Notes under the pieces: model-generated
Told to the model about the DNA's origin: nothing
Database searches by the model: none
The model's input: only the letters and a program-made list of their open reading frames with translations
DNA from: Candidatus Iainarchaeum sp.
GTDB lineage: Archaea; Iainarchaeota; Iainarchaeia; Iainarchaeales; 0-14-0-20-34-12
Direction of reading: 5' to 3'
Assembly: GCA_030649345.1 (NCBI GenBank)
Contig: JAUSKK010000042.1
Coordinates: 14,408 to 46,407 of the forward strand
Length of the DNA stretch: 32,000 nucleotides
Made by a program: the position numbers and the translations under genes
Part shown: in pieces, positions 1-32,000 of the stretch
Layout of the letters: each line of letters begins with the position of its first letter
Position numbering within the stretch: the first letter of the stretch is position 1

Positions 1-142
1 AAAGCGTGGAACGCATATATACTATAATATTGCAGGGGTTTTTAAGGTTTGTTCATGTATTCATCTGATTAAATGAATAACTACACGTAGTTGAATGCAA
101 AAGATTATTATTTGTTCGATAAGTTATTACTATATTGATTTT

Positions 143-307
143 ATGGCTAAACCGATTCAAGCAACACCTGTTTTGCAGGGTAAACAAGCAATCCAATTTT
201 TGAGGCAAATGAAAGCACAAGAACAAGGACCTATGAACAAAAAACAGAAAACTATTTGGGCTCGTTTGCAGAAAAATTGGAAGACATTTGACGCAATTCA
301 ACAATAA
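143..307 (+). CDS. Small hypothetical protein (54 aa); real gene status uncertain
   Basis: ATG at 143 inside track ORF 95..307 (MAKPIQATPVLQGKQAIQFLRQMKAQEQ...). It converges on the GNAT gene and overlaps its 3' end by 56 nt (252..307). No recognisable domain. Confidence 0.25.
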   Translation: MAKPIQATPVLQGKQAIQFLRQMKAQEQGPMNKKQKTIWARLQKNWKTFDAIQQ

Positions 308-845
308 ATTTTTCACAATCAATATACATTGGAATTGAATTCGTTCTATTTGATTTCATAACTTGGAATCCAAATTTTTTGTAAAAAATCACTGGATCTT
401 TTTTAGAGTCTTCTGAAGTTTTTGCATCAACTGTAATAAATCGGCAGCCAATATGTTCATTTAATTTTAAAACCAACTGAATAGTAAAGTCAATCATATG
501 GGTTCCAATTCCTTTTCGTATAAAACGACTGGCTACGCACAATCGAGCGATTTTAATGGCTGGCAACGATTTATATTTAATTCCTTGTTTTTGAAATTTT
601 TGCTGGAGTTCAGCACTTAAGTTTAGTGCATCTGCTAAAAGAGTAATGTATCCAACCAGTTGCTCTTTGTAAAACCATAAATGAGTTACTGAAATATTTC
701 TTTTCTGATTCCGCCAAGCATCTTCCTGCAAAAAAGCAGTCAAATCAGAATCAAAAGACTCAAAGTGAATTACGTGTTTTAAATGCAATTCTGCAAATCG
801 TTCAATCCTAATTTTCAATAGGTCAATATTTTCTTCATTCACCAT
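252..845 (-). CDS. GNAT-family N-acetyltransferase with TacT-like (toxin-type) layout
   Basis: ATG start at 845. Acetyl-CoA pocket motif PAIKIARLCVASRFIRKGIGTHM (Q/R-x-x-G-x-G/A). C-terminal VDAKT...FYKKFGF. N-terminal FESFDSDLTAFLQEDA block as in GNAT toxins. Confidence 0.8.
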   Translation of the reverse strand: MVNEENIDLLKIRIERFAELHLKHVIHFESFDSDLTAFLQEDAWRNQKRNISVTHLWFYKEQLVGYITLLADALNLSAELQQKFQKQGIKYKSLPAIKIARLCVASRFIRKGIGTHMIDFTIQLVLKLNEHIGCRFITVDAKTSEDSKKDPVIFYKKFGFQVMKSNRTNSIPMYIDCEKFIVELRQMSSNFSANEPK

Positions 846-930
846 ACTCTCTCAGCAATTAAAATCAAGAACAATTAGCTTTTAAAACTTACTTTTAAAT
901 TAATCAGAGAAAATGAATCCAACAACAGTT

Positions 931-1353
931 CTAGACTTTTAATTCAGTTAAACGCAGAATTTCTGGAAATTTATCAAAATTAGAATCCAGAGAATAAATG
1001 TATTTGAGTTTGTGTTTCTGCATAATAGCTATAGCGCAGGCATCTGCTAAATCAATCTGGCATTTGCTGGAAATTTTGAAACCTTGAGTTAAAATTAAGT
1101 CATCTAATTCCACTAGTTCGACACCCGGCAAGTGAATGGTTCGCTCCAGATAATTATTTATATAATCAATGCTTAAGTTTTCACGATTTAAAAGTATGTG
1201 AAATAATTCACCAATATTGAGTGTTGAAAGTAAAACTTTTTCTTGGCCTTGAGTGACTGCTGAAATTATTCCAATGCAGTCTGCTTTACGCGGTGCATTT
1301 TTAATAAATGATTCTAAAAGCACACTAGTGTCTAAATACTTAAGTCTAGTCAC
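931..1353 (-). CDS. PIN-domain ribonuclease (VapC-like toxin)
   Basis: Acidic PIN residues in the expected order: YLDTSVL (Asp near N-terminus), NIGELF, QIDLADAC, SLDSNFDKF. Only GTG is available as a start (1353), preceded by AAGAGGG about 9 nt upstream. Confidence 0.8.
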   Translation of the reverse strand: MTRLKYLDTSVLLESFIKNAPRKADCIGIISAVTQGQEKVLLSTLNIGELFHILLNRENLSIDYINNYLERTIHLPGVELVELDDLILTQGFKISSKCQIDLADACAIAIMQKHKLKYIYSLDSNFDKFPEILRLTELKV

Positions 1354-1392
1354 ACAACCAACCCTCTTAGCGTTAAAATAATATATATTTAG

Positions 1393-1512
1393 TTAATGCA
1401 ATTTGCTATACTGCTTTAATAGTTCCATAGCTGATTTAGCATCTGTAATTTCAGGCAAACCTTCCCATGGATTCACTATTTTTTTTACTTGAGATTTTTT
1501 GATATTTTTCAT
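1393..1512 (-). CDS. Candidate 39-aa ORF upstream of the PIN gene (possible minimal antitoxin); speculative
   Basis: My own translation: MKNIKKSQVKKIVNPWEGLPEITDAKSAMELLKQYSKLH. It is bounded by an in-frame stop two codons upstream of the ATG and ends 39 nt before the PIN GTG. Below the track length cut-off, with no recognisable fold. Confidence 0.2.
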   Translation of the reverse strand: MKNIKKSQVKKIVNPWEGLPEITDAKSAMELLKQYSKLH

Positions 1513-1732
1513 ACATTAGCATAATCACCAATTTGCATTATATTTTTAACTTTTCTCATAAAAAAGTAAATATAGAAGCCGAAAAGCATGCAGAGGAACT
1601 TTTGAATCAAAAACCAAAAACATAATTCCAATTAAAACAAGTGAATTCATTTCTAAAACTGGAAAAATTTAAAAAACTAAAAGAATTATTCCAAAACACA
1701 ATTAGAAAACAATATTAATTGTTTAAAAAAAA

Positions 1733-4700
1733 TTATTGATCTTTTAAAGTTTTCAAAATACCAGAAAGTGTATGTGTATTTTGCTGGGTTGTCTGGCCGG
1801 TAGTGGGTGGCAAAACAGTTCCGCCTTGAGTTGCACCCATACTTGAACTAGGCTTTATCCAATTACGGTAAGCGTAAACTCTATAGGTTGTATTAGAACT
1901 TACAGGACGAGTGTCAGTAAATTTATTTGAGTTAGGCTGAGTGGCATCCAATAATTTAACAATTCCACCAGGCAAACGTCCAGATTGCCAAGATAATGAA
2001 TCTGACAGTTCATCACAACTTGGATTTCCAGAAGCAGTCAAACGATCACATCTTACTACTGCATAAGCTTGAGCATTATCAACAGCCAGCCAAGTAATCG
2101 TAGCATAATCTTCAGCTGAATTGTCAGTGAATGTATATCTGAAGTCGCCAATTACAGTACTTGCACTCAAACTAATTGACGCAAATTCAGTATGATTTCT
2201 CAATATAGCATTTGAGCCAAATTCATCAAACAATAAAACTGTAGCAAAATATCCGTGTTGTTTAGATAAGGATAATGCATTGCCTGCTTTTGAATAATTT
2301 TCTTGCATTAAATTAAAAGAATGTGTAAAAGCTAAAGAAAGAAGTTTTTCATCCAAAACTGTTTTTCTACCCACTGAACAAATATCTCCAATAGTTTTGT
2401 CATCAGATTCATCATCAGGAGTTTCATCAGCAATAACTAAATCACCCAGTGCATTCAAAGTTTCACTGTTAACAGAACTATCCAAATTAAGTTCTTGTGT
2501 GCACAATAAAGGCAAATAGTAAGCCACTGTATCAGGTTCAGGTGCAGTCCAGTCAATTTTTACACTGCCATAATCAACTGCAGTATTTGTAATTTCAAAT
2601 TCTACAACTTGTTCTTGGAATGGGACCCAAGCACTTTCACTTAAACTTTCGTAGTCTGCAGTTGTTCCATCTGGATTTGTTGGAAGAGGATTTGGATAAG
2701 CTATAACTCTATATTTTGTATTTGCATAAGGTTGATGTTGGTCTGCAGCAGCTTGTTGGCTGTTGGTTGGATCAGTAAATGGAGAACTAACATATTGTTT
2801 TTCGGTTAAGTCTATTTCTTCAGCATTTGCACAGTCACCAGAAACTGTAATACCTGCATCGCATCTAAGTACACCAAAATTGTAAGAAATATCTGGAGTT
2901 ACAGTCCATTCCAATTCAGCTGTTGTTGCGTCCGTTGAAGGAGTAACAGTTAATTCAATTGTTGGCGTTCCTGGAGCAACTCCTGTAACTGCATGCACTG
3001 TTCCAGTTAATGCAGATTCAATTATTTTTTTCTGTAAAGGAATCAAACATTCCAAGATTGTTTTACAATCAGTAGCTGGAGTTGAAGCTGGTGTTCCGCC
3101 TACTAAAGCAGGCTTTACAGAATCTAAAGCATTCGTCCAAGGACTTTGAGCAATTCTTTCGCTGCCATTATAAACATTCACAGAATAAAAAGTATTTATT
3201 GTAACTGGCGTTGCATCAAGATTTGAACTAGTAGAATCTGTTGGCGCTTCAAAATAATTCAGCCCAGAATCATCTGATTTTATTTCATAATCATGCAAGC
3301 AAGAAATAACTCCTTCTCTGCTGGCTTCACAGCGGGTCATGGAATAACTTAAATTAGGTATTTCTAGTGCAGTCCAAGACAACCTTGCTTTTTGTGCACC
3401 CTGTTCGTCTAAGCTGACTTCGATTGTTACATCCAAAACTGTTGGAACAGTATACCAGCCGTTTCCGCCTGTATGTATGTCGCCTACATTAAAGCTGTCT
3501 ACGTAATAGCTTGTTGTTTCAACAATAGGTTTGTTGTTTACAGAATCAATGAATGCAGTATAACCATCGCCTTCAGTTCTTGGGATATTTACAGCACCAC
3601 GAGTAATTGCAGTATCATTATTCATATCACAAGGAATTGAGCCATCAGTATTTACAGCATCACATCTGTAAGGTTTAAAGAATTCAACATCTGGATTGTG
3701 GGCTTTCATATACAAGCCTGCAAAAATTCCGCCATTTTGTTTGATTAAATCAATACTTAATTCTGGAATATCATCCACTCGAATCCAGTCTGGGCTTTCA
3801 GCTAAAACAGTATCCGTATCCTCTGCATTCACTGCAATTATTTTGTACGAAAACAAACCAATATTTTCTCGGCTTTTTAGTTCATCTACATTATTAACAA
3901 CAGTAATTCCGTCTGGGTCTTTAAATTCTGTTTCAGTTCCTTCCATATAATTATTCAACAAAGAAAAAGCACCATCGTACTTACCATAACCATCTTTGGA
4001 ATCACAATCACTCAACTCTTGTTCAGCACATCTAAGCACATCGTATTGCATATTTGTTAAATTATTTGAAGTCCAAGTCAAAGTAACATTTTCTTGGTCT
4101 GTTCGTTCAACTGTTAATTCAACACTCGGTGCATTGGGATCAACTTCAACAACATAATCTGTACACTTTTGAATACTGGTTCCATCATCCAATGGAATCA
4201 CTGCACATAAAGTACGATTGCCTTCACGGGTTTGTTTAAATGTTCGAGTAATGACTGGATAGTTTCCGGATGGCATGGATTCAATTTTTTCTTTAAGCAA
4301 ACCAGCATTTTTTAATTCAGAATCAGCTTGGTTTGTTTCTTTGGATTTGAATACCAGCATTACATTTTCTAAATTATCAGCTGTTTTATTGTTTAACCTA
4401 ACATGGAATTCGAGTTGCTGGCCAACATAAACGTTTGAGCCCGGAGTAATTAAGTCAATTGATGAAATTTCTACAGTGTCAGCAGTTACACTTGCACCTG
4501 AATTTTCTTCTTTTTCTGTTGGTTTTTGCCAATCGCCGGAAGTCGTTACAAGCGTCCGGGTTGCTGGATCAAATGCTCCAATTCTGTAAGAAAAATCATC
4601 GATGTTTTCTCTGGATTTTAATGCATTAAGAGCATCTGGAATATTATCTGGATCAACAAAGCTTGTTTCAGTAATAACAGTACTTTCATCTAACAAACTA

Positions 4701-7700
4701 TCAGGCCCATCATCACAGTCAGCAATATTTTCTTTTTCACACCTAAACACATTGTATTCAACATTATTCGGCATGTTTTCTGCAGTCCAAGTTAAAGTAA
4801 TTTTATCTCCTTCGCGTACAGCTTCGTCTAAAGTAAGAGTTGGTTCATCCGAAGGTTCTGGTCCGCCTACAATACTTCCGTCTACTCGAACCATTGGACT
4901 TGTTCCTAAAACAGTTCCATCTGGATCTTCTGCAGTGACTTGATATTTTGAGGCATCATTTGGGTGAGAATCTATAATGGAAGTATCATCAGTAGTTGGT
5001 TCTGCTCCATTGCGAACCAAGGGAACTAAAGGAACTAAATCATCGTCTACACAATCATTTGGATTTGGTTTATCACAGCGTACTGGTCTGAAAACATAAT
5101 CTCCTTCAGGACCCCAAGATAAATGAGCACCATCAGATTGTTTGTCTACAGTTAAAGTTACGTCTACTTCTGGCATAGTATCTGGAATAAGTCCCCAGCC
5201 GCTTTCAGCAATTGGGTTTCCGTCACCATCTTCAACCAAGACATTGTAAAATGTTTTATTGGTTGCAGTATTGGGATCAATGGCTTGAGTTACACTGCCT
5301 GAAGTAACAGGTATACTGGTTGGATTTTTTGTACAATCTGTTGAATCATCATTCATTTCATCACAGCGCACAGGATTATATTTAACGTCTGCTGGAGGAT
5401 TTTCTAAAGCAGTCCAAGTTAGTTTAGTTTTTCCGCCAAGCAAAGGAGTTATAGTTAATGTAACAACATTATTAGGATCAGCTGCAGGCAAAGCATCAGG
5501 AGTAAATGCTCCTGCATTTTTGAATAATCTAGCATAAGCTAAAACTGTGGCCACATAATCTTTGGCTTTTGCACTTAAGTTTTTACAATTTACATTTCCT
5601 GGACCATATCTGTAAGAAGCAATTACTAAAATTTCTCGCGTAGTTAAACCTAAATCTTCCAAGCCAGGCAAAGTCATTGCATTGTATTGTGGACCTTCAC
5701 ATTTCAGTCTTTGTTTTGATTTTGCATAGGTTTCAGCTGCACGCTGTAAATTAGCACCAGGAGTAGTCCATAAAGGAATATTTTCTCCAGTACACACAAC
5801 AGTATTACAGGAAAAAATTTCACTTTTAGTTGCATCCGCAGAATTAATAGTTCCAACATCAACAGCAACTACATTTCCGTGTTTCGGTTGAGATCTTTGT
5901 TCTCGCAAAGAAACGTTTATTGTTTTTAAATCATCGGCTGGATCAGGAACTTCAACTGTTTTTCCGCCAAATAAATAGTCAGCAACATCAGCAGGTCTTT
6001 GATAACCCCAAGCTAAATTAATAGTTGAAACCAGCCCCAAGCCTAAGCCAATTGGTTTTTTATCCAAACAAGCAAATGCTTGATTGTCAAATTTGGATTC
6101 AGCAGCACTAATTCCAAACAAAATAGCTGGAGGAACATCTAAACTAGGCTGATTTGAAATTGCAGTTACATTTTCAACAAATTCTGGATTTAAAACAGTT
6201 CTAGCATTTGCTGAATTAATATTTCTTCCAATTCCTGTTTCAGGACATTCTTCTCCAGTTTGACTTGAAAAATAATCATTTAATTGCATTATATTAGTTA
6301 AAGCAGGTAAATTTAATTCTCTGGATTTAGCTTCTACAGCTGGCGCAATATCTTCCAATTCTTCAGTTAACTGAGTTCTGGATCTTCCAGGCCCAATTAA
6401 TGGCGGGCCCAGATCAGCACCAGTTGGAGTTGGTCGTCTAAGTACATCTGAACCAGTTCCAGCAGGAGCAGTACCTGCACCAGCACCTGAAACACTGGCA
6501 CCAGCACCTGAAACACTAGCACTAGCTCCAGCAACAGCTGCAGCTGGGCTTGGAGGAGGAGTAGAACCAGCATCTCGAGCTTCTGTACTTGCAAGTAAAG
6601 CAGGAATATTAACCCAATCACTGGCAGTGTACAAGTTACCATTGGAAGAATCGTAAACTCCTACAGCCACTTTTTGACTGGATTGTACACCATATTCACC
6701 AGATGAATACGAAAATCCAGGCCCAGATAAAGATTGCACACCAGGAGTTATTTGCGCTTCAGTTACAGTCGTTGGAATATCAGAACAATTTCCTGTTCTG
6801 CAGGCGAATAAATAATAGTTTGGATTTGAAATTGCTGGACTTACAGCAACTGCAACAGAAATTTCATTATTTGATTCCCTAGTTGGAGTTAAAGTAACTA
6901 CTGGATTTGAAGCATTTGAAGTTGAGCTAACTGAAACCCAATTACTTTTTCCGATAAATGGACCATTAGGTAAACTTTTTGCATAAACAATGTACCCAGT
7001 AGTTCCAGAAGCATTGGCTGGTTCATAGACAGTGGAGGTTGTATCTACTTGACCATCAAAGAAAAAACTAGGGCATTCATTGTTTACAAATTCATAATAA
7101 CAAGAAAACACAGAATAATTTAGTGGTGGATAAGGTCCATCAATTGTCCAAGCTAATTGAATGCGTCCAGGATGATCTGTGCTTGGAGTTTGAGTTAAAT
7201 TAATATTAGTTGGAACGCCTTTGTTTTTTTCGTCTCCAGCTAAAGCCAACAAAGCTTTGACATCATTGCTGGTGAAAGTAAATTTACTGACAGTAACTTT
7301 TCCGTTTTGGTTGGAATATTTTAAAGTACCAGTGCCTGAAAAAACAGTAAAATCCGCACTATTTGGGTTTAAGATTCCGATAAAACTAGTTTTATCAAAA
7401 CCCAATTTGTTTGCAAATTTTTGAGGAATAGTACTCGAAACTCGATTTTCAGAAAAAGCATAAAACCAAGCATTCAGCAAATCCAATAAAGGAGTTCCAG
7501 TTGTTTGACTGCCTGGAAAAATTTTGACATTAATAACCCAAGTATCGTCTACACTGAATTCATTTACTCCAGAACCAATGTCAGTTCGCTTAAGTTGAGT
7601 TTCACTTACGTTAAATCCAGTTTCTTTAAATGAATTCAATTGATCTTCATTGTATGCCAAAGTCGTACTATAAAGTGCTGAGTTTACGCTGACTAAAAAT

Positions 7701-7747
7701 AAGAGTAAAAAAAATACTGCAATGAGATTGAAACGAACACCATTCAT
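1733..7747 (-). CDS. Giant secreted protein (2004 aa): signal peptide, one SLT-like lytic transglycosylase domain, one CARDB-like module and about 11 FN3-like modules with paired Cys
   Basis: 6 kb open frame. The track start is GTG at 7756; the first ATG is at 7747 (MNGVRFNLIAVFFLLLFLVSVNSA, signal-like). Repeating W-T/S ... Y-x-V/P-x-R-C-x(7-10)-C units (YNPVRCDEMNDDSTDC, FRPVRCDKPNPNDC, YNVFRCEKENIADC, YDVLRCAEQELSDC, and others). All 32 mature Cys occur as close pairs. No C-terminal TM segment. Confidence 0.9.
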   Translation of the reverse strand: MNGVRFNLIAVFFLLLFLVSVNSALYSTTLAYNEDQLNSFKETGFNVSETQLKRTDIGSGVNEFSVDDTWVINVKIFPGSQTTGTPLLDLLNAWFYAFSENRVSSTIPQKFANKLGFDKTSFIGILNPNSADFTVFSGTGTLKYSNQNGKVTVSKFTFTSNDVKALLALAGDEKNKGVPTNINLTQTPSTDHPGRIQLAWTIDGPYPPLNYSVFSCYYEFVNNECPSFFFDGQVDTTSTVYEPANASGTTGYIVYAKSLPNGPFIGKSNWVSVSSTSNASNPVVTLTPTRESNNEISVAVAVSPAISNPNYYLFACRTGNCSDIPTTVTEAQITPGVQSLSGPGFSYSSGEYGVQSSQKVAVGVYDSSNGNLYTASDWVNIPALLASTEARDAGSTPPPSPAAAVAGASASVSGAGASVSGAGAGTAPAGTGSDVLRRPTPTGADLGPPLIGPGRSRTQLTEELEDIAPAVEAKSRELNLPALTNIMQLNDYFSSQTGEECPETGIGRNINSANARTVLNPEFVENVTAISNQPSLDVPPAILFGISAAESKFDNQAFACLDKKPIGLGLGLVSTINLAWGYQRPADVADYLFGGKTVEVPDPADDLKTINVSLREQRSQPKHGNVVAVDVGTINSADATKSEIFSCNTVVCTGENIPLWTTPGANLQRAAETYAKSKQRLKCEGPQYNAMTLPGLEDLGLTTREILVIASYRYGPGNVNCKNLSAKAKDYVATVLAYARLFKNAGAFTPDALPAADPNNVVTLTITPLLGGKTKLTWTALENPPADVKYNPVRCDEMNDDSTDCTKNPTSIPVTSGSVTQAIDPNTATNKTFYNVLVEDGDGNPIAESGWGLIPDTMPEVDVTLTVDKQSDGAHLSWGPEGDYVFRPVRCDKPNPNDCVDDDLVPLVPLVRNGAEPTTDDTSIIDSHPNDASKYQVTAEDPDGTVLGTSPMVRVDGSIVGGPEPSDEPTLTLDEAVREGDKITLTWTAENMPNNVEYNVFRCEKENIADCDDGPDSLLDESTVITETSFVDPDNIPDALNALKSRENIDDFSYRIGAFDPATRTLVTTSGDWQKPTEKEENSGASVTADTVEISSIDLITPGSNVYVGQQLEFHVRLNNKTADNLENVMLVFKSKETNQADSELKNAGLLKEKIESMPSGNYPVITRTFKQTREGNRTLCAVIPLDDGTSIQKCTDYVVEVDPNAPSVELTVERTDQENVTLTWTSNNLTNMQYDVLRCAEQELSDCDSKDGYGKYDGAFSLLNNYMEGTETEFKDPDGITVVNNVDELKSRENIGLFSYKIIAVNAEDTDTVLAESPDWIRVDDIPELSIDLIKQNGGIFAGLYMKAHNPDVEFFKPYRCDAVNTDGSIPCDMNNDTAITRGAVNIPRTEGDGYTAFIDSVNNKPIVETTSYYVDSFNVGDIHTGGNGWYTVPTVLDVTIEVSLDEQGAQKARLSWTALEIPNLSYSMTRCEASREGVISCLHDYEIKSDDSGLNYFEAPTDSTSSNLDATPVTINTFYSVNVYNGSERIAQSPWTNALDSVKPALVGGTPASTPATDCKTILECLIPLQKKIIESALTGTVHAVTGVAPGTPTIELTVTPSTDATTAELEWTVTPDISYNFGVLRCDAGITVSGDCANAEEIDLTEKQYVSSPFTDPTNSQQAAADQHQPYANTKYRVIAYPNPLPTNPDGTTADYESLSESAWVPFQEQVVEFEITNTAVDYGSVKIDWTAPEPDTVAYYLPLLCTQELNLDSSVNSETLNALGDLVIADETPDDESDDKTIGDICSVGRKTVLDEKLLSLAFTHSFNLMQENYSKAGNALSLSKQHGYFATVLLFDEFGSNAILRNHTEFASISLSASTVIGDFRYTFTDNSAEDYATITWLAVDNAQAYAVVRCDRLTASGNPSCDELSDSLSWQSGRLPGGIVKLLDATQPNSNKFTDTRPVSSNTTYRVYAYRNWIKPSSSMGATQGGTVLPPTTGQTTQQNTHTLSGILKTLKDQ
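5522..6334 (-). other. SLT / family-1 lytic-transglycosylase-like domain of the 2004-aa protein (residues ~475-745)
   Basis: FGISAAESKFDNQAF (E-S-x-F; the Glu codon is at 6098..6100). VIASYRYGPGNVNC corresponds to the AYNxGPG motif. DYVATVLAYARLF is collinear with the SLT-like domains of the 2285-aa paralog. The GLMQ position is divergent (GLGLGLVS) and there is a long insert. Confidence 0.55.
6371..6586 (-). other. Low-complexity Ala/Gly/Ser/Pro linker (residues ~391-462), locally GC-enriched
   Basis: Encodes TEARDAGSTPPPSPAAAVAGASASVSGAGASVSGAGAGTAPAGTGS...GPPLIGPGRSR. It lies between the N-terminal FN3-like pair and the SLT-like domain. The stop-poor composition produces the spurious track ORF 6397..6642. 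Confidence 0.85.
6477..6518. repeat. 21-bp tandem repeat, 2 copies (20/21 identical)
   Basis: gcaccagcacctgaaacactg (6477..6497) followed by gcaccagcacctgaaacacta (6498..6518). Encodes SVSGAGA twice on the minus strand. Confidence 0.9.
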
Positions 7748-7897
7748 GCAATTCACTTAGTTCCGTGAGAACAATTTTTGCTATATTATACTAATATAAA
7801 GGATTATTTAAAGCTTTGCTGGAGAGATTGACAAAAGCTCAGTAAATAAATTAAGTTAATTCCAAATTCAGCCCAACCAGAAAAGAATAAAAACAGT

Positions 7898-7917
7898 TTG
7901 TATAAGATTGTATAAGA
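7898..7917. repeat. Perfect 10-bp tandem direct repeat ttgtataaga x2 in a divergent promoter region
   Basis: 7898..7907 and 7908..7917 are identical. Each unit has a TATAAGA core about 26-27 nt upstream of the two candidate ATGs (7928, 7937) of the DUF3368-like gene. Confidence 0.6.
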
Positions 7918-7927
7918 ATGTAGTGGG

Positions 7928-8431
7928 ATGACATTAATGAGGAAAGTTGTGCTGGATGCAGATGGCTTGATAAAATTGACCAAAGCAGACATTCTGGAAA
8001 AAATTGTTGAAATTCTGAATTGCAATATATCGCAGGAAGTTTTCACAGAAAGCGTAGAAGAAGGAAAAAAGCTTTTATTTGAAGATGCATTTAAAATTGA
8101 GGAATTGATTCAAAATAAAAAAATAAAAGTTCATGCAACAGAAAAAAAGGAATTCTCGGACTTGGATGGATTTGGAAAAGGAGAAAGAACCAGTTTGGAA
8201 TTGTATTATCAAATTCATGCACAGGCCATTATTAGCGATAATCAAAGATTTTTAAAAGAATTGGAAAAAAAACAAGTGCCGTTCACTACACCGGCAGGAA
8301 TACTTCAGGCACTGTATTGGAACAAAAAATTAAACAAATCAGAGACATTGAATGCATTGGAAAAAATGAAACCATTGATTCAATCAGAAATTTATATCAG
8401 CTTAAAAAAAGAAGTGGAGGAATCTAAATGA
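7928..8431 (+). CDS. PIN-like nucleic-acid-binding protein (DUF3368-type), toxin-like partner of UPF0175
   Basis: VVLDADGLIKLTKADILEKI N-terminus. GKGERTSLELY...AIISDNQRFLKELEKKQVPFTTPAGILQAL matches the DUF3368 pattern (GEaeaI.LA...DD..aR..A...g..v.Gt.giL). ATGA overlap with the next gene. The start could be 7928 or 7937. Confidence 0.7.
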   Translation: MTLMRKVVLDADGLIKLTKADILEKIVEILNCNISQEVFTESVEEGKKLLFEDAFKIEELIQNKKIKVHATEKKEFSDLDGFGKGERTSLELYYQIHAQAIISDNQRFLKELEKKQVPFTTPAGILQALYWNKKLNKSETLNALEKMKPLIQSEIYISLKKEVEESK

Positions 8432-8733
8432 AAGCAAACACTGTCAGTTATCCATTAAGAATTTCAGAGGAAATAATGCAGATCACTGAAATACGAAAGC
8501 GCGAAGAACATGTGGACAAAACCACAGCCTTAAGACAACTCTTGTACAAAGGAGTGGAAGACTATGTTTTGGAGTTGTATGCAAGCGGACGAATCACTCT
8601 AACTAGAACGGCAGAATTATTAAACAAAAATGTTCACGAAGTACTTCAATTGGCTGGAAAAAAAGGAGTGAAAACTGGAGCAAACTCAGAACAACAAAGG
8701 CAAAGTGCGAAAACAGCAGAAAAATTGTTCTAA
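8428..8733 (+). CDS. UPF0175-family antitoxin-like protein
   Basis: VEDYVLELYASGRITLTRTAELLNKNVHEVLQLAGKKGV matches the UPF0175 helix-turn-helix core (A.elY..g.iSlg.AAEl.g....f...l...gi). GGAGG lies 8 nt upstream. 4-nt overlap with the DUF3368-like gene. Confidence 0.7.
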   Translation: MKANTVSYPLRISEEIMQITEIRKREEHVDKTTALRQLLYKGVEDYVLELYASGRITLTRTAELLNKNVHEVLQLAGKKGVKTGANSEQQRQSAKTAEKLF

Positions 8734-8785
8734 ATTCAAAATTATTTGCCGCAAACACAGAATTGACCTAAAAAAGAGACAAATT

Positions 8786-9049
8786 ATGGCTAATAAAAAA
8801 ATTCGGATCACGCAAGAAGCCTATGATTTTTTGGCTTCACAAAAGCGCGAAAATGAAAGTTTCAGTCAAGTAATAATTCGAATATATTCTATGGATCCTG
8901 CTGGACAAAAAATGGATAATCTTAAAATTGCAGACCGGCTAGTGCAAAAAAGCCAGCTAACAAAAAAAGACGTACAAAAGCTCAGCAAAAAAGTAAACCA
9001 AGCTGCTGGAAAACATGCAAAAAAATTATTAAAAAGTTTAAAAAACTAA
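8786..9049 (+). CDS. COG1753/PF02697-type antitoxin-like protein (87 aa) with no adjacent PIN partner
   Basis: The ATG at 8786 gives MANKKIRITQEAYDFLASQKRENESFSQVIIRI. This is collinear with the VapB at 24052 (MAKLIAVSEPAYQELKNLKKENESFSKVILRL). The Lys-rich C-terminal tail differs. The track ORF 8705..9049 looks like an N-terminal over-extension. Confidence 0.6.
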   Translation: MANKKIRITQEAYDFLASQKRENESFSQVIIRIYSMDPAGQKMDNLKIADRLVQKSQLTKKDVQKLSKKVNQAAGKHAKKLLKSLKN

Positions 9050-9059
9050 TTCTAAAAAA

Positions 9060-9671
9060 TTAGCAGGTTTGTCTTAATTGATTAATGCCTGTTTGAGATT
9101 GAGCTAAATTATCCTGCAATACTTGTTCGTCTACAATAAAATTAGAAACTTCAGCGGTTACAGCTTGCGCAGGATAAGCCGATTGAATGGCTTGAACTTT
9201 AGCATTGACAGCCAAAGACTTATTCACAGTCTCAACTGTCTTGGCATGGGTTTGTTCAAACAAACTTAAACTCGGACACGGATTGGAAATAACTGCATCC
9301 AATTGATTGCTGGCTTTCAAAGAATTATATCTTGCTTGAGTTGAGTCAACCAACAATAAATGCAAATCAGTTAATTCTAAAATCGCTTGTTTGTCTTGTT
9401 CGTTTACAAATTTTTTTCCAGAAATTTCTGTTTTAAAATCCTGCAAAGCTTGCTTGACTTCCGTAAAATTTTCATTAGAGTATTCCAATAATTGTTCTCC
9501 GATTACAGCAAAACTAAAACTTCGGGTAATTCGAATATTATCCAATTGGTCAAATGCATTTGTAAAAGTCAACGGAGGTACTGGAAGAGTTTGAGCTGGC
9601 TGGAATACAAATACATAAGCCAAAACAGCGACTACAACTAAAACCAATAAGATTGCGAATTTGTTTGCCAT
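9060..9671 (-). CDS. Membrane-anchored coiled-coil protein, paralog A (203 aa)
   Basis: ATG at 9671. Single N-terminal TM segment (FAILLVLVVVAVLAYVFVF), then a Gln/Leu-rich helical region. Two Cys (NPCPSL and the C-terminal RQTC). Collinear with 17252..17848. Confidence 0.8.
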   Translation of the reverse strand: MANKFAILLVLVVVAVLAYVFVFQPAQTLPVPPLTFTNAFDQLDNIRITRSFSFAVIGEQLLEYSNENFTEVKQALQDFKTEISGKKFVNEQDKQAILELTDLHLLLVDSTQARYNSLKASNQLDAVISNPCPSLSLFEQTHAKTVETVNKSLAVNAKVQAIQSAYPAQAVTAEVSNFIVDEQVLQDNLAQSQTGINQLRQTC

Positions 9672-9692
9672 AATAACTGTAATTATTAGAGT

Positions 9693-9716
9693 AAACTTAT
9701 TTTTAAAGCTTGGGTT
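9693..9716 (-). promoter_or_regulatory. BRE/TATA-like promoter for paralog A; one copy of a perfect 24-bp direct repeat
   Basis: Minus strand reads AACCCAAGCTTTAAAAATAAGTTT. The TATA-like core ends 24 nt upstream of the ATG at 9671. Identical 24-mer at 10363..10386. Confidence 0.5.
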
Positions 9717-9729
9717 GGGAACCCGAATA

Positions 9730-10101
9730 TTAGCCTATTTTTTCTTTAATTTTACGATATGCGTACTCATCTGCCTTTGCATGAAACATTGATTTAAAGG
9801 TCCAAATTATTTTCCCCGACTTCAATCGGTCAGTAAAGAAAGCCGTTACAATAAATGGATCTTTGGACAATACTTTAACAACTACCACCAGATACTTTTC
9901 ACCTACGGGTGTTTTAGGATAAAGCCGATAAAGTAAATGAATTGTTGGATCGTAACTGCTTTCTCGAATTTCTTCTGGATCGAACAAAACCTGTCGGATT
10001 TTATTAAACTGATTTTTGAGTTCTGGTTTTTTCAAAATATGAAGTTTTCGTTCGCTAGTTAAACGAAATAATTTTCCGAAACGGTCTTTCAAAAACTGCA
10101 T
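9730..10101 (-). CDS. Putative toxin (barnase/EndoU/RelE-like fold suspected), partner of the DUF2283-like gene
   Basis: ATG is 1 nt after the upstream stop (TAACATG). Pattern LHILKKPEL ... IRESSYDP ... KYLVVVVKV ... FIVTAFFTDRLKSGKIIW resembles small nuclease toxins paired with DUF2283. The family assignment is tentative. Confidence 0.55.
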   Translation of the reverse strand: MQFLKDRFGKLFRLTSERKLHILKKPELKNQFNKIRQVLFDPEEIRESSYDPTIHLLYRLYPKTPVGEKYLVVVVKVLSKDPFIVTAFFTDRLKSGKIIWTFKSMFHAKADEYAYRKIKEKIG

Positions 10102-10102
10102 G

Positions 10103-10345
10103 TTAACGCGCCAATTTTTTTAAGCGATTAAATTGCACTTGAATTGGAATCAAAATCTTCTCAGTTTTTTGCCCGCGTTTTTTTAAATTAAAAATAGCGA
10201 TTCCGATTACATTTCCTTTGGAATCTACGCGTTCAAAAACGTCATTTCCCAAGTCACGAAAAAAGCCTTTCCGATTAGAAGCTGAAAATTCCAAAAAGTC
10301 ACTTTCAGTATCCAACCAAACTTGAAGTTTTCCATTCGCTTTCAT
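10103..10345 (-). CDS. DUF2283-family (YuzE-like) antitoxin-like protein (80 aa)
   Basis: MKANGKLQVWLDTESDFLEFS...VFERVDSKGNVIGIAIFNLKK matches the DUF2283 pattern (...y d.e.D.lyi......vv.Dld.eG.vvGIEIl..s). The track start at 10363 is TTG; the first ATG is at 10345. Confidence 0.7.
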   Translation of the reverse strand: MKANGKLQVWLDTESDFLEFSASNRKGFFRDLGNDVFERVDSKGNVIGIAIFNLKKRGQKTEKILIPIQVQFNRLKKLAR

Positions 10346-10362
10346 AGTTATATTATACAACA

Positions 10363-10386
10363 AAACTTATTTTTAAAGCTTGGGTT
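10363..10386 (-). promoter_or_regulatory. BRE/TATA-like promoter for the DUF2283 cassette; second copy of the 24-bp direct repeat
   Basis: Identical to 9693..9716. It abuts and overlaps the first base of the stop codon of the 2285-aa gene (10386..10388). The TATA-like core lies about 20-33 nt upstream of the ATG at 10345. Confidence 0.5.
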
Positions 10387-13300
10387 TATTTCAAACCAGT
10401 CTTACGCCAACTGGTTTCAGCTAAAACAAGACCGCGTACATCGCTGGCTACAACTTTAACAAAATAATCTTGGGTTCGGTCAGGCAAAACAAAACTATAG
10501 TCTGTTTCGTTCAAAAATTGATTTTCAATTTTGCACGCCCCTTCAACATTTGAATTCAAAGTACGCAATGATTGACCACGCTTCAAGTTCCGTAAAAGCA
10601 ATGCTTGAATGTCTTGCTCGGTTAATTGAGGCGTAGTATGACACCACCAGATGTCATAATTAATATTTTCTTCTGGATTCCAGGCAGTCCAATACAAAGA
10701 CACAGTAAACTGAGTTGGATCACTTGCAATGGATTCAACATTCAAAGTAGTAATATTCAAGCTGGCTTGTTTGCGTTCAATAAATAAACTGCGAATAATG
10801 TTTTCATTTCCGTATTGAATACATTGCAACAAAGAAGTACATTGTCTTTTTTGTTTAAATTCATAGGGCAATTCAATAATGGAAGAATGCGTCCAATCTG
10901 AACCATTTGGTTTACAGCCTAATTTTGGACAAATGGAAACACTTAACCACAAATTAGGTTCAGTGTAATCTTTCAATGCTTGTTCTAACGTTTTGATTTC
11001 GTTTCCAATTTTTACATTCTGCGTTGGACTATACTTGAATGTTTTAATTTGTTCTTGGTTTGCTTGAATTGCTTTGGGGGGTGAAGAAATAAATTGCTGT
11101 AAATTTAGTCTATCCGCGCCCCAGTTTCTTTCAGCAGTTTTCCATAAATCAATAGAGTAATTGTAAAAATCACACGTTGAATTGAATTGGATTTTCAATT
11201 CTTGTTCTTGAGATAATTTTCCAGTCAAATTATTTAATTCAGAAACATTTGTGATTGTGACAGTACAAGAAGAATTTTCTGAATTGACTTGGGTTGGAGC
11301 TTGAACAAAGTCTGAAACTTTTAAGGTTTCTTTAATATCTGAATCTATTTTGGCTGAATCTACAACACGCAAGGCTTGAATTTTGTAAAATAAATTACCA
11401 GAAGCAGAATTATGCACAGATTCTGTTTCAGTAGTTCGAGTGAGTTCAGTTAGCTTATCATCACTGCAGTTTTCAACACTAGATTCAGTACAAACCAAAA
11501 CAGAATATTGGTTGGCTAAAGGAACTGTTGGCCAACGTAATTCAACAATTAAGCTATGAGTTCGTTTGGCTTTGACAATAAAAGCTAAATCATTTAATTG
11601 TTCTCGCAATGTTTGACAGCGTTCTCTGATTTTTTGTTTCACGTCATCATTGCCAGTAATTGCGGCCAGTTGTTCTTCTAGGTTTAAAGGACACGAATCC
11701 AGTAAACCCAATAATAAAGCGCGTTGTTCTTCCGGCAAACTTAATGCACTGATTTCTTGTTTTAAAGAATCAGCTGTAATGATTACATCCAAGCATTTTT
11801 CTTCTGTGGTTCCAGAAATGCGGGCACAAATTCTATGCTGGCCTTCTTTGAGTCTTCCAGTTAAACCTGGAGCTAAAGTAACAGTTTGAGATTCTGAAAT
11901 ATCAATAGGCTGAGTTAAATAAGATGAAATATTCAAAGATTGGCCGTCAGCAAATAATTCAACTCCAGCTTCTCCTATGAATTTAATGCTTCCAGCGTTT
12001 TCCAATTCAACACGTGCTTCCAGGAAAGCATCGGCCGCAATATTGGGAAAAGGAATTAATGTAAATGATTTAACTTTCAAGTCAGTTTTTTCTGCACTTA
12101 AAGGAATGGGTTGTGCAAAATTAATTTCTGAAAAAGTTTGCTTCCAGCCAAATACATTTTGAACATAATTCAGCAAAGAATCTCCGCCTACATCAGAGCT
12201 AACTTTCAATAAATATCCTGCACCTCGATTGCCATTGTAAGGTGTTAATACAAAATGCGCACTAGCATTTGGATCGGCACAATTCATGTGTTCAATCGGT
12301 GTTGTGCCCAGTCCTTGATCGGATGCAATGCTTAAAACTTCTACAAAAGAAACTCCAGGCAATCCTTCGACTTGTTTGCGTAAAATTGCTTTACAAGGAT
12401 TTTCTGGAAGTACGGATTCAGCAAAGTTTTTAACTAATTTCATGTTTCCAGTTAAGTTTGCAATTCCGACAGTTAAATTTTCTTCAGGATTTGTTTTTGC
12501 GGTTTCTGCTTGAGTATTCAAATAATAAAAAGGCAATTGCATTAAACCGTAATTTCCCATTTCTGGACTTGGAGATGAATGGGTTTCAATTTTGCCGGCA
12601 TCAAAAGAAGGATTGCGGACCATAATCATGGCGGCAATTAAGTCTTTGGCTTTATTGGAAAAAACATGTTCATTGTCAAGTGATTCACTTAATTTTTGAA
12701 TTGCTTGACCATATTTGATAGCTTGTTGTGCCTGGTAATAATCATACTGGTTTGAAGTTTTTCCTGTTTCAATCAATGAATGCAAAGACTGAATGCTTCC
12801 ATTAAATTGTAAATACAAAGTAGCTGTATTTGTGCTTAATCTAGGAATTAAAAAGTCTGGAACTACAGGCACTGAAATCCATTCAGTTACTGCAACTAAA
12901 ATTTGATCTGAATTGTAGGCAAATAATTTGTAAAATTTTACGCTTACAGCTTCATTTAATCCAATGGAATAATTTCGAATAACTGGTTCATTAATTAATT
13001 GAACTTGAGTTCCAGAACCGCACAATAAATCATTGGTTTCTTTACAAGAACTTAGTTTAAAAGATTTAATGGAACTATCCAAAACTGCTGGCAAACCAGT
13101 ACTCCAGTCAAAACTTAAATTTTCAGTGTCCAGCCAGCGAAGATTCATAGAAGCTTTTGGCACTTCTGCTAATTGAACTTTAGAAGAAGCCAATATAGGT
13201 TCGCGTACTTTACCTAAAGATTCGTGTAGTTTATATCGAATAGCTTGAACATAATACACTGGCAAAAAATCTTCGTCAGATAATTCAGAATCAGAATAAA

Positions 13301-16300
13301 CTAAATTGGTTTGAGTGGAAAGCAATTCAAAGTTTGCAGTATCCAAACATTCAGTTATTCCAGCAGCACAACGATATACTTCGTAGCTTTCAGCTTGCGG
13401 ATGCTTGCTCCAAGTCAATTGCATAGAATCATTCAGTAAACGATTTACGTTTAATCTAAAATCAAATCTGCTTAATTCGTCTCTTAGTTTTATGCAATTT
13501 GCTTTAATTTTTTCTTTCAATGCAGTGAAATCTGTATTTGGATATTTTCGTGTAAGGTCTAAAAATACAGTATCTAAATCACTTTCAGAGGCAGGGCAAG
13601 CAATTGTAAGATTGGCTAAAGCTTCTCGGTCTATGGGTTGAATCGGCAAACGTGCAATCTCCGGAGCTAGTTCAGCTATAGGTGAAGGTTTGGGAACAAT
13701 TTCCACTGCAGGCAAACAGGATTGAATAGTAGTTTCATAGTCTTTGACTTTAGCGCAAATTAAAATATTGGTTAAAGATTGAGTTAAACCTTTTTCTTCA
13801 ATGGATTCAGGAGTCTGCGGTGCTTGATATAGGTGAGTCAATAGTCCTTGATCCAATTTAACTTTGGCAACAGGACCAGTGTGTTGTTGGGTTGATTCCA
13901 AAACTGAAACCAATTCTTGCGATACCACAGTAGATCCAATGTTTAATTGAATTACGGCATTTTCTAAATTTACTGAACCATTGTTTTGAATTGAAATTGA
14001 AAATTCTTGTTCTGAATCTTCTTCAAGTTGGTTGCTTGCAGGAATTGATGAACTATTCAAAGTCAATAAAACTTGTCTGGGGTCAAATGCAGGCAAAGGT
14101 TTTACTGGAACAATAGTCCAAGAACTTTGAGCTATCACTTGATTGCTTGAATTCAGTGCTTGAATTTTGTAAAAATTTTTAACTTCACTTGCTGGAATAC
14201 CAAAAGTTAAAGCATTGGGATCTGAAATAATTTCTGGCGGAATTTGAGTAAGCGAACATTCACTTGCATTGATTTTGTCACAAGTTAAAATTTGAAATGT
14301 TTGCATTTGTGGTTTAAGTAAAAGATCGTATTGCCAATGTAAGCTTAAATCACCTGAAGAAATCCATTCAGAGCTTAAAGTCATATCTGAAACAGGTAAT
14401 GCTTGAGGTGGAACTGTGCGTTCTTGTTCGAGTCTTTCTTGTTCTTTGAAATAATTTTCAAATAAAACTTTCCAAGCTAAAACTCGAATGGCATAATAAT
14501 GATCTCCACCAGCAGTACTTTGTACAATTTTCTGGCCTTTTTGTGCACCTTTTCCATAAGACACACAATCTGTTCCAGCTGGACCCCAATTGTAGCCATT
14601 GACTGCCAAAGCTTCATGCATGGTAATTCCGTATTCTTCTAAGCCTGCAATCAAACCATACGTATTTTCGCATTTGTTGTAAACAGTAGCTGTTTGCTGG
14701 GGTTTATAGCCAGGGTATGCTGACAAGTAAGCAATTAAAAAATTGGTTCCTTTTTCCATATTTTTTTCTGGATTTTGTTTAGTTCGTTCAGTTAAAACAG
14801 GCCCAATATTGAATCCATTAAAGTGAGTAGAATTAAACGACAAGCGAGCAATATGCATTAAACCATAAGATTGCTGCCTAGGCTCTAAGCCTGCACTTTC
14901 ATTGGCTGAATTTTTTTCAAAATTGCTTTCTTGTTTAATCACTCCAGCCAATAATGATTTGCCGGAATTTCGAATTACAGTTCCAACTTCTTCCTGCAAA
15001 CGTGCTCCATGTAAAATCACTAAATCGCGCACTTGTTTGGATGCATGGGTCCAAGTGCGTTCCACATTTTCTGAAGTAAAAGTTCCTCCAGCAAATGGTC
15101 CACTGCGAATAATTTCTCGAATAACTGTATCCAGTCTTTTTACTTTTCCATCCGGTGTATCCACGTAAACAATATTGGACTGCAATGTTGCTGGATCTGT
15201 AGCTGTTTCAACTGAACAAGATTTAATCGCTGGATCTGAAACCAATACTGCACAAATATTAATGGACCGGCGCAATAAAAACAAACCACTGCCGTGATAC
15301 CAAAAGGGCTCGGAAAATTCTTGTCCTGCCTTTACAGTTGCTTCGCTTTTTTTAATATCAACACCATTAATAGTAAATTTTACTTGGATGTCTTGAGATT
15401 GTAAAGAATTCAATTGAGCCCGCATGGAAAACTTTTGGCCTGGAACAATTATTTCCGGCGCCAAAACAACAGCTTGAATAGCCAAAGGAGGAATTGCAAC
15501 TTGAACAGTTAATGGACCAGTGCAAAATTCTTGGTCTGGATTTTTAATTTGAGCACACAATTCATAACTTCCTGAAGTTACGGAAGGCAAAGTGCTTAGA
15601 TCAATACTGGAAGGAACACCAACTTGTTTTTGAGCTTCAAGTGTATCCATTTCATAACTGGCTAATTGAGCACGAACTGTTCCTTCTTTTTTCAAAACTA
15701 AATTTACTTGCGGAGTCACAGAATTTTCAGTTAAATTTTTCACAGTAGTTGTAATATTAAATCCTGTTCCAGCTACAATGGGCTCAGTGAAACTCAATTG
15801 AATATCTAAAGCTTTGGCTGGAGCTCCTGAGCCAGCAGAGGCTGAAGTAGCTGAAGCTTTTTGAGCATTTTGATTGGCTAAATTTTTTAATATTTCTGCT
15901 TTGATAGTTTGAAGTTTTGCAGGATCTTTCATTTCAACTTTAGCCAAATTTGCAACCCAATACTTTGCAAAACCAATCAATGGAACTTTGCTGACTGAAA
16001 AAGTATAATCCAACAAACCATCGGAAACCGTCATGGATTGTCGACCAGTGTAAGACCACACGGATTGACCAGCACCAGTGTCACTTGGATACGGAACTAA
16101 AGGAAAATTAGGAACTTGAATTCCTTGAGTGGAAAAATTAATTTGAGTTTGAGTTGAATAAACATAAAATTCGTCTGGCGCTTGCAGACAATCTTGGCCA
16201 AAATAGTTTTCACAAACTGAAAAGTAAACAATAATTTTGGCATCTTCTGAAAAACCATTTTGACTTGAAAAAAATACTTCTTGAGTACTGAGATTGTCTT

Positions 16301-17243
16301 GTCTTAAATTAAACGAAACTGGAACAGTTTGATTTTTGAAATTTTTGGATTCATCGCGATAACCATTCCAAGATTTAATTAAAAAAACACTAATTGGGTC
16401 TTGTTCAACAACTGCTGGTTCAGGAGTAGCTACTGGCTCTCCAGGCAATGGTTCAGAAGAAGGAGCTTCAGGATATAAATCTGCACATGAAAATCCTGTG
16501 GTTTCAAAATTAACTTCCGTTTCACAGGTTTCTTTAGAATAAATACTTGAAAATAAAGAATGTGTAAATAAGCCAATATTTTCCCAGTTAAATTCAGGAG
16601 ACGGATCCCATTTACGGTCGTCAGCTTTTCGCGTACCTGCATTGCATGTTTCATAAAATCCAGCAGAAGGTTCTAATTCATAATGACCGCGAACAAGAGT
16701 ATTGGCAATATTAAATTTATTTTGATAAATTTGCTGGAAATATGTAAATAAAGAATTCAATTGAGCATACTGTTGAACAGTATATTCTTCTCCTTTTCTT
16801 CCAGAATTTTCCAATTCAATTCCAATGGATAATTGTTCCATTGAATCTAAACTTTGCAAATCAGAAACAAATTGAGTATTGTTGGCACACGCAGAAGTAT
16901 TTTGCCCAGAACCTTTTAAATGATCTGCAACTTTTTCTAAATCACAAATATAATGAATGGTTCCATCTTTAGCAATCAAAAGATGAGCAGAAGTTCTATT
17001 TTGTTTAAATAAACGCAAAGAATTTGCAGTATCTGTTCCAGTATGATGCAAGACAACTGTTACTGAATCCGTAAAGTTTGCAGGCGTTCGATTAAATCCT
17101 GCTTTCGGATTAGAACACAAAAATCCTTCGGTTCTATGATCTTGAACATTTAAAACAGAGGGAAGTAAATCAATGGCAAAAATTGAAACAGAAAACAAGA
17201 ACAAAATTGAGAAAACCAATGCCAAGCGAAGAAAAGGTTTCAT
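10386..17243 (-). CDS. Giant secreted multi-domain murein-hydrolase-like protein (2285 aa): signal peptide, Amidase_2, two SLT-like domains, CARDB-like and FN3-like modules
   Basis: 6.9 kb open frame. The track start is GTG at 17261; the first ATG at 17243 gives MKPFLRLALVFSILFLFSVSIFA. See the domain sub-features. Cys occur in close pairs inside modules (YEVYRCAAGITEC, SSCKETNDLLC, VLVCTESSVENC, LCAQIKNPDQEFC, ICAVLVSDPAIKSC). No C-terminal TM segment. Confidence 0.9.
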   Translation of the reverse strand: MKPFLRLALVFSILFLFSVSIFAIDLLPSVLNVQDHRTEGFLCSNPKAGFNRTPANFTDSVTVVLHHTGTDTANSLRLFKQNRTSAHLLIAKDGTIHYICDLEKVADHLKGSGQNTSACANNTQFVSDLQSLDSMEQLSIGIELENSGRKGEEYTVQQYAQLNSLFTYFQQIYQNKFNIANTLVRGHYELEPSAGFYETCNAGTRKADDRKWDPSPEFNWENIGLFTHSLFSSIYSKETCETEVNFETTGFSCADLYPEAPSSEPLPGEPVATPEPAVVEQDPISVFLIKSWNGYRDESKNFKNQTVPVSFNLRQDNLSTQEVFFSSQNGFSEDAKIIVYFSVCENYFGQDCLQAPDEFYVYSTQTQINFSTQGIQVPNFPLVPYPSDTGAGQSVWSYTGRQSMTVSDGLLDYTFSVSKVPLIGFAKYWVANLAKVEMKDPAKLQTIKAEILKNLANQNAQKASATSASAGSGAPAKALDIQLSFTEPIVAGTGFNITTTVKNLTENSVTPQVNLVLKKEGTVRAQLASYEMDTLEAQKQVGVPSSIDLSTLPSVTSGSYELCAQIKNPDQEFCTGPLTVQVAIPPLAIQAVVLAPEIIVPGQKFSMRAQLNSLQSQDIQVKFTINGVDIKKSEATVKAGQEFSEPFWYHGSGLFLLRRSINICAVLVSDPAIKSCSVETATDPATLQSNIVYVDTPDGKVKRLDTVIREIIRSGPFAGGTFTSENVERTWTHASKQVRDLVILHGARLQEEVGTVIRNSGKSLLAGVIKQESNFEKNSANESAGLEPRQQSYGLMHIARLSFNSTHFNGFNIGPVLTERTKQNPEKNMEKGTNFLIAYLSAYPGYKPQQTATVYNKCENTYGLIAGLEEYGITMHEALAVNGYNWGPAGTDCVSYGKGAQKGQKIVQSTAGGDHYYAIRVLAWKVLFENYFKEQERLEQERTVPPQALPVSDMTLSSEWISSGDLSLHWQYDLLLKPQMQTFQILTCDKINASECSLTQIPPEIISDPNALTFGIPASEVKNFYKIQALNSSNQVIAQSSWTIVPVKPLPAFDPRQVLLTLNSSSIPASNQLEEDSEQEFSISIQNNGSVNLENAVIQLNIGSTVVSQELVSVLESTQQHTGPVAKVKLDQGLLTHLYQAPQTPESIEEKGLTQSLTNILICAKVKDYETTIQSCLPAVEIVPKPSPIAELAPEIARLPIQPIDREALANLTIACPASESDLDTVFLDLTRKYPNTDFTALKEKIKANCIKLRDELSRFDFRLNVNRLLNDSMQLTWSKHPQAESYEVYRCAAGITECLDTANFELLSTQTNLVYSDSELSDEDFLPVYYVQAIRYKLHESLGKVREPILASSKVQLAEVPKASMNLRWLDTENLSFDWSTGLPAVLDSSIKSFKLSSCKETNDLLCGSGTQVQLINEPVIRNYSIGLNEAVSVKFYKLFAYNSDQILVAVTEWISVPVVPDFLIPRLSTNTATLYLQFNGSIQSLHSLIETGKTSNQYDYYQAQQAIKYGQAIQKLSESLDNEHVFSNKAKDLIAAMIMVRNPSFDAGKIETHSSPSPEMGNYGLMQLPFYYLNTQAETAKTNPEENLTVGIANLTGNMKLVKNFAESVLPENPCKAILRKQVEGLPGVSFVEVLSIASDQGLGTTPIEHMNCADPNASAHFVLTPYNGNRGAGYLLKVSSDVGGDSLLNYVQNVFGWKQTFSEINFAQPIPLSAEKTDLKVKSFTLIPFPNIAADAFLEARVELENAGSIKFIGEAGVELFADGQSLNISSYLTQPIDISESQTVTLAPGLTGRLKEGQHRICARISGTTEEKCLDVIITADSLKQEISALSLPEEQRALLLGLLDSCPLNLEEQLAAITGNDDVKQKIRERCQTLREQLNDLAFIVKAKRTHSLIVELRWPTVPLANQYSVLVCTESSVENCSDDKLTELTRTTETESVHNSASGNLFYKIQALRVVDSAKIDSDIKETLKVSDFVQAPTQVNSENSSCTVTITNVSELNNLTGKLSQEQELKIQFNSTCDFYNYSIDLWKTAERNWGADRLNLQQFISSPPKAIQANQEQIKTFKYSPTQNVKIGNEIKTLEQALKDYTEPNLWLSVSICPKLGCKPNGSDWTHSSIIELPYEFKQKRQCTSLLQCIQYGNENIIRSLFIERKQASLNITTLNVESIASDPTQFTVSLYWTAWNPEENINYDIWWCHTTPQLTEQDIQALLLRNLKRGQSLRTLNSNVEGACKIENQFLNETDYSFVLPDRTQDYFVKVVASDVRGLVLAETSWRKTGLK
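12117..12749 (-). other. SLT-like domain 2, residues ~1505-1715, with a non-canonical catalytic motif
   Basis: NYGLMQLPFYY is conserved and LLNYVQNVFGWKQTF is collinear with domain 1. The E-S-x-F position reads VRNPSF (12603..12620), so there is no Glu. Confidence 0.5.
14457..15029 (-). other. SLT lytic-transglycosylase-like domain 1, residues ~745-935
   Basis: AGVIKQESNFEKNS (the Glu codon at 14928..14930 checked by hand), SYGLMHIA, ALAVNGYNWGPAGTDC, HYYAIRVLAWKVLF. Confidence 0.7.
16587..17078 (-). other. N-acetylmuramoyl-L-alanine amidase (Amidase_2/PGRP-like) domain, residues ~62-225
   Basis: VVLHHTG (17037..17057 checked by hand), SAHLLIAKDGTIHY, SIGIELENSG, YTVQQYAQLNSLFTYF, VRGHYELEP. 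The order and spacing are typical of AmpD / T7-lysozyme / PGRP zinc amidases. Confidence 0.7.
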
Positions 17244-17251
17244 ATATGATA

Positions 17252-17848
17252 TCACCCACACAAAGCTTTTAATTCGTTCACTTGTTCCTGTGAAGAGATA
17301 ATCAAGTTTTGGAGTATTCTTGTTTCGGTTTGTAAATCCAGTAAGGAAAGCTCAGCAGCTTGCGCAGAATATTGTGTTTCAAATTCATTAATTTTTTGGT
17401 TCAAAGCAAGAGTTTTAGAAAACACTTCTTCGAGTACTGTTTGTCTTTCTTCAAATTTAGAAATATTCACACAAATTTGCTCTGAGCTTATTTCGTCTAA
17501 TTCAAAATTGAGTTTAGCTAAATTTTTTCTAGATTGAGTTTTTTCTGCATTCAATAAATAAATATCCGTTAACATAACAACTGAAGGACTGCTTGAATTT
17601 TGAGTTTTATAGGTTTGCAGAGATTGGATTAATTTAGTTAAACCAGAATCTTGTACTTGAATTAAGTCAAAATCAGTTAGTACAAATTCTATTTGGTTTT
17701 CAGAATAAAAAAACGCAATCTTTGCTTGAGTTTCTGTAATGGATTTAGGTTGAATGCCAGAAAAAAGAGTGGAAAGATACGGAAATGCTAAATACAAAAT
17801 TCCAATAAGAACTAAAACAAGGATTAGGTTTTTCCAGCGGTTTTCCAA
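17252..17848 (-). CDS. Membrane-anchored coiled-coil protein, paralog B (198 aa)
   Basis: N-terminal TM segment (LILVLVLIGILYLAFPYL), then a helical Gln/Leu/Glu-rich region. Two Cys (EQICVN and the C-terminal KALCG). Only a TTG start is available at 17848. The stop is 8 nt before the ATG of the 2285-aa gene. Confidence 0.75.
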   Translation of the reverse strand: MENRWKNLILVLVLIGILYLAFPYLSTLFSGIQPKSITETQAKIAFFYSENQIEFVLTDFDLIQVQDSGLTKLIQSLQTYKTQNSSSPSVVMLTDIYLLNAEKTQSRKNLAKLNFELDEISSEQICVNISKFEERQTVLEEVFSKTLALNQKINEFETQYSAQAAELSLLDLQTETRILQNLIISSQEQVNELKALCG

Positions 17849-17904
17849 AATATCACTACATATAATACTTAAATGAAATAAATAAAGGTTTGGGTTGGTT
17901 TACA

Positions 17905-18318
17905 CTACTTAAATGGGTTAATAACTTCAATTCCGGAAAATTGGTTAAAATCTTTTTCATTTTCAGTAAATATTTTTGTAACACCCTGTTCTAACATAGT
18001 AAAATAAATCAATAAATCCCAAAAATCATGCTTAGGGTTATCTTTTTGAATAACATTCCAAACAGTATTCTCAGAATATGAAATTTTAATCCAGTTGGAA
18101 GACTTAAGAACAGCCAATGCAACCAATTTTGCATTTTCAAGCTGTTCCATGGTTAATTTGCGTTTGCACAGATAATAAAATTCAGAAACATTCTGAGTTG
18201 AAATATAAGCATTTTCTTTAAAGCCTTTTTTTACAAGCTCTTTGGCAATTTTATGCTTTCGAGAATCCGAATTATCCAGAGCATAAAACAAAATATTGGT
18301 ATCAATGAGTGCGTTCAT
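17905..18318 (-). CDS. vapC: PIN-domain ribonuclease toxin VapC
   Basis: MNALIDTNILFYAL, NVSEFYY, FWDLLIYF, FTENEKDF. The ATG at 18318 is preferred over the track GTG at 18327. 17-nt overlap with the upstream RHH gene. Confidence 0.85.
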   Translation of the reverse strand: MNALIDTNILFYALDNSDSRKHKIAKELVKKGFKENAYISTQNVSEFYYLCKRKLTMEQLENAKLVALAVLKSSNWIKISYSENTVWNVIQKDNPKHDFWDLLIYFTMLEQGVTKIFTENEKDFNQFSGIEVINPFK

Positions 18319-18541
18319 GAAGTTCACTTCGAGTTTTGTATCGCAAATTTGAAACTTTCATTCCTTTTTCAATTACAGACAAAGCTTGGTCAATTACAGT
18401 GTCTTTTTCATTTAACCAGACAGAAAAGGCTTCGCTTACAGCTTTAGCCAAATAACCTTTCTTTTTGCCGTATTTTTCTTCCGCTTTTTTTCTAAATTGG
18501 TCAGCTAACTCTTCAGATATATTCAAAGTAATCGTATGCAT
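18302..18541 (-). CDS. vapB: Ribbon-helix-helix (CopG/VapB-type) antitoxin
   Basis: MHTITLNISEELADQFRKKAEEKYGKKKGYLAKAVSEAFSVWL fits a beta-strand plus two helices RHH pattern. It lies directly upstream of the PIN gene and overlaps it. Confidence 0.75.
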   Translation of the reverse strand: MHTITLNISEELADQFRKKAEEKYGKKKGYLAKAVSEAFSVWLNEKDTVIDQALSVIEKGMKVSNLRYKTRSELHERTH

Positions 18542-18597
18542 GATAAATTTACATCAAACAAATATTTAAATGTATCTTTTTTGTAAATTAATCAGAT

Positions 18598-20511
18598 CTA
18601 ATTAAACTTAAAGTTTTCAATCAATTTTTCAGGTTCTAAGGTTTCAATAAAAGAAATGTCTTTCGGCAGGCAAGTTTTGTAGTTTTTCCAAGTATAGCGT
18701 TCATCCAAGAAAACAATGACACCGCGGTCTTTTTCTGAACGAATCACTCGGCCGGCAGATTGAAGAGCTCGGACAATGGCAGGATACAAGTAAGCATATT
18801 TCCAGCCGGAGCCAAATTTATCTTCATAATAGTCAATCAAGCATTGAACTTCCAAAGACAATTCTTGCAAGGGAACGCCTACAACAATGGCACCCAATAA
18901 ATCATATCCCGGAAAATCAATGCCTTCACTTAAGCTTCCGTTGGCGCAGGCAAACAATAAAGCTCCTTGTTTTTGAGAACAATTTCGAAACGCGTTCAAT
19001 AATTCTGATTTCTCCGAAGAAGACATATTTTCTTTTTGAACCAAAATTTTTTTTCGATTAATGGAAGGAAATTGAGCTAAGACAGTATTCAAAAAATTAA
19101 AGGAAGGAAAAAATACCGCAGTATTTCCTGGAATTTTTTCTGCAATAGAGAAAATTTTTTCAGCAAACAAAACATACTGGGAAAGAGTACGCTGGGAATA
19201 CCGTGAAGAAAGATTGGGCACAATTAAATGCAATGCATTTTCTTTGGGAAAATCACCAGAATATTCTTGGCATACTGTATTTTCAGGATCTAAACCTAAA
19301 ACATCGGCATACATTTGCGTAGGCAGTAAAGTTCCGGACATTAAAATAGTTGAATGAACTTTGGAAAAAATATTTTCAGAAATCGTGCGGGGATCCAAAG
19401 CACGCACTTGAAGGCTGGTAGAACGATTGGGGTGTTTTTTCAAAACACGAATCACGGATGGCTCGTCCGTAAACCATTTTTCCAAAAATTGGGCAATGGT
19501 TAACAAAGAAGAATAACCTTGATTTACAGTTTCCATATATTCGATGCTTTGCATCCGCAATTCTTCGGCCAATAATTTCAAATCCAGTTCACCGGAAATA
19601 AATTCAGAAAATTCAATTGGAGTAATTAAAGATTCATTGGCTGGAGAAATAATTTTTTTTGCAGACAAAGATTCCAAGCAAATAATTAATTTTCGCAAAT
19701 CTTGAATTAAAAGAGAATGATTTAATTTTTCAAGTTCAAGAATGCCGCGATCCAGTAAAGAAGTGCTTAAACTTTGGCTTAACAATTTACGAATCCGGTC
19801 CGGCAAATTATGGGCTTCGTCTACAATCAAAATACAGTCTTCTAACTTAACATTTAATCGAGCCAATAAAACTCTTTGAATTTCCGGATTAAAAATATGG
19901 TAATAGTCTGCTACCAAAACTTGGGCTTTTTTTCCAAGATCCAAAGCAACTTCATACGGACACAAAGGTTTGAGTTCTTCTCCGACCCGAAAATTTTTAG
20001 CTTTATGTTTGATGTCCAAATGACGGGCAGTACTTGAAAATCGTTTTTTGATTTGAGTTAAATGTTCACGTGCTTGAAGTATTTGATTTTTAGAATAACC
20101 TGTAGAATTTCCGTACATTTCGCATTGTTCTTTTTCGCGTACTTTTTTGCACAATTCATAAAATCCTTGTTCTGCAGTTTTAATCAAAGGATGAATGCAC
20201 ATATACTTTCGGCCTACCAAATCAACAGCCTTCAAATTCAAATCAAATTTTAAAGACAAATCTTCGCAGACTTGCAAGGCAATTTCATGCTGAGAAATTT
20301 TGGGAGTTAAAAATAAAACTTTTTTATTGTTCTGCAAAGCATACGAAATCGCCGGACTTAAAGCAGCGTCTGTCTTTCCCAAGCCTACCGAAGCATGGGC
20401 CACCAAATTTTGGCCAGAATGTAAAACTTGCGCAATATCTTGAATCAATTTTTTTTGAGGTTTTCGGACTTGATCAAAACGAAAATATACTTTTTCAGGA
20501 ATCGAAGACAT
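18598..20511 (-). CDS. xpd: XPD/Rad3-family ATP-dependent 5'-3' DNA helicase with Fe-S domain
   Basis: Walker A AHASVGLGKTDAAL. DEAH box LIVDEAHNLPD. Four Cys between motifs I and II (YMCIHP, ELCKKVREKEQCEMYG, LCPYEVA). C-terminal QSAGRVIRSEKDRG motif VI. Confidence 0.9.
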   Translation of the reverse strand: MSSIPEKVYFRFDQVRKPQKKLIQDIAQVLHSGQNLVAHASVGLGKTDAALSPAISYALQNNKKVLFLTPKISQHEIALQVCEDLSLKFDLNLKAVDLVGRKYMCIHPLIKTAEQGFYELCKKVREKEQCEMYGNSTGYSKNQILQAREHLTQIKKRFSSTARHLDIKHKAKNFRVGEELKPLCPYEVALDLGKKAQVLVADYYHIFNPEIQRVLLARLNVKLEDCILIVDEAHNLPDRIRKLLSQSLSTSLLDRGILELEKLNHSLLIQDLRKLIICLESLSAKKIISPANESLITPIEFSEFISGELDLKLLAEELRMQSIEYMETVNQGYSSLLTIAQFLEKWFTDEPSVIRVLKKHPNRSTSLQVRALDPRTISENIFSKVHSTILMSGTLLPTQMYADVLGLDPENTVCQEYSGDFPKENALHLIVPNLSSRYSQRTLSQYVLFAEKIFSIAEKIPGNTAVFFPSFNFLNTVLAQFPSINRKKILVQKENMSSSEKSELLNAFRNCSQKQGALLFACANGSLSEGIDFPGYDLLGAIVVGVPLQELSLEVQCLIDYYEDKFGSGWKYAYLYPAIVRALQSAGRVIRSEKDRGVIVFLDERYTWKNYKTCLPKDISFIETLEPEKLIENFKFN

Positions 20512-20635
20512 ACATCAAGAAAGGAAAAAATAGTTTAAAAAGCAAAGGTAAGTAAATTTCTGGTTTTTCCGCTGAAAACAGCACGAATTTAAACAGAACG
20601 GAATTCAAAATTACTTGCTAAGAGGATGTGGTTGA

Positions 20636-20941
20636 ATGACATTTGGAGTATATGAAACTGAAACGCTTATTCGATTGCGCAAAAAAATGGAAAAACACGA
20701 AATTGAATGGATGGAAAAAGTAAAGCGAGAAATTAAAGAAAACCCGTTTACTGGAAAACCGCTTCAAGTACCTTGGTTCAGGGAAAAAAAGTTCGAAGGC
20801 AAAAGATTGTATTATTTAATTTATGAAAATCTAGGCAAAATTTTGTTAGTCCGATTTGCGGGGAAAAAAGAGCAGCAAGAAATTATTAATTTTATACTTA
20901 AAAACAAAAAAGAATTCGAAAAAGAAATGGCAAAAATTTAG
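20636..20941 (+). CDS. RelE/ParE-superfamily toxin-like protein
   Basis: IKENPFTGKPLQVPWFREKKFEGKRLYYLIYENLGKILLVRFAGKKEQQ resembles RelE-fold toxins (..nP..G.pL......r.kr.g.yRliY.......i.l......K.). Confidence 0.55.
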   Translation: MTFGVYETETLIRLRKKMEKHEIEWMEKVKREIKENPFTGKPLQVPWFREKKFEGKRLYYLIYENLGKILLVRFAGKKEQQEIINFILKNKKEFEKEMAKI

Positions 20942-21171
20942 GCCACTTTTCGAATACGCCCAGCTTTCAAATCTTTTAAACTTTGTTTGACTTGAAGCAA
21001 TCCACTTTTTGAAAGCTCTTGGACAGTGGGCTCAACCAAATTCAAATCCAGCAATTTTTCCCGGATTACACTTCGAATGAATTCTGTTTGTGTCCCATAA
21101 TGAAACTTTTTAATAGCTTTGCTCAAATGACGTGCCATATCTTCAGGTATTTTGAACGTAACTGTTTTCAT
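20938..21171 (-). CDS. Ribbon-helix-helix (CopG-like) DNA-binding protein (77 aa)
   Basis: The ATG at 21171 gives MKTVTFKIPEDMARHLSKAIKKFHYGTQTEFIRSVIREKL (RHH pattern). The track ORF to 21276 is an N-terminal over-extension. Its stop overlaps the stop of the convergent RelE-like gene (TTAG at 20938..20941). Confidence 0.65.
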   Translation of the reverse strand: MKTVTFKIPEDMARHLSKAIKKFHYGTQTEFIRSVIREKLLDLNLVEPTVQELSKSGLLQVKQSLKDLKAGRIRKVA

Positions 21172-21200
21172 AGTAATACATAGTAATACAAAGTAATATA
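21171..21200. repeat. Three tandem 10-bp units (tagtaataca, tagtaataca, aagtaatata) in a divergent promoter region; candidate operator
   Basis: Two perfect copies plus one 8/10 copy. The array starts at the last base of the RHH start codon and ends 41 nt upstream of the ATPase ATG. Confidence 0.6.
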
Positions 21201-21240
21201 AAGATTTAGGTGGAAAAATTACTTGCTGAGAGAGGAATGT

Positions 21241-22566
21241 ATGGTTGAAAAAACAGAAGAAACAAAAGTTGCACAAATTCTTGGATGGTGCTTGGTTGCT
21301 GGAAAAGAAAAAGAATATTGTTTACAGTTCCCTAAACTGTCTGTAGAAGAAAGTTTATTGGTTTCAGAAACTTTGCAGGAATATTCTGCAAGTCCTGAAA
21401 AAAAGAATGAAAAAAGTCTGAAGGCTATTTTAGAAACAGTTTGTGAAAAAAAAGAACTAATTTTAGGAAAAGAACAAAAACAGTATTTGGTTTACGTTTT
21501 GGAAAATTCCGCCCATAGATTTGGGCCTTTAAGTGAATTATTGGAAGACAATAATTTAGAGGAAATTTCAGGAATTGGTTTGGGATTAAATAATTCGGTG
21601 CGTGTTTTTCATTTCCGAAACGGCTGGATGAAAACCAATTTATGTTTGGTCAACGAAGAATGGGTTAAAGAATGCATTAACAAAATGGCTCGGCCGGTTG
21701 GACGAAGATTAAGCTTTAAAACGCCTAAAATCAATGCAGTTTTAGGAAATGGATTCAGGCTCAATGCCAGCATGAAACCTGTAGCATTTAGTGGAATTAA
21801 TTTTACGATTCGGAGATTCCGAAATCAAAGTTTAGCTGCTTTGGATTTGGTTAAACTTAAAGTATTGAATATGCGCATGCTGTCTTTTTTGAAATTAGCC
21901 ATTGAATGCGAAGCCAGTATACTGGTTGCCGGAAACACAGGCAGTGGAAAAACCAGTACTTTGAATGCTTTGTTTGAATTTATGCCAGAAGAAGAACGCT
22001 TAATTTTATTGGAAGAAACACCTGAACTTAGCATTCATAAAGCACATATTATTCGATTGATGGTAGAAGAAGAACAAGGAATTGAATTGAATGAATTAAT
22101 TTCTGAAACTTTAAGAATGAGACCAGACAGAATTATTGTCGGAGAATTAAGAACAGCTAAAGACGTACAAGCATTTTTGAATACTTTACAGGCAGGACAA
22201 GGAAAAGGAAGCTATGCTACATTTCATGCAGTGAATGCCGCAGAAGCTGTAAAACGAATGAATAATTTGGGAGCCGAAAAATACGATATTGCCAGCCTGG
22301 ATTTGCTGTTGATTCAAAGAAGATGGAGTCATTCCAAAGAAAACCATCAGCCGATTCGAAAAATTACTGAAATTGCAGAATTAGACGAAGACGGAAATGT
22401 GCGCATTTTATTTGAGTTTGATTTTGAAAAAAATGAATGGATTGAACAAGAAAAAAGCCAGCGGATTGCAAAAAAGGTAGGACAATGTTTAGGCTGTTCA
22501 GAAAAAGAATTTGCACAAATCTGGAAAAACGAAGAGGAACAATTATGGAAAAATTGGAAAAACTAA
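21241..22566 (+). CDS. Type II/IV secretion-family ATPase (FlaI/TadA/VirB11-like), type IV filament assembly ATPase
   Basis: Walker A VAGNTGSGKTSTLNAL. Asp box ERLILLEETPEL. Walker B RPDRIIVGELR. His box GSYATFHA. The ATG at 21241 (preceded by GAGAGAGG) is preferred over the track TTG at 21223. Confidence 0.9.
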   Translation: MVEKTEETKVAQILGWCLVAGKEKEYCLQFPKLSVEESLLVSETLQEYSASPEKKNEKSLKAILETVCEKKELILGKEQKQYLVYVLENSAHRFGPLSELLEDNNLEEISGIGLGLNNSVRVFHFRNGWMKTNLCLVNEEWVKECINKMARPVGRRLSFKTPKINAVLGNGFRLNASMKPVAFSGINFTIRRFRNQSLAALDLVKLKVLNMRMLSFLKLAIECEASILVAGNTGSGKTSTLNALFEFMPEEERLILLEETPELSIHKAHIIRLMVEEEQGIELNELISETLRMRPDRIIVGELRTAKDVQAFLNTLQAGQGKGSYATFHAVNAAEAVKRMNNLGAEKYDIASLDLLLIQRRWSHSKENHQPIRKITEIAELDEDGNVRILFEFDFEKNEWIEQEKSQRIAKKVGQCLGCSEKEFAQIWKNEEEQLWKNWKN

Positions 22567-23174
22567 AAAAAAGAATTGCACAAATACTGGAAAGAAAAAA
22601 AAGTAAAGAAAAAGAATTAGAACTGGAATTGGGAAAAGGACTGCAGGAAATTGGACTTCAAATTAGTTTGGGATTTTCATTGGAACATTGTTTTTCCAGA
22701 ATAGCCAAAAAAGAAGGCATTCTTGGAAACGAATTTCGAATCATTCAAGAAGACATGGAAAAACACGGAAAAGGATTAACCCAAGCCATTATGAATGCCG
22801 TGCACCGGCATTCATCTAAATCCATTAAGCAGGCGTTTCTGCAATTGATTTTTGTATACGAACACGGAAATCAAGCAGAACAAGAAGCTGAATCTTTGGA
22901 AAAAATTGGCTCCGAAATAATGAAAGTCAAAATTATGGAATTGCGCGAATACCATTCCAAGATTTCAGTTTATTCCATATTTTTTGTAACTTTGTCAGCC
23001 ATTGTGCCTGCATTGTTTCTAGGATTTGCAATTATTGGTTCTGCATTTTTAGATCTAGGGCTAACTTCTTTGGAAATATGGATGATCACTGGATTCATTT
23101 TCCCTTTCTTGAATTTTTGTTTACTGCTTGGAATTCAGGAAAAAACACCGAATTTAGTTCGTACACGGAGATAA
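22545..23174 (+). CDS. T2SSF-domain (TadB/TadC/FlaJ-like) membrane platform protein, half-size (209 aa)
   Basis: Cytoplasmic helical domain (GLQISLGFSLEHCFSRIAKKEGILGNEFRIIQEDMEKHGKGLTQAI...SIKQAFLQLIFVYEHG) followed by two TM segments. Overlaps the ATPase 3' end by 22 nt. Confidence 0.7.
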   Translation: MEKLEKLKKRIAQILERKKSKEKELELELGKGLQEIGLQISLGFSLEHCFSRIAKKEGILGNEFRIIQEDMEKHGKGLTQAIMNAVHRHSSKSIKQAFLQLIFVYEHGNQAEQEAESLEKIGSEIMKVKIMELREYHSKISVYSIFFVTLSAIVPALFLGFAIIGSAFLDLGLTSLEIWMITGFIFPFLNFCLLLGIQEKTPNLVRTRR

Positions 23175-23176
23175 TT

Positions 23177-23995
23177 ATGAATTGGAAAAAAACAGGCTTG
23201 CAGGGATTTGCATTCAGTTTAATGATTTGGGTTGCATTGGAATGGATGCATTCCAACTGGATCGAAAATTTAGGAATTTTTGCCGCCAGCTTTGTCGGAT
23301 TTAGTATTGTAAACTACAGCTGGATAGAATATAAAAAAGAACAAACTCAAAGAAAGCTTAGAAATGAAAGCTTGGAGTTTTTACTGGAAGCCAATTTATT
23401 TTCAGAAAACATGAGCGTAGAACAAATGATTTATGAATTTGCAAAAAATGAAAACAATCTAGGAAAAGAATTCAAGCAGGCCCAAATAGAATTAGAAAAA
23501 GGAAATAGCGTAGAGCAAGTTTTGAAAAATTTAAAAAAACGAAACGGACACAGTATTGAGCGATTGATTGAATTAATGGAATGGGCTCAAATTAGCAAAG
23601 TTTCCCAGAAAGCATTTCGGTTGGCAGCAGCACAAGAATTGGAGCAAAAAAGTGTAGAAACAGAAGGGAAAAGCATTCAATGGATTCAAAAATATACTAT
23701 TTTATTGGCTGCAGCAATCTTGGTTCCTGGAATTTTAGGCATGATGGCCAGCACAGTTCATACCTTAGGAAATTTAAATTTAAATTTTTTAGGAATAGAA
23801 AACAGTTCAGGAAATCAAACAGAAATTACGCAAACTGCAGTACAGGCAGCTCAAGCATATATTGCAGTCAATGCTTTGATGTGCAGTTATTTTTTAGGAA
23901 TTCAAGAAGGACAAAAAAAGAAATGGATTATCTATGCCTTGAGTACTTTGCCAATTGCATTTACAGTGTTTTACTGGATTCAAGGAGGAACATAA
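23177..23995 (+). CDS. T2SSF-domain (TadC/FlaJ-like) membrane platform protein (272 aa)
   Basis: Two N-terminal TM segments. Helical domain (MSVEQMIYEFAKNENNLGKEFKQAQIELEKGNSVEQVLKNLKKRNGHS). Three C-terminal TM segments. The ATG is 2 nt after the upstream stop. Confidence 0.7.
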   Translation: MNWKKTGLQGFAFSLMIWVALEWMHSNWIENLGIFAASFVGFSIVNYSWIEYKKEQTQRKLRNESLEFLLEANLFSENMSVEQMIYEFAKNENNLGKEFKQAQIELEKGNSVEQVLKNLKKRNGHSIERLIELMEWAQISKVSQKAFRLAAAQELEQKSVETEGKSIQWIQKYTILLAAAILVPGILGMMASTVHTLGNLNLNFLGIENSSGNQTEITQTAVQAAQAYIAVNALMCSYFLGIQEGQKKKWIIYALSTLPIAFTVFYWIQGGT

Positions 23996-24051
23996 TGGCT
24001 ACAACCCAAAAAGACAAAGAATTATATATATCTATATATACATATATAATT

Positions 24052-24282
24052 ATGGCTAAATTAATTGCAGTTTCAGAACCCGCATACCAAGAACTTAAAA
24101 ATTTGAAAAAAGAAAATGAATCTTTTTCAAAAGTAATCTTGCGATTGACAACTCAGGAAAAACAAAAGCCCTTAACTTATTTTTCAGGACTATGGAAAAA
24201 TGAAAAAGAATTCATCGGCCAATTGGAAAAAATGGTTACAGAAGACCGGAAAAAAACAAAATTAAGGTCTGTGGAACTGTAA
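24052..24282 (+). CDS. vapB: COG1753/PF02697-type VapB antitoxin (76 aa)
   Basis: MAKLIAVSEPAYQELKNLKKENESFSKVILRL. Lies directly upstream of the PIN gene. An alternative in-frame ATG at 23995 overlaps the preceding stop (TAATG). Confidence 0.75.
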   Translation: MAKLIAVSEPAYQELKNLKKENESFSKVILRLTTQEKQKPLTYFSGLWKNEKEFIGQLEKMVTEDRKKTKLRSVEL

Positions 24283-24291
24283 GGAATTTTT

Positions 24292-24681
24292 ATGTACTGC
24301 TTGGATACAAACATTATCATTGCTTGGCTTAAAGGGGATTCCAAAATCATACAAAAAATTTCAACCTTAACCAAGGCAGAAATTGGAATAACTGCAATTA
24401 CATTATGTGAATTGTACAAAGGAGCTTATTTACATGCTCAAGCCAGCGAAAAAGTTTTGCAGATAAATGAATTGGCTGACAACATTTTTTTAATGGAATT
24501 TGGAAAAAACGCCTGCCAGTTATTTGGAAAAGATTTTCTTCATCTGCAAAAAAAAGGAAAAATGACTCAGGCCATGGACTTGATTATTGCAAGCATAGCG
24601 AAAGCACATAATGCAACATTGGTTACCCGCAATTTAAAGGATTTTGAAAATATTTCTGAACTAAAAATTGAAGTTTGGTAG
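24292..24681 (+). CDS. vapC: PIN-domain ribonuclease toxin VapC
   Basis: MYCLDTNIIIAWL, TLCELYKG, AMDLIIASIA, LVTRNLKDF. AAGGAA lies upstream of the ATG. Confidence 0.85.
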   Translation: MYCLDTNIIIAWLKGDSKIIQKISTLTKAEIGITAITLCELYKGAYLHAQASEKVLQINELADNIFLMEFGKNACQLFGKDFLHLQKKGKMTQAMDLIIASIAKAHNATLVTRNLKDFENISELKIEVW

Positions 24682-24708
24682 CTGGATTTTCATAAAAATT
24701 TCAAAAAG

Positions 24709-24716
24709 TTTATAAA
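24709..24716 (+). promoter_or_regulatory. TATA box (tttataaa) with an A-rich BRE-like flank for the PAC2 gene
   Basis: aaaaagTTTATAAAt is centred about 27 nt upstream of the ATG at 24740. This spacing is typical of leaderless archaeal transcripts. Confidence 0.45.
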
Positions 24717-24739
24717 TCGCTTTGTTGTTAATCTGATAT

Positions 24740-25486
24740 ATGGATACGTGCACAGTTTGTTTTGTTGAAAAAGAAAAAGTAGATTTGAAAGGATATACTT
24801 TAATTGAAGGATTTCCAGGAATTGGCTTGGTGGGAACCATTGCAGCAAAATATCTTTTAGAAAAAATGCAATTTGAGTACTCCGGCCATGTGGAATGCAG
24901 TGACTTTGCGCCTGTAATTCGAGTGCATAAAGGAATTCCTTTGCATCCTGCCCGAATTTATGTGAACTCCAAAAATAAATTAGCTGTCTTGATTGCCGAA
25001 CAAATGATTGAAAGCAAAACAACGGAAACACTTGCAGAAAAAATGGTTGCCTGGATTAAAAGCAAAAATATTAAACGAGTTATTTCCATTGCAGGAATTC
25101 ATGCAGAAGGTACAGCCAGCAATGAAGTATACGGAATTGCCAGTCATTCAGAATCCTTAAAAGAATTGGAAAAATTTGGAGTAAAAATTATTGAAGATGG
25201 ATTAACTACAGGAGTCACTGCACTTATTTTATTGAAATTAAATAAAGAAAAAACAATTCTAGCCTATTCGTTGTTAGGGAATGTAAATTTAACTGCAGAT
25301 TATAAAACAGCTGCAGTAATTATTGAAAAATTGAATGCTATTTTAGGATTAAATATTGACGCCAAGCCTTTGCTGGAAGAAGCCAAAAGCATGGAAGAAT
25401 TGGTCAAAAAACAAATCAATCAAATTAAAGAAACACAGGAAAAAACCGAAAAATACATGGATAAAGGCCCGCAAATGTATGCTTAA
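24740..25486 (+). CDS. PAC2-family proteasome assembly chaperone
   Basis: LIEGFPGIGLVGTIAAKYLLEKM N-terminal signature, IYV...KLAVLIAEQ, ISIAGIH, and a C-terminal acidic coiled tail. Typical of archaeal PF09754 proteins. Confidence 0.85.
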   Translation: MDTCTVCFVEKEKVDLKGYTLIEGFPGIGLVGTIAAKYLLEKMQFEYSGHVECSDFAPVIRVHKGIPLHPARIYVNSKNKLAVLIAEQMIESKTTETLAEKMVAWIKSKNIKRVISIAGIHAEGTASNEVYGIASHSESLKELEKFGVKIIEDGLTTGVTALILLKLNKEKTILAYSLLGNVNLTADYKTAAVIIEKLNAILGLNIDAKPLLEEAKSMEELVKKQINQIKETQEKTEKYMDKGPQMYA

Positions 25487-25550
25487 TTAAATCCAGTGAC
25501 AAAAAGAATATTTATTAAGAAGAACAGATACTATTATTTAGGATAAGATT

Positions 25551-26585
25551 ATGCCAGCTTTACGTGAACGGAAATACGAACATAGAACTAGGGAACGCGG
25601 ACATGGAACTAATTTAAGACGAATTCACGAAAACAGAGGACAAAAGCATAAGTATCAAATGGATCCAGAAATTATTCAAGCAATTGCAGAAAAACTGGAA
25701 GAAGTCACTAAACAACCCAAGCGAAAAGACCCTGATTCTTTAGAACGATTGGCTTTACTGCATAGCTTTGGAAAACAATACGCTCATGAACATGAAGCTG
25801 AATTAAAACAATCTCAAAAAGTGGGAATGCATCGAGAAGGAGAACCACACCATTATGCTCAAGTTCCAACAGCAGCTACTATGCGGGAAAGCACTAGAGA
25901 AACTTTGCATAAAGATGCAAAAAGTTTTGATACAGGTGCACGATTTTATGCTGAACAAGTAATGGCTGCCAGCTTGCAGGCTGGAAAAATGGTTAGTTCG
26001 CAAACTTTAAACCATTTTCAAGAACTAGGAATTGACGTGCAAAAATATCAGCAAGCTTTTGCCAGAGGAGAAGGAAGACTGGGAATAAGAGCAACTGCCA
26101 AAGGAATTACTAAAATGGAACGCGTTGGATTCAATCCTTTAAATTGGGCTCTTTTTTTGAATGCTTTTGTAGTAGGTTCAGCTGGAGTGCCGGCAGAATT
26201 AATTGCCCGAAGATTGGGCGCCAATCCCAGCTGGGGGACATTGGCCAATACGCGTATTGGAAAAAGTTTGGGTTTGCAGGGAATGGAAAAAAGATTGGAT
26301 TCAGCTGTAAAGCAAGCACATACTTCTCATAAAACAGCTCATGTTTTAGAACAAGGAATGAGCTTGATTACAAAACAATTGGAACATGAATTAAAAAATC
26401 CAGCAACAGCTCCGAAAGCCAAAGAAAATTATTATACTCGCTTGCGGGTAATTCAAGATGCACATTTTGACATTGTGGCATTATTGGGCAAAGGAAAAAT
26501 TGCTGAAGCTGAAGCATTGGTTCAAAAAGCAGTACATGAATTAGCAAATCCGCAAAGTCAAAGACATAGCGGAGAACATCATTAA
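25551..26585 (+). CDS. Hypothetical protein (344 aa): basic/His-rich termini, one hydrophobic segment, locally GC-enriched
   Basis: Open frame with ATG. MPALRERKYEHRTRERGHGTNLRRIHENRGQKHK ... FNPLNWALFLNAFVVGSAGVP ... QSQRHSGEHH. No recognisable domain. Four overlapping spurious ORFs in other frames indicate stop-poor (higher GC) composition. Confidence 0.6.
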   Translation: MPALRERKYEHRTRERGHGTNLRRIHENRGQKHKYQMDPEIIQAIAEKLEEVTKQPKRKDPDSLERLALLHSFGKQYAHEHEAELKQSQKVGMHREGEPHHYAQVPTAATMRESTRETLHKDAKSFDTGARFYAEQVMAASLQAGKMVSSQTLNHFQELGIDVQKYQQAFARGEGRLGIRATAKGITKMERVGFNPLNWALFLNAFVVGSAGVPAELIARRLGANPSWGTLANTRIGKSLGLQGMEKRLDSAVKQAHTSHKTAHVLEQGMSLITKQLEHELKNPATAPKAKENYYTRLRVIQDAHFDIVALLGKGKIAEAEALVQKAVHELANPQSQRHSGEHH

Positions 26586-26669
26586 ATTTTCTATTTTTTT
26601 AAAAAATTAATTACTCATTCTTTTTTAAAGTTCAAAAATCTTTTTTTATTCTTAAATTTTTTTTAATTA
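26586..26669. terminator. Bidirectional oligo-T / oligo-A termination zone between convergent genes
   Basis: 84-nt gap with T7, T6, T7 and T8 runs on the plus strand and A5-A6 runs that read as oligo-T on the minus strand. Archaeal terminators are oligo-T tracts. Confidence 0.4.
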
Positions 26670-29600
26670 TTAATTCTTTTTTGAATTTAACAGTAATTGC
26701 GTTCCCGCAAAACTGATGGCCAGCAATAAAACAAATATTAGCAAAGCCAAAGGTTGTTCTGGAACAGAAGGCAAATTAAATCCAGATGAACTGGGTTGAG
26801 CTAAATTTAAGCTTAACACATTTCCAGAAGCTACTGAATTGGCTTTTCCATCCGAACCCACTTTGGTTAAAATTCCGTCTCTAAATGCTTCAATTAAAGG
26901 CAATAAATTTCCATTCTGTGGATACCAGTTGCCTGTATTGGGATCATACCAAAAGCTTCCATTTTTACCTTGCGCCCCCAATAAAGTTTCCGGCACTTCG
27001 TTATTGTATTGAATGGTTGGAATTCCATTGGGTGCAGAAAATTCTAAATTATGTTCTTTTCCATTTTCGTCTACAACCTTAATTCCATTTGGAGTAGTGA
27101 TCAAAGATTTAATGGGTGCTTCATACACATCGCCTGTATTTTTGTCCAAAATACTAATAAAGTTTTTACATTCTCCATTCACGCGCTTGGAATAAAACGA
27201 AAATCTTTTGGTTGCAGTTTCAAAAGATTGAAATGGACCCATTTTATCCAAAGAAGTATTAAAATTATTTACATTTTGAGCAATTTGCGGAGATCCTGGT
27301 TTAGGAACAGCAGATAAATCGAATGCAGGTTCAGTACATCCAGTTTCAGGATTAATTACATCATTTTGTTTTACATTCAAACCAATGACATCGTCTTGAT
27401 TAATAATTGCTTTTTTGTTTCGCTTTAACCAAACCAACAATTCATTGGTTTCTGGCTTGACAATAATTACTCCGTGTTCGAATTGCACTGAATCCAAAAA
27501 ACCAATGTCTTTGGTTTCGAAATTTAATAATTTAGTTTCACGATTGCCCAAGACTTGAACTCTTGCATTCGGACCTTCCACAAATCTTCGAACTATACCA
27601 TCGGCTACAATTCGTCCATTTTCTTTCCAAGCTTGAATATTGGCATGGCTGTCGGTTGCCATATTGATTACTTTTCCAAATACTTCGCTTAAGTTATTGG
27701 AATTCAAAGCAATACCAGTTTGTTCCAGTACTGTAGCTTGAATACAATTCAAAATTACAGGATCTATAACCATTAAGTCTGAATTAATAGTCATTTCAAA
27801 CATGATTCCTTGGCCAGTCATTGGAACATATCCTAACCTGTTTGGAAATTGTTCTGCAGTATTATCTGTATTCGTAGAAGACAAACGCACAGTATCTGGA
27901 TTGGTTAACAAATCAGTAACAGTTTTCACTCCGTCTTTTTCTTGGGTTGCAGTAGCTTTGCCTGTTTTGTAATCAATGTCTACATCAATTTTGTGTTTTT
28001 CATCCGAAATAATTCTTTTTCCTTCAGTCTTGTATCCAAGCGGATCCACTTCTCCTCTAAACCATAAAGACAACAATTCTTGGCCGACTAAATTTCCTTG
28101 AGCATTTCCAATAGTTTCAATATAGGCTTCAATGATTTCATTTTTTTTAGATTGATCTAAAAATTGAGCAACTTCTTTATTCAATCCTTCAGCTTCTTTG
28201 TGAGTATACGATGCTTCACTGCTTTTGAACCAGCCAGTGACTGTATCCGCAAACTTTTGCAGTCCTTCGACTGCTTTCTTGGAAGCTTCTTGTTTGGCTT
28301 CTTCTTTTTTGCGTTCTTCTTCTTTGCTGGCGGCAAACAAATGATTGTAGTATCCTTCAATATGATCTACACAATCCTGCAATTTCGGAGCAACAATAGT
28401 TTGCTGGGCAATGCTTGCAGTAATGGCAGCCCAGCCAAATACCATATAACCTACACTATCTATTCCAGCCATATACAATCCAATGGCTGCAGTATTTTTT
28501 TGTTTGGAATTACGTGTAGCTTGTTGTGCACTTAAGCCGGGTAAAATTTCAGCTGCATTGGGCCCAACATCAATTAAGCCGGAAGTTAAAACAGTGCCTA
28601 CACTGAATTCTTTAATAATATCTGCACAAGTTTCTTTTTTTTGCACAGCTTCGCTTAATTTAATTTCTCCGCTGGCAATAGAATCGTTTTTAACTTTTCC
28701 AGCTAAGTCAGTGTGATGTACAAATGTAATTAAAGTCTGGCCAACTTCTTTCAAAGTTTTGTCTGTGGTGTCTTCTAAAATATACGATTTCATTTTAGTT
28801 GGACTTCTAAAAGTGCCTTGCCAGCTTTGAAAATTATTACGTGCATTCAAAACCAAAGAACAATTATCGCATTCTTGTTCTGTGCTGGAAAACAAAGCAA
28901 TATTTTCCACTTCATCTCGGCCGCCGCGGCCGCTTACAGAATTATATAAATCTTTAGCTGGCTGAAATTGATCTGCAGCAGTGCTTAAAATTTTATCAAT
29001 CGGCAAAGCATTCAAAACGCGTTTAAACATATCTCCTTGGTCAGATCCTTCGTTAGCAAAGAAATCAACATAGGCATCATCGTACAATGCAGTATCCTGC
29101 AATGGCCAACTGACTCTAAGCCAGCCATCCGATAATTGGTAAGCTGAAAATTTTTCGTTTCCAAATCCTTGCTTACCCCACCAATACGCATACATTCCAG
29201 CAGTCCATTTCGGTCCACCTTTAAGTGAAAAATAATCTGTTAAAAGTTCATCTCTTTCAGAGAAAGCTTTGCTTAAAATATTGGTGTAAGTATGATTTCC
29301 CAAGCCTCGTTCTAAAGCACTTAAATACATTTGTTCAGTATTACGCAAAGGCTCCCAAGCAGCAGTCATGACTGCACGTTTAGTAGTTGTTCGTGCAGCA
29401 AAATCTTCCGGAGTTAATTCCAAACCTTTTCGATACCCTCCGACAAATACATCTCCACGAGTTCCCAATTTGTCTTTTAAGAAAGGAGTCATTTCGGGGT
29501 CCATTTTCATTAATTCTCCTTTGTCTGTAGCAATAAACTTTTCAGTAAATCTTGGAGGATGTCTTAAAATATCTCTAGCTCTTGCATTGTCGACTCGTTT

Positions 29601-31454
29601 AATTGGATCAGGCTCGTACAAGATTAAGTTTTTGCCTGCACTTTCATATTGTTCTACTCCAGTTCCTCCAGTTTGCCAATCTCCGCCAAAGTGTCCGTCT
29701 TTCCAAAATTTTCCTTCCAATTGATTCCATTGAGCTGGGTCTCTATATAACGGAATGTAAACATCTTGGTCTTTGAGCTTGACAAAATATTTATAAAATT
29801 GCGCACTTTCATCTTTTTGATAAACCCATTCACCCATATCCAATCGAACCAAAGAATCCCAGCCACGCAAAGATTTAGTTAAAGCTTTCGAGTATTCAAT
29901 TCTAGCGGCAATTTCTTGCGCACTTCCATACCCGAATTGTTTTAAGGTTGTTTCATAGCTTCGTTTTCCAATTAAAGCAATTCCGCCTTGCGTTCTGGCA
30001 GTATCTCTCAATAAACTCAAATAATCAAAAAATGCTTTCTGCACTGACTTGGGTTGTTTTTGAATTTCTGCCAAAATTCCGCCTTCCGAAGTAAATTCTT
30101 TGTAAAACCATTGACGAAAGCTTGTTCCTTTTGAAATCAAGTATCCATCAGTCCATTCATGCGGTTCAAATAATGAATTGTTAAATTTTCCAAAATTAGG
30201 ATATTCCCGCAAATATTGATATAGTTTTGCAGAACGTTTGTTGGCTAAAAATTGAGTCAATGGATTCTCGCTGGTTGGATCGTATAATTTAGAGCGAATT
30301 TTATCCATGACTTGTCTATAGGGCGCGGACCAAGGCCAGATTCCAGACTGAACTGTATTTTCTCCGCCGGCTGAAGCAAAATTAAATAATTTTTTTGCAC
30401 GAAACCATAAAGTGGGCAAGCCAGTGCTTAATACTTGTTCTGCGGAAAAATAAGAATTAAAATATTTGTCAAACATAGAATACGTTGAAATAATACAATC
30501 CGTACCTGAACCAGAACACGTAGTTTGGAATTGAGAATTAAATTTTTCAGTTAAAATTGAATTCAAAATTGGACTATCCGTAGAACGCTTGTAGGTTTCT
30601 AAAGTAACTGAATCCGCATCTCCAGATTCAACTAAATTTTGCTGAAAAGAATTCTGCGCAGAATCAGGCAAACCAAACAATTTTCTTAATTTAGAATGAT
30701 CGTCTTCAGTGAAAGTTTCAAAACCATTTTCATCCAAGCCTAAATATTTTTCTGCACTGGCTGGCAATAAAACTCGGCCGAATGTTTTAGCTGTATCTTT
30801 CAAAGTTTGTCCTAAAGGTTTAAAGTCTGAAACAATTCCAGTTCCAGAATTTCTGTATTTTAATCTGGTTTCATCCATCCAGCAAGATAAAGCATTATAG
30901 TCTTCAATACTTTCAGCAACTGGACATCGGCCGACTCGCAAAGAATCTTCTAAAATTACTCCAAAAGAATAAGCTCCTTTAATTCCGGAATTCAGCCATT
31001 GCTGTAATTCTAAAGCAGAAAATTTTTGGTCCGGCATTTCTTGCTTTAATGCTTTTCCTGTTTTGGGATCAATTACATCAAAAATTTCTGAATTTTCTAA
31101 AGTATCTCGGTTCGTATTCGCTGGCTGGCCTGAACCAATTTGGTTTCCTAAAAAACCTTGATTCAATAAATCCATAAAACGCTGAACATCTTGCGGATTA
31201 TTCGGCATAGTTCTGCAGGCAAACTGTGCACCCACAGGAGTATTCACTGCAACAGGTTGAGTAGTTCCAGTACCTGTGCCTGTTGTTCCAGTTCCTTGCG
31301 CAAAAACTGAAGCTGGTAAACTGGATAAAATTAAAAACAGCAAAAGAAAACAAATAACTTTAGTGCGTAACAAAGGCAATGAGTCGTAATTAATAAGTCC
31401 AATATTCTTAATATTATTCACTGGTTCACGACTCATTGGAACAGAGCTGTTCAT
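26670..31454 (-). CDS. Giant orphan membrane-anchored surface protein (1594 aa) with N-terminal signal/anchor and C-terminal TM anchor
   Basis: ATG at 31454. VICFLLLFLILSSLPASVFA followed by a QGTGTTGTGTGTTQP linker. Internal hydrophobic stretch AAIGLYMAGIDSVGYMVFGWAAITASIA, then a charged coiled segment (SKEEERKKEEAKQEASKK). C-terminal PLALLIFVLLLAISFAGTQLLL-NSKKN. No recognisable catalytic motif. TTTAAAAAG lies about 23 nt upstream of the ATG. Confidence 0.85.
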   Translation of the reverse strand: MNSSVPMSREPVNNIKNIGLINYDSLPLLRTKVICFLLLFLILSSLPASVFAQGTGTTGTGTGTTQPVAVNTPVGAQFACRTMPNNPQDVQRFMDLLNQGFLGNQIGSGQPANTNRDTLENSEIFDVIDPKTGKALKQEMPDQKFSALELQQWLNSGIKGAYSFGVILEDSLRVGRCPVAESIEDYNALSCWMDETRLKYRNSGTGIVSDFKPLGQTLKDTAKTFGRVLLPASAEKYLGLDENGFETFTEDDHSKLRKLFGLPDSAQNSFQQNLVESGDADSVTLETYKRSTDSPILNSILTEKFNSQFQTTCSGSGTDCIISTYSMFDKYFNSYFSAEQVLSTGLPTLWFRAKKLFNFASAGGENTVQSGIWPWSAPYRQVMDKIRSKLYDPTSENPLTQFLANKRSAKLYQYLREYPNFGKFNNSLFEPHEWTDGYLISKGTSFRQWFYKEFTSEGGILAEIQKQPKSVQKAFFDYLSLLRDTARTQGGIALIGKRSYETTLKQFGYGSAQEIAARIEYSKALTKSLRGWDSLVRLDMGEWVYQKDESAQFYKYFVKLKDQDVYIPLYRDPAQWNQLEGKFWKDGHFGGDWQTGGTGVEQYESAGKNLILYEPDPIKRVDNARARDILRHPPRFTEKFIATDKGELMKMDPEMTPFLKDKLGTRGDVFVGGYRKGLELTPEDFAARTTTKRAVMTAAWEPLRNTEQMYLSALERGLGNHTYTNILSKAFSERDELLTDYFSLKGGPKWTAGMYAYWWGKQGFGNEKFSAYQLSDGWLRVSWPLQDTALYDDAYVDFFANEGSDQGDMFKRVLNALPIDKILSTAADQFQPAKDLYNSVSGRGGRDEVENIALFSSTEQECDNCSLVLNARNNFQSWQGTFRSPTKMKSYILEDTTDKTLKEVGQTLITFVHHTDLAGKVKNDSIASGEIKLSEAVQKKETCADIIKEFSVGTVLTSGLIDVGPNAAEILPGLSAQQATRNSKQKNTAAIGLYMAGIDSVGYMVFGWAAITASIAQQTIVAPKLQDCVDHIEGYYNHLFAASKEEERKKEEAKQEASKKAVEGLQKFADTVTGWFKSSEASYTHKEAEGLNKEVAQFLDQSKKNEIIEAYIETIGNAQGNLVGQELLSLWFRGEVDPLGYKTEGKRIISDEKHKIDVDIDYKTGKATATQEKDGVKTVTDLLTNPDTVRLSSTNTDNTAEQFPNRLGYVPMTGQGIMFEMTINSDLMVIDPVILNCIQATVLEQTGIALNSNNLSEVFGKVINMATDSHANIQAWKENGRIVADGIVRRFVEGPNARVQVLGNRETKLLNFETKDIGFLDSVQFEHGVIIVKPETNELLVWLKRNKKAIINQDDVIGLNVKQNDVINPETGCTEPAFDLSAVPKPGSPQIAQNVNNFNTSLDKMGPFQSFETATKRFSFYSKRVNGECKNFISILDKNTGDVYEAPIKSLITTPNGIKVVDENGKEHNLEFSAPNGIPTIQYNNEVPETLLGAQGKNGSFWYDPNTGNWYPQNGNLLPLIEAFRDGILTKVGSDGKANSVASGNVLSLNLAQPSSSGFNLPSVPEQPLALLIFVLLLAISFAGTQLLLNSKKN

Positions 31455-31495
31455 ATTATAGTATATAATATATTCTTCTTTTTAAACAAAACTCA

Positions 31496-32000
31496 TTAGT
31501 AAAAGTAAAGCATATAGACAATGCCTAAAAAGGCAAATTTGAAGACAAAAAAGAACAAAAACGCAAAAACCAAGGTACTCACCCAGCAAGCTAAAAACAA
31601 GCCTAAAGTAGTATTTTTGGTTTTGCGCTCCATCCAAGGTTTAGCTAAAGAACCCAATAATAAAAACGGCAGCAAAATTAAAGAAATTGCAATTGAAGTT
31701 ATAATAATTTTAGCAATGGATGTTATGGCAATCAAAAAATAATCATACAAAGTCGGCTGAAAAAATTCAGGTGCTTTCTGCAAGTTTAAAGATTCAGCCC
31801 AAACTTGAGAATACATGGGTACAGCATATGCAATAATTAAAAGCAATGCTGAAAATAAAAAAATTGTTAAAAATGAACTGGAAGCCCATTTTAGTTTAAA
31901 GCGTGCTTGAAGTTTTCCGCGAACCTTTAAACCCAGCCAAGCCGCAATAAATATTGGAATGGATATAATCAAACTTCCTTTCAGCAAATCAAAAACTGAA
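31496..32000 (-). CDS. Polytopic membrane protein, probably 5'-truncated by the window edge
   Basis: About five hydrophobic segments (IISIPIFIAAWLGL, FLTIFLFSALLLIIAYAV, FLIAITSIAKIIITSIAISLILLPFLLLG, LGLFLACWVSTLVFAFLFFFVF). The frame stays open from 31987 to the window end, and the track start is only a TTG. Confidence 0.6.
   Translation of the reverse strand, partial: SVFDLLKGSLIISIPIFIAAWLGLKVRGKLQARFKLKWASSSFLTIFLFSALLLIIAYAVPMYSQVWAESLNLQKAPEFFQPTLYDYFLIAITSIAKIIITSIAISLILLPFLLLGSLAKPWMERKTKNTTLGLFLACWVSTLVFAFLFFFVFKFAFLGIVYMLYFY

Follow-up and report, generated by a model that had tools for sequence, protein, structure and literature searches.

A giant protein encoded at 1733..7747 of the 32,000-nucleotide window (the whole stretch of DNA analyzed here) carries an export signal and eleven divergent fibronectin type III (fn3) modules. 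On balance, this protein, hereafter protein A, is probably a secreted or surface giant in which an fn3 stalk presents a divergent SLT-like domain aimed at bacterial peptidoglycan. Its gene is one of three that, judging by the encoded domains, make up a locus for peptidoglycan hydrolases in a MAG labeled "Candidatus Diapherotrites."

Protein A corresponds to NCBI MDO8428669.1, [quoted passage not shown] Translation from the ATG codon (7747) gives 2,004 aa; the open reading frame, 1733..7756, opens at GTG 7756 and gives 2,007 aa. Residue numbers follow the 2,007-aa GTG frame (NCBI protein numbering is lower by 3), and all coding features located below by coordinates lie on the minus strand. The export signal is a signal peptide or N-terminal anchor (MNGVRFNLIAVFFLLLFLVSVNSA; 7679..7747), read from the sequence and recovered in a Kyte-Doolittle scan as the sole hydrophobic segment; no C-terminal anchor or other cell-anchoring signal was found. 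About 60% of the protein is fn3. The remainder includes a Cys-free N-terminal region (aa 27-188; 7193..7678), which has no assigned fold and no match in Pfam, PDB, or the paralogs described below; an Ala/Gly/Ser/Pro low-complexity linker (6392..6580), inside which lies a 21-nt tandem DNA repeat of 2.4 copies (6477-6526); and a non-fn3 module (aa 1095-1205; 4142..4474) that ends in the hairpin L-C1184-x13-C1198. By eye, this last module is CARDB-like (PF07705), an assignment without statistical support: it had no Pfam match, and its 6.3 bits against a profile of the paralogs' CARDB-like modules fell within the shuffle range. In pattern- or word-limited searches, homologs of the non-fn3 parts turned up nowhere beyond their own contig.

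Fn3 modules and their cysteine staple

The first-pass annotation had described about eleven "FN3-like" modules of about 100 aa. Eleven were recovered with an external profile built only from units of unrelated proteins, which scored 255.9 bits on protein A compared with at most 7.8 bits in 1,000 shuffles. The fold was borne out by an AlphaFold2 model of module 3 (pLDDT 87.7; pTM 0.79), which has the seven-stranded FN3 beta-sandwich; almost all of its Foldseek matches in the PDB, and all of the top-ranked ones, were FN3 domains (TM 0.55-0.69). PF00041 gave no direct match to seven isolated modules at E ≤ 10 or to the whole protein at E ≤ 0.1, and the modules are tied to bona fide fn3 by transitive homology through intermediate sequences. 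A profile of the protein A modules finds 550 protein clusters at E ≤ 1e-3 and reaches P0002, P0009, P0013, and others at E values of 1e-38 to 1e-73; these in turn match PF00041 at 1e-72 to 1e-141, and the reverse profile recovers the modules of protein A. All seven top matches scanned are Pfam fn3 (E 2.7e-21 to 1.8e-141, the latter for P0002), a unit from one match aligns with PDB FN3 domains at 3e-8, and one match is already named "fibronectin type III domain-containing protein" by NCBI. In a 14-unit alignment, the F-strand Tyr (the tyrosine corner) is invariant, and L-x-W, containing the B-strand Trp, occurs in most units. We conclude that the modules are fibronectin type III, in divergent form.

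Eight of the eleven modules carry R-C-x(7-10)-C, so that calling the R-C "invariant" was an overstatement; the eight strings quoted earlier are all present. These eight, each detected by the external profile, are module 3 (aa 764-856, R-C798-x9-C808; 5189..5467), module 4 (aa 865-959, R-C894-x7-C902; 4880..5164), module 5 (aa 974-1072, R-C1006-x7-C1014; 4541..4837), module 6 (aa 1211-1318, R-C1243-x7-C1251; 3803..4126), module 7 (aa 1330-1439, R-C1365-x10-C1376; 3440..3769; a weak match, iE 0.026), module 8 (aa 1445-1544, R-C1476-x9-C1486; 3125..3424), module 9 (aa 1600-1702, R-C1632-x9-C1642; 2651..2959), and module 11 (aa 1870-1966, R-C1903-x10-C1914; 1859..2149). The other three lack the Arg: module 1 has S-C219-x8-C228 (aa 189-279; 6920..7192; iE 1e-3), module 2 has A-C319-x4-C324 (aa 286-386; 6599..6901; iE 1.3e-6), and module 10 (aa 1720-1868; 2153..2599) has L-C-x40-C, a 40-residue Cys-bounded loop (C1752..C1793), together with a further insertion. 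The external profile detects only the N-terminal half of module 10.

The count of 32 cysteines after the signal peptide was confirmed. They form 16 consecutive pairs, and 13 or more pairs with a gap of at most 14 arose in none of 200,000 random placements. The claim that every cysteine has a partner 4 to 41 residues away holds except for 504/563, an assumed pairing that spans 59 residues. The structure prediction that had been proposed as a check places the pair of module 3 at the C/C' loop, with Cys36 of the model at the end of strand C and Cys46 before C'. This arrangement is consistent with one disulfide per module. Among 748 external units, both cysteines are found in 650, neither in 86, and only one in 12; the staple cysteines are gained and lost together, i.e., they are a covarying pair.

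The analysis did not bear out the suggestion that the Cys-loop module falls outside the recognized repeat families, since R-C-x(n)-C units fill hundreds of proteins. The loop is a widespread staple of prokaryotic fn3 and does not define a new family, because R-C-x(4-9)-C occurs in nearly every unit of the top matches and those scanned are plain Pfam fn3. As for whether plain fn3 with a Cys loop had already been described, the fn3 part stands, but we found no paper in the literature describing the staple. These stapled fn3 domains, of the "GY-x-V-Y-R" type (PF00041), occur in hundreds of metagenomic giant proteins, such as MCY4338333.1, a "fibronectin type III domain-containing protein" from a Gammaproteobacteria MAG. 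They share with protein A the fold, the B-strand Trp, the C-strand Y-x-V-x-R, the F-strand Tyr, and two cysteines at equal positions closing the C-C' loop. In contrast, the modules of protein A are too divergent for a direct PF00041 match, three of them lack the Arg, and their loops are x7-10, whereas those elsewhere are mostly x4 and x6-7. Among the PDB FN3 matches with an alignment shown, none has the Cys pair.

The SLT-like segment

Residues 520-760 (5477..6199) form a divergent SLT/GH23-like segment, resembling lytic transglycosylases, with the motifs AAE553SKF, GLGLVS (for GLMQ), HGN..VDVGT, and SYRYGPG. The strings reported earlier, AAESKF (551-556), SYRYGPG (714-720), and YVATVLAYARLF (734-745), are indeed present. 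Glu553 (E550 in NCBI numbering; codon at 6098..6100) is a candidate catalytic acid, as AAE553SKFD corresponds to the E-S motif and its Glu aligns with the catalytic Glu of Escherichia coli Slt70, MltC, MltD, and EmtA. The A-Y-N-x-G-x-G motif is represented by S-Y-R-Y-G-P-G at 714-720, and G-L-V-S stands at the position aligned with G-L-M-Q. Three Cys pairs lie in or beside the segment, namely, 504/563 (with Cys504 just upstream), 650/655, and 686/724, the last of which is kept in all four paralogous copies.

The statistical support differs between the two halves of the segment. The C-terminal half scored 24.7 bits against a profile of the paralogs (at most 6.2 in 5,000 shuffles), but the AAESKF half alone showed no significant similarity to them. 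When protein A alone was compared by hhalign with Slt70, MltD, EmtA, and MltC, the alignment fell on the catalytic E-S helix with a score reached by 5 of 300 shuffles, which lends this placement modest support. A profile-profile comparison of the paralog alignment with an alignment of the E. coli enzymes gave a probability of 80.8% and an E value of 1.3e-5, with ES, GL(MQ), DPxxNIxxG, and AYNxGxG in the same order. Together, the paralog-profile score, hhalign, and the profile-profile match make the SLT-type domain proposed for protein A plausible.

Protein A does not reach the threshold of PF01464 (15.0 bits, E 0.019, against a cutoff of 21.3, with the C-terminal motif only), and its segment has no match in NCBIfam or the PDB. 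For the lysozyme-like alpha-helical fold predicted for such a domain, an AlphaFold2 model from a 4-sequence alignment was unusable (pLDDT 29.3). Relative to the E. coli family-1 lytic transglycosylases (Slt70, MltC, MltD, and MltE/EmtA; Pfam SLT PF01464, CAZy GH23), the alignments place four motifs collinearly in protein A, namely, E-S, G-L-(M-Q), (D-P)-x-x-N-(I)-x-x-G, and Y-x-x-G-x-G. The segment, identified by sequence comparison, differs in its degenerate GLMQ and in an extra 60 to 70 or so residues between motifs, including a family-specific segment with the conserved predicted disulfide C686-C724.

Paralogs at the same locus

Paralog B (2,285 aa; MDO8428676.1; 10386..17243) contains Amidase_2 and SLT domains, a second copy that is SLT-like, and five or six Cys-stapled fn3 modules. 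Its Pfam SLT match is above the cutoff (42.3 bits, 6.3e-11); a murein transglycosylase domain is certain in B and only probable in protein A. The second copy in B has N-P for E-S and has clearly lost the catalytic Glu; the family thus includes pseudo-enzymes. The relationship of the two giants claimed in the first-pass annotation is confirmed by BLASTP (A666-874 versus B850-1072, E 1e-11), common module types, and a common C-x5-C element. A third paralog on the same contig, MDO8428666.1 (1,735 aa), combines an SLT-like domain, fn3, the C-x5-C element, and a Peptidase_M23 domain (1.3e-24); its gene continues beyond the left end of the window, within which its first five codons (MRSTL) occupy 1..15. 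By these comparisons, protein A is paralogous to proteins with recognized peptidoglycan-hydrolase domains.

The C-x5-C-x7-I-I-x-S element is found in protein A (DCKTILECLIPLQKKIIES; 3014..3070), in B (10788..10844), and in the third paralog (TCDTVIDCVLSGNKIIISK). Its coordinates in both giants had been reported exactly, but the 19 aa alone do not rise above shuffles (2.9 bits versus a shuffle maximum of 3.1). Support for its relatedness is positional, because the element recurs just ahead of an fn3 module in all three paralogs. NCBI gives "Candidatus Diapherotrites archaeon" (DPANN) as the source of all three, and the giants have cellular archaeal neighbors, among them PAC2, T2SSE/F, and an XPD helicase that carries an HBB domain. 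Many toxin-antitoxin genes also surround the giants.

Possible roles and related giant proteins

Several readings of this architecture can be weighed. The SLT-like segment of protein A might only bind peptidoglycan or glycan, leaving cutting to the amidase, SLT, and M23 domains of its paralogs. Such an adhesin with a dead enzyme domain is possible, if rather unlikely: the segment is under every curated threshold, GLVS replaces GLMQ, conservation is weak across the catalytic, N-terminal half, and the N-P copy in B shows that inactivation happens. Against it, protein A keeps E-S-x-F-D, whose Glu both hhalign comparisons put on the catalytic Glu, and Y-x-x-G-P-G. We find it doubtful that protein A is a structural protein of the envelope or S-layer type, or else a generic adhesin, with no relation to peptidoglycan and a functionally meaningless SLT resemblance. 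Large surface proteins of many prokaryotes commonly contain fn3 arrays with paired cysteines, fn3 modules make up most of protein A, and no curated catalytic family was detected in it; yet it is paralogous to, and shares a locus with, two proteins bearing three recognized murein-hydrolase domains, and the paralog alignment matches the E. coli enzymes at the E value given above.

A lysin or tail-fiber-like protein encoded by a virus or mobile element on an integrated element is very improbable. The toxin-antitoxin genes, the amidase and SLT domains typical of phage lysins, and weak PHROG endolysin/amidase matches in B would fit this origin. However, protein A has no PHROG match; capsid, terminase, portal, and integrase genes are absent from the 32,000-nt window; the neighbors are cellular archaeal genes; and signal peptides and lengths of about 2,000 aa are unlike those of endolysins.

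Giant transglycosylase proteins are already known in DPANN archaea, and protein A is probably a further member. Large extracellular transglycosylase proteins (fam00969) were reported by Castelle (2021; PMC8204110), and a "large lytic murein transglycosylase" of GH23 was reported in Woesearchaeota by Vigneron et al. (2022; PMC9723730). Like protein A, these are 2,000- to 3,000-aa proteins of DPANN genomes with an export signal; their SLT/GH23-type domain, like the probable one of protein A, lies within a long noncatalytic array, and they were proposed to bind and degrade bacterial cell walls. They come from Pace- and Woesearchaeota, whereas protein A is in a MAG labeled Diapherotrites; its probable SLT domain is far more divergent, under the Pfam threshold, and its locus has three paralogs, adding amidase and M23 (the comparison with fam00969 is by description only). 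The "Archaeovorins," giant multidomain predation proteins of Omnitrophota (West-Roberts et al. 2023; bioRxiv 10.1101/2023.11.21.568195), are likewise very long and extracellular, with adhesion-type repeats, an SLT domain in some members, and a proposed function in degrading another cell's wall. Unlike protein A, they are bacterial, are 10 to 40 times longer, and have another domain composition; at the sequence level, no relationship to protein A was found.

We therefore favor the peptidoglycan-directed reading of protein A, whose activity, target, and role we infer as follows. Its signal peptide would export it for secretion or display on the surface of the DPANN archaeon. The eleven fn3 modules, each stapled by one disulfide across the strand C-C' loop, would form an extended stalk bearing the GH23/SLT-type domain (aa 520-760, with candidate catalytic Glu553), which would bind glycan strands in the peptidoglycan of bacteria and would probably cut them. 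Protein A is one of three anciently diverged paralogs at a single locus, with an SLT-like domain only in A, amidase and SLT in B, and SLT-like plus M23 endopeptidase in the third, and together they would cover the three bond classes of murein. Bacteria are killed by archaeal peptidoglycan hydrolases (PMC12352652). The likely role of protein A would be in attachment to a bacterial cell wall, whether of a partner or of prey, and in breaching it locally or scavenging it.

Identity of the repeated modules in protein A

Protein A, the 2004-aa giant, is encoded on the reverse strand by an open reading frame at 1733..7756 that opens with GTG; the 2004-aa length is counted from the ATG at 7747. Its sequence matches exactly that of NCBI MDO8428669.1 ([quoted passage not shown]), from a 46,407-bp contig. 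Residue numbers used here are those of the 2007-aa ORF; the NCBI numbering is lower by 3. The window has a G+C content of 32-39% and carries archaeal-type cellular genes, namely those for an XPD/Rad3 helicase with an HBB domain, a PAC2 proteasome-assembly chaperone, and a T2SSE ATPase; neither tRNAs nor Rfam families were detected in it. By eye, TATA-like AT-rich strings (TTTAAATA and TTTATATT) can be made out some 40-65 nt ahead of the A start codon (7757-7830, reverse strand), as expected for an archaeal promoter.

The N-terminal signal peptide is the sole hydrophobic segment of A, and the first 160 residues have no detectable relatives. Read in order, the 32 cysteines past the signal peptide fall into 16 pairs, whose internal gaps are 9, 5, 59, 5, 38, 10, 8, 8, 14, 8, 11, 10, 6, 10, 41, and 11; successive pairs are 31-180 apart. 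Thirteen pairs have a gap of at most 14, a number reached by none of 200000 random placements of 32 cysteines. The pairing reported by the first-pass annotation thus exceeds every random placement; its statement that each cysteine has a partner 4-41 residues away holds for all pairs except 504/563, which are 59 residues apart. Residues 1095-1205, which terminate with a Cys hairpin, resemble CARDB by eye; this identity was rejected, as neither Pfam nor a profile of the similar modules in the paralogs gave statistical support.

About 11 FN3-like modules of roughly 100 aa had been described in A and taken to belong to no repeat family that could be named. Direct comparison with Pfam is indeed silent: seven isolated units showed no fn3, PKD, or Big match even at an E value of ≤10, nor did whole A at ≤0.1. 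An alignment of 14 units, ten from A and four from the neighboring 2285-aa paralog, protein B (10386..17243, reverse strand), has only three invariant columns (the two cysteines and one tyrosine), and pairwise identity is low, 17-32% relative to the first unit. DNA-level repeats beneath the fn3 modules were not found either, and the internal duplications are therefore old. Modules share 22-32% identity, too little for the dN/dS comparison proposed by the first-pass annotation to be meaningful. The only notable tandem DNA repeat, a 21-nt unit at 6477-6526 (2.4 copies, 93% matches), encodes (SVSGAGA)n within a low-complexity Gly/Ala/Ser linker upstream of the SLT-like segment and is a possible site of length variation.

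Three independent lines of evidence identify the modules as fibronectin type III domains. One is the fold. An AlphaFold2 model of unit 764-862, with the 14 units as the alignment, has six strands (pLDDT 87.7, pTM 0.79), and nearly all its Foldseek matches in the PDB, including all the top-ranked ones, are FN3 domains (TM 0.55-0.69), among them integrin beta-4, PTPRF, chitinase A1, titin, and cytokine receptors. Intermediate sequences lead to the same family. The unit profile, run exhaustively with HMMER against 1.84 billion representatives, matched 550 proteins at E ≤1e-3, of which 109 remained at ≤1e-10 and 18 at ≤1e-30; many of the matches are giants with up to 51 matched stretches. Almost all units of the top matches carry R-C-x(4-9)-C (27 in P0002 and 32 in P0006), typical strings being YRIERCSGAGC, YNVYRCEGTGC, and YEIYRCDGGGTTAC. 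Pfam fn3 is very strong in all seven matches scanned, for example, 1.8e-141 over 13 stretches in P0002, 1.2e-79 in P0013, and 2.2e-72 in P0009. NCBI names one match, from a MAG, [quoted passage not shown], and one external unit finds FN3 structures among PDB sequences at 3e-8. The reverse search closes the circle: a profile built only from 748 fn3 units of these external proteins recovers 11 modules in A with 255.9 bits, against at most 7.8 in 1000 shuffles, and five modules in B. On this evidence, the Cys-loop module belongs to ordinary prokaryotic fn3, as a divergent copy of a Cys-stapled subtype that is widespread. Thus, the count of about 11 modules was correct, the quoted R-C...C strings all occur in A, and the earlier description is largely sound; the novelty it saw in an unnamed repeat family is not supported, because the modules are fn3 and the staple, the R-C-x(n)-C pair at the C-C' loop, is common.

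The external units also clarify the staple itself. Both cysteines are present in 650 units, neither in 86, and a single one in 12, the strong covariation that a disulfide predicts. The arginine before the first cysteine occurs in 577 of 655 external cases and is also kept in 83 of 93 units without Cys; therefore, it is part of a general Y-x-V-x-R motif of strand C. Within A, the supposedly invariant R-C is found in eight of 11 modules, the exceptions being S-C219, A-C319, and L-C1752. The staple loop is mostly x4 or x6-7 in external units, whereas it is x7-10 in A. Modeling a single unit, as the first-pass annotation had proposed, bears out the FN3 fold. In the model, strand C closes with Cys36, and Cys46 directly precedes C', a short strand; the intervening loop has lower confidence (pLDDT about 67). 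The Cys pair is absent from all PDB matches with displayed alignments, and a limited literature search found no published description of a disulfide-stapled prokaryotic fn3.

The SLT-like segment

Residues 520-760 of A form an SLT-like segment, which direct searches support weakly. Pfam SLT scores 15 bits (E value, 0.019) in the SYRYGPG region only, below the cut-off of 21.3. NCBIfam found no match in any of the four SLT-like copies of the locus (one in A, two in B, and one in a third paralog), and PDB sequence searches with the segment, its profile, the SLT domain of B, and whole A were likewise empty. Indirect comparisons are more telling. BLASTP finds 25.6% identity between A666-874 and B850-1072 (E value, 1e-11), and a profile of the other three copies gives A470-762, from which the fn3 part is excluded, 24.7 bits, with 5000 shuffles reaching at most 6.2. 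This profile match spans A692-732 only; the N-terminal part of the segment, which bears AAESKF, was not significant against the other copies.

As an independent test of the N-terminal part, we used the catalytic domains of Slt70, MltD, EmtA, and MltC from the annotated genome of E. coli K-12. With A alone, hhalign matches LDVPPAILFGISAAESKFDNQAFA to the catalytic E-S helix (score 19.6, reached by 5 of 300 shuffles). When the four-copy alignment (A first) is compared with that from E. coli, profile against profile, the probability is 80.8% and the E value 1.3e-5 over 100 columns; the comparison pairs AAE553S with E-S, GLGLVS with GLMQ, HGN..VDVGT with DPxxNIxxG, and SYRYGPG with AYNxGxG. A Cys pair (686/724 in A) is kept in all four copies. 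An AlphaFold model of the segment from the four sequences was unusable (pLDDT 29.3). We read the segment as a genuine GH23/SLT domain, strongly diverged, in which the candidate catalytic Glu553 is kept and the GLMQ motif is degenerate; its activity is uncertain.

Three paralogs in one locus

In protein B, Pfam recognizes a bona fide SLT domain (6.3e-11) as well as Amidase_2 (3.3e-15). A third paralog (P0119, MDO8428666.1; 1735 aa), found among the fn3 matches, is encoded on the same 46,407-bp contig; its start, with codons MRSTL, occupies positions 1-15 of the window on the reverse strand, and the gene runs past the left edge. It has a signal peptide, Cys-stapled fn3 modules, the string TCDTVIDCVLSGNKIIISK, an SLT-like domain (1.4e-12 by phmmer against the SLT domain of B; 0.0059 for Pfam SLT), and a C-terminal Peptidase_M23 domain (1.3e-24). 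The presence of this gene on the contig of A and B means that three ancient paralogs share one locus. Their heads differ: SLT and M23 in the third paralog, the SLT-like segment only in A, and amidase, SLT, and a second SLT-like copy in B. In this second copy (about 12027-12674, reverse strand; aa ~1530-1745), N-P replaces the catalytic E-S (VRNPSFD) and GLMQ is kept, and it is probably a pseudo-enzyme. Sequons (N-x-S/T) number 34 in B against 21.7 ± 4.2 in shuffles, and 20 in A against 24.3; the excess in B hints at heavy N-glycosylation.

All three paralogs contain a C-x5-C-x7-II-x-S element ahead of an fn3 module, and in A and B it lies exactly where it was first reported. By itself the element is too short to outscore shuffles (2.9 bits against a maximum of 3.1), and a loose regular expression for it occurs in 3 of 147 unrelated proteins; the case for it is one of position and of moderate strength. 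Common descent of the whole architecture, as seen within this one genome, is plausible. A word-indexed protein search with whole A returned A itself as its sole match; domain-sized queries from A and B missed even their source proteins in that search, so that its negatives do not equal absence of homologs. No confirmed relatives came from pattern scans in which A, the three-paralog alignment, and B were run against GTDB genomes and JGI metagenomes. Overall, searches that depend on shared words or short patterns found no relatives of the non-fn3 parts beyond this contig.

Toxin-antitoxin genes and small genes separate the three paralogs. Toxin-antitoxin-type genes are unusually dense among and around them: PIN genes at 931-1353, 17905-18327, and 24292-24681; VapB at 8705-9049 and 23680-24282; UPF0175 at 8428-8733; DUF2283 at 10103-10363; and GNAT at 252-845. 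The PIN genes of the window are not close paralogs of each other, and a segmental duplication at the giants was ruled out because this holds for the two that adjoin them. Two paralogs of about 200 aa (17252-17848 and 9060-9671, reverse strand; 28% identity over 151 aa, E value 3e-12) each have an N-terminal hydrophobic segment and no Pfam match. The gene at 17252-17848 and the start of gene B overlap by 10 nt, which makes the two proteins possible partners or accessories of the giants. At 21223-23995 on the forward strand, the ORF that follows a T2SSE-family ATPase gene (4.9e-36) overlaps it and matches T2SSF weakly (4e-4, under the Pfam cut-off). The pair, which lies near the genes of the giants, may belong to a type IV pilus or archaellum-like assembly system, and the two overlapping ORFs downstream at this locus may be one frameshifted gene. 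A fourth very long protein (26670-31454, reverse strand; 1594 aa) combines a hydrophobic segment at its N terminus with a Gly/Thr-rich stretch. Pfam assigns it to no family; it has only weak PHROG matches and no match to the Cys-stapled fn3 profile, and is unrelated to A and B.

Proposed role and implications

The scenario we favor, and consider somewhat probable, is that A is an exported, stalked, wall-targeting protein. Its fn3 array, stiffened by one predicted disulfide per module, would serve as a long spacer or adhesive stalk, and the SLT-like head would bind peptidoglycan glycan strands and might cut them; amidase, transglycosylase, and endopeptidase activities would be contributed by the two paralogs. 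The main rival shares the binding and denies the cutting, making the head a catalytically dead wall-binding module. We consider the dead module rather unlikely. Beyond the favored role of A as a stalked wall-targeting protein, the locus as a whole can be viewed, tentatively and with more doubt than belief, as a dedicated "murein-attack kit" that diversified long ago in a Diapherotrites-type DPANN archaeon. Three stalked giants on disulfide-stapled fn3 rods would then share out the cutting: SLT for the glycan, the amidase for the stem-peptide link, and M23 for the cross-bridge. If so, the host or prey of this lineage would be bacterial, not archaeal, and the head of A would represent either a GH23 subfamily that is new and strongly diverged or a pseudo-enzyme that has become a wall-binding module.

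Comparable systems are known. Pace- and Woesearchaeota encode proteins of up to 3000 aa (fam00969; PMC8204110), GH23 proteins occur in Woesearchaeota (PMC9723730), archaeal peptidoglycan hydrolases have been shown to kill bacteria (PMC12352652), and some giant predation proteins of Omnitrophota have SLT domains (bioRxiv 10.1101/2023.11.21.568195). Protein A is a new, very divergent member of the known DPANN giant wall-targeting proteins, and neither it nor its locus overturns current views. The main gains are a three-paralog murein-hydrolase locus in a Diapherotrites-labeled genome and a Cys-stapled fn3 for which limited searches found neither a structure nor a description. The latter, a common scaffold whose C-C' loop comes stapled by nature, is of minor interest for protein engineering. 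The three-gene locus is a concrete biochemical target, its amidase, transglycosylase, and M23 domains being potential sources of antibacterial enzymes. If our reading is right, one Diapherotrites-labeled genome joins the DPANN lineages with giant wall-degrading surface proteins, which would support the view that some DPANN archaea deal with bacteria, by attachment, predation, or scavenging, and not with archaea alone.

Follow-up and report, generated by a model that had tools for sequence, protein, structure and literature searches.

The question raised by this locus is why, in the window (the whole stretch of 32,000 nucleotides analysed), two small genes, paralogs A and B, accompany two genes coding for very large secreted proteins, giants A and B (Table 1), and what the small proteins might do for the large ones. 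The first-pass annotation, made from the sequence alone, suggested a membrane tether, an export chaperone or an immunity partner. Among these roles that of a tether appears the most plausible, and we propose, with a probability of about 0.45, that the small proteins represent a family of membrane partners that might bind anchorless secreted proteins and hold or assemble them at the cell surface.

Table 1. Position of the features discussed in the text.
Feature	Position	Strand	Description
Giant A	1733..7747	-	2004 aa from ATG 7747; secreted protein, signal peptide
Candidate Cys-rich motif, giant A	3002..3067	-	aa 1564-1585, DCKTILECLIPLQKKIIESAL
SLT-like region of giant A	5477..6169	-	SLT E=0.0089, 16 bits, below the 21.3 cutoff
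BRE/TATA-like box AAGCTTTAAATAA	7804..7816	-	upstream of giant A
Toxin-antitoxin-like island	7928..9049	+	opposite strand; three ORFs between paralog A and giant A
167-aa ORF	7928..8431	+	PADLOC PDC-S70 match
UPF0175-like ORF	8428..8733	+	22.5 bits vs 27.9 cutoff, sub-threshold
VapB antitoxin	8705..9049	+	PF02697
Paralog A	9060..9671	-	203 aa, ATG start; family HMM E=1.1e-56
BRE/TATA-like box AAGCTTTAAAAAT	9699..9711	-	27 nt upstream of paralog A ATG
DUF2283-like gene and 123-aa gene	9730..10363	-	DUF2283 20.4 bits, below the 23-bit Pfam cutoff
Giant B	10386..17243	-	2285 aa from ATG 17243; secreted multidomain protein
Candidate weak Cys-rich motif, giant B	10776..10841	-	aa 2141-2162, QCTSLLQCIQYGNENIIRSLF
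SLT (lytic transglycosylase) domain of giant B	14664..14969	-	PF01464, E=6.3e-11, 42.3 bits vs cutoff 21.3
Amidase_2 domain of giant B	16599..17060	-	PF01510, E=3.3e-15, 57 bits vs cutoff 26
Paralog B	17252..17848	-	198 aa, TTG start; family HMM E=1.4e-51
BRE/TATA-like box AACCTTTATTTAT	17878..17890	-	29 nt upstream of paralog B start codon
XPD/Rad3 helicase	18598..20511	-	Pfam; upstream neighbour of the family cluster

The two small proteins are full-length paralogs. Indeed, BLASTP aligns them end to end (72.4 bits, E=1e-20, 53/205 identical residues or 26%, 50% positives), in agreement with the paralogy first proposed for them, the only correction being that the 29-residue stretch quoted in its favour holds 12 identities instead of 13, a trivial gap that leaves the similarity itself untouched. 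The single N-terminal membrane segment per protein and the conserved cysteine pair, both also noticed at that stage, were recovered as well: the hydrophobic segment spans aa 1-31 in A and aa 4-32 in B, and the two cysteines align (C132 and C203 in the numbering of paralog A). The TTG start of paralog B agrees with the N-termini of its homologs (M[DE]xKWRN). A family search among 1.84 billion proteins retrieved 54 cluster representatives at E<=1e-3, of 186-254 aa and most of them matching nearly end to end, the exceptions being two long sequences matched in several stretches and a few outside this size range; their sources name Diapherotrites and Micrarchaeota. Searches of Pfam, NCBIfam, PHROG and PADLOC with the family gave no match and, judging from sequence comparison, A and B belong to a previously undescribed, unannotated DPANN family. 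In an NJ tree of this family the A and B clades are sisters, which fits a duplication within the source lineage.

Across an alignment of 39 family members C132 and C203 are the only invariant columns, with M1, F36 and F162 nearly invariant; the same alignment contains no conserved polar catalytic residue, a finding more in line with a scaffold or binding protein than with an enzyme. The AF2 model of paralog A is all-helical and very confident (pLDDT 95, pTM 0.82), with a helix at aa 4-23 that matches the hydrophobic segment. The model is a compact helical bundle, a better description of the paralogs than the label of "coiled-coil" originally given to them; its longest helix has about 37 residues and offers no obvious long stalk, an observation that weighs against an anchor. 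A fold search of PDB and BFVD with the model gave no match (best E in BFVD, 0.18). Since Lys/Arg residues precede the hydrophobic helix of about 20 residues in the family members, the topology should be N-in, C-out. The predicted protein thus exposes very little of its N-terminus to the cytoplasm, crosses the membrane once and ends outside the cell in a helical bundle of about 170 residues, in which the two invariant cysteines probably form a closing disulfide.

The two large proteins differ in how clearly their domains can be recognised. In giant B the signal peptide is followed by an Amidase_2 domain (aa 68-221) and by an SLT domain (aa 765-866) embedding a QES motif; a second, degenerate SLT-like region and Cys-pair Ig/fn3-like repeats are also present. 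Giant A carries at least seven such repeats, and its SLT-like region (aa ~530-760) is divergent, shows an AAES motif and is enlarged by an insertion of about 70 aa; this region matches the SLT region of giant B (BLASTP, E=4e-12), with the ES and GPG motifs aligned, and its AF2 model is uninformative (pLDDT 34). The notion that both giants are hydrolases therefore stands for giant B, whose two domains both exceed the Pfam threshold, and not for giant A, whose SLT score is sub-threshold and whose status as a hydrolase is at best weakly indicated. In both giants the sole hydrophobic segment is N-terminal, with no C-terminal TM, in keeping with the initial remark that they lack anchors. In archaeal surface proteins signal peptides can stay uncleaved and act themselves as anchors; were this the case here, a separate anchor would be unnecessary, which speaks against the membrane-partner reading.

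At the junction between paralog B and giant B the stop codon TGA (17252-17254) is followed by 8 nt (tatcatat) and by the ATG, a spacing that can be read directly from the sequence and that is the one previously given; an SD-like GGTGAT overlaps the stop codon, and an in-frame GTG at 17261 represents an alternative start. BRE/TATA-like boxes lie upstream of both paralogs, each preceded by CCAACCCAA, and the 8-nt gap has no room for a comparable one, which suggests that paralog B and giant B are co-transcribed. A tight translational coupling and an extracellular location would equally fit an export or folding helper. In this view the bundle would act only transiently, as a chaperone or maturation factor dedicated to the secreted protein with which it is co-translated, for instance by retaining very large, Cys-rich proteins once Sec has translocated them or by guiding their disulfides, and would not stay bound to them. 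The Cys content of the giants (33 and 40, in paired-Cys repeats) and the invariant cysteines of the family are in agreement with this idea. Against it, these cysteines lie 70 residues apart with no CxxC redox motif and no other conserved polar residue, the partners vary in length between 75 and 2285 aa and are in part poor in Cys, and sequence and fold searches revealed no similarity of the family to known chaperones or oxidoreductases; a helper of this kind is, in our opinion, unlikely.

Module A is less compact than module B. The opposite-strand island already reported between paralog A and giant A is indeed there, with three plus-strand ORFs including VapB, and it is probably a secondary insertion, as judged from other genomes, where family gene and partner are directly adjacent. 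A separate promoter for giant A is probable. A DUF2283-like gene and a 123-aa gene with a TATA-like box of their own (10369-10381) occupy the interval from giant B to paralog A and are probably an inserted toxin-antitoxin-like pair. The small gene of module A has been retained though apart from its partner, which does not favour an anchor.

The comparison with other genomes revealed that 17 of the 19 family copies, distributed over 13 loci, are followed on the same strand, at -56 to +61 nt, by a gene for a signal-peptide protein or by a further family copy, a 4-nt overlap being frequent. The view that a small TM gene and, behind it, a gene for a large secreted protein make up a conserved unit is thus borne out. 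The partners carry an N-terminal hydrophobic segment only, and apart from a short Cys motif (see below) no common domain was detected across them, a heterogeneity that counts against an anchor, as does the contig of one relative (P0003), where the gene after the family member encodes an AAA_14/DUF4143 ATPase. At locus L030 the family gene (P0006), a relative of paralog B, overlaps by 8 nt a gene for an Amidase_2 x2 plus M23 protein, which shares 35% identity with the N-terminal part of giant B (E=8e-48). The pairing seen in module B hence recurs in a relative, but a specificity for hydrolases does not hold, since a domain search found no hydrolase domain in most of the cluster partners. Tandem modules recur in three other genomes (L004, L010 and L035), and this, together with the sister clades, supports the previously suggested tandem duplication of the whole unit; given that the resemblance of the giants is confined to the SLT-like region and the repeats, such a duplication is plausible, not proven.

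The neighbourhoods of these clusters bear on a different possibility, namely that the small protein is an independent envelope component, a structural membrane-proximal DPANN protein that shares operons with secreted proteins and binds none of them specifically. Elsewhere the family lies in a conserved surface-protein island, with convergent genes for Ig-like proteins with a C-terminal TM and with TrmB, HTH-CBS and MetK genes, and such a component would account for the heterogeneous partner families and for a paralog A that keeps its own promoter-like box though separated from giant A. The recurrent 4-nt overlaps and the presence of one family copy per secreted-protein module, in L004, L010, L035 and the window, point rather to a one-to-one relationship than to a generic envelope protein, and we regard the independent component as rather improbable.

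The XPD/Rad3 helicase gene also neighbours the family cluster in L004, L008 and L035, so that the locus appears to be a stable chromosomal site. Small proteins encoded beside toxins are often immunity factors, and in the window and in L030 the small gene adjoins one for a murein amidase or lytic transglycosylase; the protein might accordingly shield the producer from its own hydrolase, as the first-pass annotation had considered. This is very unlikely: to our knowledge archaea have no murein and would therefore offer no self-target, the ectodomain would lie outside the cell, the small gene precedes its heterogeneous partners, most of which have no hydrolase domain, the family is kept at a stable site beside core genes, and PADLOC and PHROG searches gave no match.

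One candidate recognition element emerged in the partners. A Cys-rich C-terminal peptide (CxxCx5CLACIDxxFxxGxF) is conserved in one secreted protein of each of five other complete clusters (L001, L005, L006, L008 and L035), while in L010 it is internal and occurs in two proteins; pairwise E values among the L001-L010 instances range from 1e-4 to 5e-8, and the L035 instance matches the motif HMM at 4e-13. With an HMM built from the seven non-window instances, the best match in giant A reaches 6.6 bits (i-E 0.025; 0/300 shuffles reach this score), and that in giant B only -0.1 bits, a score reached by 7/300 shuffles and not significant, so that the latter is a lead only. The peptide may be considered a candidate docking element; its statistical weakness in the window's own giants is a point against the anchor reading.

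According to the membrane-partner reading, the family gene would be transcribed from its own near-leaderless promoter, and its translation would be coupled to that of one or more following genes, which encode Sec-exported proteins without a membrane anchor of their own; the small protein would receive the exported partner at the membrane and then retain it at the cell surface, by attachment or by assembly. In the window two such modules would stand in tandem beside the XPD gene: module B (paralog B plus giant B), intact and co-transcribed, would display a murein amidase/lytic transglycosylase able to act only on bacterial cell walls, whereas module A would have been split by the inserted toxin-antitoxin island, with giant A now expressed from a promoter of its own.

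Some known systems resemble the family only in their general layout. LemA (PF04011) and IcmG/DotF (NF038218) likewise combine one N-terminal TM with a helical domain of about 180 residues behind it; Pfam gives no LemA match in any of the 39 members, and the IcmG/DotF match (20.6 bits vs a curated cutoff of 200) is so far below the cutoff that it reflects composition, not homology. The lambda Rz i-spanin has an N-terminal TM, a helical periplasmic domain and Cys residues, and adjoins a murein hydrolase gene. This superficial likeness might suggest a phage-like lysis cassette in which the small protein is a spanin- or holin-like companion of an endolysin, an extremely improbable reading: the family has no PHROG match and no better BFVD fold match than that given above, phage genes and an o-spanin partner are lacking from the context, a chromosomal site conserved next to the XPD helicase, and the hydrolase is a secreted multidomain protein with a signal peptide, most partners elsewhere not being lysins. 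With cohesin-dockerin and other anchor-plus-tag displays, in which a membrane or scaffold protein meets a short tag on unrelated secreted proteins (here the tag would be the Cys-rich peptide), the likeness is purely analogical, with no homology and with a tag that is weak in the giants of the window.

Giant B finds a counterpart in fam00969 (2021, PMC8204110), which, in the portion of that source available to us, is described as DPANN-encoded, secreted, longer than 2000 aa, endowed with an SLT domain and predicted to bind or degrade bacterial cell walls, with no small membrane partner mentioned. The same activity can be predicted for giant B, which differs from fam00969 as there described in deriving from a Diapherotrites MAG and in carrying Amidase_2 too.

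The Sulfolobales SlaA/SlaB pair shows no sequence or fold similarity to the family in our searches. SlaB has a C-terminal TM anchor, beta-sandwich domains and a long coiled coil, and its gene follows slaA; the family described here has an N-terminal TM and a compact bundle, its gene precedes that of the partner, the partners are diverse and the modules repeated. What the two would have in common is the arrangement: one operon pairs the gene of a large secreted protein devoid of an anchor with that of a small, mostly helical membrane protein, the latter holding the former on a wall-less archaeal cell, as here proposed. Micrarchaeota surface proteins, whose anchor is unknown, have been compared with SlaA/SlaB before, and a further TM protein acting as a "stalk" has been suggested for them (bioRxiv 10.1101/2021.04.28.441871).

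The two small proteins encoded in the window, paralogs A and B, are members of a real protein family which, together with its synteny, appears to be undescribed. Database records list them as hypothetical proteins (Q7S92_05670 and Q7S92_05690) on a 46-kb contig of a MAG assigned to Candidatus Diapherotrites (DPANN). They align end to end by BLASTP (72.4 bits, E=1e-20, 26% identity, 50% positives), which bears out the paralogy proposed in the first-pass annotation. The single N-terminal TM segment and the two conserved cysteines attributed to them were also recovered: each paralog has one strongly hydrophobic N-terminal segment, and both cysteines align between the two sequences. A 29-residue stretch quoted with 13 identities is alignable, although the identities counted are 12. 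A HMMER search of 1.84 billion cluster representatives with a three-sequence profile retrieved 54 proteins at E<=1e-3, nearly all of 186-254 aa and most of them matched near end to end; their named source organisms are Ca. Diapherotrites, Ca. Micrarchaeota and "archaeon". A word-indexed search recovered the two paralogs and one 73%-identical relative, and nothing more. The family HMM scores paralog A at 1.1e-56 and paralog B at 1.4e-51, values that are partly circular because both sequences belong to the underlying alignment (A3), so that the search of the 1.84 billion representatives is the independent test.

Both paralogs show a full-length HMM match over about 200 aa, a single N-terminal TM helix and both cysteines. 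In the 39-sequence alignment, these two cysteines (one mid-protein at the start of a helix, the other at the C-terminus) are the only invariant columns, M1, F36 and F162 are nearly invariant, and no conserved polar, catalytic-looking residue was found. No Pfam family is matched by more than one of the 39 members, and NCBIfam, PHROGs, PADLOC and a PDB sequence profile returned nothing credible for the small proteins. Matches to Synaptobrevin (E=0.017) and to the type IVB protein IcmG/DotF (NF038218, 20.6 bits against a curated cutoff of 200) were dismissed as compositional, and LemA (PF04011) gave no match at E<=0.01 in any of the 39 members.

The structure predicted by AlphaFold2 from the family alignment is very confident (mean pLDDT 95.0, pTM 0.82). 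It consists of a TM helix (aa 4-23) followed by helices 36-49, 58-63, 66-84, 91-127, 132-165 and 182-202, with two additional short helices (167-173 and 175-178); the model is a helical bundle and not a long coiled coil. The first cysteine begins helix 132-165 and the second closes the final helix, a predicted geometry which would be compatible with a disulfide closing a helical hairpin. Lys/Arg residues ahead of the TM segment imply an N-in/C-out topology, which would place the bundle outside the cell. No credible fold match was obtained with Foldseek against PDB and BFVD, the E-values being no better than about 0.2. The idea of a phage-like spanin or holin is hardly credible, given the absence of PHROGs matches, a best BFVD hit of E=0.18 and the chromosomal nature of the neighbouring genes.

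Twelve further loci were retrieved (13 with the window), which contain 19 family copies, the extra ones having been identified with the family HMM. In 17 of these 19, the next same-strand gene starts -56 to +61 nt from the stop codon, frequently with a 4-nt ATGA-type overlap, and its product is either 449-2285 aa long with a signal-like segment at the N-terminus, or another family member whose own gene is followed by one for such a protein. Paralog B conforms to this arrangement; the exceptions are paralog A, cut off by a TA island, and the contig of member P0003, where an AAA_14/DUF4143 gene comes next. At one locus (L029) the gap is 144 nt, yet the partner is a signal-peptide protein. The partners are heterogeneous: one carries Laminin_G_3, and most have no Pfam domain above threshold. 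The closest placed relative of paralog B (P0006, locus L030) overlaps the neighbouring gene by 8 nt. The product of that gene, at least 828 aa long, combines two Amidase_2 domains with a Peptidase_M23 domain and shares 35% identity with the N-terminus of giant B (E=8e-48); since this hydrolase is homologous to giant B, the B-type pairing with a murein hydrolase is conserved. The expectation that a small TM gene would accompany a giant hydrolase gene elsewhere holds for the secreted partner in general and for the hydrolase at this locus, but not for most partners, which are non-hydrolases. The module is a wider one, pairing a small TM bundle with a secreted protein, and its link to hydrolases is specific to this lineage; the initial observation is correct and more general than the sequence alone could show.

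An immunity function, as had also been proposed, would make the small protein a protector against its hydrolase partner. Giant B and its homolog do carry hydrolase domains, but archaea have no murein, most partners are non-hydrolases, the family gene precedes that of its partner, and the site is a stable chromosomal one, so that we regard this explanation as very improbable. Tandem modules occur elsewhere (L010 and L035 have three copies each, L004/L005 two). An XPD helicase gene is the upstream neighbour in L004, L008, L035 and the window, and a convergent Ig-like set is common downstream, often with HTH-CBS and MetK or TrmB genes. Rather than a mobile or viral element, the locus is a "surface-protein island" with a stable place in the chromosome. 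The convergent Ig-like proteins (in L001, L007, L008, L009, L018, L031, L034 and L035) have 600-850 aa and faint FixG_C/NPCBM_assoc matches, and are often accompanied by a protein of about 190 aa; those whose ends were read (L018, L031, L034) have C-terminal TM segments. In L010 and L035 the first family copy has directly behind it a second one that is shorter and divergent (175-182 aa, HMM E=1e-10 to 1e-15), and this is followed by a gene for a large secreted protein, which suggests a possible heterodimeric pair. Two unrelated loci, the P0003 contig and L035, have an AAA_14/DUF4143 ATPase gene as the next gene after the family gene or cluster; such genes may have been inserted repeatedly, as the TA genes of the window may have been.

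Both giant proteins start with a signal-like segment, beyond which no convincing TM segment was seen, in agreement with their description as anchorless. Their description as hydrolases stands for giant B, in which Amidase_2 (PF01510, 57 bits against a Pfam threshold of 26) and the lytic transglycosylase domain SLT (PF01464, 42.3 bits against 21.3, with the QES motif containing the catalytic Glu-Ser) are both above threshold. Giant A has no Pfam domain above threshold and no Amidase_2 match in Pfam; its region at aa ~530-760 matches SLT below threshold (16 bits against 21.3, E=0.0089). It shows homology (E=4e-12) to the stretch of giant B that follows the SLT catalytic core, and its Glu-Ser (AES) and GPG motifs align with those of giant B, which suggests a divergent SLT-like domain. 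Searches for homologs of the segment, including a PDB sequence search, found none, its AlphaFold2 model from a three-sequence alignment reached a pLDDT of 34, and a scan of GTDB genomes found no relatives of giant B. Ig/fn3-like Cys-pair modules ("LTW...Y.V.RC...C") were detected by pattern search seven times in giant A and three times in giant B. Giant B also contains a second, degenerate SLT-like region (aa ~1506-1726, E=0.14) whose sequence MIMVRNPSFD has Arg-Asn in place of the catalytic Glu-Ser, and which is probably non-catalytic and glycan-binding. A published account (PMC8204110) describes extracellular SLT-domain proteins of up to ~3000 aa in Pacearchaeota and Woesearchaeota, and reads them as tools for binding or degrading bacterial walls.

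Coordinates of the features discussed (window positions unless a locus is named)
Feature	Location	Strand	Remark
Paralog A	9060-9671	-	203 aa
Paralog B	17252-17848	-	198 aa, TTG start
Giant A	1733-7747	-	2004 aa
Giant B	10386-17243	-	2285 aa
Second SLT-like region of giant B	12084-12746	-
Exact 9-mer	9710-9718	-	upstream of paralog A
Exact 9-mer	17890-17898	-	upstream of paralog B
Exact 9-mer	11289-11297		inside giant B
TA-like locus between surface-protein modules	931-1353		140-aa PIN protein
TA-like locus between surface-protein modules	7928-9049
TA-like locus between surface-protein modules	9730-10363
TA-like locus between surface-protein modules	17905-18541		140-aa PIN protein at 17905-18327
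TA-like locus between surface-protein modules	20636-21276
TA-like locus between surface-protein modules	24060-24681
T2SSE-type ATPase and two membrane proteins	21223-23995	+
Large surface protein (candidate)	26670-31454	-	1594 aa
Divergent second family copy	L010:10622-11170
Divergent second family copy	L035:10630-11157
AAA_14/DUF4143 gene	L035:18296-19555
Cys-rich peptide protein	L001:12117-12344		75-aa protein
Cys-rich peptide protein	L005:5374-6681
Cys-rich peptide protein	L006:8736-9473
Cys-rich peptide protein	L008:10677-12359
Cys-rich peptide protein	L035:13211-14395
Cys-rich peptide protein	L018:6079-6789
Cys-rich peptide protein	L010:13136-16153		peptide internal
Cys-rich peptide protein	L010:19150-20612		peptide internal

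The junction between paralog B and giant B is as first described, the TGA stop codon (17252-17254) being followed by 8 nt and then by the ATG at 17243; the stop codon shares bases with an SD-like GGTGAT. Each paralog start codon has a BRE/TATA-like box (AAGCTTTAAAAAT or a variant) 27-29 nt upstream, and such boxes also precede giant A and a DUF2283-like gene. Since the 8-nt gap is too small for a promoter box, paralog B and giant B are probably co-transcribed. The TA island reported between paralog A and giant A was confirmed and comprises three ORFs on the plus strand: one of 167 aa matching PDC-S70 in PADLOC, one with a sub-threshold UPF0175 match, and a VapB antitoxin. Module A, that is, paralog A and its giant, would have been split by insertion of TA genes, leaving giant A under its own promoter. 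An exact 9-mer, CCAACCCAA, stands directly upstream of the TATA-like box of both paralogs, with a third copy inside giant B, and could represent a shared BRE or regulatory element kept since the duplication.

As regards the history of that duplication, an NJ tree (no support values) places an A clade (paralog A, P0003, P0004) as sister to a B clade (paralog B, P0005, P0006), as expected if the gene was duplicated in an ancestor of this sub-lineage before the split from those relatives. The tandem duplication of the entire unit, as originally envisaged, is plausible but unproven, because Amidase_2, unlike the SLT-like region and the Cys-pair repeats, is not common to both giants. The two 140-aa PIN proteins were also considered as parts of the duplicated unit and discarded, as BLASTP gave no alignment between them.

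Concerning the surroundings, the window has a G+C content of about 34%, no tRNA or Rfam element was found in it, and its genes include an XPD/Rad3 helicase, a PAC2 proteasome chaperone, a T2SSE-type ATPase and many PIN/VapB-type TA genes. TA-like pairs are very dense in these 32 kb (three PIN, two VapB, UPF0175-like, DUF2283-like and PDC-S70-like ORFs), and TA insertions appear to split module A. Behind the gene for the T2SSE-type ATPase (PF00437, E=5e-36) come two for membrane proteins, of which the first resembles T2SSF weakly (20.8 bits against a cutoff of 25.2). The three have the look of an assembly core of the archaeal type IV pilus-like kind, divergent beside the XPD helicase and the surface modules. 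The 1594-aa protein, with an N-terminal signal-like segment, a C-terminal TM segment and no Pfam domain, is a candidate S-layer or surface protein that, unlike both giants, would have its own anchor.

A further element of these loci is a Cys-rich peptide with the consensus CxxCx5C-L-A-C-I-D-x-x-F-x-x-G-[VI]-F, for which no annotation was found. It ends one secreted protein in each of five complete clusters (L001, L005, L006, L008 and L035), forming almost the whole mature protein in L001, and is internal in two proteins of L010; three truncated loci (L018, L031, L032) have it too, and its DNA pattern was matched in L034. Pairwise E-values among the L001-L010 instances range from 1e-4 to 5e-8, and the peptide is the main similarity of proteins that are mostly otherwise unrelated, some of which share other regions too. 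A scan of GTDB genomes with the QCLACIDxxF DNA pattern gave 18 matches, of which L018, from an archaeon MAG, is strong (motif HMM 2.3e-14). The other 17, in bacterial genomes, were taken as chance, five of them being weak (3.5e-4 to 5.5e-3). The metagenome scan gave four loci, all ending before the expected position of the family gene; two are strong against the motif HMM and a third has the TrmB/Ig-like layout. The peptide may act as a signal for sorting or docking, or may form a knuckle stabilised by metal or disulfides; one candidate role is that of a tag docking onto the small membrane protein. When a motif HMM built from non-window instances was applied to the giants, the best match in giant A (aa 1556-1571) scored 6.6 bits, reached by 0 of 300 shuffles, and that in giant B (aa 2140-2147) -0.1 bits, reached by 7 of 300; as the latter is non-significant, the motif is not counted as a demonstrated part of the window modules and would be a lead rather than a finding.

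On the basis of gene order, topology and predicted fold, we favour, with a probability of roughly 0.45, the reading in which the family is anchored in the membrane and partners the anchorless secreted proteins translated with it, as their anchor or as a factor for assembling them on the cell surface. The small protein might instead be a transient export or folding helper, or an independent envelope protein merely sharing the operon; we consider both unlikely. A broader version of the anchoring hypothesis, to which we give little credence, would be a modular, sortase-independent DPANN surface display, in which the family copies capture co-translated anchorless proteins via the "CLACID" peptide or a disulfide, and tandem modules arm the surface with interchangeable adhesins and, in this genome, with giant murein hydrolases for attacking bacterial hosts or feeding on them.

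These results bear on how DPANN archaea build their surface and retain the large proteins presumed to mediate host attachment; for the surface protein of Micrarchaeota, a stalk-type solution has been suggested (bioRxiv 10.1101/2021.04.28.441871). A conserved, confidently foldable small membrane protein heading operons of secreted proteins offers a concrete and cheaply testable hypothesis. In this genome it is linked to giant murein hydrolases, which imply an interaction with bacteria and not with archaea. If the anchoring role were true, the family would be a genomic marker for DPANN surface and effector proteins.

Systems of this kind, in which an anchor is combined with a secreted surface protein, are already known. 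In Sulfolobales, the SlaB stalk holds SlaA. No PDB sequence or fold match was found for the small proteins, and the two are unrelated in sequence, topology and fold, SlaB having a C-terminal TM segment and a long coiled coil and the family an N-terminal TM segment and a compact bundle; the SlaB/SlaA pair is a functional analogue of the anchor role proposed here.

Follow-up and report, generated by a model that had tools for sequence, protein, structure and literature searches.

A small toxin–antitoxin-type cassette in this genome is tightly bracketed by two identical 24-nt direct repeats, each of which is a plausible promoter for the gene that follows it. The arrangement is probably the product of an insertion with long target duplication, in which the incoming genes also captured the promoter of the site they entered. 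The earlier note on this DNA had likewise read the layout as an insertion, and that reading proves the best explanation of four observations: an exact repeat that is unique in the genome, its tight fit around the two genes, a repeated sequence that is native to the target, and a scar of the same kind that recurs at other cassettes. The locus was analysed within a 32-kb window, by which we mean the whole stretch of DNA presented above, and the organism itself, whose small genome is of the DPANN type, is an archaeon, as indicated by a full-length match to the archaeal SSU model (1368 bits).

On the minus strand the repeat reads AACCCAAGCTTTAAAAATAAGTTT, at 10386-10363 and again at 9716-9693, with a spacing of 670 bp and identity at 24 of 24 positions. 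It is the longest exact direct repeat of the 32-kb window, and two matches to it occurred in none of 100 dinucleotide shuffles of that window, so that the perfect 24-bp repeats described in the earlier note are confirmed and lie beyond chance. Identity drops sharply past the 24 nt, an extension to 35 nt being 86% identical. The note had also proposed a search of the whole genome, adding that a 24-mer found before many unrelated genes, as a generic promoter consensus, would speak against its reading. Across all 1,315,630 bp, with up to three mismatches permitted, there are only these two copies, and the next-best matches carry five mismatches; we rejected a generic promoter consensus on the strength of this genome-wide uniqueness. 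Its 10-nt core, AAGCTTTAAA, has 32 genomic copies, of which 7 lie before genes, as against 13% expected at random, and the core was not adopted as a promoter consensus because this enrichment is weak.

Table 1. Features of the locus in minus-strand order, 5′ to 3′; positions are plus-strand coordinates of the window.
Feature	Position	Strand	Remarks
VapB-like/PIN pair		(-)	upstream of TM paralog B
TM paralog B (TM-B) promoter region, AACCCAAACCTTTATTTATTTCATTT	17871..17896	(-)	related to the 24-mer but diverged
TM paralog B, 198 aa	17252..17848	(-)	26% identical to TM-A; directly upstream of giant gene 1
Giant gene 1, 2285 aa from ATG 17243	10386..17243	(-)	Amidase_2 and SLT domains
Giant gene 1 stop, TAA	10388-10386	(-)	last base is the first base of repeat copy 1
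Repeat copy 1, AACCCAAGCTTTAAAAATAAGTTT	10363..10386	(-)	TTTAAA begins at -32 from the DUF2283 ATG; putative cassette promoter
Left junction, tgttgtataatataact, 17 nt	10346..10362	(-)	copy 1 to DUF2283 ATG
DUF2283-family gene, 80 aa (P0001)	10103..10345	(-)	presumed antitoxin
PBECR2/DUF4258-like (BECR-type RNase) toxin candidate, 123 aa (P0002)	9730..10101	(-)
Right junction, tattcgggttccc, 13 nt	9717..9729	(-)	toxin stop to copy 2
Repeat copy 2	9693..9716	(-)	TTTAAA begins at -36 from the TM-A ATG; putative TM-A promoter
Spacer, 21 nt	between copy 2 and TM-A ATG at 9671	(-)
TM paralog A (TM-A), 203 aa	9060..9671	(-)	N-terminal membrane helix; no known family matched

Between the repeats lie the two cassette genes and no others, separated from each other by 1 nt (DUF2283 stop to P0002 start) and leaving only the two short junctions of Table 1 as spare sequence. 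The exact bracketing that had been claimed is thus borne out, as is the gene layout as a whole, all of it on the minus strand, including the abutment of copy 1 on the stop codon of the giant gene. The other toxin–antitoxin genes of the window have no direct repeats of 15 nt or more around them, and a search of the window against Rfam gave no match. In relatives, a TM gene of the TM-A/TM-B family lies directly 5′ of the gene for a large protein, and such units of TM gene plus large gene can be consecutive, with a short promoter spacer between them. This layout is the one that the inferred empty site would have here, once one repeat and the cassette are deleted.

The position of the repeats relative to the genes downstream points to a promoter. 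Among 1,093 crude gene calls made across the genome, TTTAWA most often begins at -31 to -26 relative to the ATG: two 3-nt bins hold 163 of the 1,093 genes (100 and 63), where the background amounts to about 14 in each; the sharpness of this peak indicates that the genome mostly makes leaderless or near-leaderless mRNAs. For leaderless archaeal genes an A/T-rich TATA box is expected about 26-32 nt ahead of the start codon or transcription start. In the two copies of the 24-mer, TTTAAAAATA starts at -32 (DUF2283) and -36 (TM-A), next to the genomic peak, and the repeat is, on this positional evidence, a plausible archaeal BRE/TATA promoter at leaderless distance, consistent with the BRE/TATA-like element at correct spacing that had been proposed. 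Because the junction from copy 1 to the DUF2283 ATG is only 17 nt long, it leaves no room at working distance for an independent cassette promoter. Judging from this layout, transcription of the cassette must start from copy 1 or arrive by read-through from the giant gene.

Comparison with the second TM gene of the locus suggests where the 24-mer came from. Five sites in the genome match AACCCAA-N0-4-TTTAWWW; the promoters of TM-B, DUF2283 and TM-A account for three, and the remaining two apparently lie inside coding sequence. The TM-B promoter (17896-17871 on the minus strand) matches the 24-mer at about 14 of 24 positions and has diverged at about 10. Since the only other promoter with a version of the element, in diverged form, is that of TM-B, the 24-mer belongs with the TM gene family: it is native to the target, and the cassette is not its source. 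One part of the earlier description is overturned here: the cassette, which had been called promoter-carrying, was most likely promoterless, and because the 24-mer is native to the site and only 17 nt precede the DUF2283 ATG, it would have gained its promoter through duplication of the target.

The cargo is recognisable mainly through its relatives. P0001 has a weak match to Pfam PF10049 (E=4.9e-4) that falls short of the curated cut-off, and four of seven of its homologues, at 51-64% identity, match the same family. P0002 alone has no Pfam match; a HMMER search with it returned 508 relatives of ~105 aa, and when it was aligned with 31 of these homologues, 30 of the 32 sequences matched PBECR2 and five matched DUF4258. 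It is 55% identical to a canonical toxin and keeps the conserved residues of the toxin family (H21, P42, K69, T86 and others). An AF2 model of P0002, built from a 21-sequence alignment, reached a pLDDT of 85. Foldseek comparison of this model with the PDB gave non-significant matches (E 0.07-1, TM scores 0.3-0.47), the best of which were HigB1, a Salmonella toxin–antitoxin toxin, HigB2, CdiA-CT and ParE2. P0002 also ends in a 22-aa C-terminal tail that its relatives lack; the idea that it is what remains of a second DUF2283 gene found no Pfam support and was set aside as speculation.

Genomic pairing is consistent with these assignments. At 72 of 80 loci of other species a DUF2283-like ORF adjoins the toxin gene, in the order toxin then DUF2283 at 69 of the 72 and in the order DUF2283 then toxin, as here, at three loci of haloarchaea, themselves some of the nearest to P0002. 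Because these three share the order, we rejected the notion that the insertion at this locus had reversed it. The locus therefore resembles other DUF4258/PBECR2 and DUF2283 modules in having both families adjacent and in the same orientation, and differs from them in that they mostly place the toxin first and encode a toxin without the 22-aa tail. By homology, the DUF2283 and P0002 pair is a member of a widespread toxin–antitoxin-type module, and the earlier label of a TA-like cassette is supported both by the PBECR2/DUF4258 relatives and by the pairing with a DUF2283 partner. To our knowledge there is no experimental report of toxicity or neutralisation for the DUF2283/PBECR2-like subfamily. 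Elsewhere in the genome no paralogous cassettes were found; the GC content of the cassette is the same as that of its surroundings, with no compositional sign of foreign origin. Viral contigs contain one distant relative of the toxin.

The distribution of the toxin family is that of a mobile gene. Its occurrence is patchy: of the order's 196 genomes 7 carry it, and beyond the order it turns up in many phyla of both archaea and bacteria. Mobility of related cassettes was seen directly: a 576-bp DUF4258-like/DUF2283 cassette occurs at 88% identity, in unrelated flanks, in two congeneric genomes, and at one of the two sites the bracketing repeat duplicates 20 nt of a tRNA-Arg 3′ end.

Bracketing repeats recur at other cassettes of the same genome. 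Our local exact-repeat scan found at least five further bracketed toxin–antitoxin cassettes, with repeats of 15-34 nt: a Fic/Doc cassette (34 nt, identical to the last 34 nt of thyX), an RHH and DUF3368 pair (22 nt exact within a repeat of ~60 nt), a pair with weak similarity to RelE/HigB (20 nt), an AbrB-like and PIN pair (16 nt) and a MazE/AbrB and PIN pair (15 nt). The repeats at this genome's cassettes are each different, and each derives from the end of a neighbouring host gene. By chance, about 0.25 repeats of at least 18 nt, about 3 of at least 16 nt and about 12 of at least 15 nt are expected genome-wide within 2.5 kb; the 15- and 16-nt cases, being of lengths that chance would produce, count only by their exact bracketing of a cassette.

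The same scar extends to other species. Exact repeats of 16-44 nt bracket 7 of 64 testable cassettes of the toxin family, as against none of 120 controls with identical geometry but displaced by 1 kb (Fisher p = 4.9e-4), and in some of the seven cases the exact repeats lie inside imperfect repeats of up to ~100 nt. At one locus from a member of the Gemmatimonadota (L104), the duplicated region lies just upstream of the ATG of the next gene, as it does here. At another of the seven (L060), the bracketing repeat is part of a tRNA-Gly gene.

We propose that a promoterless cassette of ~646 bp entered the junction between the stop codon of the giant gene and the start of TM-A, and that 24 nt of this target, constituting the BRE/TATA promoter of TM-A, would have been duplicated in the process. 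The site before insertion is predicted to have read ...GGTTTGAAATAAACCCAAGCTTTAAAAATAAGTTTACTCTAATAATTACAG..., with a single 24-mer joining the giant gene to TM-A. In the occupied site, the upstream copy would drive a leaderless DUF2283–toxin transcript and the downstream copy would still drive TM-A. The likeliest route would be the fill-in of variably staggered breaks, or a template switch during replication or repair, by host functions; we favour host functions because the repeats vary in length from 15 to ~100 nt and no recombinase accompanies the cassette, and such variation in duplication length also speaks against an enzyme dedicated to the task, cutting with a fixed stagger. The toxin could then stabilise the insert through post-segregational killing. 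Since the repeat is perfect while the paralogous TM-B promoter has diverged, the insertion appears to be recent.

The event itself we infer from the occupied site, neither an empty site nor an excised form having been seen. Among 40 related genomes searched at the DNA level, none showed similarity at the locus. TM-A homologues across the order (196 genomes) reach no more than 29% identity and have other gene neighbourhoods, with no empty site among them, and scans of metagenome contigs returned neither TM-A relatives nor an exact match to the 24-mer.

The alternative that survives best, though we consider it unlikely, is integration of the Campbell type, the homology-mediated route that the earlier note had also raised, in which a circular cassette that already carried one 24-mer, having been excised, for instance, from this locus in a sister cell, recombined by a single crossover with the chromosomal promoter; the repeats would then be sites of recombination and not a fresh duplication. 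Such a crossover between circle and chromosome yields exactly the observed layout, and direct repeats would permit both excision and re-entry, so that the identity, uniqueness and bracketing of the repeats are equally compatible with this history and with a fresh duplication. What it leaves unexplained is how the host promoter was first duplicated. Moreover, homologous recombination would have had very little sequence to act on in 24 bp, and the repeats at the other cassettes all derive from different targets, each of which would need a separate prior history. Re-integration through the 24-mer is therefore better regarded as a possible secondary route than as the origin of the arrangement.

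Site-specific recombination, with the 24-mers as attL and attR of an integrase-driven element, was an option left open by the earlier note and now appears improbable. The element would have been mobilised in trans, or would be the remnant of a larger one that kept only its addictive toxin–antitoxin pair. Integrative elements of this kind target tRNA genes or the 3′ ends of genes and carry a replacement end, and the resemblance is real: in both situations direct repeats of the target sequence flank the insert, and relatives of the present cassette are flanked by 3′ parts of tRNA genes, the duplicated tRNA-Arg and tRNA-Gly parts at L041 and L060 being the classical signature of an integrase. Here, however, the insert is only ~0.65 kb and its target is an intergenic promoter, not a tRNA gene or a conserved gene end. 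Neither integrase nor transposase nor terminal inverted repeats were found at the cassette, and the flanking genes, which comprise the giant surface protein gene, the TM gene and toxin–antitoxin genes, include no transposase and no integrase of the tyrosine- or serine-recombinase kind. The repeats differ in sequence and length at every locus, and decay of larger elements to a fit as tight as 17 and 13 nt is unlikely to have happened repeatedly, at several loci. The same absence of a transposase and of terminal inverted repeats distinguishes the locus from insertion sequences and transposons, which likewise leave the target duplicated on both sides; 24 bp is in addition far above the typical duplications of insertion sequences, and the length varies between loci (15-34 bp in this genome).

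It is very improbable that no insertion took place, with an old cassette and neighbouring promoters held identical by selection, as under a common regulator, or by gene conversion. It is true that each copy could plausibly act as a promoter and that a related promoter precedes TM-B. Yet the TM-B promoter, with its match at ~14 of 24 positions, implies that function does not need perfect identity, so that 24 of 24 points to recent duplication and not to selection. The perfect 24 nt, furthermore, include positions outside the BRE/TATA element and end abruptly, and the cassette family is patchy and demonstrably mobile.

A chimeric join through a short repeat is a recognisable hazard in a metagenome-assembled genome such as this one (1.32 Mb in 55 contigs, 34.5% GC), but it is scarcely credible here, as 24 bp is shorter than the usual assembly k-mers and leaves no ambiguous path, and a 4,988-bp contig of the Logan assembly of run SRR13727527, whose raw data are possibly shared with the genome, spans both repeats in the same arrangement, which argues that the layout is not the artefact of one assembler. 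Look-ups of the exact proteins led to this one contig only, whose sequence does not differ from the window.

Insertion with long target duplication thus remains the favoured reading, and it has a bacterial counterpart. Nobusato et al. (2000, Gene 259:99) are reported to have described insertion of this kind for restriction-modification gene complexes. Insertion with long target duplication has been documented for bacterial restriction-modification systems (Furuta et al. 2010, PMC2853133; reviewed by Mruk & Kobayashi 2013, PMC3874152), where the duplications are unique, long and variable repeats that often overlap the 3′ end of a neighbouring gene, mobility genes are missing and the mechanism is unexplained (PMC2853133). 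The screen of Furuta et al. required a duplication of >30 bp, and no archaeal case survived it (PMC2853133).

The present locus resembles these cases in its bracketing, in the genomic uniqueness of the repeat, in its lack of mobility genes and in the variability of the repeats between loci; in both, a small addictive gene unit without a recombinase lies between direct repeats. It differs in that the repeat is 24 bp, under the >30-bp cut-off of Furuta et al., in that the cargo is a type II toxin–antitoxin pair and not a restriction-modification system, in that the host is an archaeon, and in that the target is a promoter which the insert then uses; it is, besides, known from the occupied site alone. 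By this comparison the locus appears to work like an insertion with long target duplication and to be a variant of that class. The statement in the earlier note that such cassettes are not a standard element class in archaea accordingly needs qualification: a precedent exists in the long target duplications of bacterial restriction-modification genes, and what is new is the toxin–antitoxin cargo and the archaeal setting.

DPANN archaea and others with compact genomes carry very many toxin–antitoxin pairs, and we know of no explanation for how these pairs move without transposases or integrases. A scar that recurs within one genome and across phyla offers a concrete, testable trace of a route by which such cassettes travel, and would carry long target duplication beyond bacteria and their restriction-modification genes, into archaea and a further kind of addictive gene. 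Because the duplicated target here is a putative complete promoter of the leaderless type, a single event would wire a foreign operon into host transcription while leaving the neighbouring gene active. This would be a simple route for selfish cassettes to gain expression and for host promoters to multiply. More tentatively, and well short of an established view, small toxin–antitoxin cassettes of archaea and bacteria might form a class of mobile units without a recombinase of their own, inserted by host-driven target duplication of 15-100 nt, whose promoterless members survive only where they are handed a host promoter. If so, selection and not accident would account for the capture of promoters through target duplication, as a step in the life cycle of these cassettes.

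The same DUF4258-like/DUF2283 cassette occupies unrelated sites within a single genus: a 576-bp version is shared at 88% identity by two genomes (loci L041, G107:C6, and L042, G106:C10) with unrelated flanks, and at L041 it lies behind a tRNA-Arg gene, between two copies of the last 20 nt of that tRNA. Comparison of the window cassette with related loci (L043, L045, L047 and L049-L128) revealed an unusual gene order. Of 72 related loci, 69 have the toxin gene in front, running into the beginning of DUF2283; the window order, with DUF2283 upstream of the toxin candidate, is common to only three, all haloarchaeal (L050, L053 and L054).

The 123-aa toxin candidate itself extends by 22 aa at its C-terminus; this tail (FKSMFHAKADEYAYRKIKEKIG) is missing from every aligned relative and forms a low-confidence helix in the predicted model. 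We observed a faint likeness of this tail to the canonical DUF2283 N-terminus (YDAKADAIYIRF), with no Pfam support for such a likeness. At both left junctions of the 24-mer that brackets the cassette, the first bases of the repeat can form a short stem with those immediately upstream; these stems may have arisen by chance, may be terminator-like or may have a role in insertion.

Elsewhere in the locus, three convergent genes separate TM paralog A, a membrane-helix gene, from giant gene 2. In relatives the TM and giant genes are immediate neighbours, as are TM paralog B and giant gene 1 here; the three-gene block is probably another insertion, around which no bracketing repeat of at least 15 nt is left. 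More generally, toxin-antitoxin-type genes are unusually crowded in this surface-protein locus.

Coordinates of the features discussed (window positions unless a contig or locus is named)
Feature	Position	Strand	Description
Toxin C-terminal tail	9730-9798	minus	22 aa
DUF2283/toxin cassette	9730-10345	minus	DUF2283 upstream of toxin
Stem after toxin gene	9714-9729		GGGTT-ccc-AACCC, 5-bp stem
Stem after giant gene 1	10384-10398		GGTTT-gaaat-AAACC, 5-bp stem
Block between TM paralog A and giant gene 2	7757-9059	plus	Unknown 167-aa gene, UPF0175-like gene, VapB-like gene
Toxin-antitoxin-type genes of surface-protein locus	252-1353, 7928-9049, 17905-18540		GNAT gene, two PIN genes, UPF0175-like gene, VapB-like gene, DUF2283/PBECR2 pair
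G000 C7 repeat	5502-5527, 6715-6740		26-nt perfect direct repeat
G000 C28 block	3178-3238, 4185-4245		~61 nt, nearly identical copies
L033 (G052:C19) TM-family genes	2453-3130, 8714-9390		

Two further repeats were found in the same genome (G000). On contig C7, a perfect direct repeat that corresponds to the 5'-terminal 25 nt of an FKBP-type gene surrounds a 1.2-kb segment with one minus-strand 334-aa ORF, for which no family match was found. This arrangement resembles the scar at the cassette, but with non-toxin-antitoxin cargo; a new upstream region now stands in front of the FKBP gene. The block repeated on contig C28 contains a palindrome (TGAAAATTTTATAGATTTTCA), and its copies, which precede a DUF35-like and a mevalonate-kinase-like gene, look like a repeated operator/promoter of the mevalonate operon.

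One relative, at locus L033, encodes two genes of the TM family that agree in all 25 of the N-terminal residues shown and, in their upstream regions, over at least 55 nt. Here gene and promoter have been duplicated together in tandem, which multiplies a TM promoter by another route than the target duplication proposed for the cassette.

Follow-up and report, generated by a model that had tools for sequence, protein, structure and literature searches.

We identified a gene for a 2285-residue, apparently exported protein on an archaeal contig that combines an Amidase_2 domain, two SLT-related domains and arrays of repeat modules. We consider it probable (roughly 0.68) that the product is a Sec-exported, disulfide-stabilised and probably N-glycosylated protein of ~250 kDa, located at the surface or outside the cell, with which a DPANN archaeon acts on bacterial peptidoglycan. 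This is the most economical reading given the enzyme assignments, the apparent export and the archaeal (DPANN) contig, and two giant paralogues, one SLT-like and one carrying SLT together with M23, lend it further weight. A preliminary description of the same DNA had proposed that the organism attaches to, breaches or feeds on bacteria. With enzymes, export, contig and paralogues all in its favor, this reading remains the one with the most support, though it has been put forward before. Features are collected in Table 1, in coordinates of the window, that is the whole 32,000-nucleotide stretch that was analysed.

The gene is a single intact reading frame, as first described, with 2285 aa counted from its ATG, and the frame stays open upstream as far as a GTG at 17261. 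Its translation is identical to NCBI entry MDO8428676.1, annotated as N-acetylmuramoyl-L-alanine amidase of a Candidatus Diapherotrites archaeon. An exported-type N-terminus and the absence of a membrane anchor had both been proposed, and both were borne out: in a Kyte-Doolittle profile (19-residue window), values above 2.0 occurred in residues 1-33 only, and no hydrophobic segment or anchor was found at the C-terminus. The N-termini of the paralogues resemble this signal-like segment and end in VFA or NSA. Judged by these features the protein looks exported. It contains 40 Cys residues and 34 N-X-S/T sequons, compared with 21.8 ± 3.9 in shuffled sequences. The leaderless start proposed for genes in this region did not hold for this one, as its ATG is preceded at 7 nt by a Shine-Dalgarno-like GGTGAT motif and at 8 nt by the stop codon of a 198-aa ORF. 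Because of this spacing, the two genes are probably co-transcribed and translationally coupled, and it is their position that suggests a functional link between the two proteins.

Table 1. Features of the protein and its neighbors in window coordinates.
Feature	Residues	Position	Strand	Motifs and remarks	Basis
Whole gene, predicted secreted multidomain protein		10386..17243	(-)	2285 aa; mature ~251 kDa, pI 5.1	
Sec-type signal-like peptide	1-23	17175..17243	(-)	MKPFLR, hydrophobic core, predicted cleavage between SIFA and ID	Hydropathy; predicted cleavage
Amidase_2 (AmpD/AmpDh-type zinc N-acetylmuramoyl-L-alanine amidase)	62-215	16599..17060	(-)		Pfam; conservation in 72 relatives
CARDB-like module 1	480-582	15498..15806	(-)	Cys563/Cys574; no Pfam match of its own	Leave-one-out HMM
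CARDB-like module 2	586-681	15201..15488	(-)	Cys664/Cys676	Leave-one-out HMM
SLT/GH23 lytic-transglycosylase domain 1	736-945	14409..15038	(-)	E772-S773, YGLMH793, GYNWGP	Pfam PF01464; paralogue alignment
FN3-fold module 1	955-1045	14109..14381	(-)	Cys988/Cys996 loop	HMM; AF2; Foldseek
CARDB-like module 3	1059-1183	13695..14069	(-)	Cys1163/Cys1176	Sub-threshold Pfam CARDB; HMM
FN3-like module 2	1263-1356	13176..13457	(-)	Cys1292/Cys1299	HMM
FN3-like module 3	1365-1458	12870..13151	(-)	Cys1400/Cys1408; duplicate of module 1	HMM; self-BLASTP
Second SLT-like domain	1501-1725	12069..12743	(-)	Asn1544 (MIMVRNPSF), YGLMQ at 1565	BLASTP; MAFFT; Smith-Waterman
CARDB-like module 4	1721-1824	11772..12083	(-)	Cys1806/Cys1817	Leave-one-out HMM; self-BLASTP
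FN3-like module 4	1890-1969	11337..11576	(-)	Cys1918/Cys1926	HMM
FN3-like module 5, C-terminal	2170-2282	10398..10736	(-)	Cys2201/Cys2237; no anchor after	HMM; hydropathy
198-aa ORF upstream of the gene		17252..17848	(-)	N-terminal TM helix, helical ectodomain	ORF list
Paralogous giant, 2007 aa (G2007), predicted secreted		1733..7756	(-)		BLASTP vs the 2285-aa protein E 1e-11; SLT HMM E 2.7e-10

Amidase and lytic-transglycosylase domains

The amidase motif series noted earlier was confirmed by a Pfam match to PF01510 over residues 62-215 (E 3e-15; 57 bits, where the gathering score is 26). PDB AmpDh2 matched at E 5e-5, and the NCBIfam AmpD model matched at E 1.5e-7, below its cutoff. Every residue that is near-invariant among 72 relatives is also present here, and H66/H67, H87, H108, E143, H187, K211 and D213 each occupy alignment columns with a conservation of 90% or more. 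With roles that we take to be those of the AmpD counterparts, we propose H66 or H67, H187 and D213 as zinc ligands and E143 and K211 as catalytic residues; on this conservation the amidase looks catalytically intact. The closest relatives found all lie in DPANN MAGs, several of them already fused to SLT. A scan of 185,579 GTDB species genomes for [KE]WDPSPNF, the motif of this amidase subfamily, yielded 20 confirmed loci, all in archaeal MAGs and most with DPANN names, and at six of them SLT was present in the same or an adjacent ORF. The same pairing occurs on archaeal contigs that bear ribosomal proteins.

For the first SLT domain, PF01464 matched residues 759-860 at 42.3 bits (gathering score 21.3, E 6e-11), and the catalytic Glu-Ser motif recognized earlier is in place, so that by its residues this domain looks catalytically intact. 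The second copy had also been counted as SLT-like. Its homology was upheld, whereas its standing as an enzyme was not. Pfam reported domain 1 only and had no match in residues 1501-1725, an AF2 model built from a 3-sequence alignment reached pLDDT 33, and hhalign gave E 0.0017 at a probability of 15%. BLASTP nevertheless matched the second copy to the first at E 9e-5, and a Smith-Waterman alignment covered ~190 residues with a score of 70, compared with 32.8 ± 5.4 for shuffled sequences and reached by 0 of 2000 shuffles. By these alignments the second copy is a full-length diverged paralogue of the first. BLASTP, MAFFT and Smith-Waterman all place Asn1544 (VRNPSF) at the position of the catalytic Glu, the E-S of the first copy becoming N-P. 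Since the catalytic Glu is replaced, the second copy is probably lysozyme-like yet non-catalytic, and the two or three murein-cleaving activities first ascribed to the polypeptide come down to two.

A phmmer search for bacterial SLT proteins related to these domains returned none among 1.84 billion representative proteins, and an exhaustive phmmer search with residues 1-1200 found no relatives of the SLT and repeat part except the same-contig paralogue P0058. The SLT domains are thus too diverged for phmmer to reach bacterial SLT, which leaves room for substrate drift. GH23 enzymes can also use chitin-like glycans as substrates, and this counts against a reading confined to murein.

Repeat modules and a proposed layout

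At least four CARDB-like and five FN3-like modules had been described, and profile searches detected four and five. The FN3-like HMM was seeded solely on the repeats of the neighboring gene and then run on this protein. The regions of FN3-like modules 1 and 3 match each other in self-BLASTP (917-1049 against 1330-1462, E 2e-10), and a second internal match (1162-1298 against 1805-1924, E 3e-7) touches CARDB-like modules 3 and 4. The four CARDB-like modules find one another at E 1e-5 to 5e-4 in leave-one-out searches. Among the Pfam families named in the preliminary description as checks, PF01510 and PF01464 exceeded their gathering scores, whereas CARDB (PF07705) remained below (at best 15.6 against 22.7 bits, in CARDB-like module 3) and fn3 (PF00041) matched 0 of 12 modules at E ≤ 1. 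One of five CARDB-like modules, again module 3, scored CARDB at E 0.001 in isolation. Searched against the PDB, the FN3-like profile ranked FN3 domains at the top, yet at E 0.25-2.4. Structure prediction, also suggested there as a check, gave a clearer answer for FN3 module 1: the AF2 model had pLDDT 89.7, and its Foldseek matches were mostly FN3 domains (TM 0.5-0.66, E 1e-3 to 1e-2), among them those of neogenin, integrin beta4, DCC and chitinase A1. At the level of the predicted structure, the FN3 beta-sandwich fold is confirmed for this module. The tight Cys pair said to close each module is indeed found at the end of every CARDB-like module, 11-13 residues apart, but in the FN3 modules the pairs sit mid-domain with a spacing of 7-8, or 36 in the last module.

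In the arrangement that we favor, an extended stalk would be built from approximately nine beta-sandwich modules of Ig-like type (five FN3-fold, four CARDB-like) together with two helical linkers that are Cys-stapled. A zinc amidase of AmpD/AmpDh type at its N-terminal tip would cut the MurNAc-L-Ala amide bond, and SLT/GH23 domain 1 on the stalk would cut the MurNAc-beta-1,4-GlcNAc bond, while the second SLT copy, its catalytic Glu lost, would most likely serve as a glycan-strand-binding module. Together with the two other giants encoded within ~17 kb, one SLT-like and one with SLT and an M23 endopeptidase, all three classes of murein bond could be cut. The archaeon may in this way attach to bacterial cells or their wall debris, breach them locally or feed on them.

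Pfam detected no LysM, PG_binding, SH3 or like peptidoglycan-binding domain in the protein. This, and the lack of a C-terminal anchor for retention at the cell, count against the arrangement.

Genomic setting and competing explanations

The paralogue G2007 contains an SLT-like domain (~residues 514-753, AAESKF), one CARDB-like module and ~10 FN3-like Cys-loop modules. The second giant paralogue, P0058, carries SLT and an M23 peptidase and begins just outside window position 1. The 198-aa ORF has a paralogue of its own at 9060-9671, a type IV pilus-like ATPase operon lies near the gene, and the contig also encodes an orphan 1,594-aa membrane-anchored giant protein.

If the protein were simply shed, so that muropeptides and amino sugars could be freed from necromass and imported by an auxotrophic archaeon that never contacts living bacteria, then the missing C-terminal anchor and the missing known cell-wall-targeting domain would be in keeping with it, as would the description of DPANN as scavengers of cellular compounds (PMC9723730, PMC10936187). 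We regard such a purely nutritional role as unlikely. For an enzyme meant to diffuse freely, a stalk of 250 kDa that includes about nine Ig-like modules and a pseudo-enzyme for binding would be expensive to make. The gene also shows tight coupling to that of a membrane-anchored small protein and lies near the pilus-like operon, and no muropeptide transporter or catabolic genes were seen within the window.

The GH23 and PGRP families include members that act on other substrates than murein or are non-catalytic. The catalytic domains could have taken on a new role, either acting on something other than murein or binding in a lectin-like way, in what would mainly be an adhesin. Candidate substrates would be glycans of the organism's own envelope or that of an archaeal host, polymers resembling chitin, or the glycans of glycoproteins. 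Sequence divergence from the bacterial homologues is extreme in both enzyme domains, catalysis has already been lost in one SLT copy, and archaea are the hosts of the DPANN known in culture (PMC8204110). We nonetheless find re-purposing distinctly unlikely. The amidase keeps all its zinc-ligand and catalytic residues and SLT domain 1 its E-S, which argues for selection on catalysis, and the presence of Amidase_2, SLT and M23 on one contig is hard to fit to another single substrate.

Were the contig bacterial (e.g. CPR/Patescibacteria) or an assembly chimera, then the protein would be an ordinary autolysin. The low G+C, the small-looking genome and the abundant toxin-antitoxin modules are as in CPR, and the NCBI label, Candidatus Diapherotrites, depends on the quality of MAG binning. 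The gene content largely refutes this and makes it very improbable. Archaeal-type genes (XPD with an HBB domain, PAC2 and a FlaI-type ATPase) stand on both sides, and XPD, PAC2 and VapB were confirmed as the preliminary description had them. The best named XPD matches are all archaeal and mostly Ca. Diapherotrites, with 46-48% identity among the named matches. GC is uniform along the contig (0.31-0.40), the left junction recurs at 100% identity in an independent Logan assembly, the contigs of amidase relatives carry archaeal ribosomal proteins, TFIIB and Spt4, and the GTDB loci with the subfamily motif are archaeal in 20 of 20 cases. On this evidence the contig is archaeal (DPANN), as had been proposed, and not CPR. 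The organism may still possess murein synthesis genes, since the part of its genome seen amounts to 46 kb. The toxin-antitoxin genes near the gene (three PIN, VapB, UPF0175, DUF2283) recall variable genomic islands, but a provirus or mobile-element origin, with the protein serving viral lysis or entry, is extremely improbable: tblastn against 50,697 phage genomes gave no match, no capsid, terminase or integrase families were found in the window, and the signal peptide, giant size and three paralogues are unlike endolysins.

Action on bacterial murein is therefore the reading we retain. More tentatively, and with well under an even chance of being right, the region may be a dedicated locus for attacking bacteria in a Diapherotrites-lineage archaeon. 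Here three lineage-specific giant paralogues would supply amidase, lytic transglycosylase and M23 endopeptidase, the second SLT copy would bind glycan, the coupled small membrane protein would tether the complex, and the 1,594-aa giant and a pilus-like motor would take part. If this were true, it would mean cross-domain episymbiosis or predation with an apparatus assembled independently of the Woese- and Pacearchaeota proteins, and a Diapherotrites lineage not previously tied to murein degradation would gain such a role.

If the enzymes do act on murein, a Diapherotrites-labelled DPANN lineage joins the archaea that physically engage bacteria. The single contig is an unusually complete test set (amidase, predicted active SLT, dead SLT, and a paralogue with M23), with which one could probe the long-standing hypothesis that bacteria, rather than archaea, are the partners or prey of some episymbiotic or predatory DPANN. 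Because the KWDPSPNF amidase subfamily was found, among the 185,579 species genomes, in archaeal MAGs only, most of them DPANN-labelled, it could mark this lifestyle.

Comparison with known systems

Woesearchaeota AR20 (Castelle 2015) is among the DPANN cases of giant murein-like lytic transglycosylases. Extracellular DPANN proteins of this kind, up to 3,000 aa long, have been published with the same reading proposed (PMC8204110, PMC9723730, PMC10936187), and Vigneron 2022 wrote of 'vampiristic' Woesearchaeota (PMC9723730). The novelty implied for a multi-enzyme murein-cutting giant thus does not stand, as amidase and SLT are also fused elsewhere. With fam00969 of Castelle 2021 (PMC8204110) our protein shares a DPANN host, giant size, apparent secretion, SLT/GH23 in an otherwise unannotated repeat-rich chain, and the suggestion that it binds or breaks down the walls of bacteria. 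The match is one of description (host, size, extracellular location, SLT). Unlike those giants, our protein is encoded on a Diapherotrites-labelled contig and has an N-terminal Amidase_2 domain and a dead SLT copy.

The amidase resembles AmpD, AmpDh2 and AmpDh3 of Gram-negatives (PDB 4bj4, 1j3g) in its Amidase_2 domain, its His/His/Asp zinc pattern and its catalytic Glu and Lys. The similarity amounts to ~25-30 bits, however, and a 22-residue insertion separates His187 from K-x-D. The Gram-negative proteins are small enzymes that recycle or remodel the producer's own wall. The staphylococcal amidase-glucosaminidase Atl places two wall-cutting activities in one secreted chain, as is predicted here. 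The very long chain of Ig-like and FN3-like modules is reminiscent of the Aureispira grappling-hook protein GhpA (PDB 9flp), which reaches another cell and appeared among the Foldseek matches of FN3 module 1. Neither Atl nor GhpA shows a sequence relationship to our protein beyond common domain folds.

Killing of bacteria by archaeal peptidoglycan hydrolases has been demonstrated in experiments (Strock 2025, PMC12352652). The Halogranum salarium M23 proteins of that study are likewise archaeal and secreted, with murein-specific domains and an anti-bacterial reading, and their catalytic domain, M23, recurs in P0058. They are small, with canonical PG_binding_1 and a recent bacterial origin (PMC12352652), whereas our protein has no Pfam wall-binding domain and belongs to a deeply diverged DPANN-specific lineage. 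Set against modular peptidoglycan hydrolases in the sense of Strock et al. 2025, it has the catalytic domains but not the wall-binding domain, and their screen would have missed it for this reason (PMC12352652).

Further counterparts are SLT and Amidase_2 fusions of Woesearchaeota and Nanoarchaeia (P0024, 1269 aa; P0048, 546 aa, MDD5133209.1; P0014/P0207, 685 aa; loci L013, L017, L018 and L023), which join SLT and the same KWDPSPNF-type amidase subfamily (28-36% identity) in one polypeptide. In these fusions SLT precedes a C-terminal amidase, whereas in our protein the amidase is at the N-terminus, right behind the signal peptide, and the Cys-loop FN3 and CARDB-like modules of our protein were not detected in the fusions. 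Both the idea and related fusions can already be found in publications and in NCBI annotation, and the current picture is unchanged. What is new is the architecture, with no full-length relative among 1.84 billion representative proteins, together with the N-terminal amidase, the pseudo-enzyme SLT copy and, on this Diapherotrites-labelled contig, the two giant paralogous neighbors (SLT-like; SLT and M23), whose predicted domains would round off a murein toolkit for three bonds.

Domains and export features of the giant amidase protein

The open reading frame encoding the giant amidase protein is uninterrupted from its ATG and can be extended without a stop as far as a GTG at 17261. Its product has the same sequence as NCBI MDO8428676.1 ('MAG: N-acetylmuramoyl-L-alanine amidase [Candidatus Diapherotrites archaeon]'), which sits on a 46,407-bp contig. 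The preliminary description had read leaderless starts in this region, but this gene is not leaderless: its ATG has a GGTGAT motif 7 nt ahead of it and lies 8 nt past the stop of the preceding 198-aa ORF. A hydropathy profile of the whole protein showed one strongly hydrophobic stretch (residues 1-33) and none at the C-terminus, in agreement with the signal-like N-terminus and missing membrane anchor noted earlier. The N-terminus (MKPFLR, a hydrophobic core, then SIFA followed by ID) resembles a Sec signal peptide, and the paralogous neighbours begin in the same style. The protein contains 40 cysteines and 34 N-X-S/T sequons, as compared with 21.8+-3.9 in shuffled sequences, and both features fit an exported archaeal glycoprotein.

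The Amidase_2 assignment was borne out by Pfam (residues 62-215, 57 bits against a gathering score of 26). In an alignment of this region with 71 relatives, collected by exhaustive and word-index searches, the protein keeps all positions that are near-invariant in the subfamily (H66, H67, T68, H87, G94, H108, G141, E143, N146, Q158, Y159, H187, K211, D213, P214, F218 and W220). Among these are what we take to be, by analogy with AmpD, the His/His/Asp zinc ligands and the catalytic Glu and Lys. The closest solved structures were Pseudomonas AmpDh2 (E 5e-5) and AmpD.

An SLT motif series had been described twice. The first domain (SLT1, residues 736-945) matched Pfam SLT at residues 759-860 with 42 bits against a gathering score of 21.3, and carries E772-S773, YGLMH and GYNWGP. 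The second (SLT2, residues 1501-1725) went undetected by Pfam, but its homology to SLT1 was recovered by BLASTP (E 9e-5) and by Smith-Waterman alignment, which was co-linear over ~190 residues and took in the C-terminal GGD...W-K..F block as well as both cysteines. The alignment score of 70 was reached by none of 2,000 shuffles (32.8+-5.4), and on these comparisons SLT2 is a genuine paralogue of SLT1. Neither SLT1 alone nor the SLT paralogue profile matched the PDB in sequence searches, and AF2 modelling of SLT2 on three aligned paralogues failed (pLDDT 33). Since the catalytic position of SLT2 is Asn1544, the 'two or three murein-cleaving activities' first proposed reduce to two predicted ones, the amidase and SLT1, and SLT2 is probably a glycan-binding pseudo-enzyme.

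Repeat modules and linkers

Self-comparison uncovered two internal duplications, pairing residues 917-1049 with 1330-1462 and 1162-1298 with 1805-1924. The five FN3-like modules of the preliminary description find no match in Pfam fn3, but five modules were recovered by an HMM seeded only on repeats of G2007, the 2007-aa paralogue. The first of them was modelled by AF2 with a pLDDT of 89.7 from a 12-sequence paralogue alignment, and its Foldseek matches in the PDB were mostly FN3 domains (TM 0.5-0.66). Four more modules of ~100 aa each close with C-x(10-12)-C and find one another in leave-one-out HMM tests (E 1e-5 to 5e-4). None exceeds the Pfam CARDB threshold, although one scores below it, and their profile returned nothing meaningful from the PDB; their identity as CARDB-like is plausible from sequence. 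The Cys pair said to close each module does so in the CARDB-like ones, but in the FN3-like modules it is placed in a mid-domain loop. No module was assigned to residues ~265-480 or ~1970-2165.

A helical linker of ~50 residues occurs twice, in both cases where a CARDB-like module is joined to an FN3-like one, and a single Cys pair staples each copy (C1216/C1250 and C1851/C1876). A junction motif, C-x5-C...(I/K)II.S.(F/L), is common to all three giants, i.e. the amidase protein, G2007 and the paralogue P0058 (CTSLLQCIQYGNENIIRSLF / CKTILECLIPLQKKIIESAL / CDTVIDCVLSGNKIIISKLF). It stands upstream of FN3-like modules in each of them, and in the amidase protein it precedes the last module.

Coordinates of the giant genes, their neighbours and selected protein features
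Feature	Position	Strand	Remarks
Giant amidase protein	window 10386-17243	-	2,285 aa
G2007	window 1733-7756	-	secreted 2007-aa paralogue; match to amidase protein E 1e-11
P0058 (MDO8428666.1)	start about window 16, running leftward beyond window position 1; L003:2283-3791	-	1735 aa
Small paralogous protein	window 17252-17848	-	198 aa
Small paralogous protein	window 9060-9671	-	203 aa
FlaI/TadA-type secretion ATPase and two polytopic membrane ORFs	window 21223-23995	+	one membrane ORF T2SSF-like
Toxin-antitoxin-type genes	window 931-1353, 8428-9049, 10103-10363, 17905-18327, 24292-24681		interleaved with giant genes
Orphan 1594-aa ORF	window 26670-31454	-	signal-like N-terminus, then (GT)n-rich linker
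Duplicated helical linker, first copy	residues 1200-1260 (window ~13464-13646)
Duplicated helical linker, second copy	residues 1835-1885 (window ~11589-11741)
Junction motif, amidase protein	residues ~2135-2155
Junction motif, G2007	residues ~1564-1585
Junction motif, P0058	residues ~1122-1142

Paralogous giants and origin of the contig

Pfam detects none of the domains of G2007. Its SLT-like domain at residues ~514-753 (HMM E 2.7e-10) keeps the Glu (AAESKF) and has GLGLV in place of YGLMQ, and it is accompanied by one CARDB-like module and some ten FN3-like ones whose loop reads R-C-x(6-9)-C. P0058 combines a signal peptide and FN3-like Cys-loop modules with an SLT motif set that includes the catalytic Glu (NEASFE...YGIMQIN; below the Pfam threshold) and, at the C-terminus, a Peptidase_M23 domain (E 1e-24). 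This last domain has PHLD instead of the canonical HxH, with Asp in place of one His. With SLT, Amidase_2 and M23 domains distributed over the three secreted giant paralogues, the contig would thus supply enzymes against three kinds of murein bond, glycan, amide and peptide.

Two small proteins, paralogous to each other (phmmer E 6e-20), bracket the amidase gene. Both have a TM helix at the N-terminus and a helical ectodomain, contain two Cys each, and might act as tethers or chaperones of the giant; no relationship could be detected between them and the small membrane proteins encoded beside giant genes elsewhere in DPANN. The secretion ATPase, whose best NCBIfam match is the archaellum ATPase FlaI (below cutoff), and the two polytopic membrane ORFs after it, one of them T2SSF-like, form a type IV pilus-like assembly system near the giant surface proteins. 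The toxin-antitoxin set comprises three PIN-domain proteins, VapB (PF02697), UPF0175 and DUF2283, and its high density among the giant genes suggests a variable genomic island. The orphan 1594-aa ORF is hydrophobic internally at residues ~990-1020 and carries a TM anchor at its C-terminus; neither Pfam nor NCBIfam matches it, and it does not resemble the three SLT giants.

An origin of these genes in a murein-containing bacterium such as CPR, or in a chimeric assembly, would make the wall-cutting domains ordinary, and it is very unlikely. The window has a uniform G+C (0.31-0.40), and XPD (a helicase with DEAD_2/HBB domains), PAC2 and VapB, read earlier as archaeal-looking, were confirmed, VapB among toxin-antitoxin genes of the PIN/VapB type. 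The named relatives of XPD are all archaeal, with Ca. Diapherotrites best at 46-48% identity, followed by Pacearchaeota, Micrarchaeota and Iainarchaeum. The left end of the window was found again, at 100% identity, in an independent Logan assembly (SRR13727527); of the 14 kb of contig outside the window, about 1.5 kb on the left was covered (locus L003). The FlaI-like ATPase likewise speaks against a bacterial contig. An autolysin role is unsupported, as a literature search on murein or pseudomurein synthesis in DPANN gave no evidence for murein synthesis there. A phage origin was rejected after tblastn against a phage collection matched no phage genome.

Relatives and comparison with DPANN systems

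A full-length word-index search returned only the amidase protein itself, and one with the amidase domain gave two matches. When 1.84 billion representative proteins were searched exhaustively by phmmer with residues 1-1200, only 71 matched at E<1e-3; all but one, P0058, cover the amidase region alone, so the full-length architecture is an orphan. The named amidase relatives are Woesearchaeota or Nanoarchaeia, and contigs carrying such relatives also hold archaeal ribosomal proteins, TFIIB, Spt4 and Rpb7. Several relatives are long, at 946, 1269, 1324 and 1990 aa. Among all the relatives, four join SLT and Amidase_2 in one chain. The subfamily motif [KE]WDPSPNF was confirmed at 20 loci in a scan of 185,579 GTDB species genomes; every one lies in an archaeal MAG, and the labels are Nanoarchaeia, Woesearchaeota, Nanoarchaeota, Micrarchaeota and, in five cases with a DPANN-type amidase (L011, L012, L015, L022, L025), 'uncultured Methanosarcinales archaeon', a title that may be a placeholder or mislabel for co-assembled MAGs. 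P0058 found no match in the GTDB species genomes. An SLT domain shares the ORF with the amidase at 4/20 motif loci and lies in an adjacent ORF at 2/20; in these the amidase is C-terminal, whereas in our protein it is N-terminal. Two archaeal MAG contigs (L004:10001-19317 and L002:368-9833) carry giant Amidase_2 proteins adjoining or fused with SLT proteins, flanked by more ORFs above 1000 aa (1888 aa in L002). The ORFs next after these giants (L002_250 and L004_252) have TM helices at both termini.

The preliminary description was accurate as a whole, and action on bacterial cells via murein is the best available reading of the protein. We infer from sequence that it would be exported and would form a stalk bearing two active enzymes and one binding pseudo-enzyme, SLT2, acting on bacterial murein. 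The novelty once implied is not supported, since the idea coincides with an established DPANN hypothesis and amidase-SLT fusions are already known from annotated DPANN MAGs. Binding or degradation of bacterial walls was proposed for large extracellular DPANN proteins (up to 3,000 aa) of murein-like lytic transglycosylase type by Castelle et al. (2021; PMC8204110), who credit earlier sightings to Rinke 2013 and Castelle 2015. Vigneron et al. 2022 (PMC9723730) built a 'vampiristic' model on such DPANN genes, and an ODZ study (PMC10936187) reported them again. Strock et al. 2025 (PMC12352652) found modular peptidoglycan hydrolases in ~5% of archaeal genomes, foremost Nanoarchaeota, and bactericidal activity for two haloarchaeal enzymes; their screen demanded a Pfam wall-binding domain and would therefore miss our protein. 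Our literature search found no paper tying Diapherotrites to peptidoglycan amidases, and none citing the run or protein accessions. Specific to this protein are its orphan architecture with an N-terminal amidase and a dead second SLT copy, and its lineage-specific Cys-loop FN3 and CARDB-like modules; specific to this case is a toolkit of three paralogues for three murein bonds, on a contig labelled Diapherotrites.
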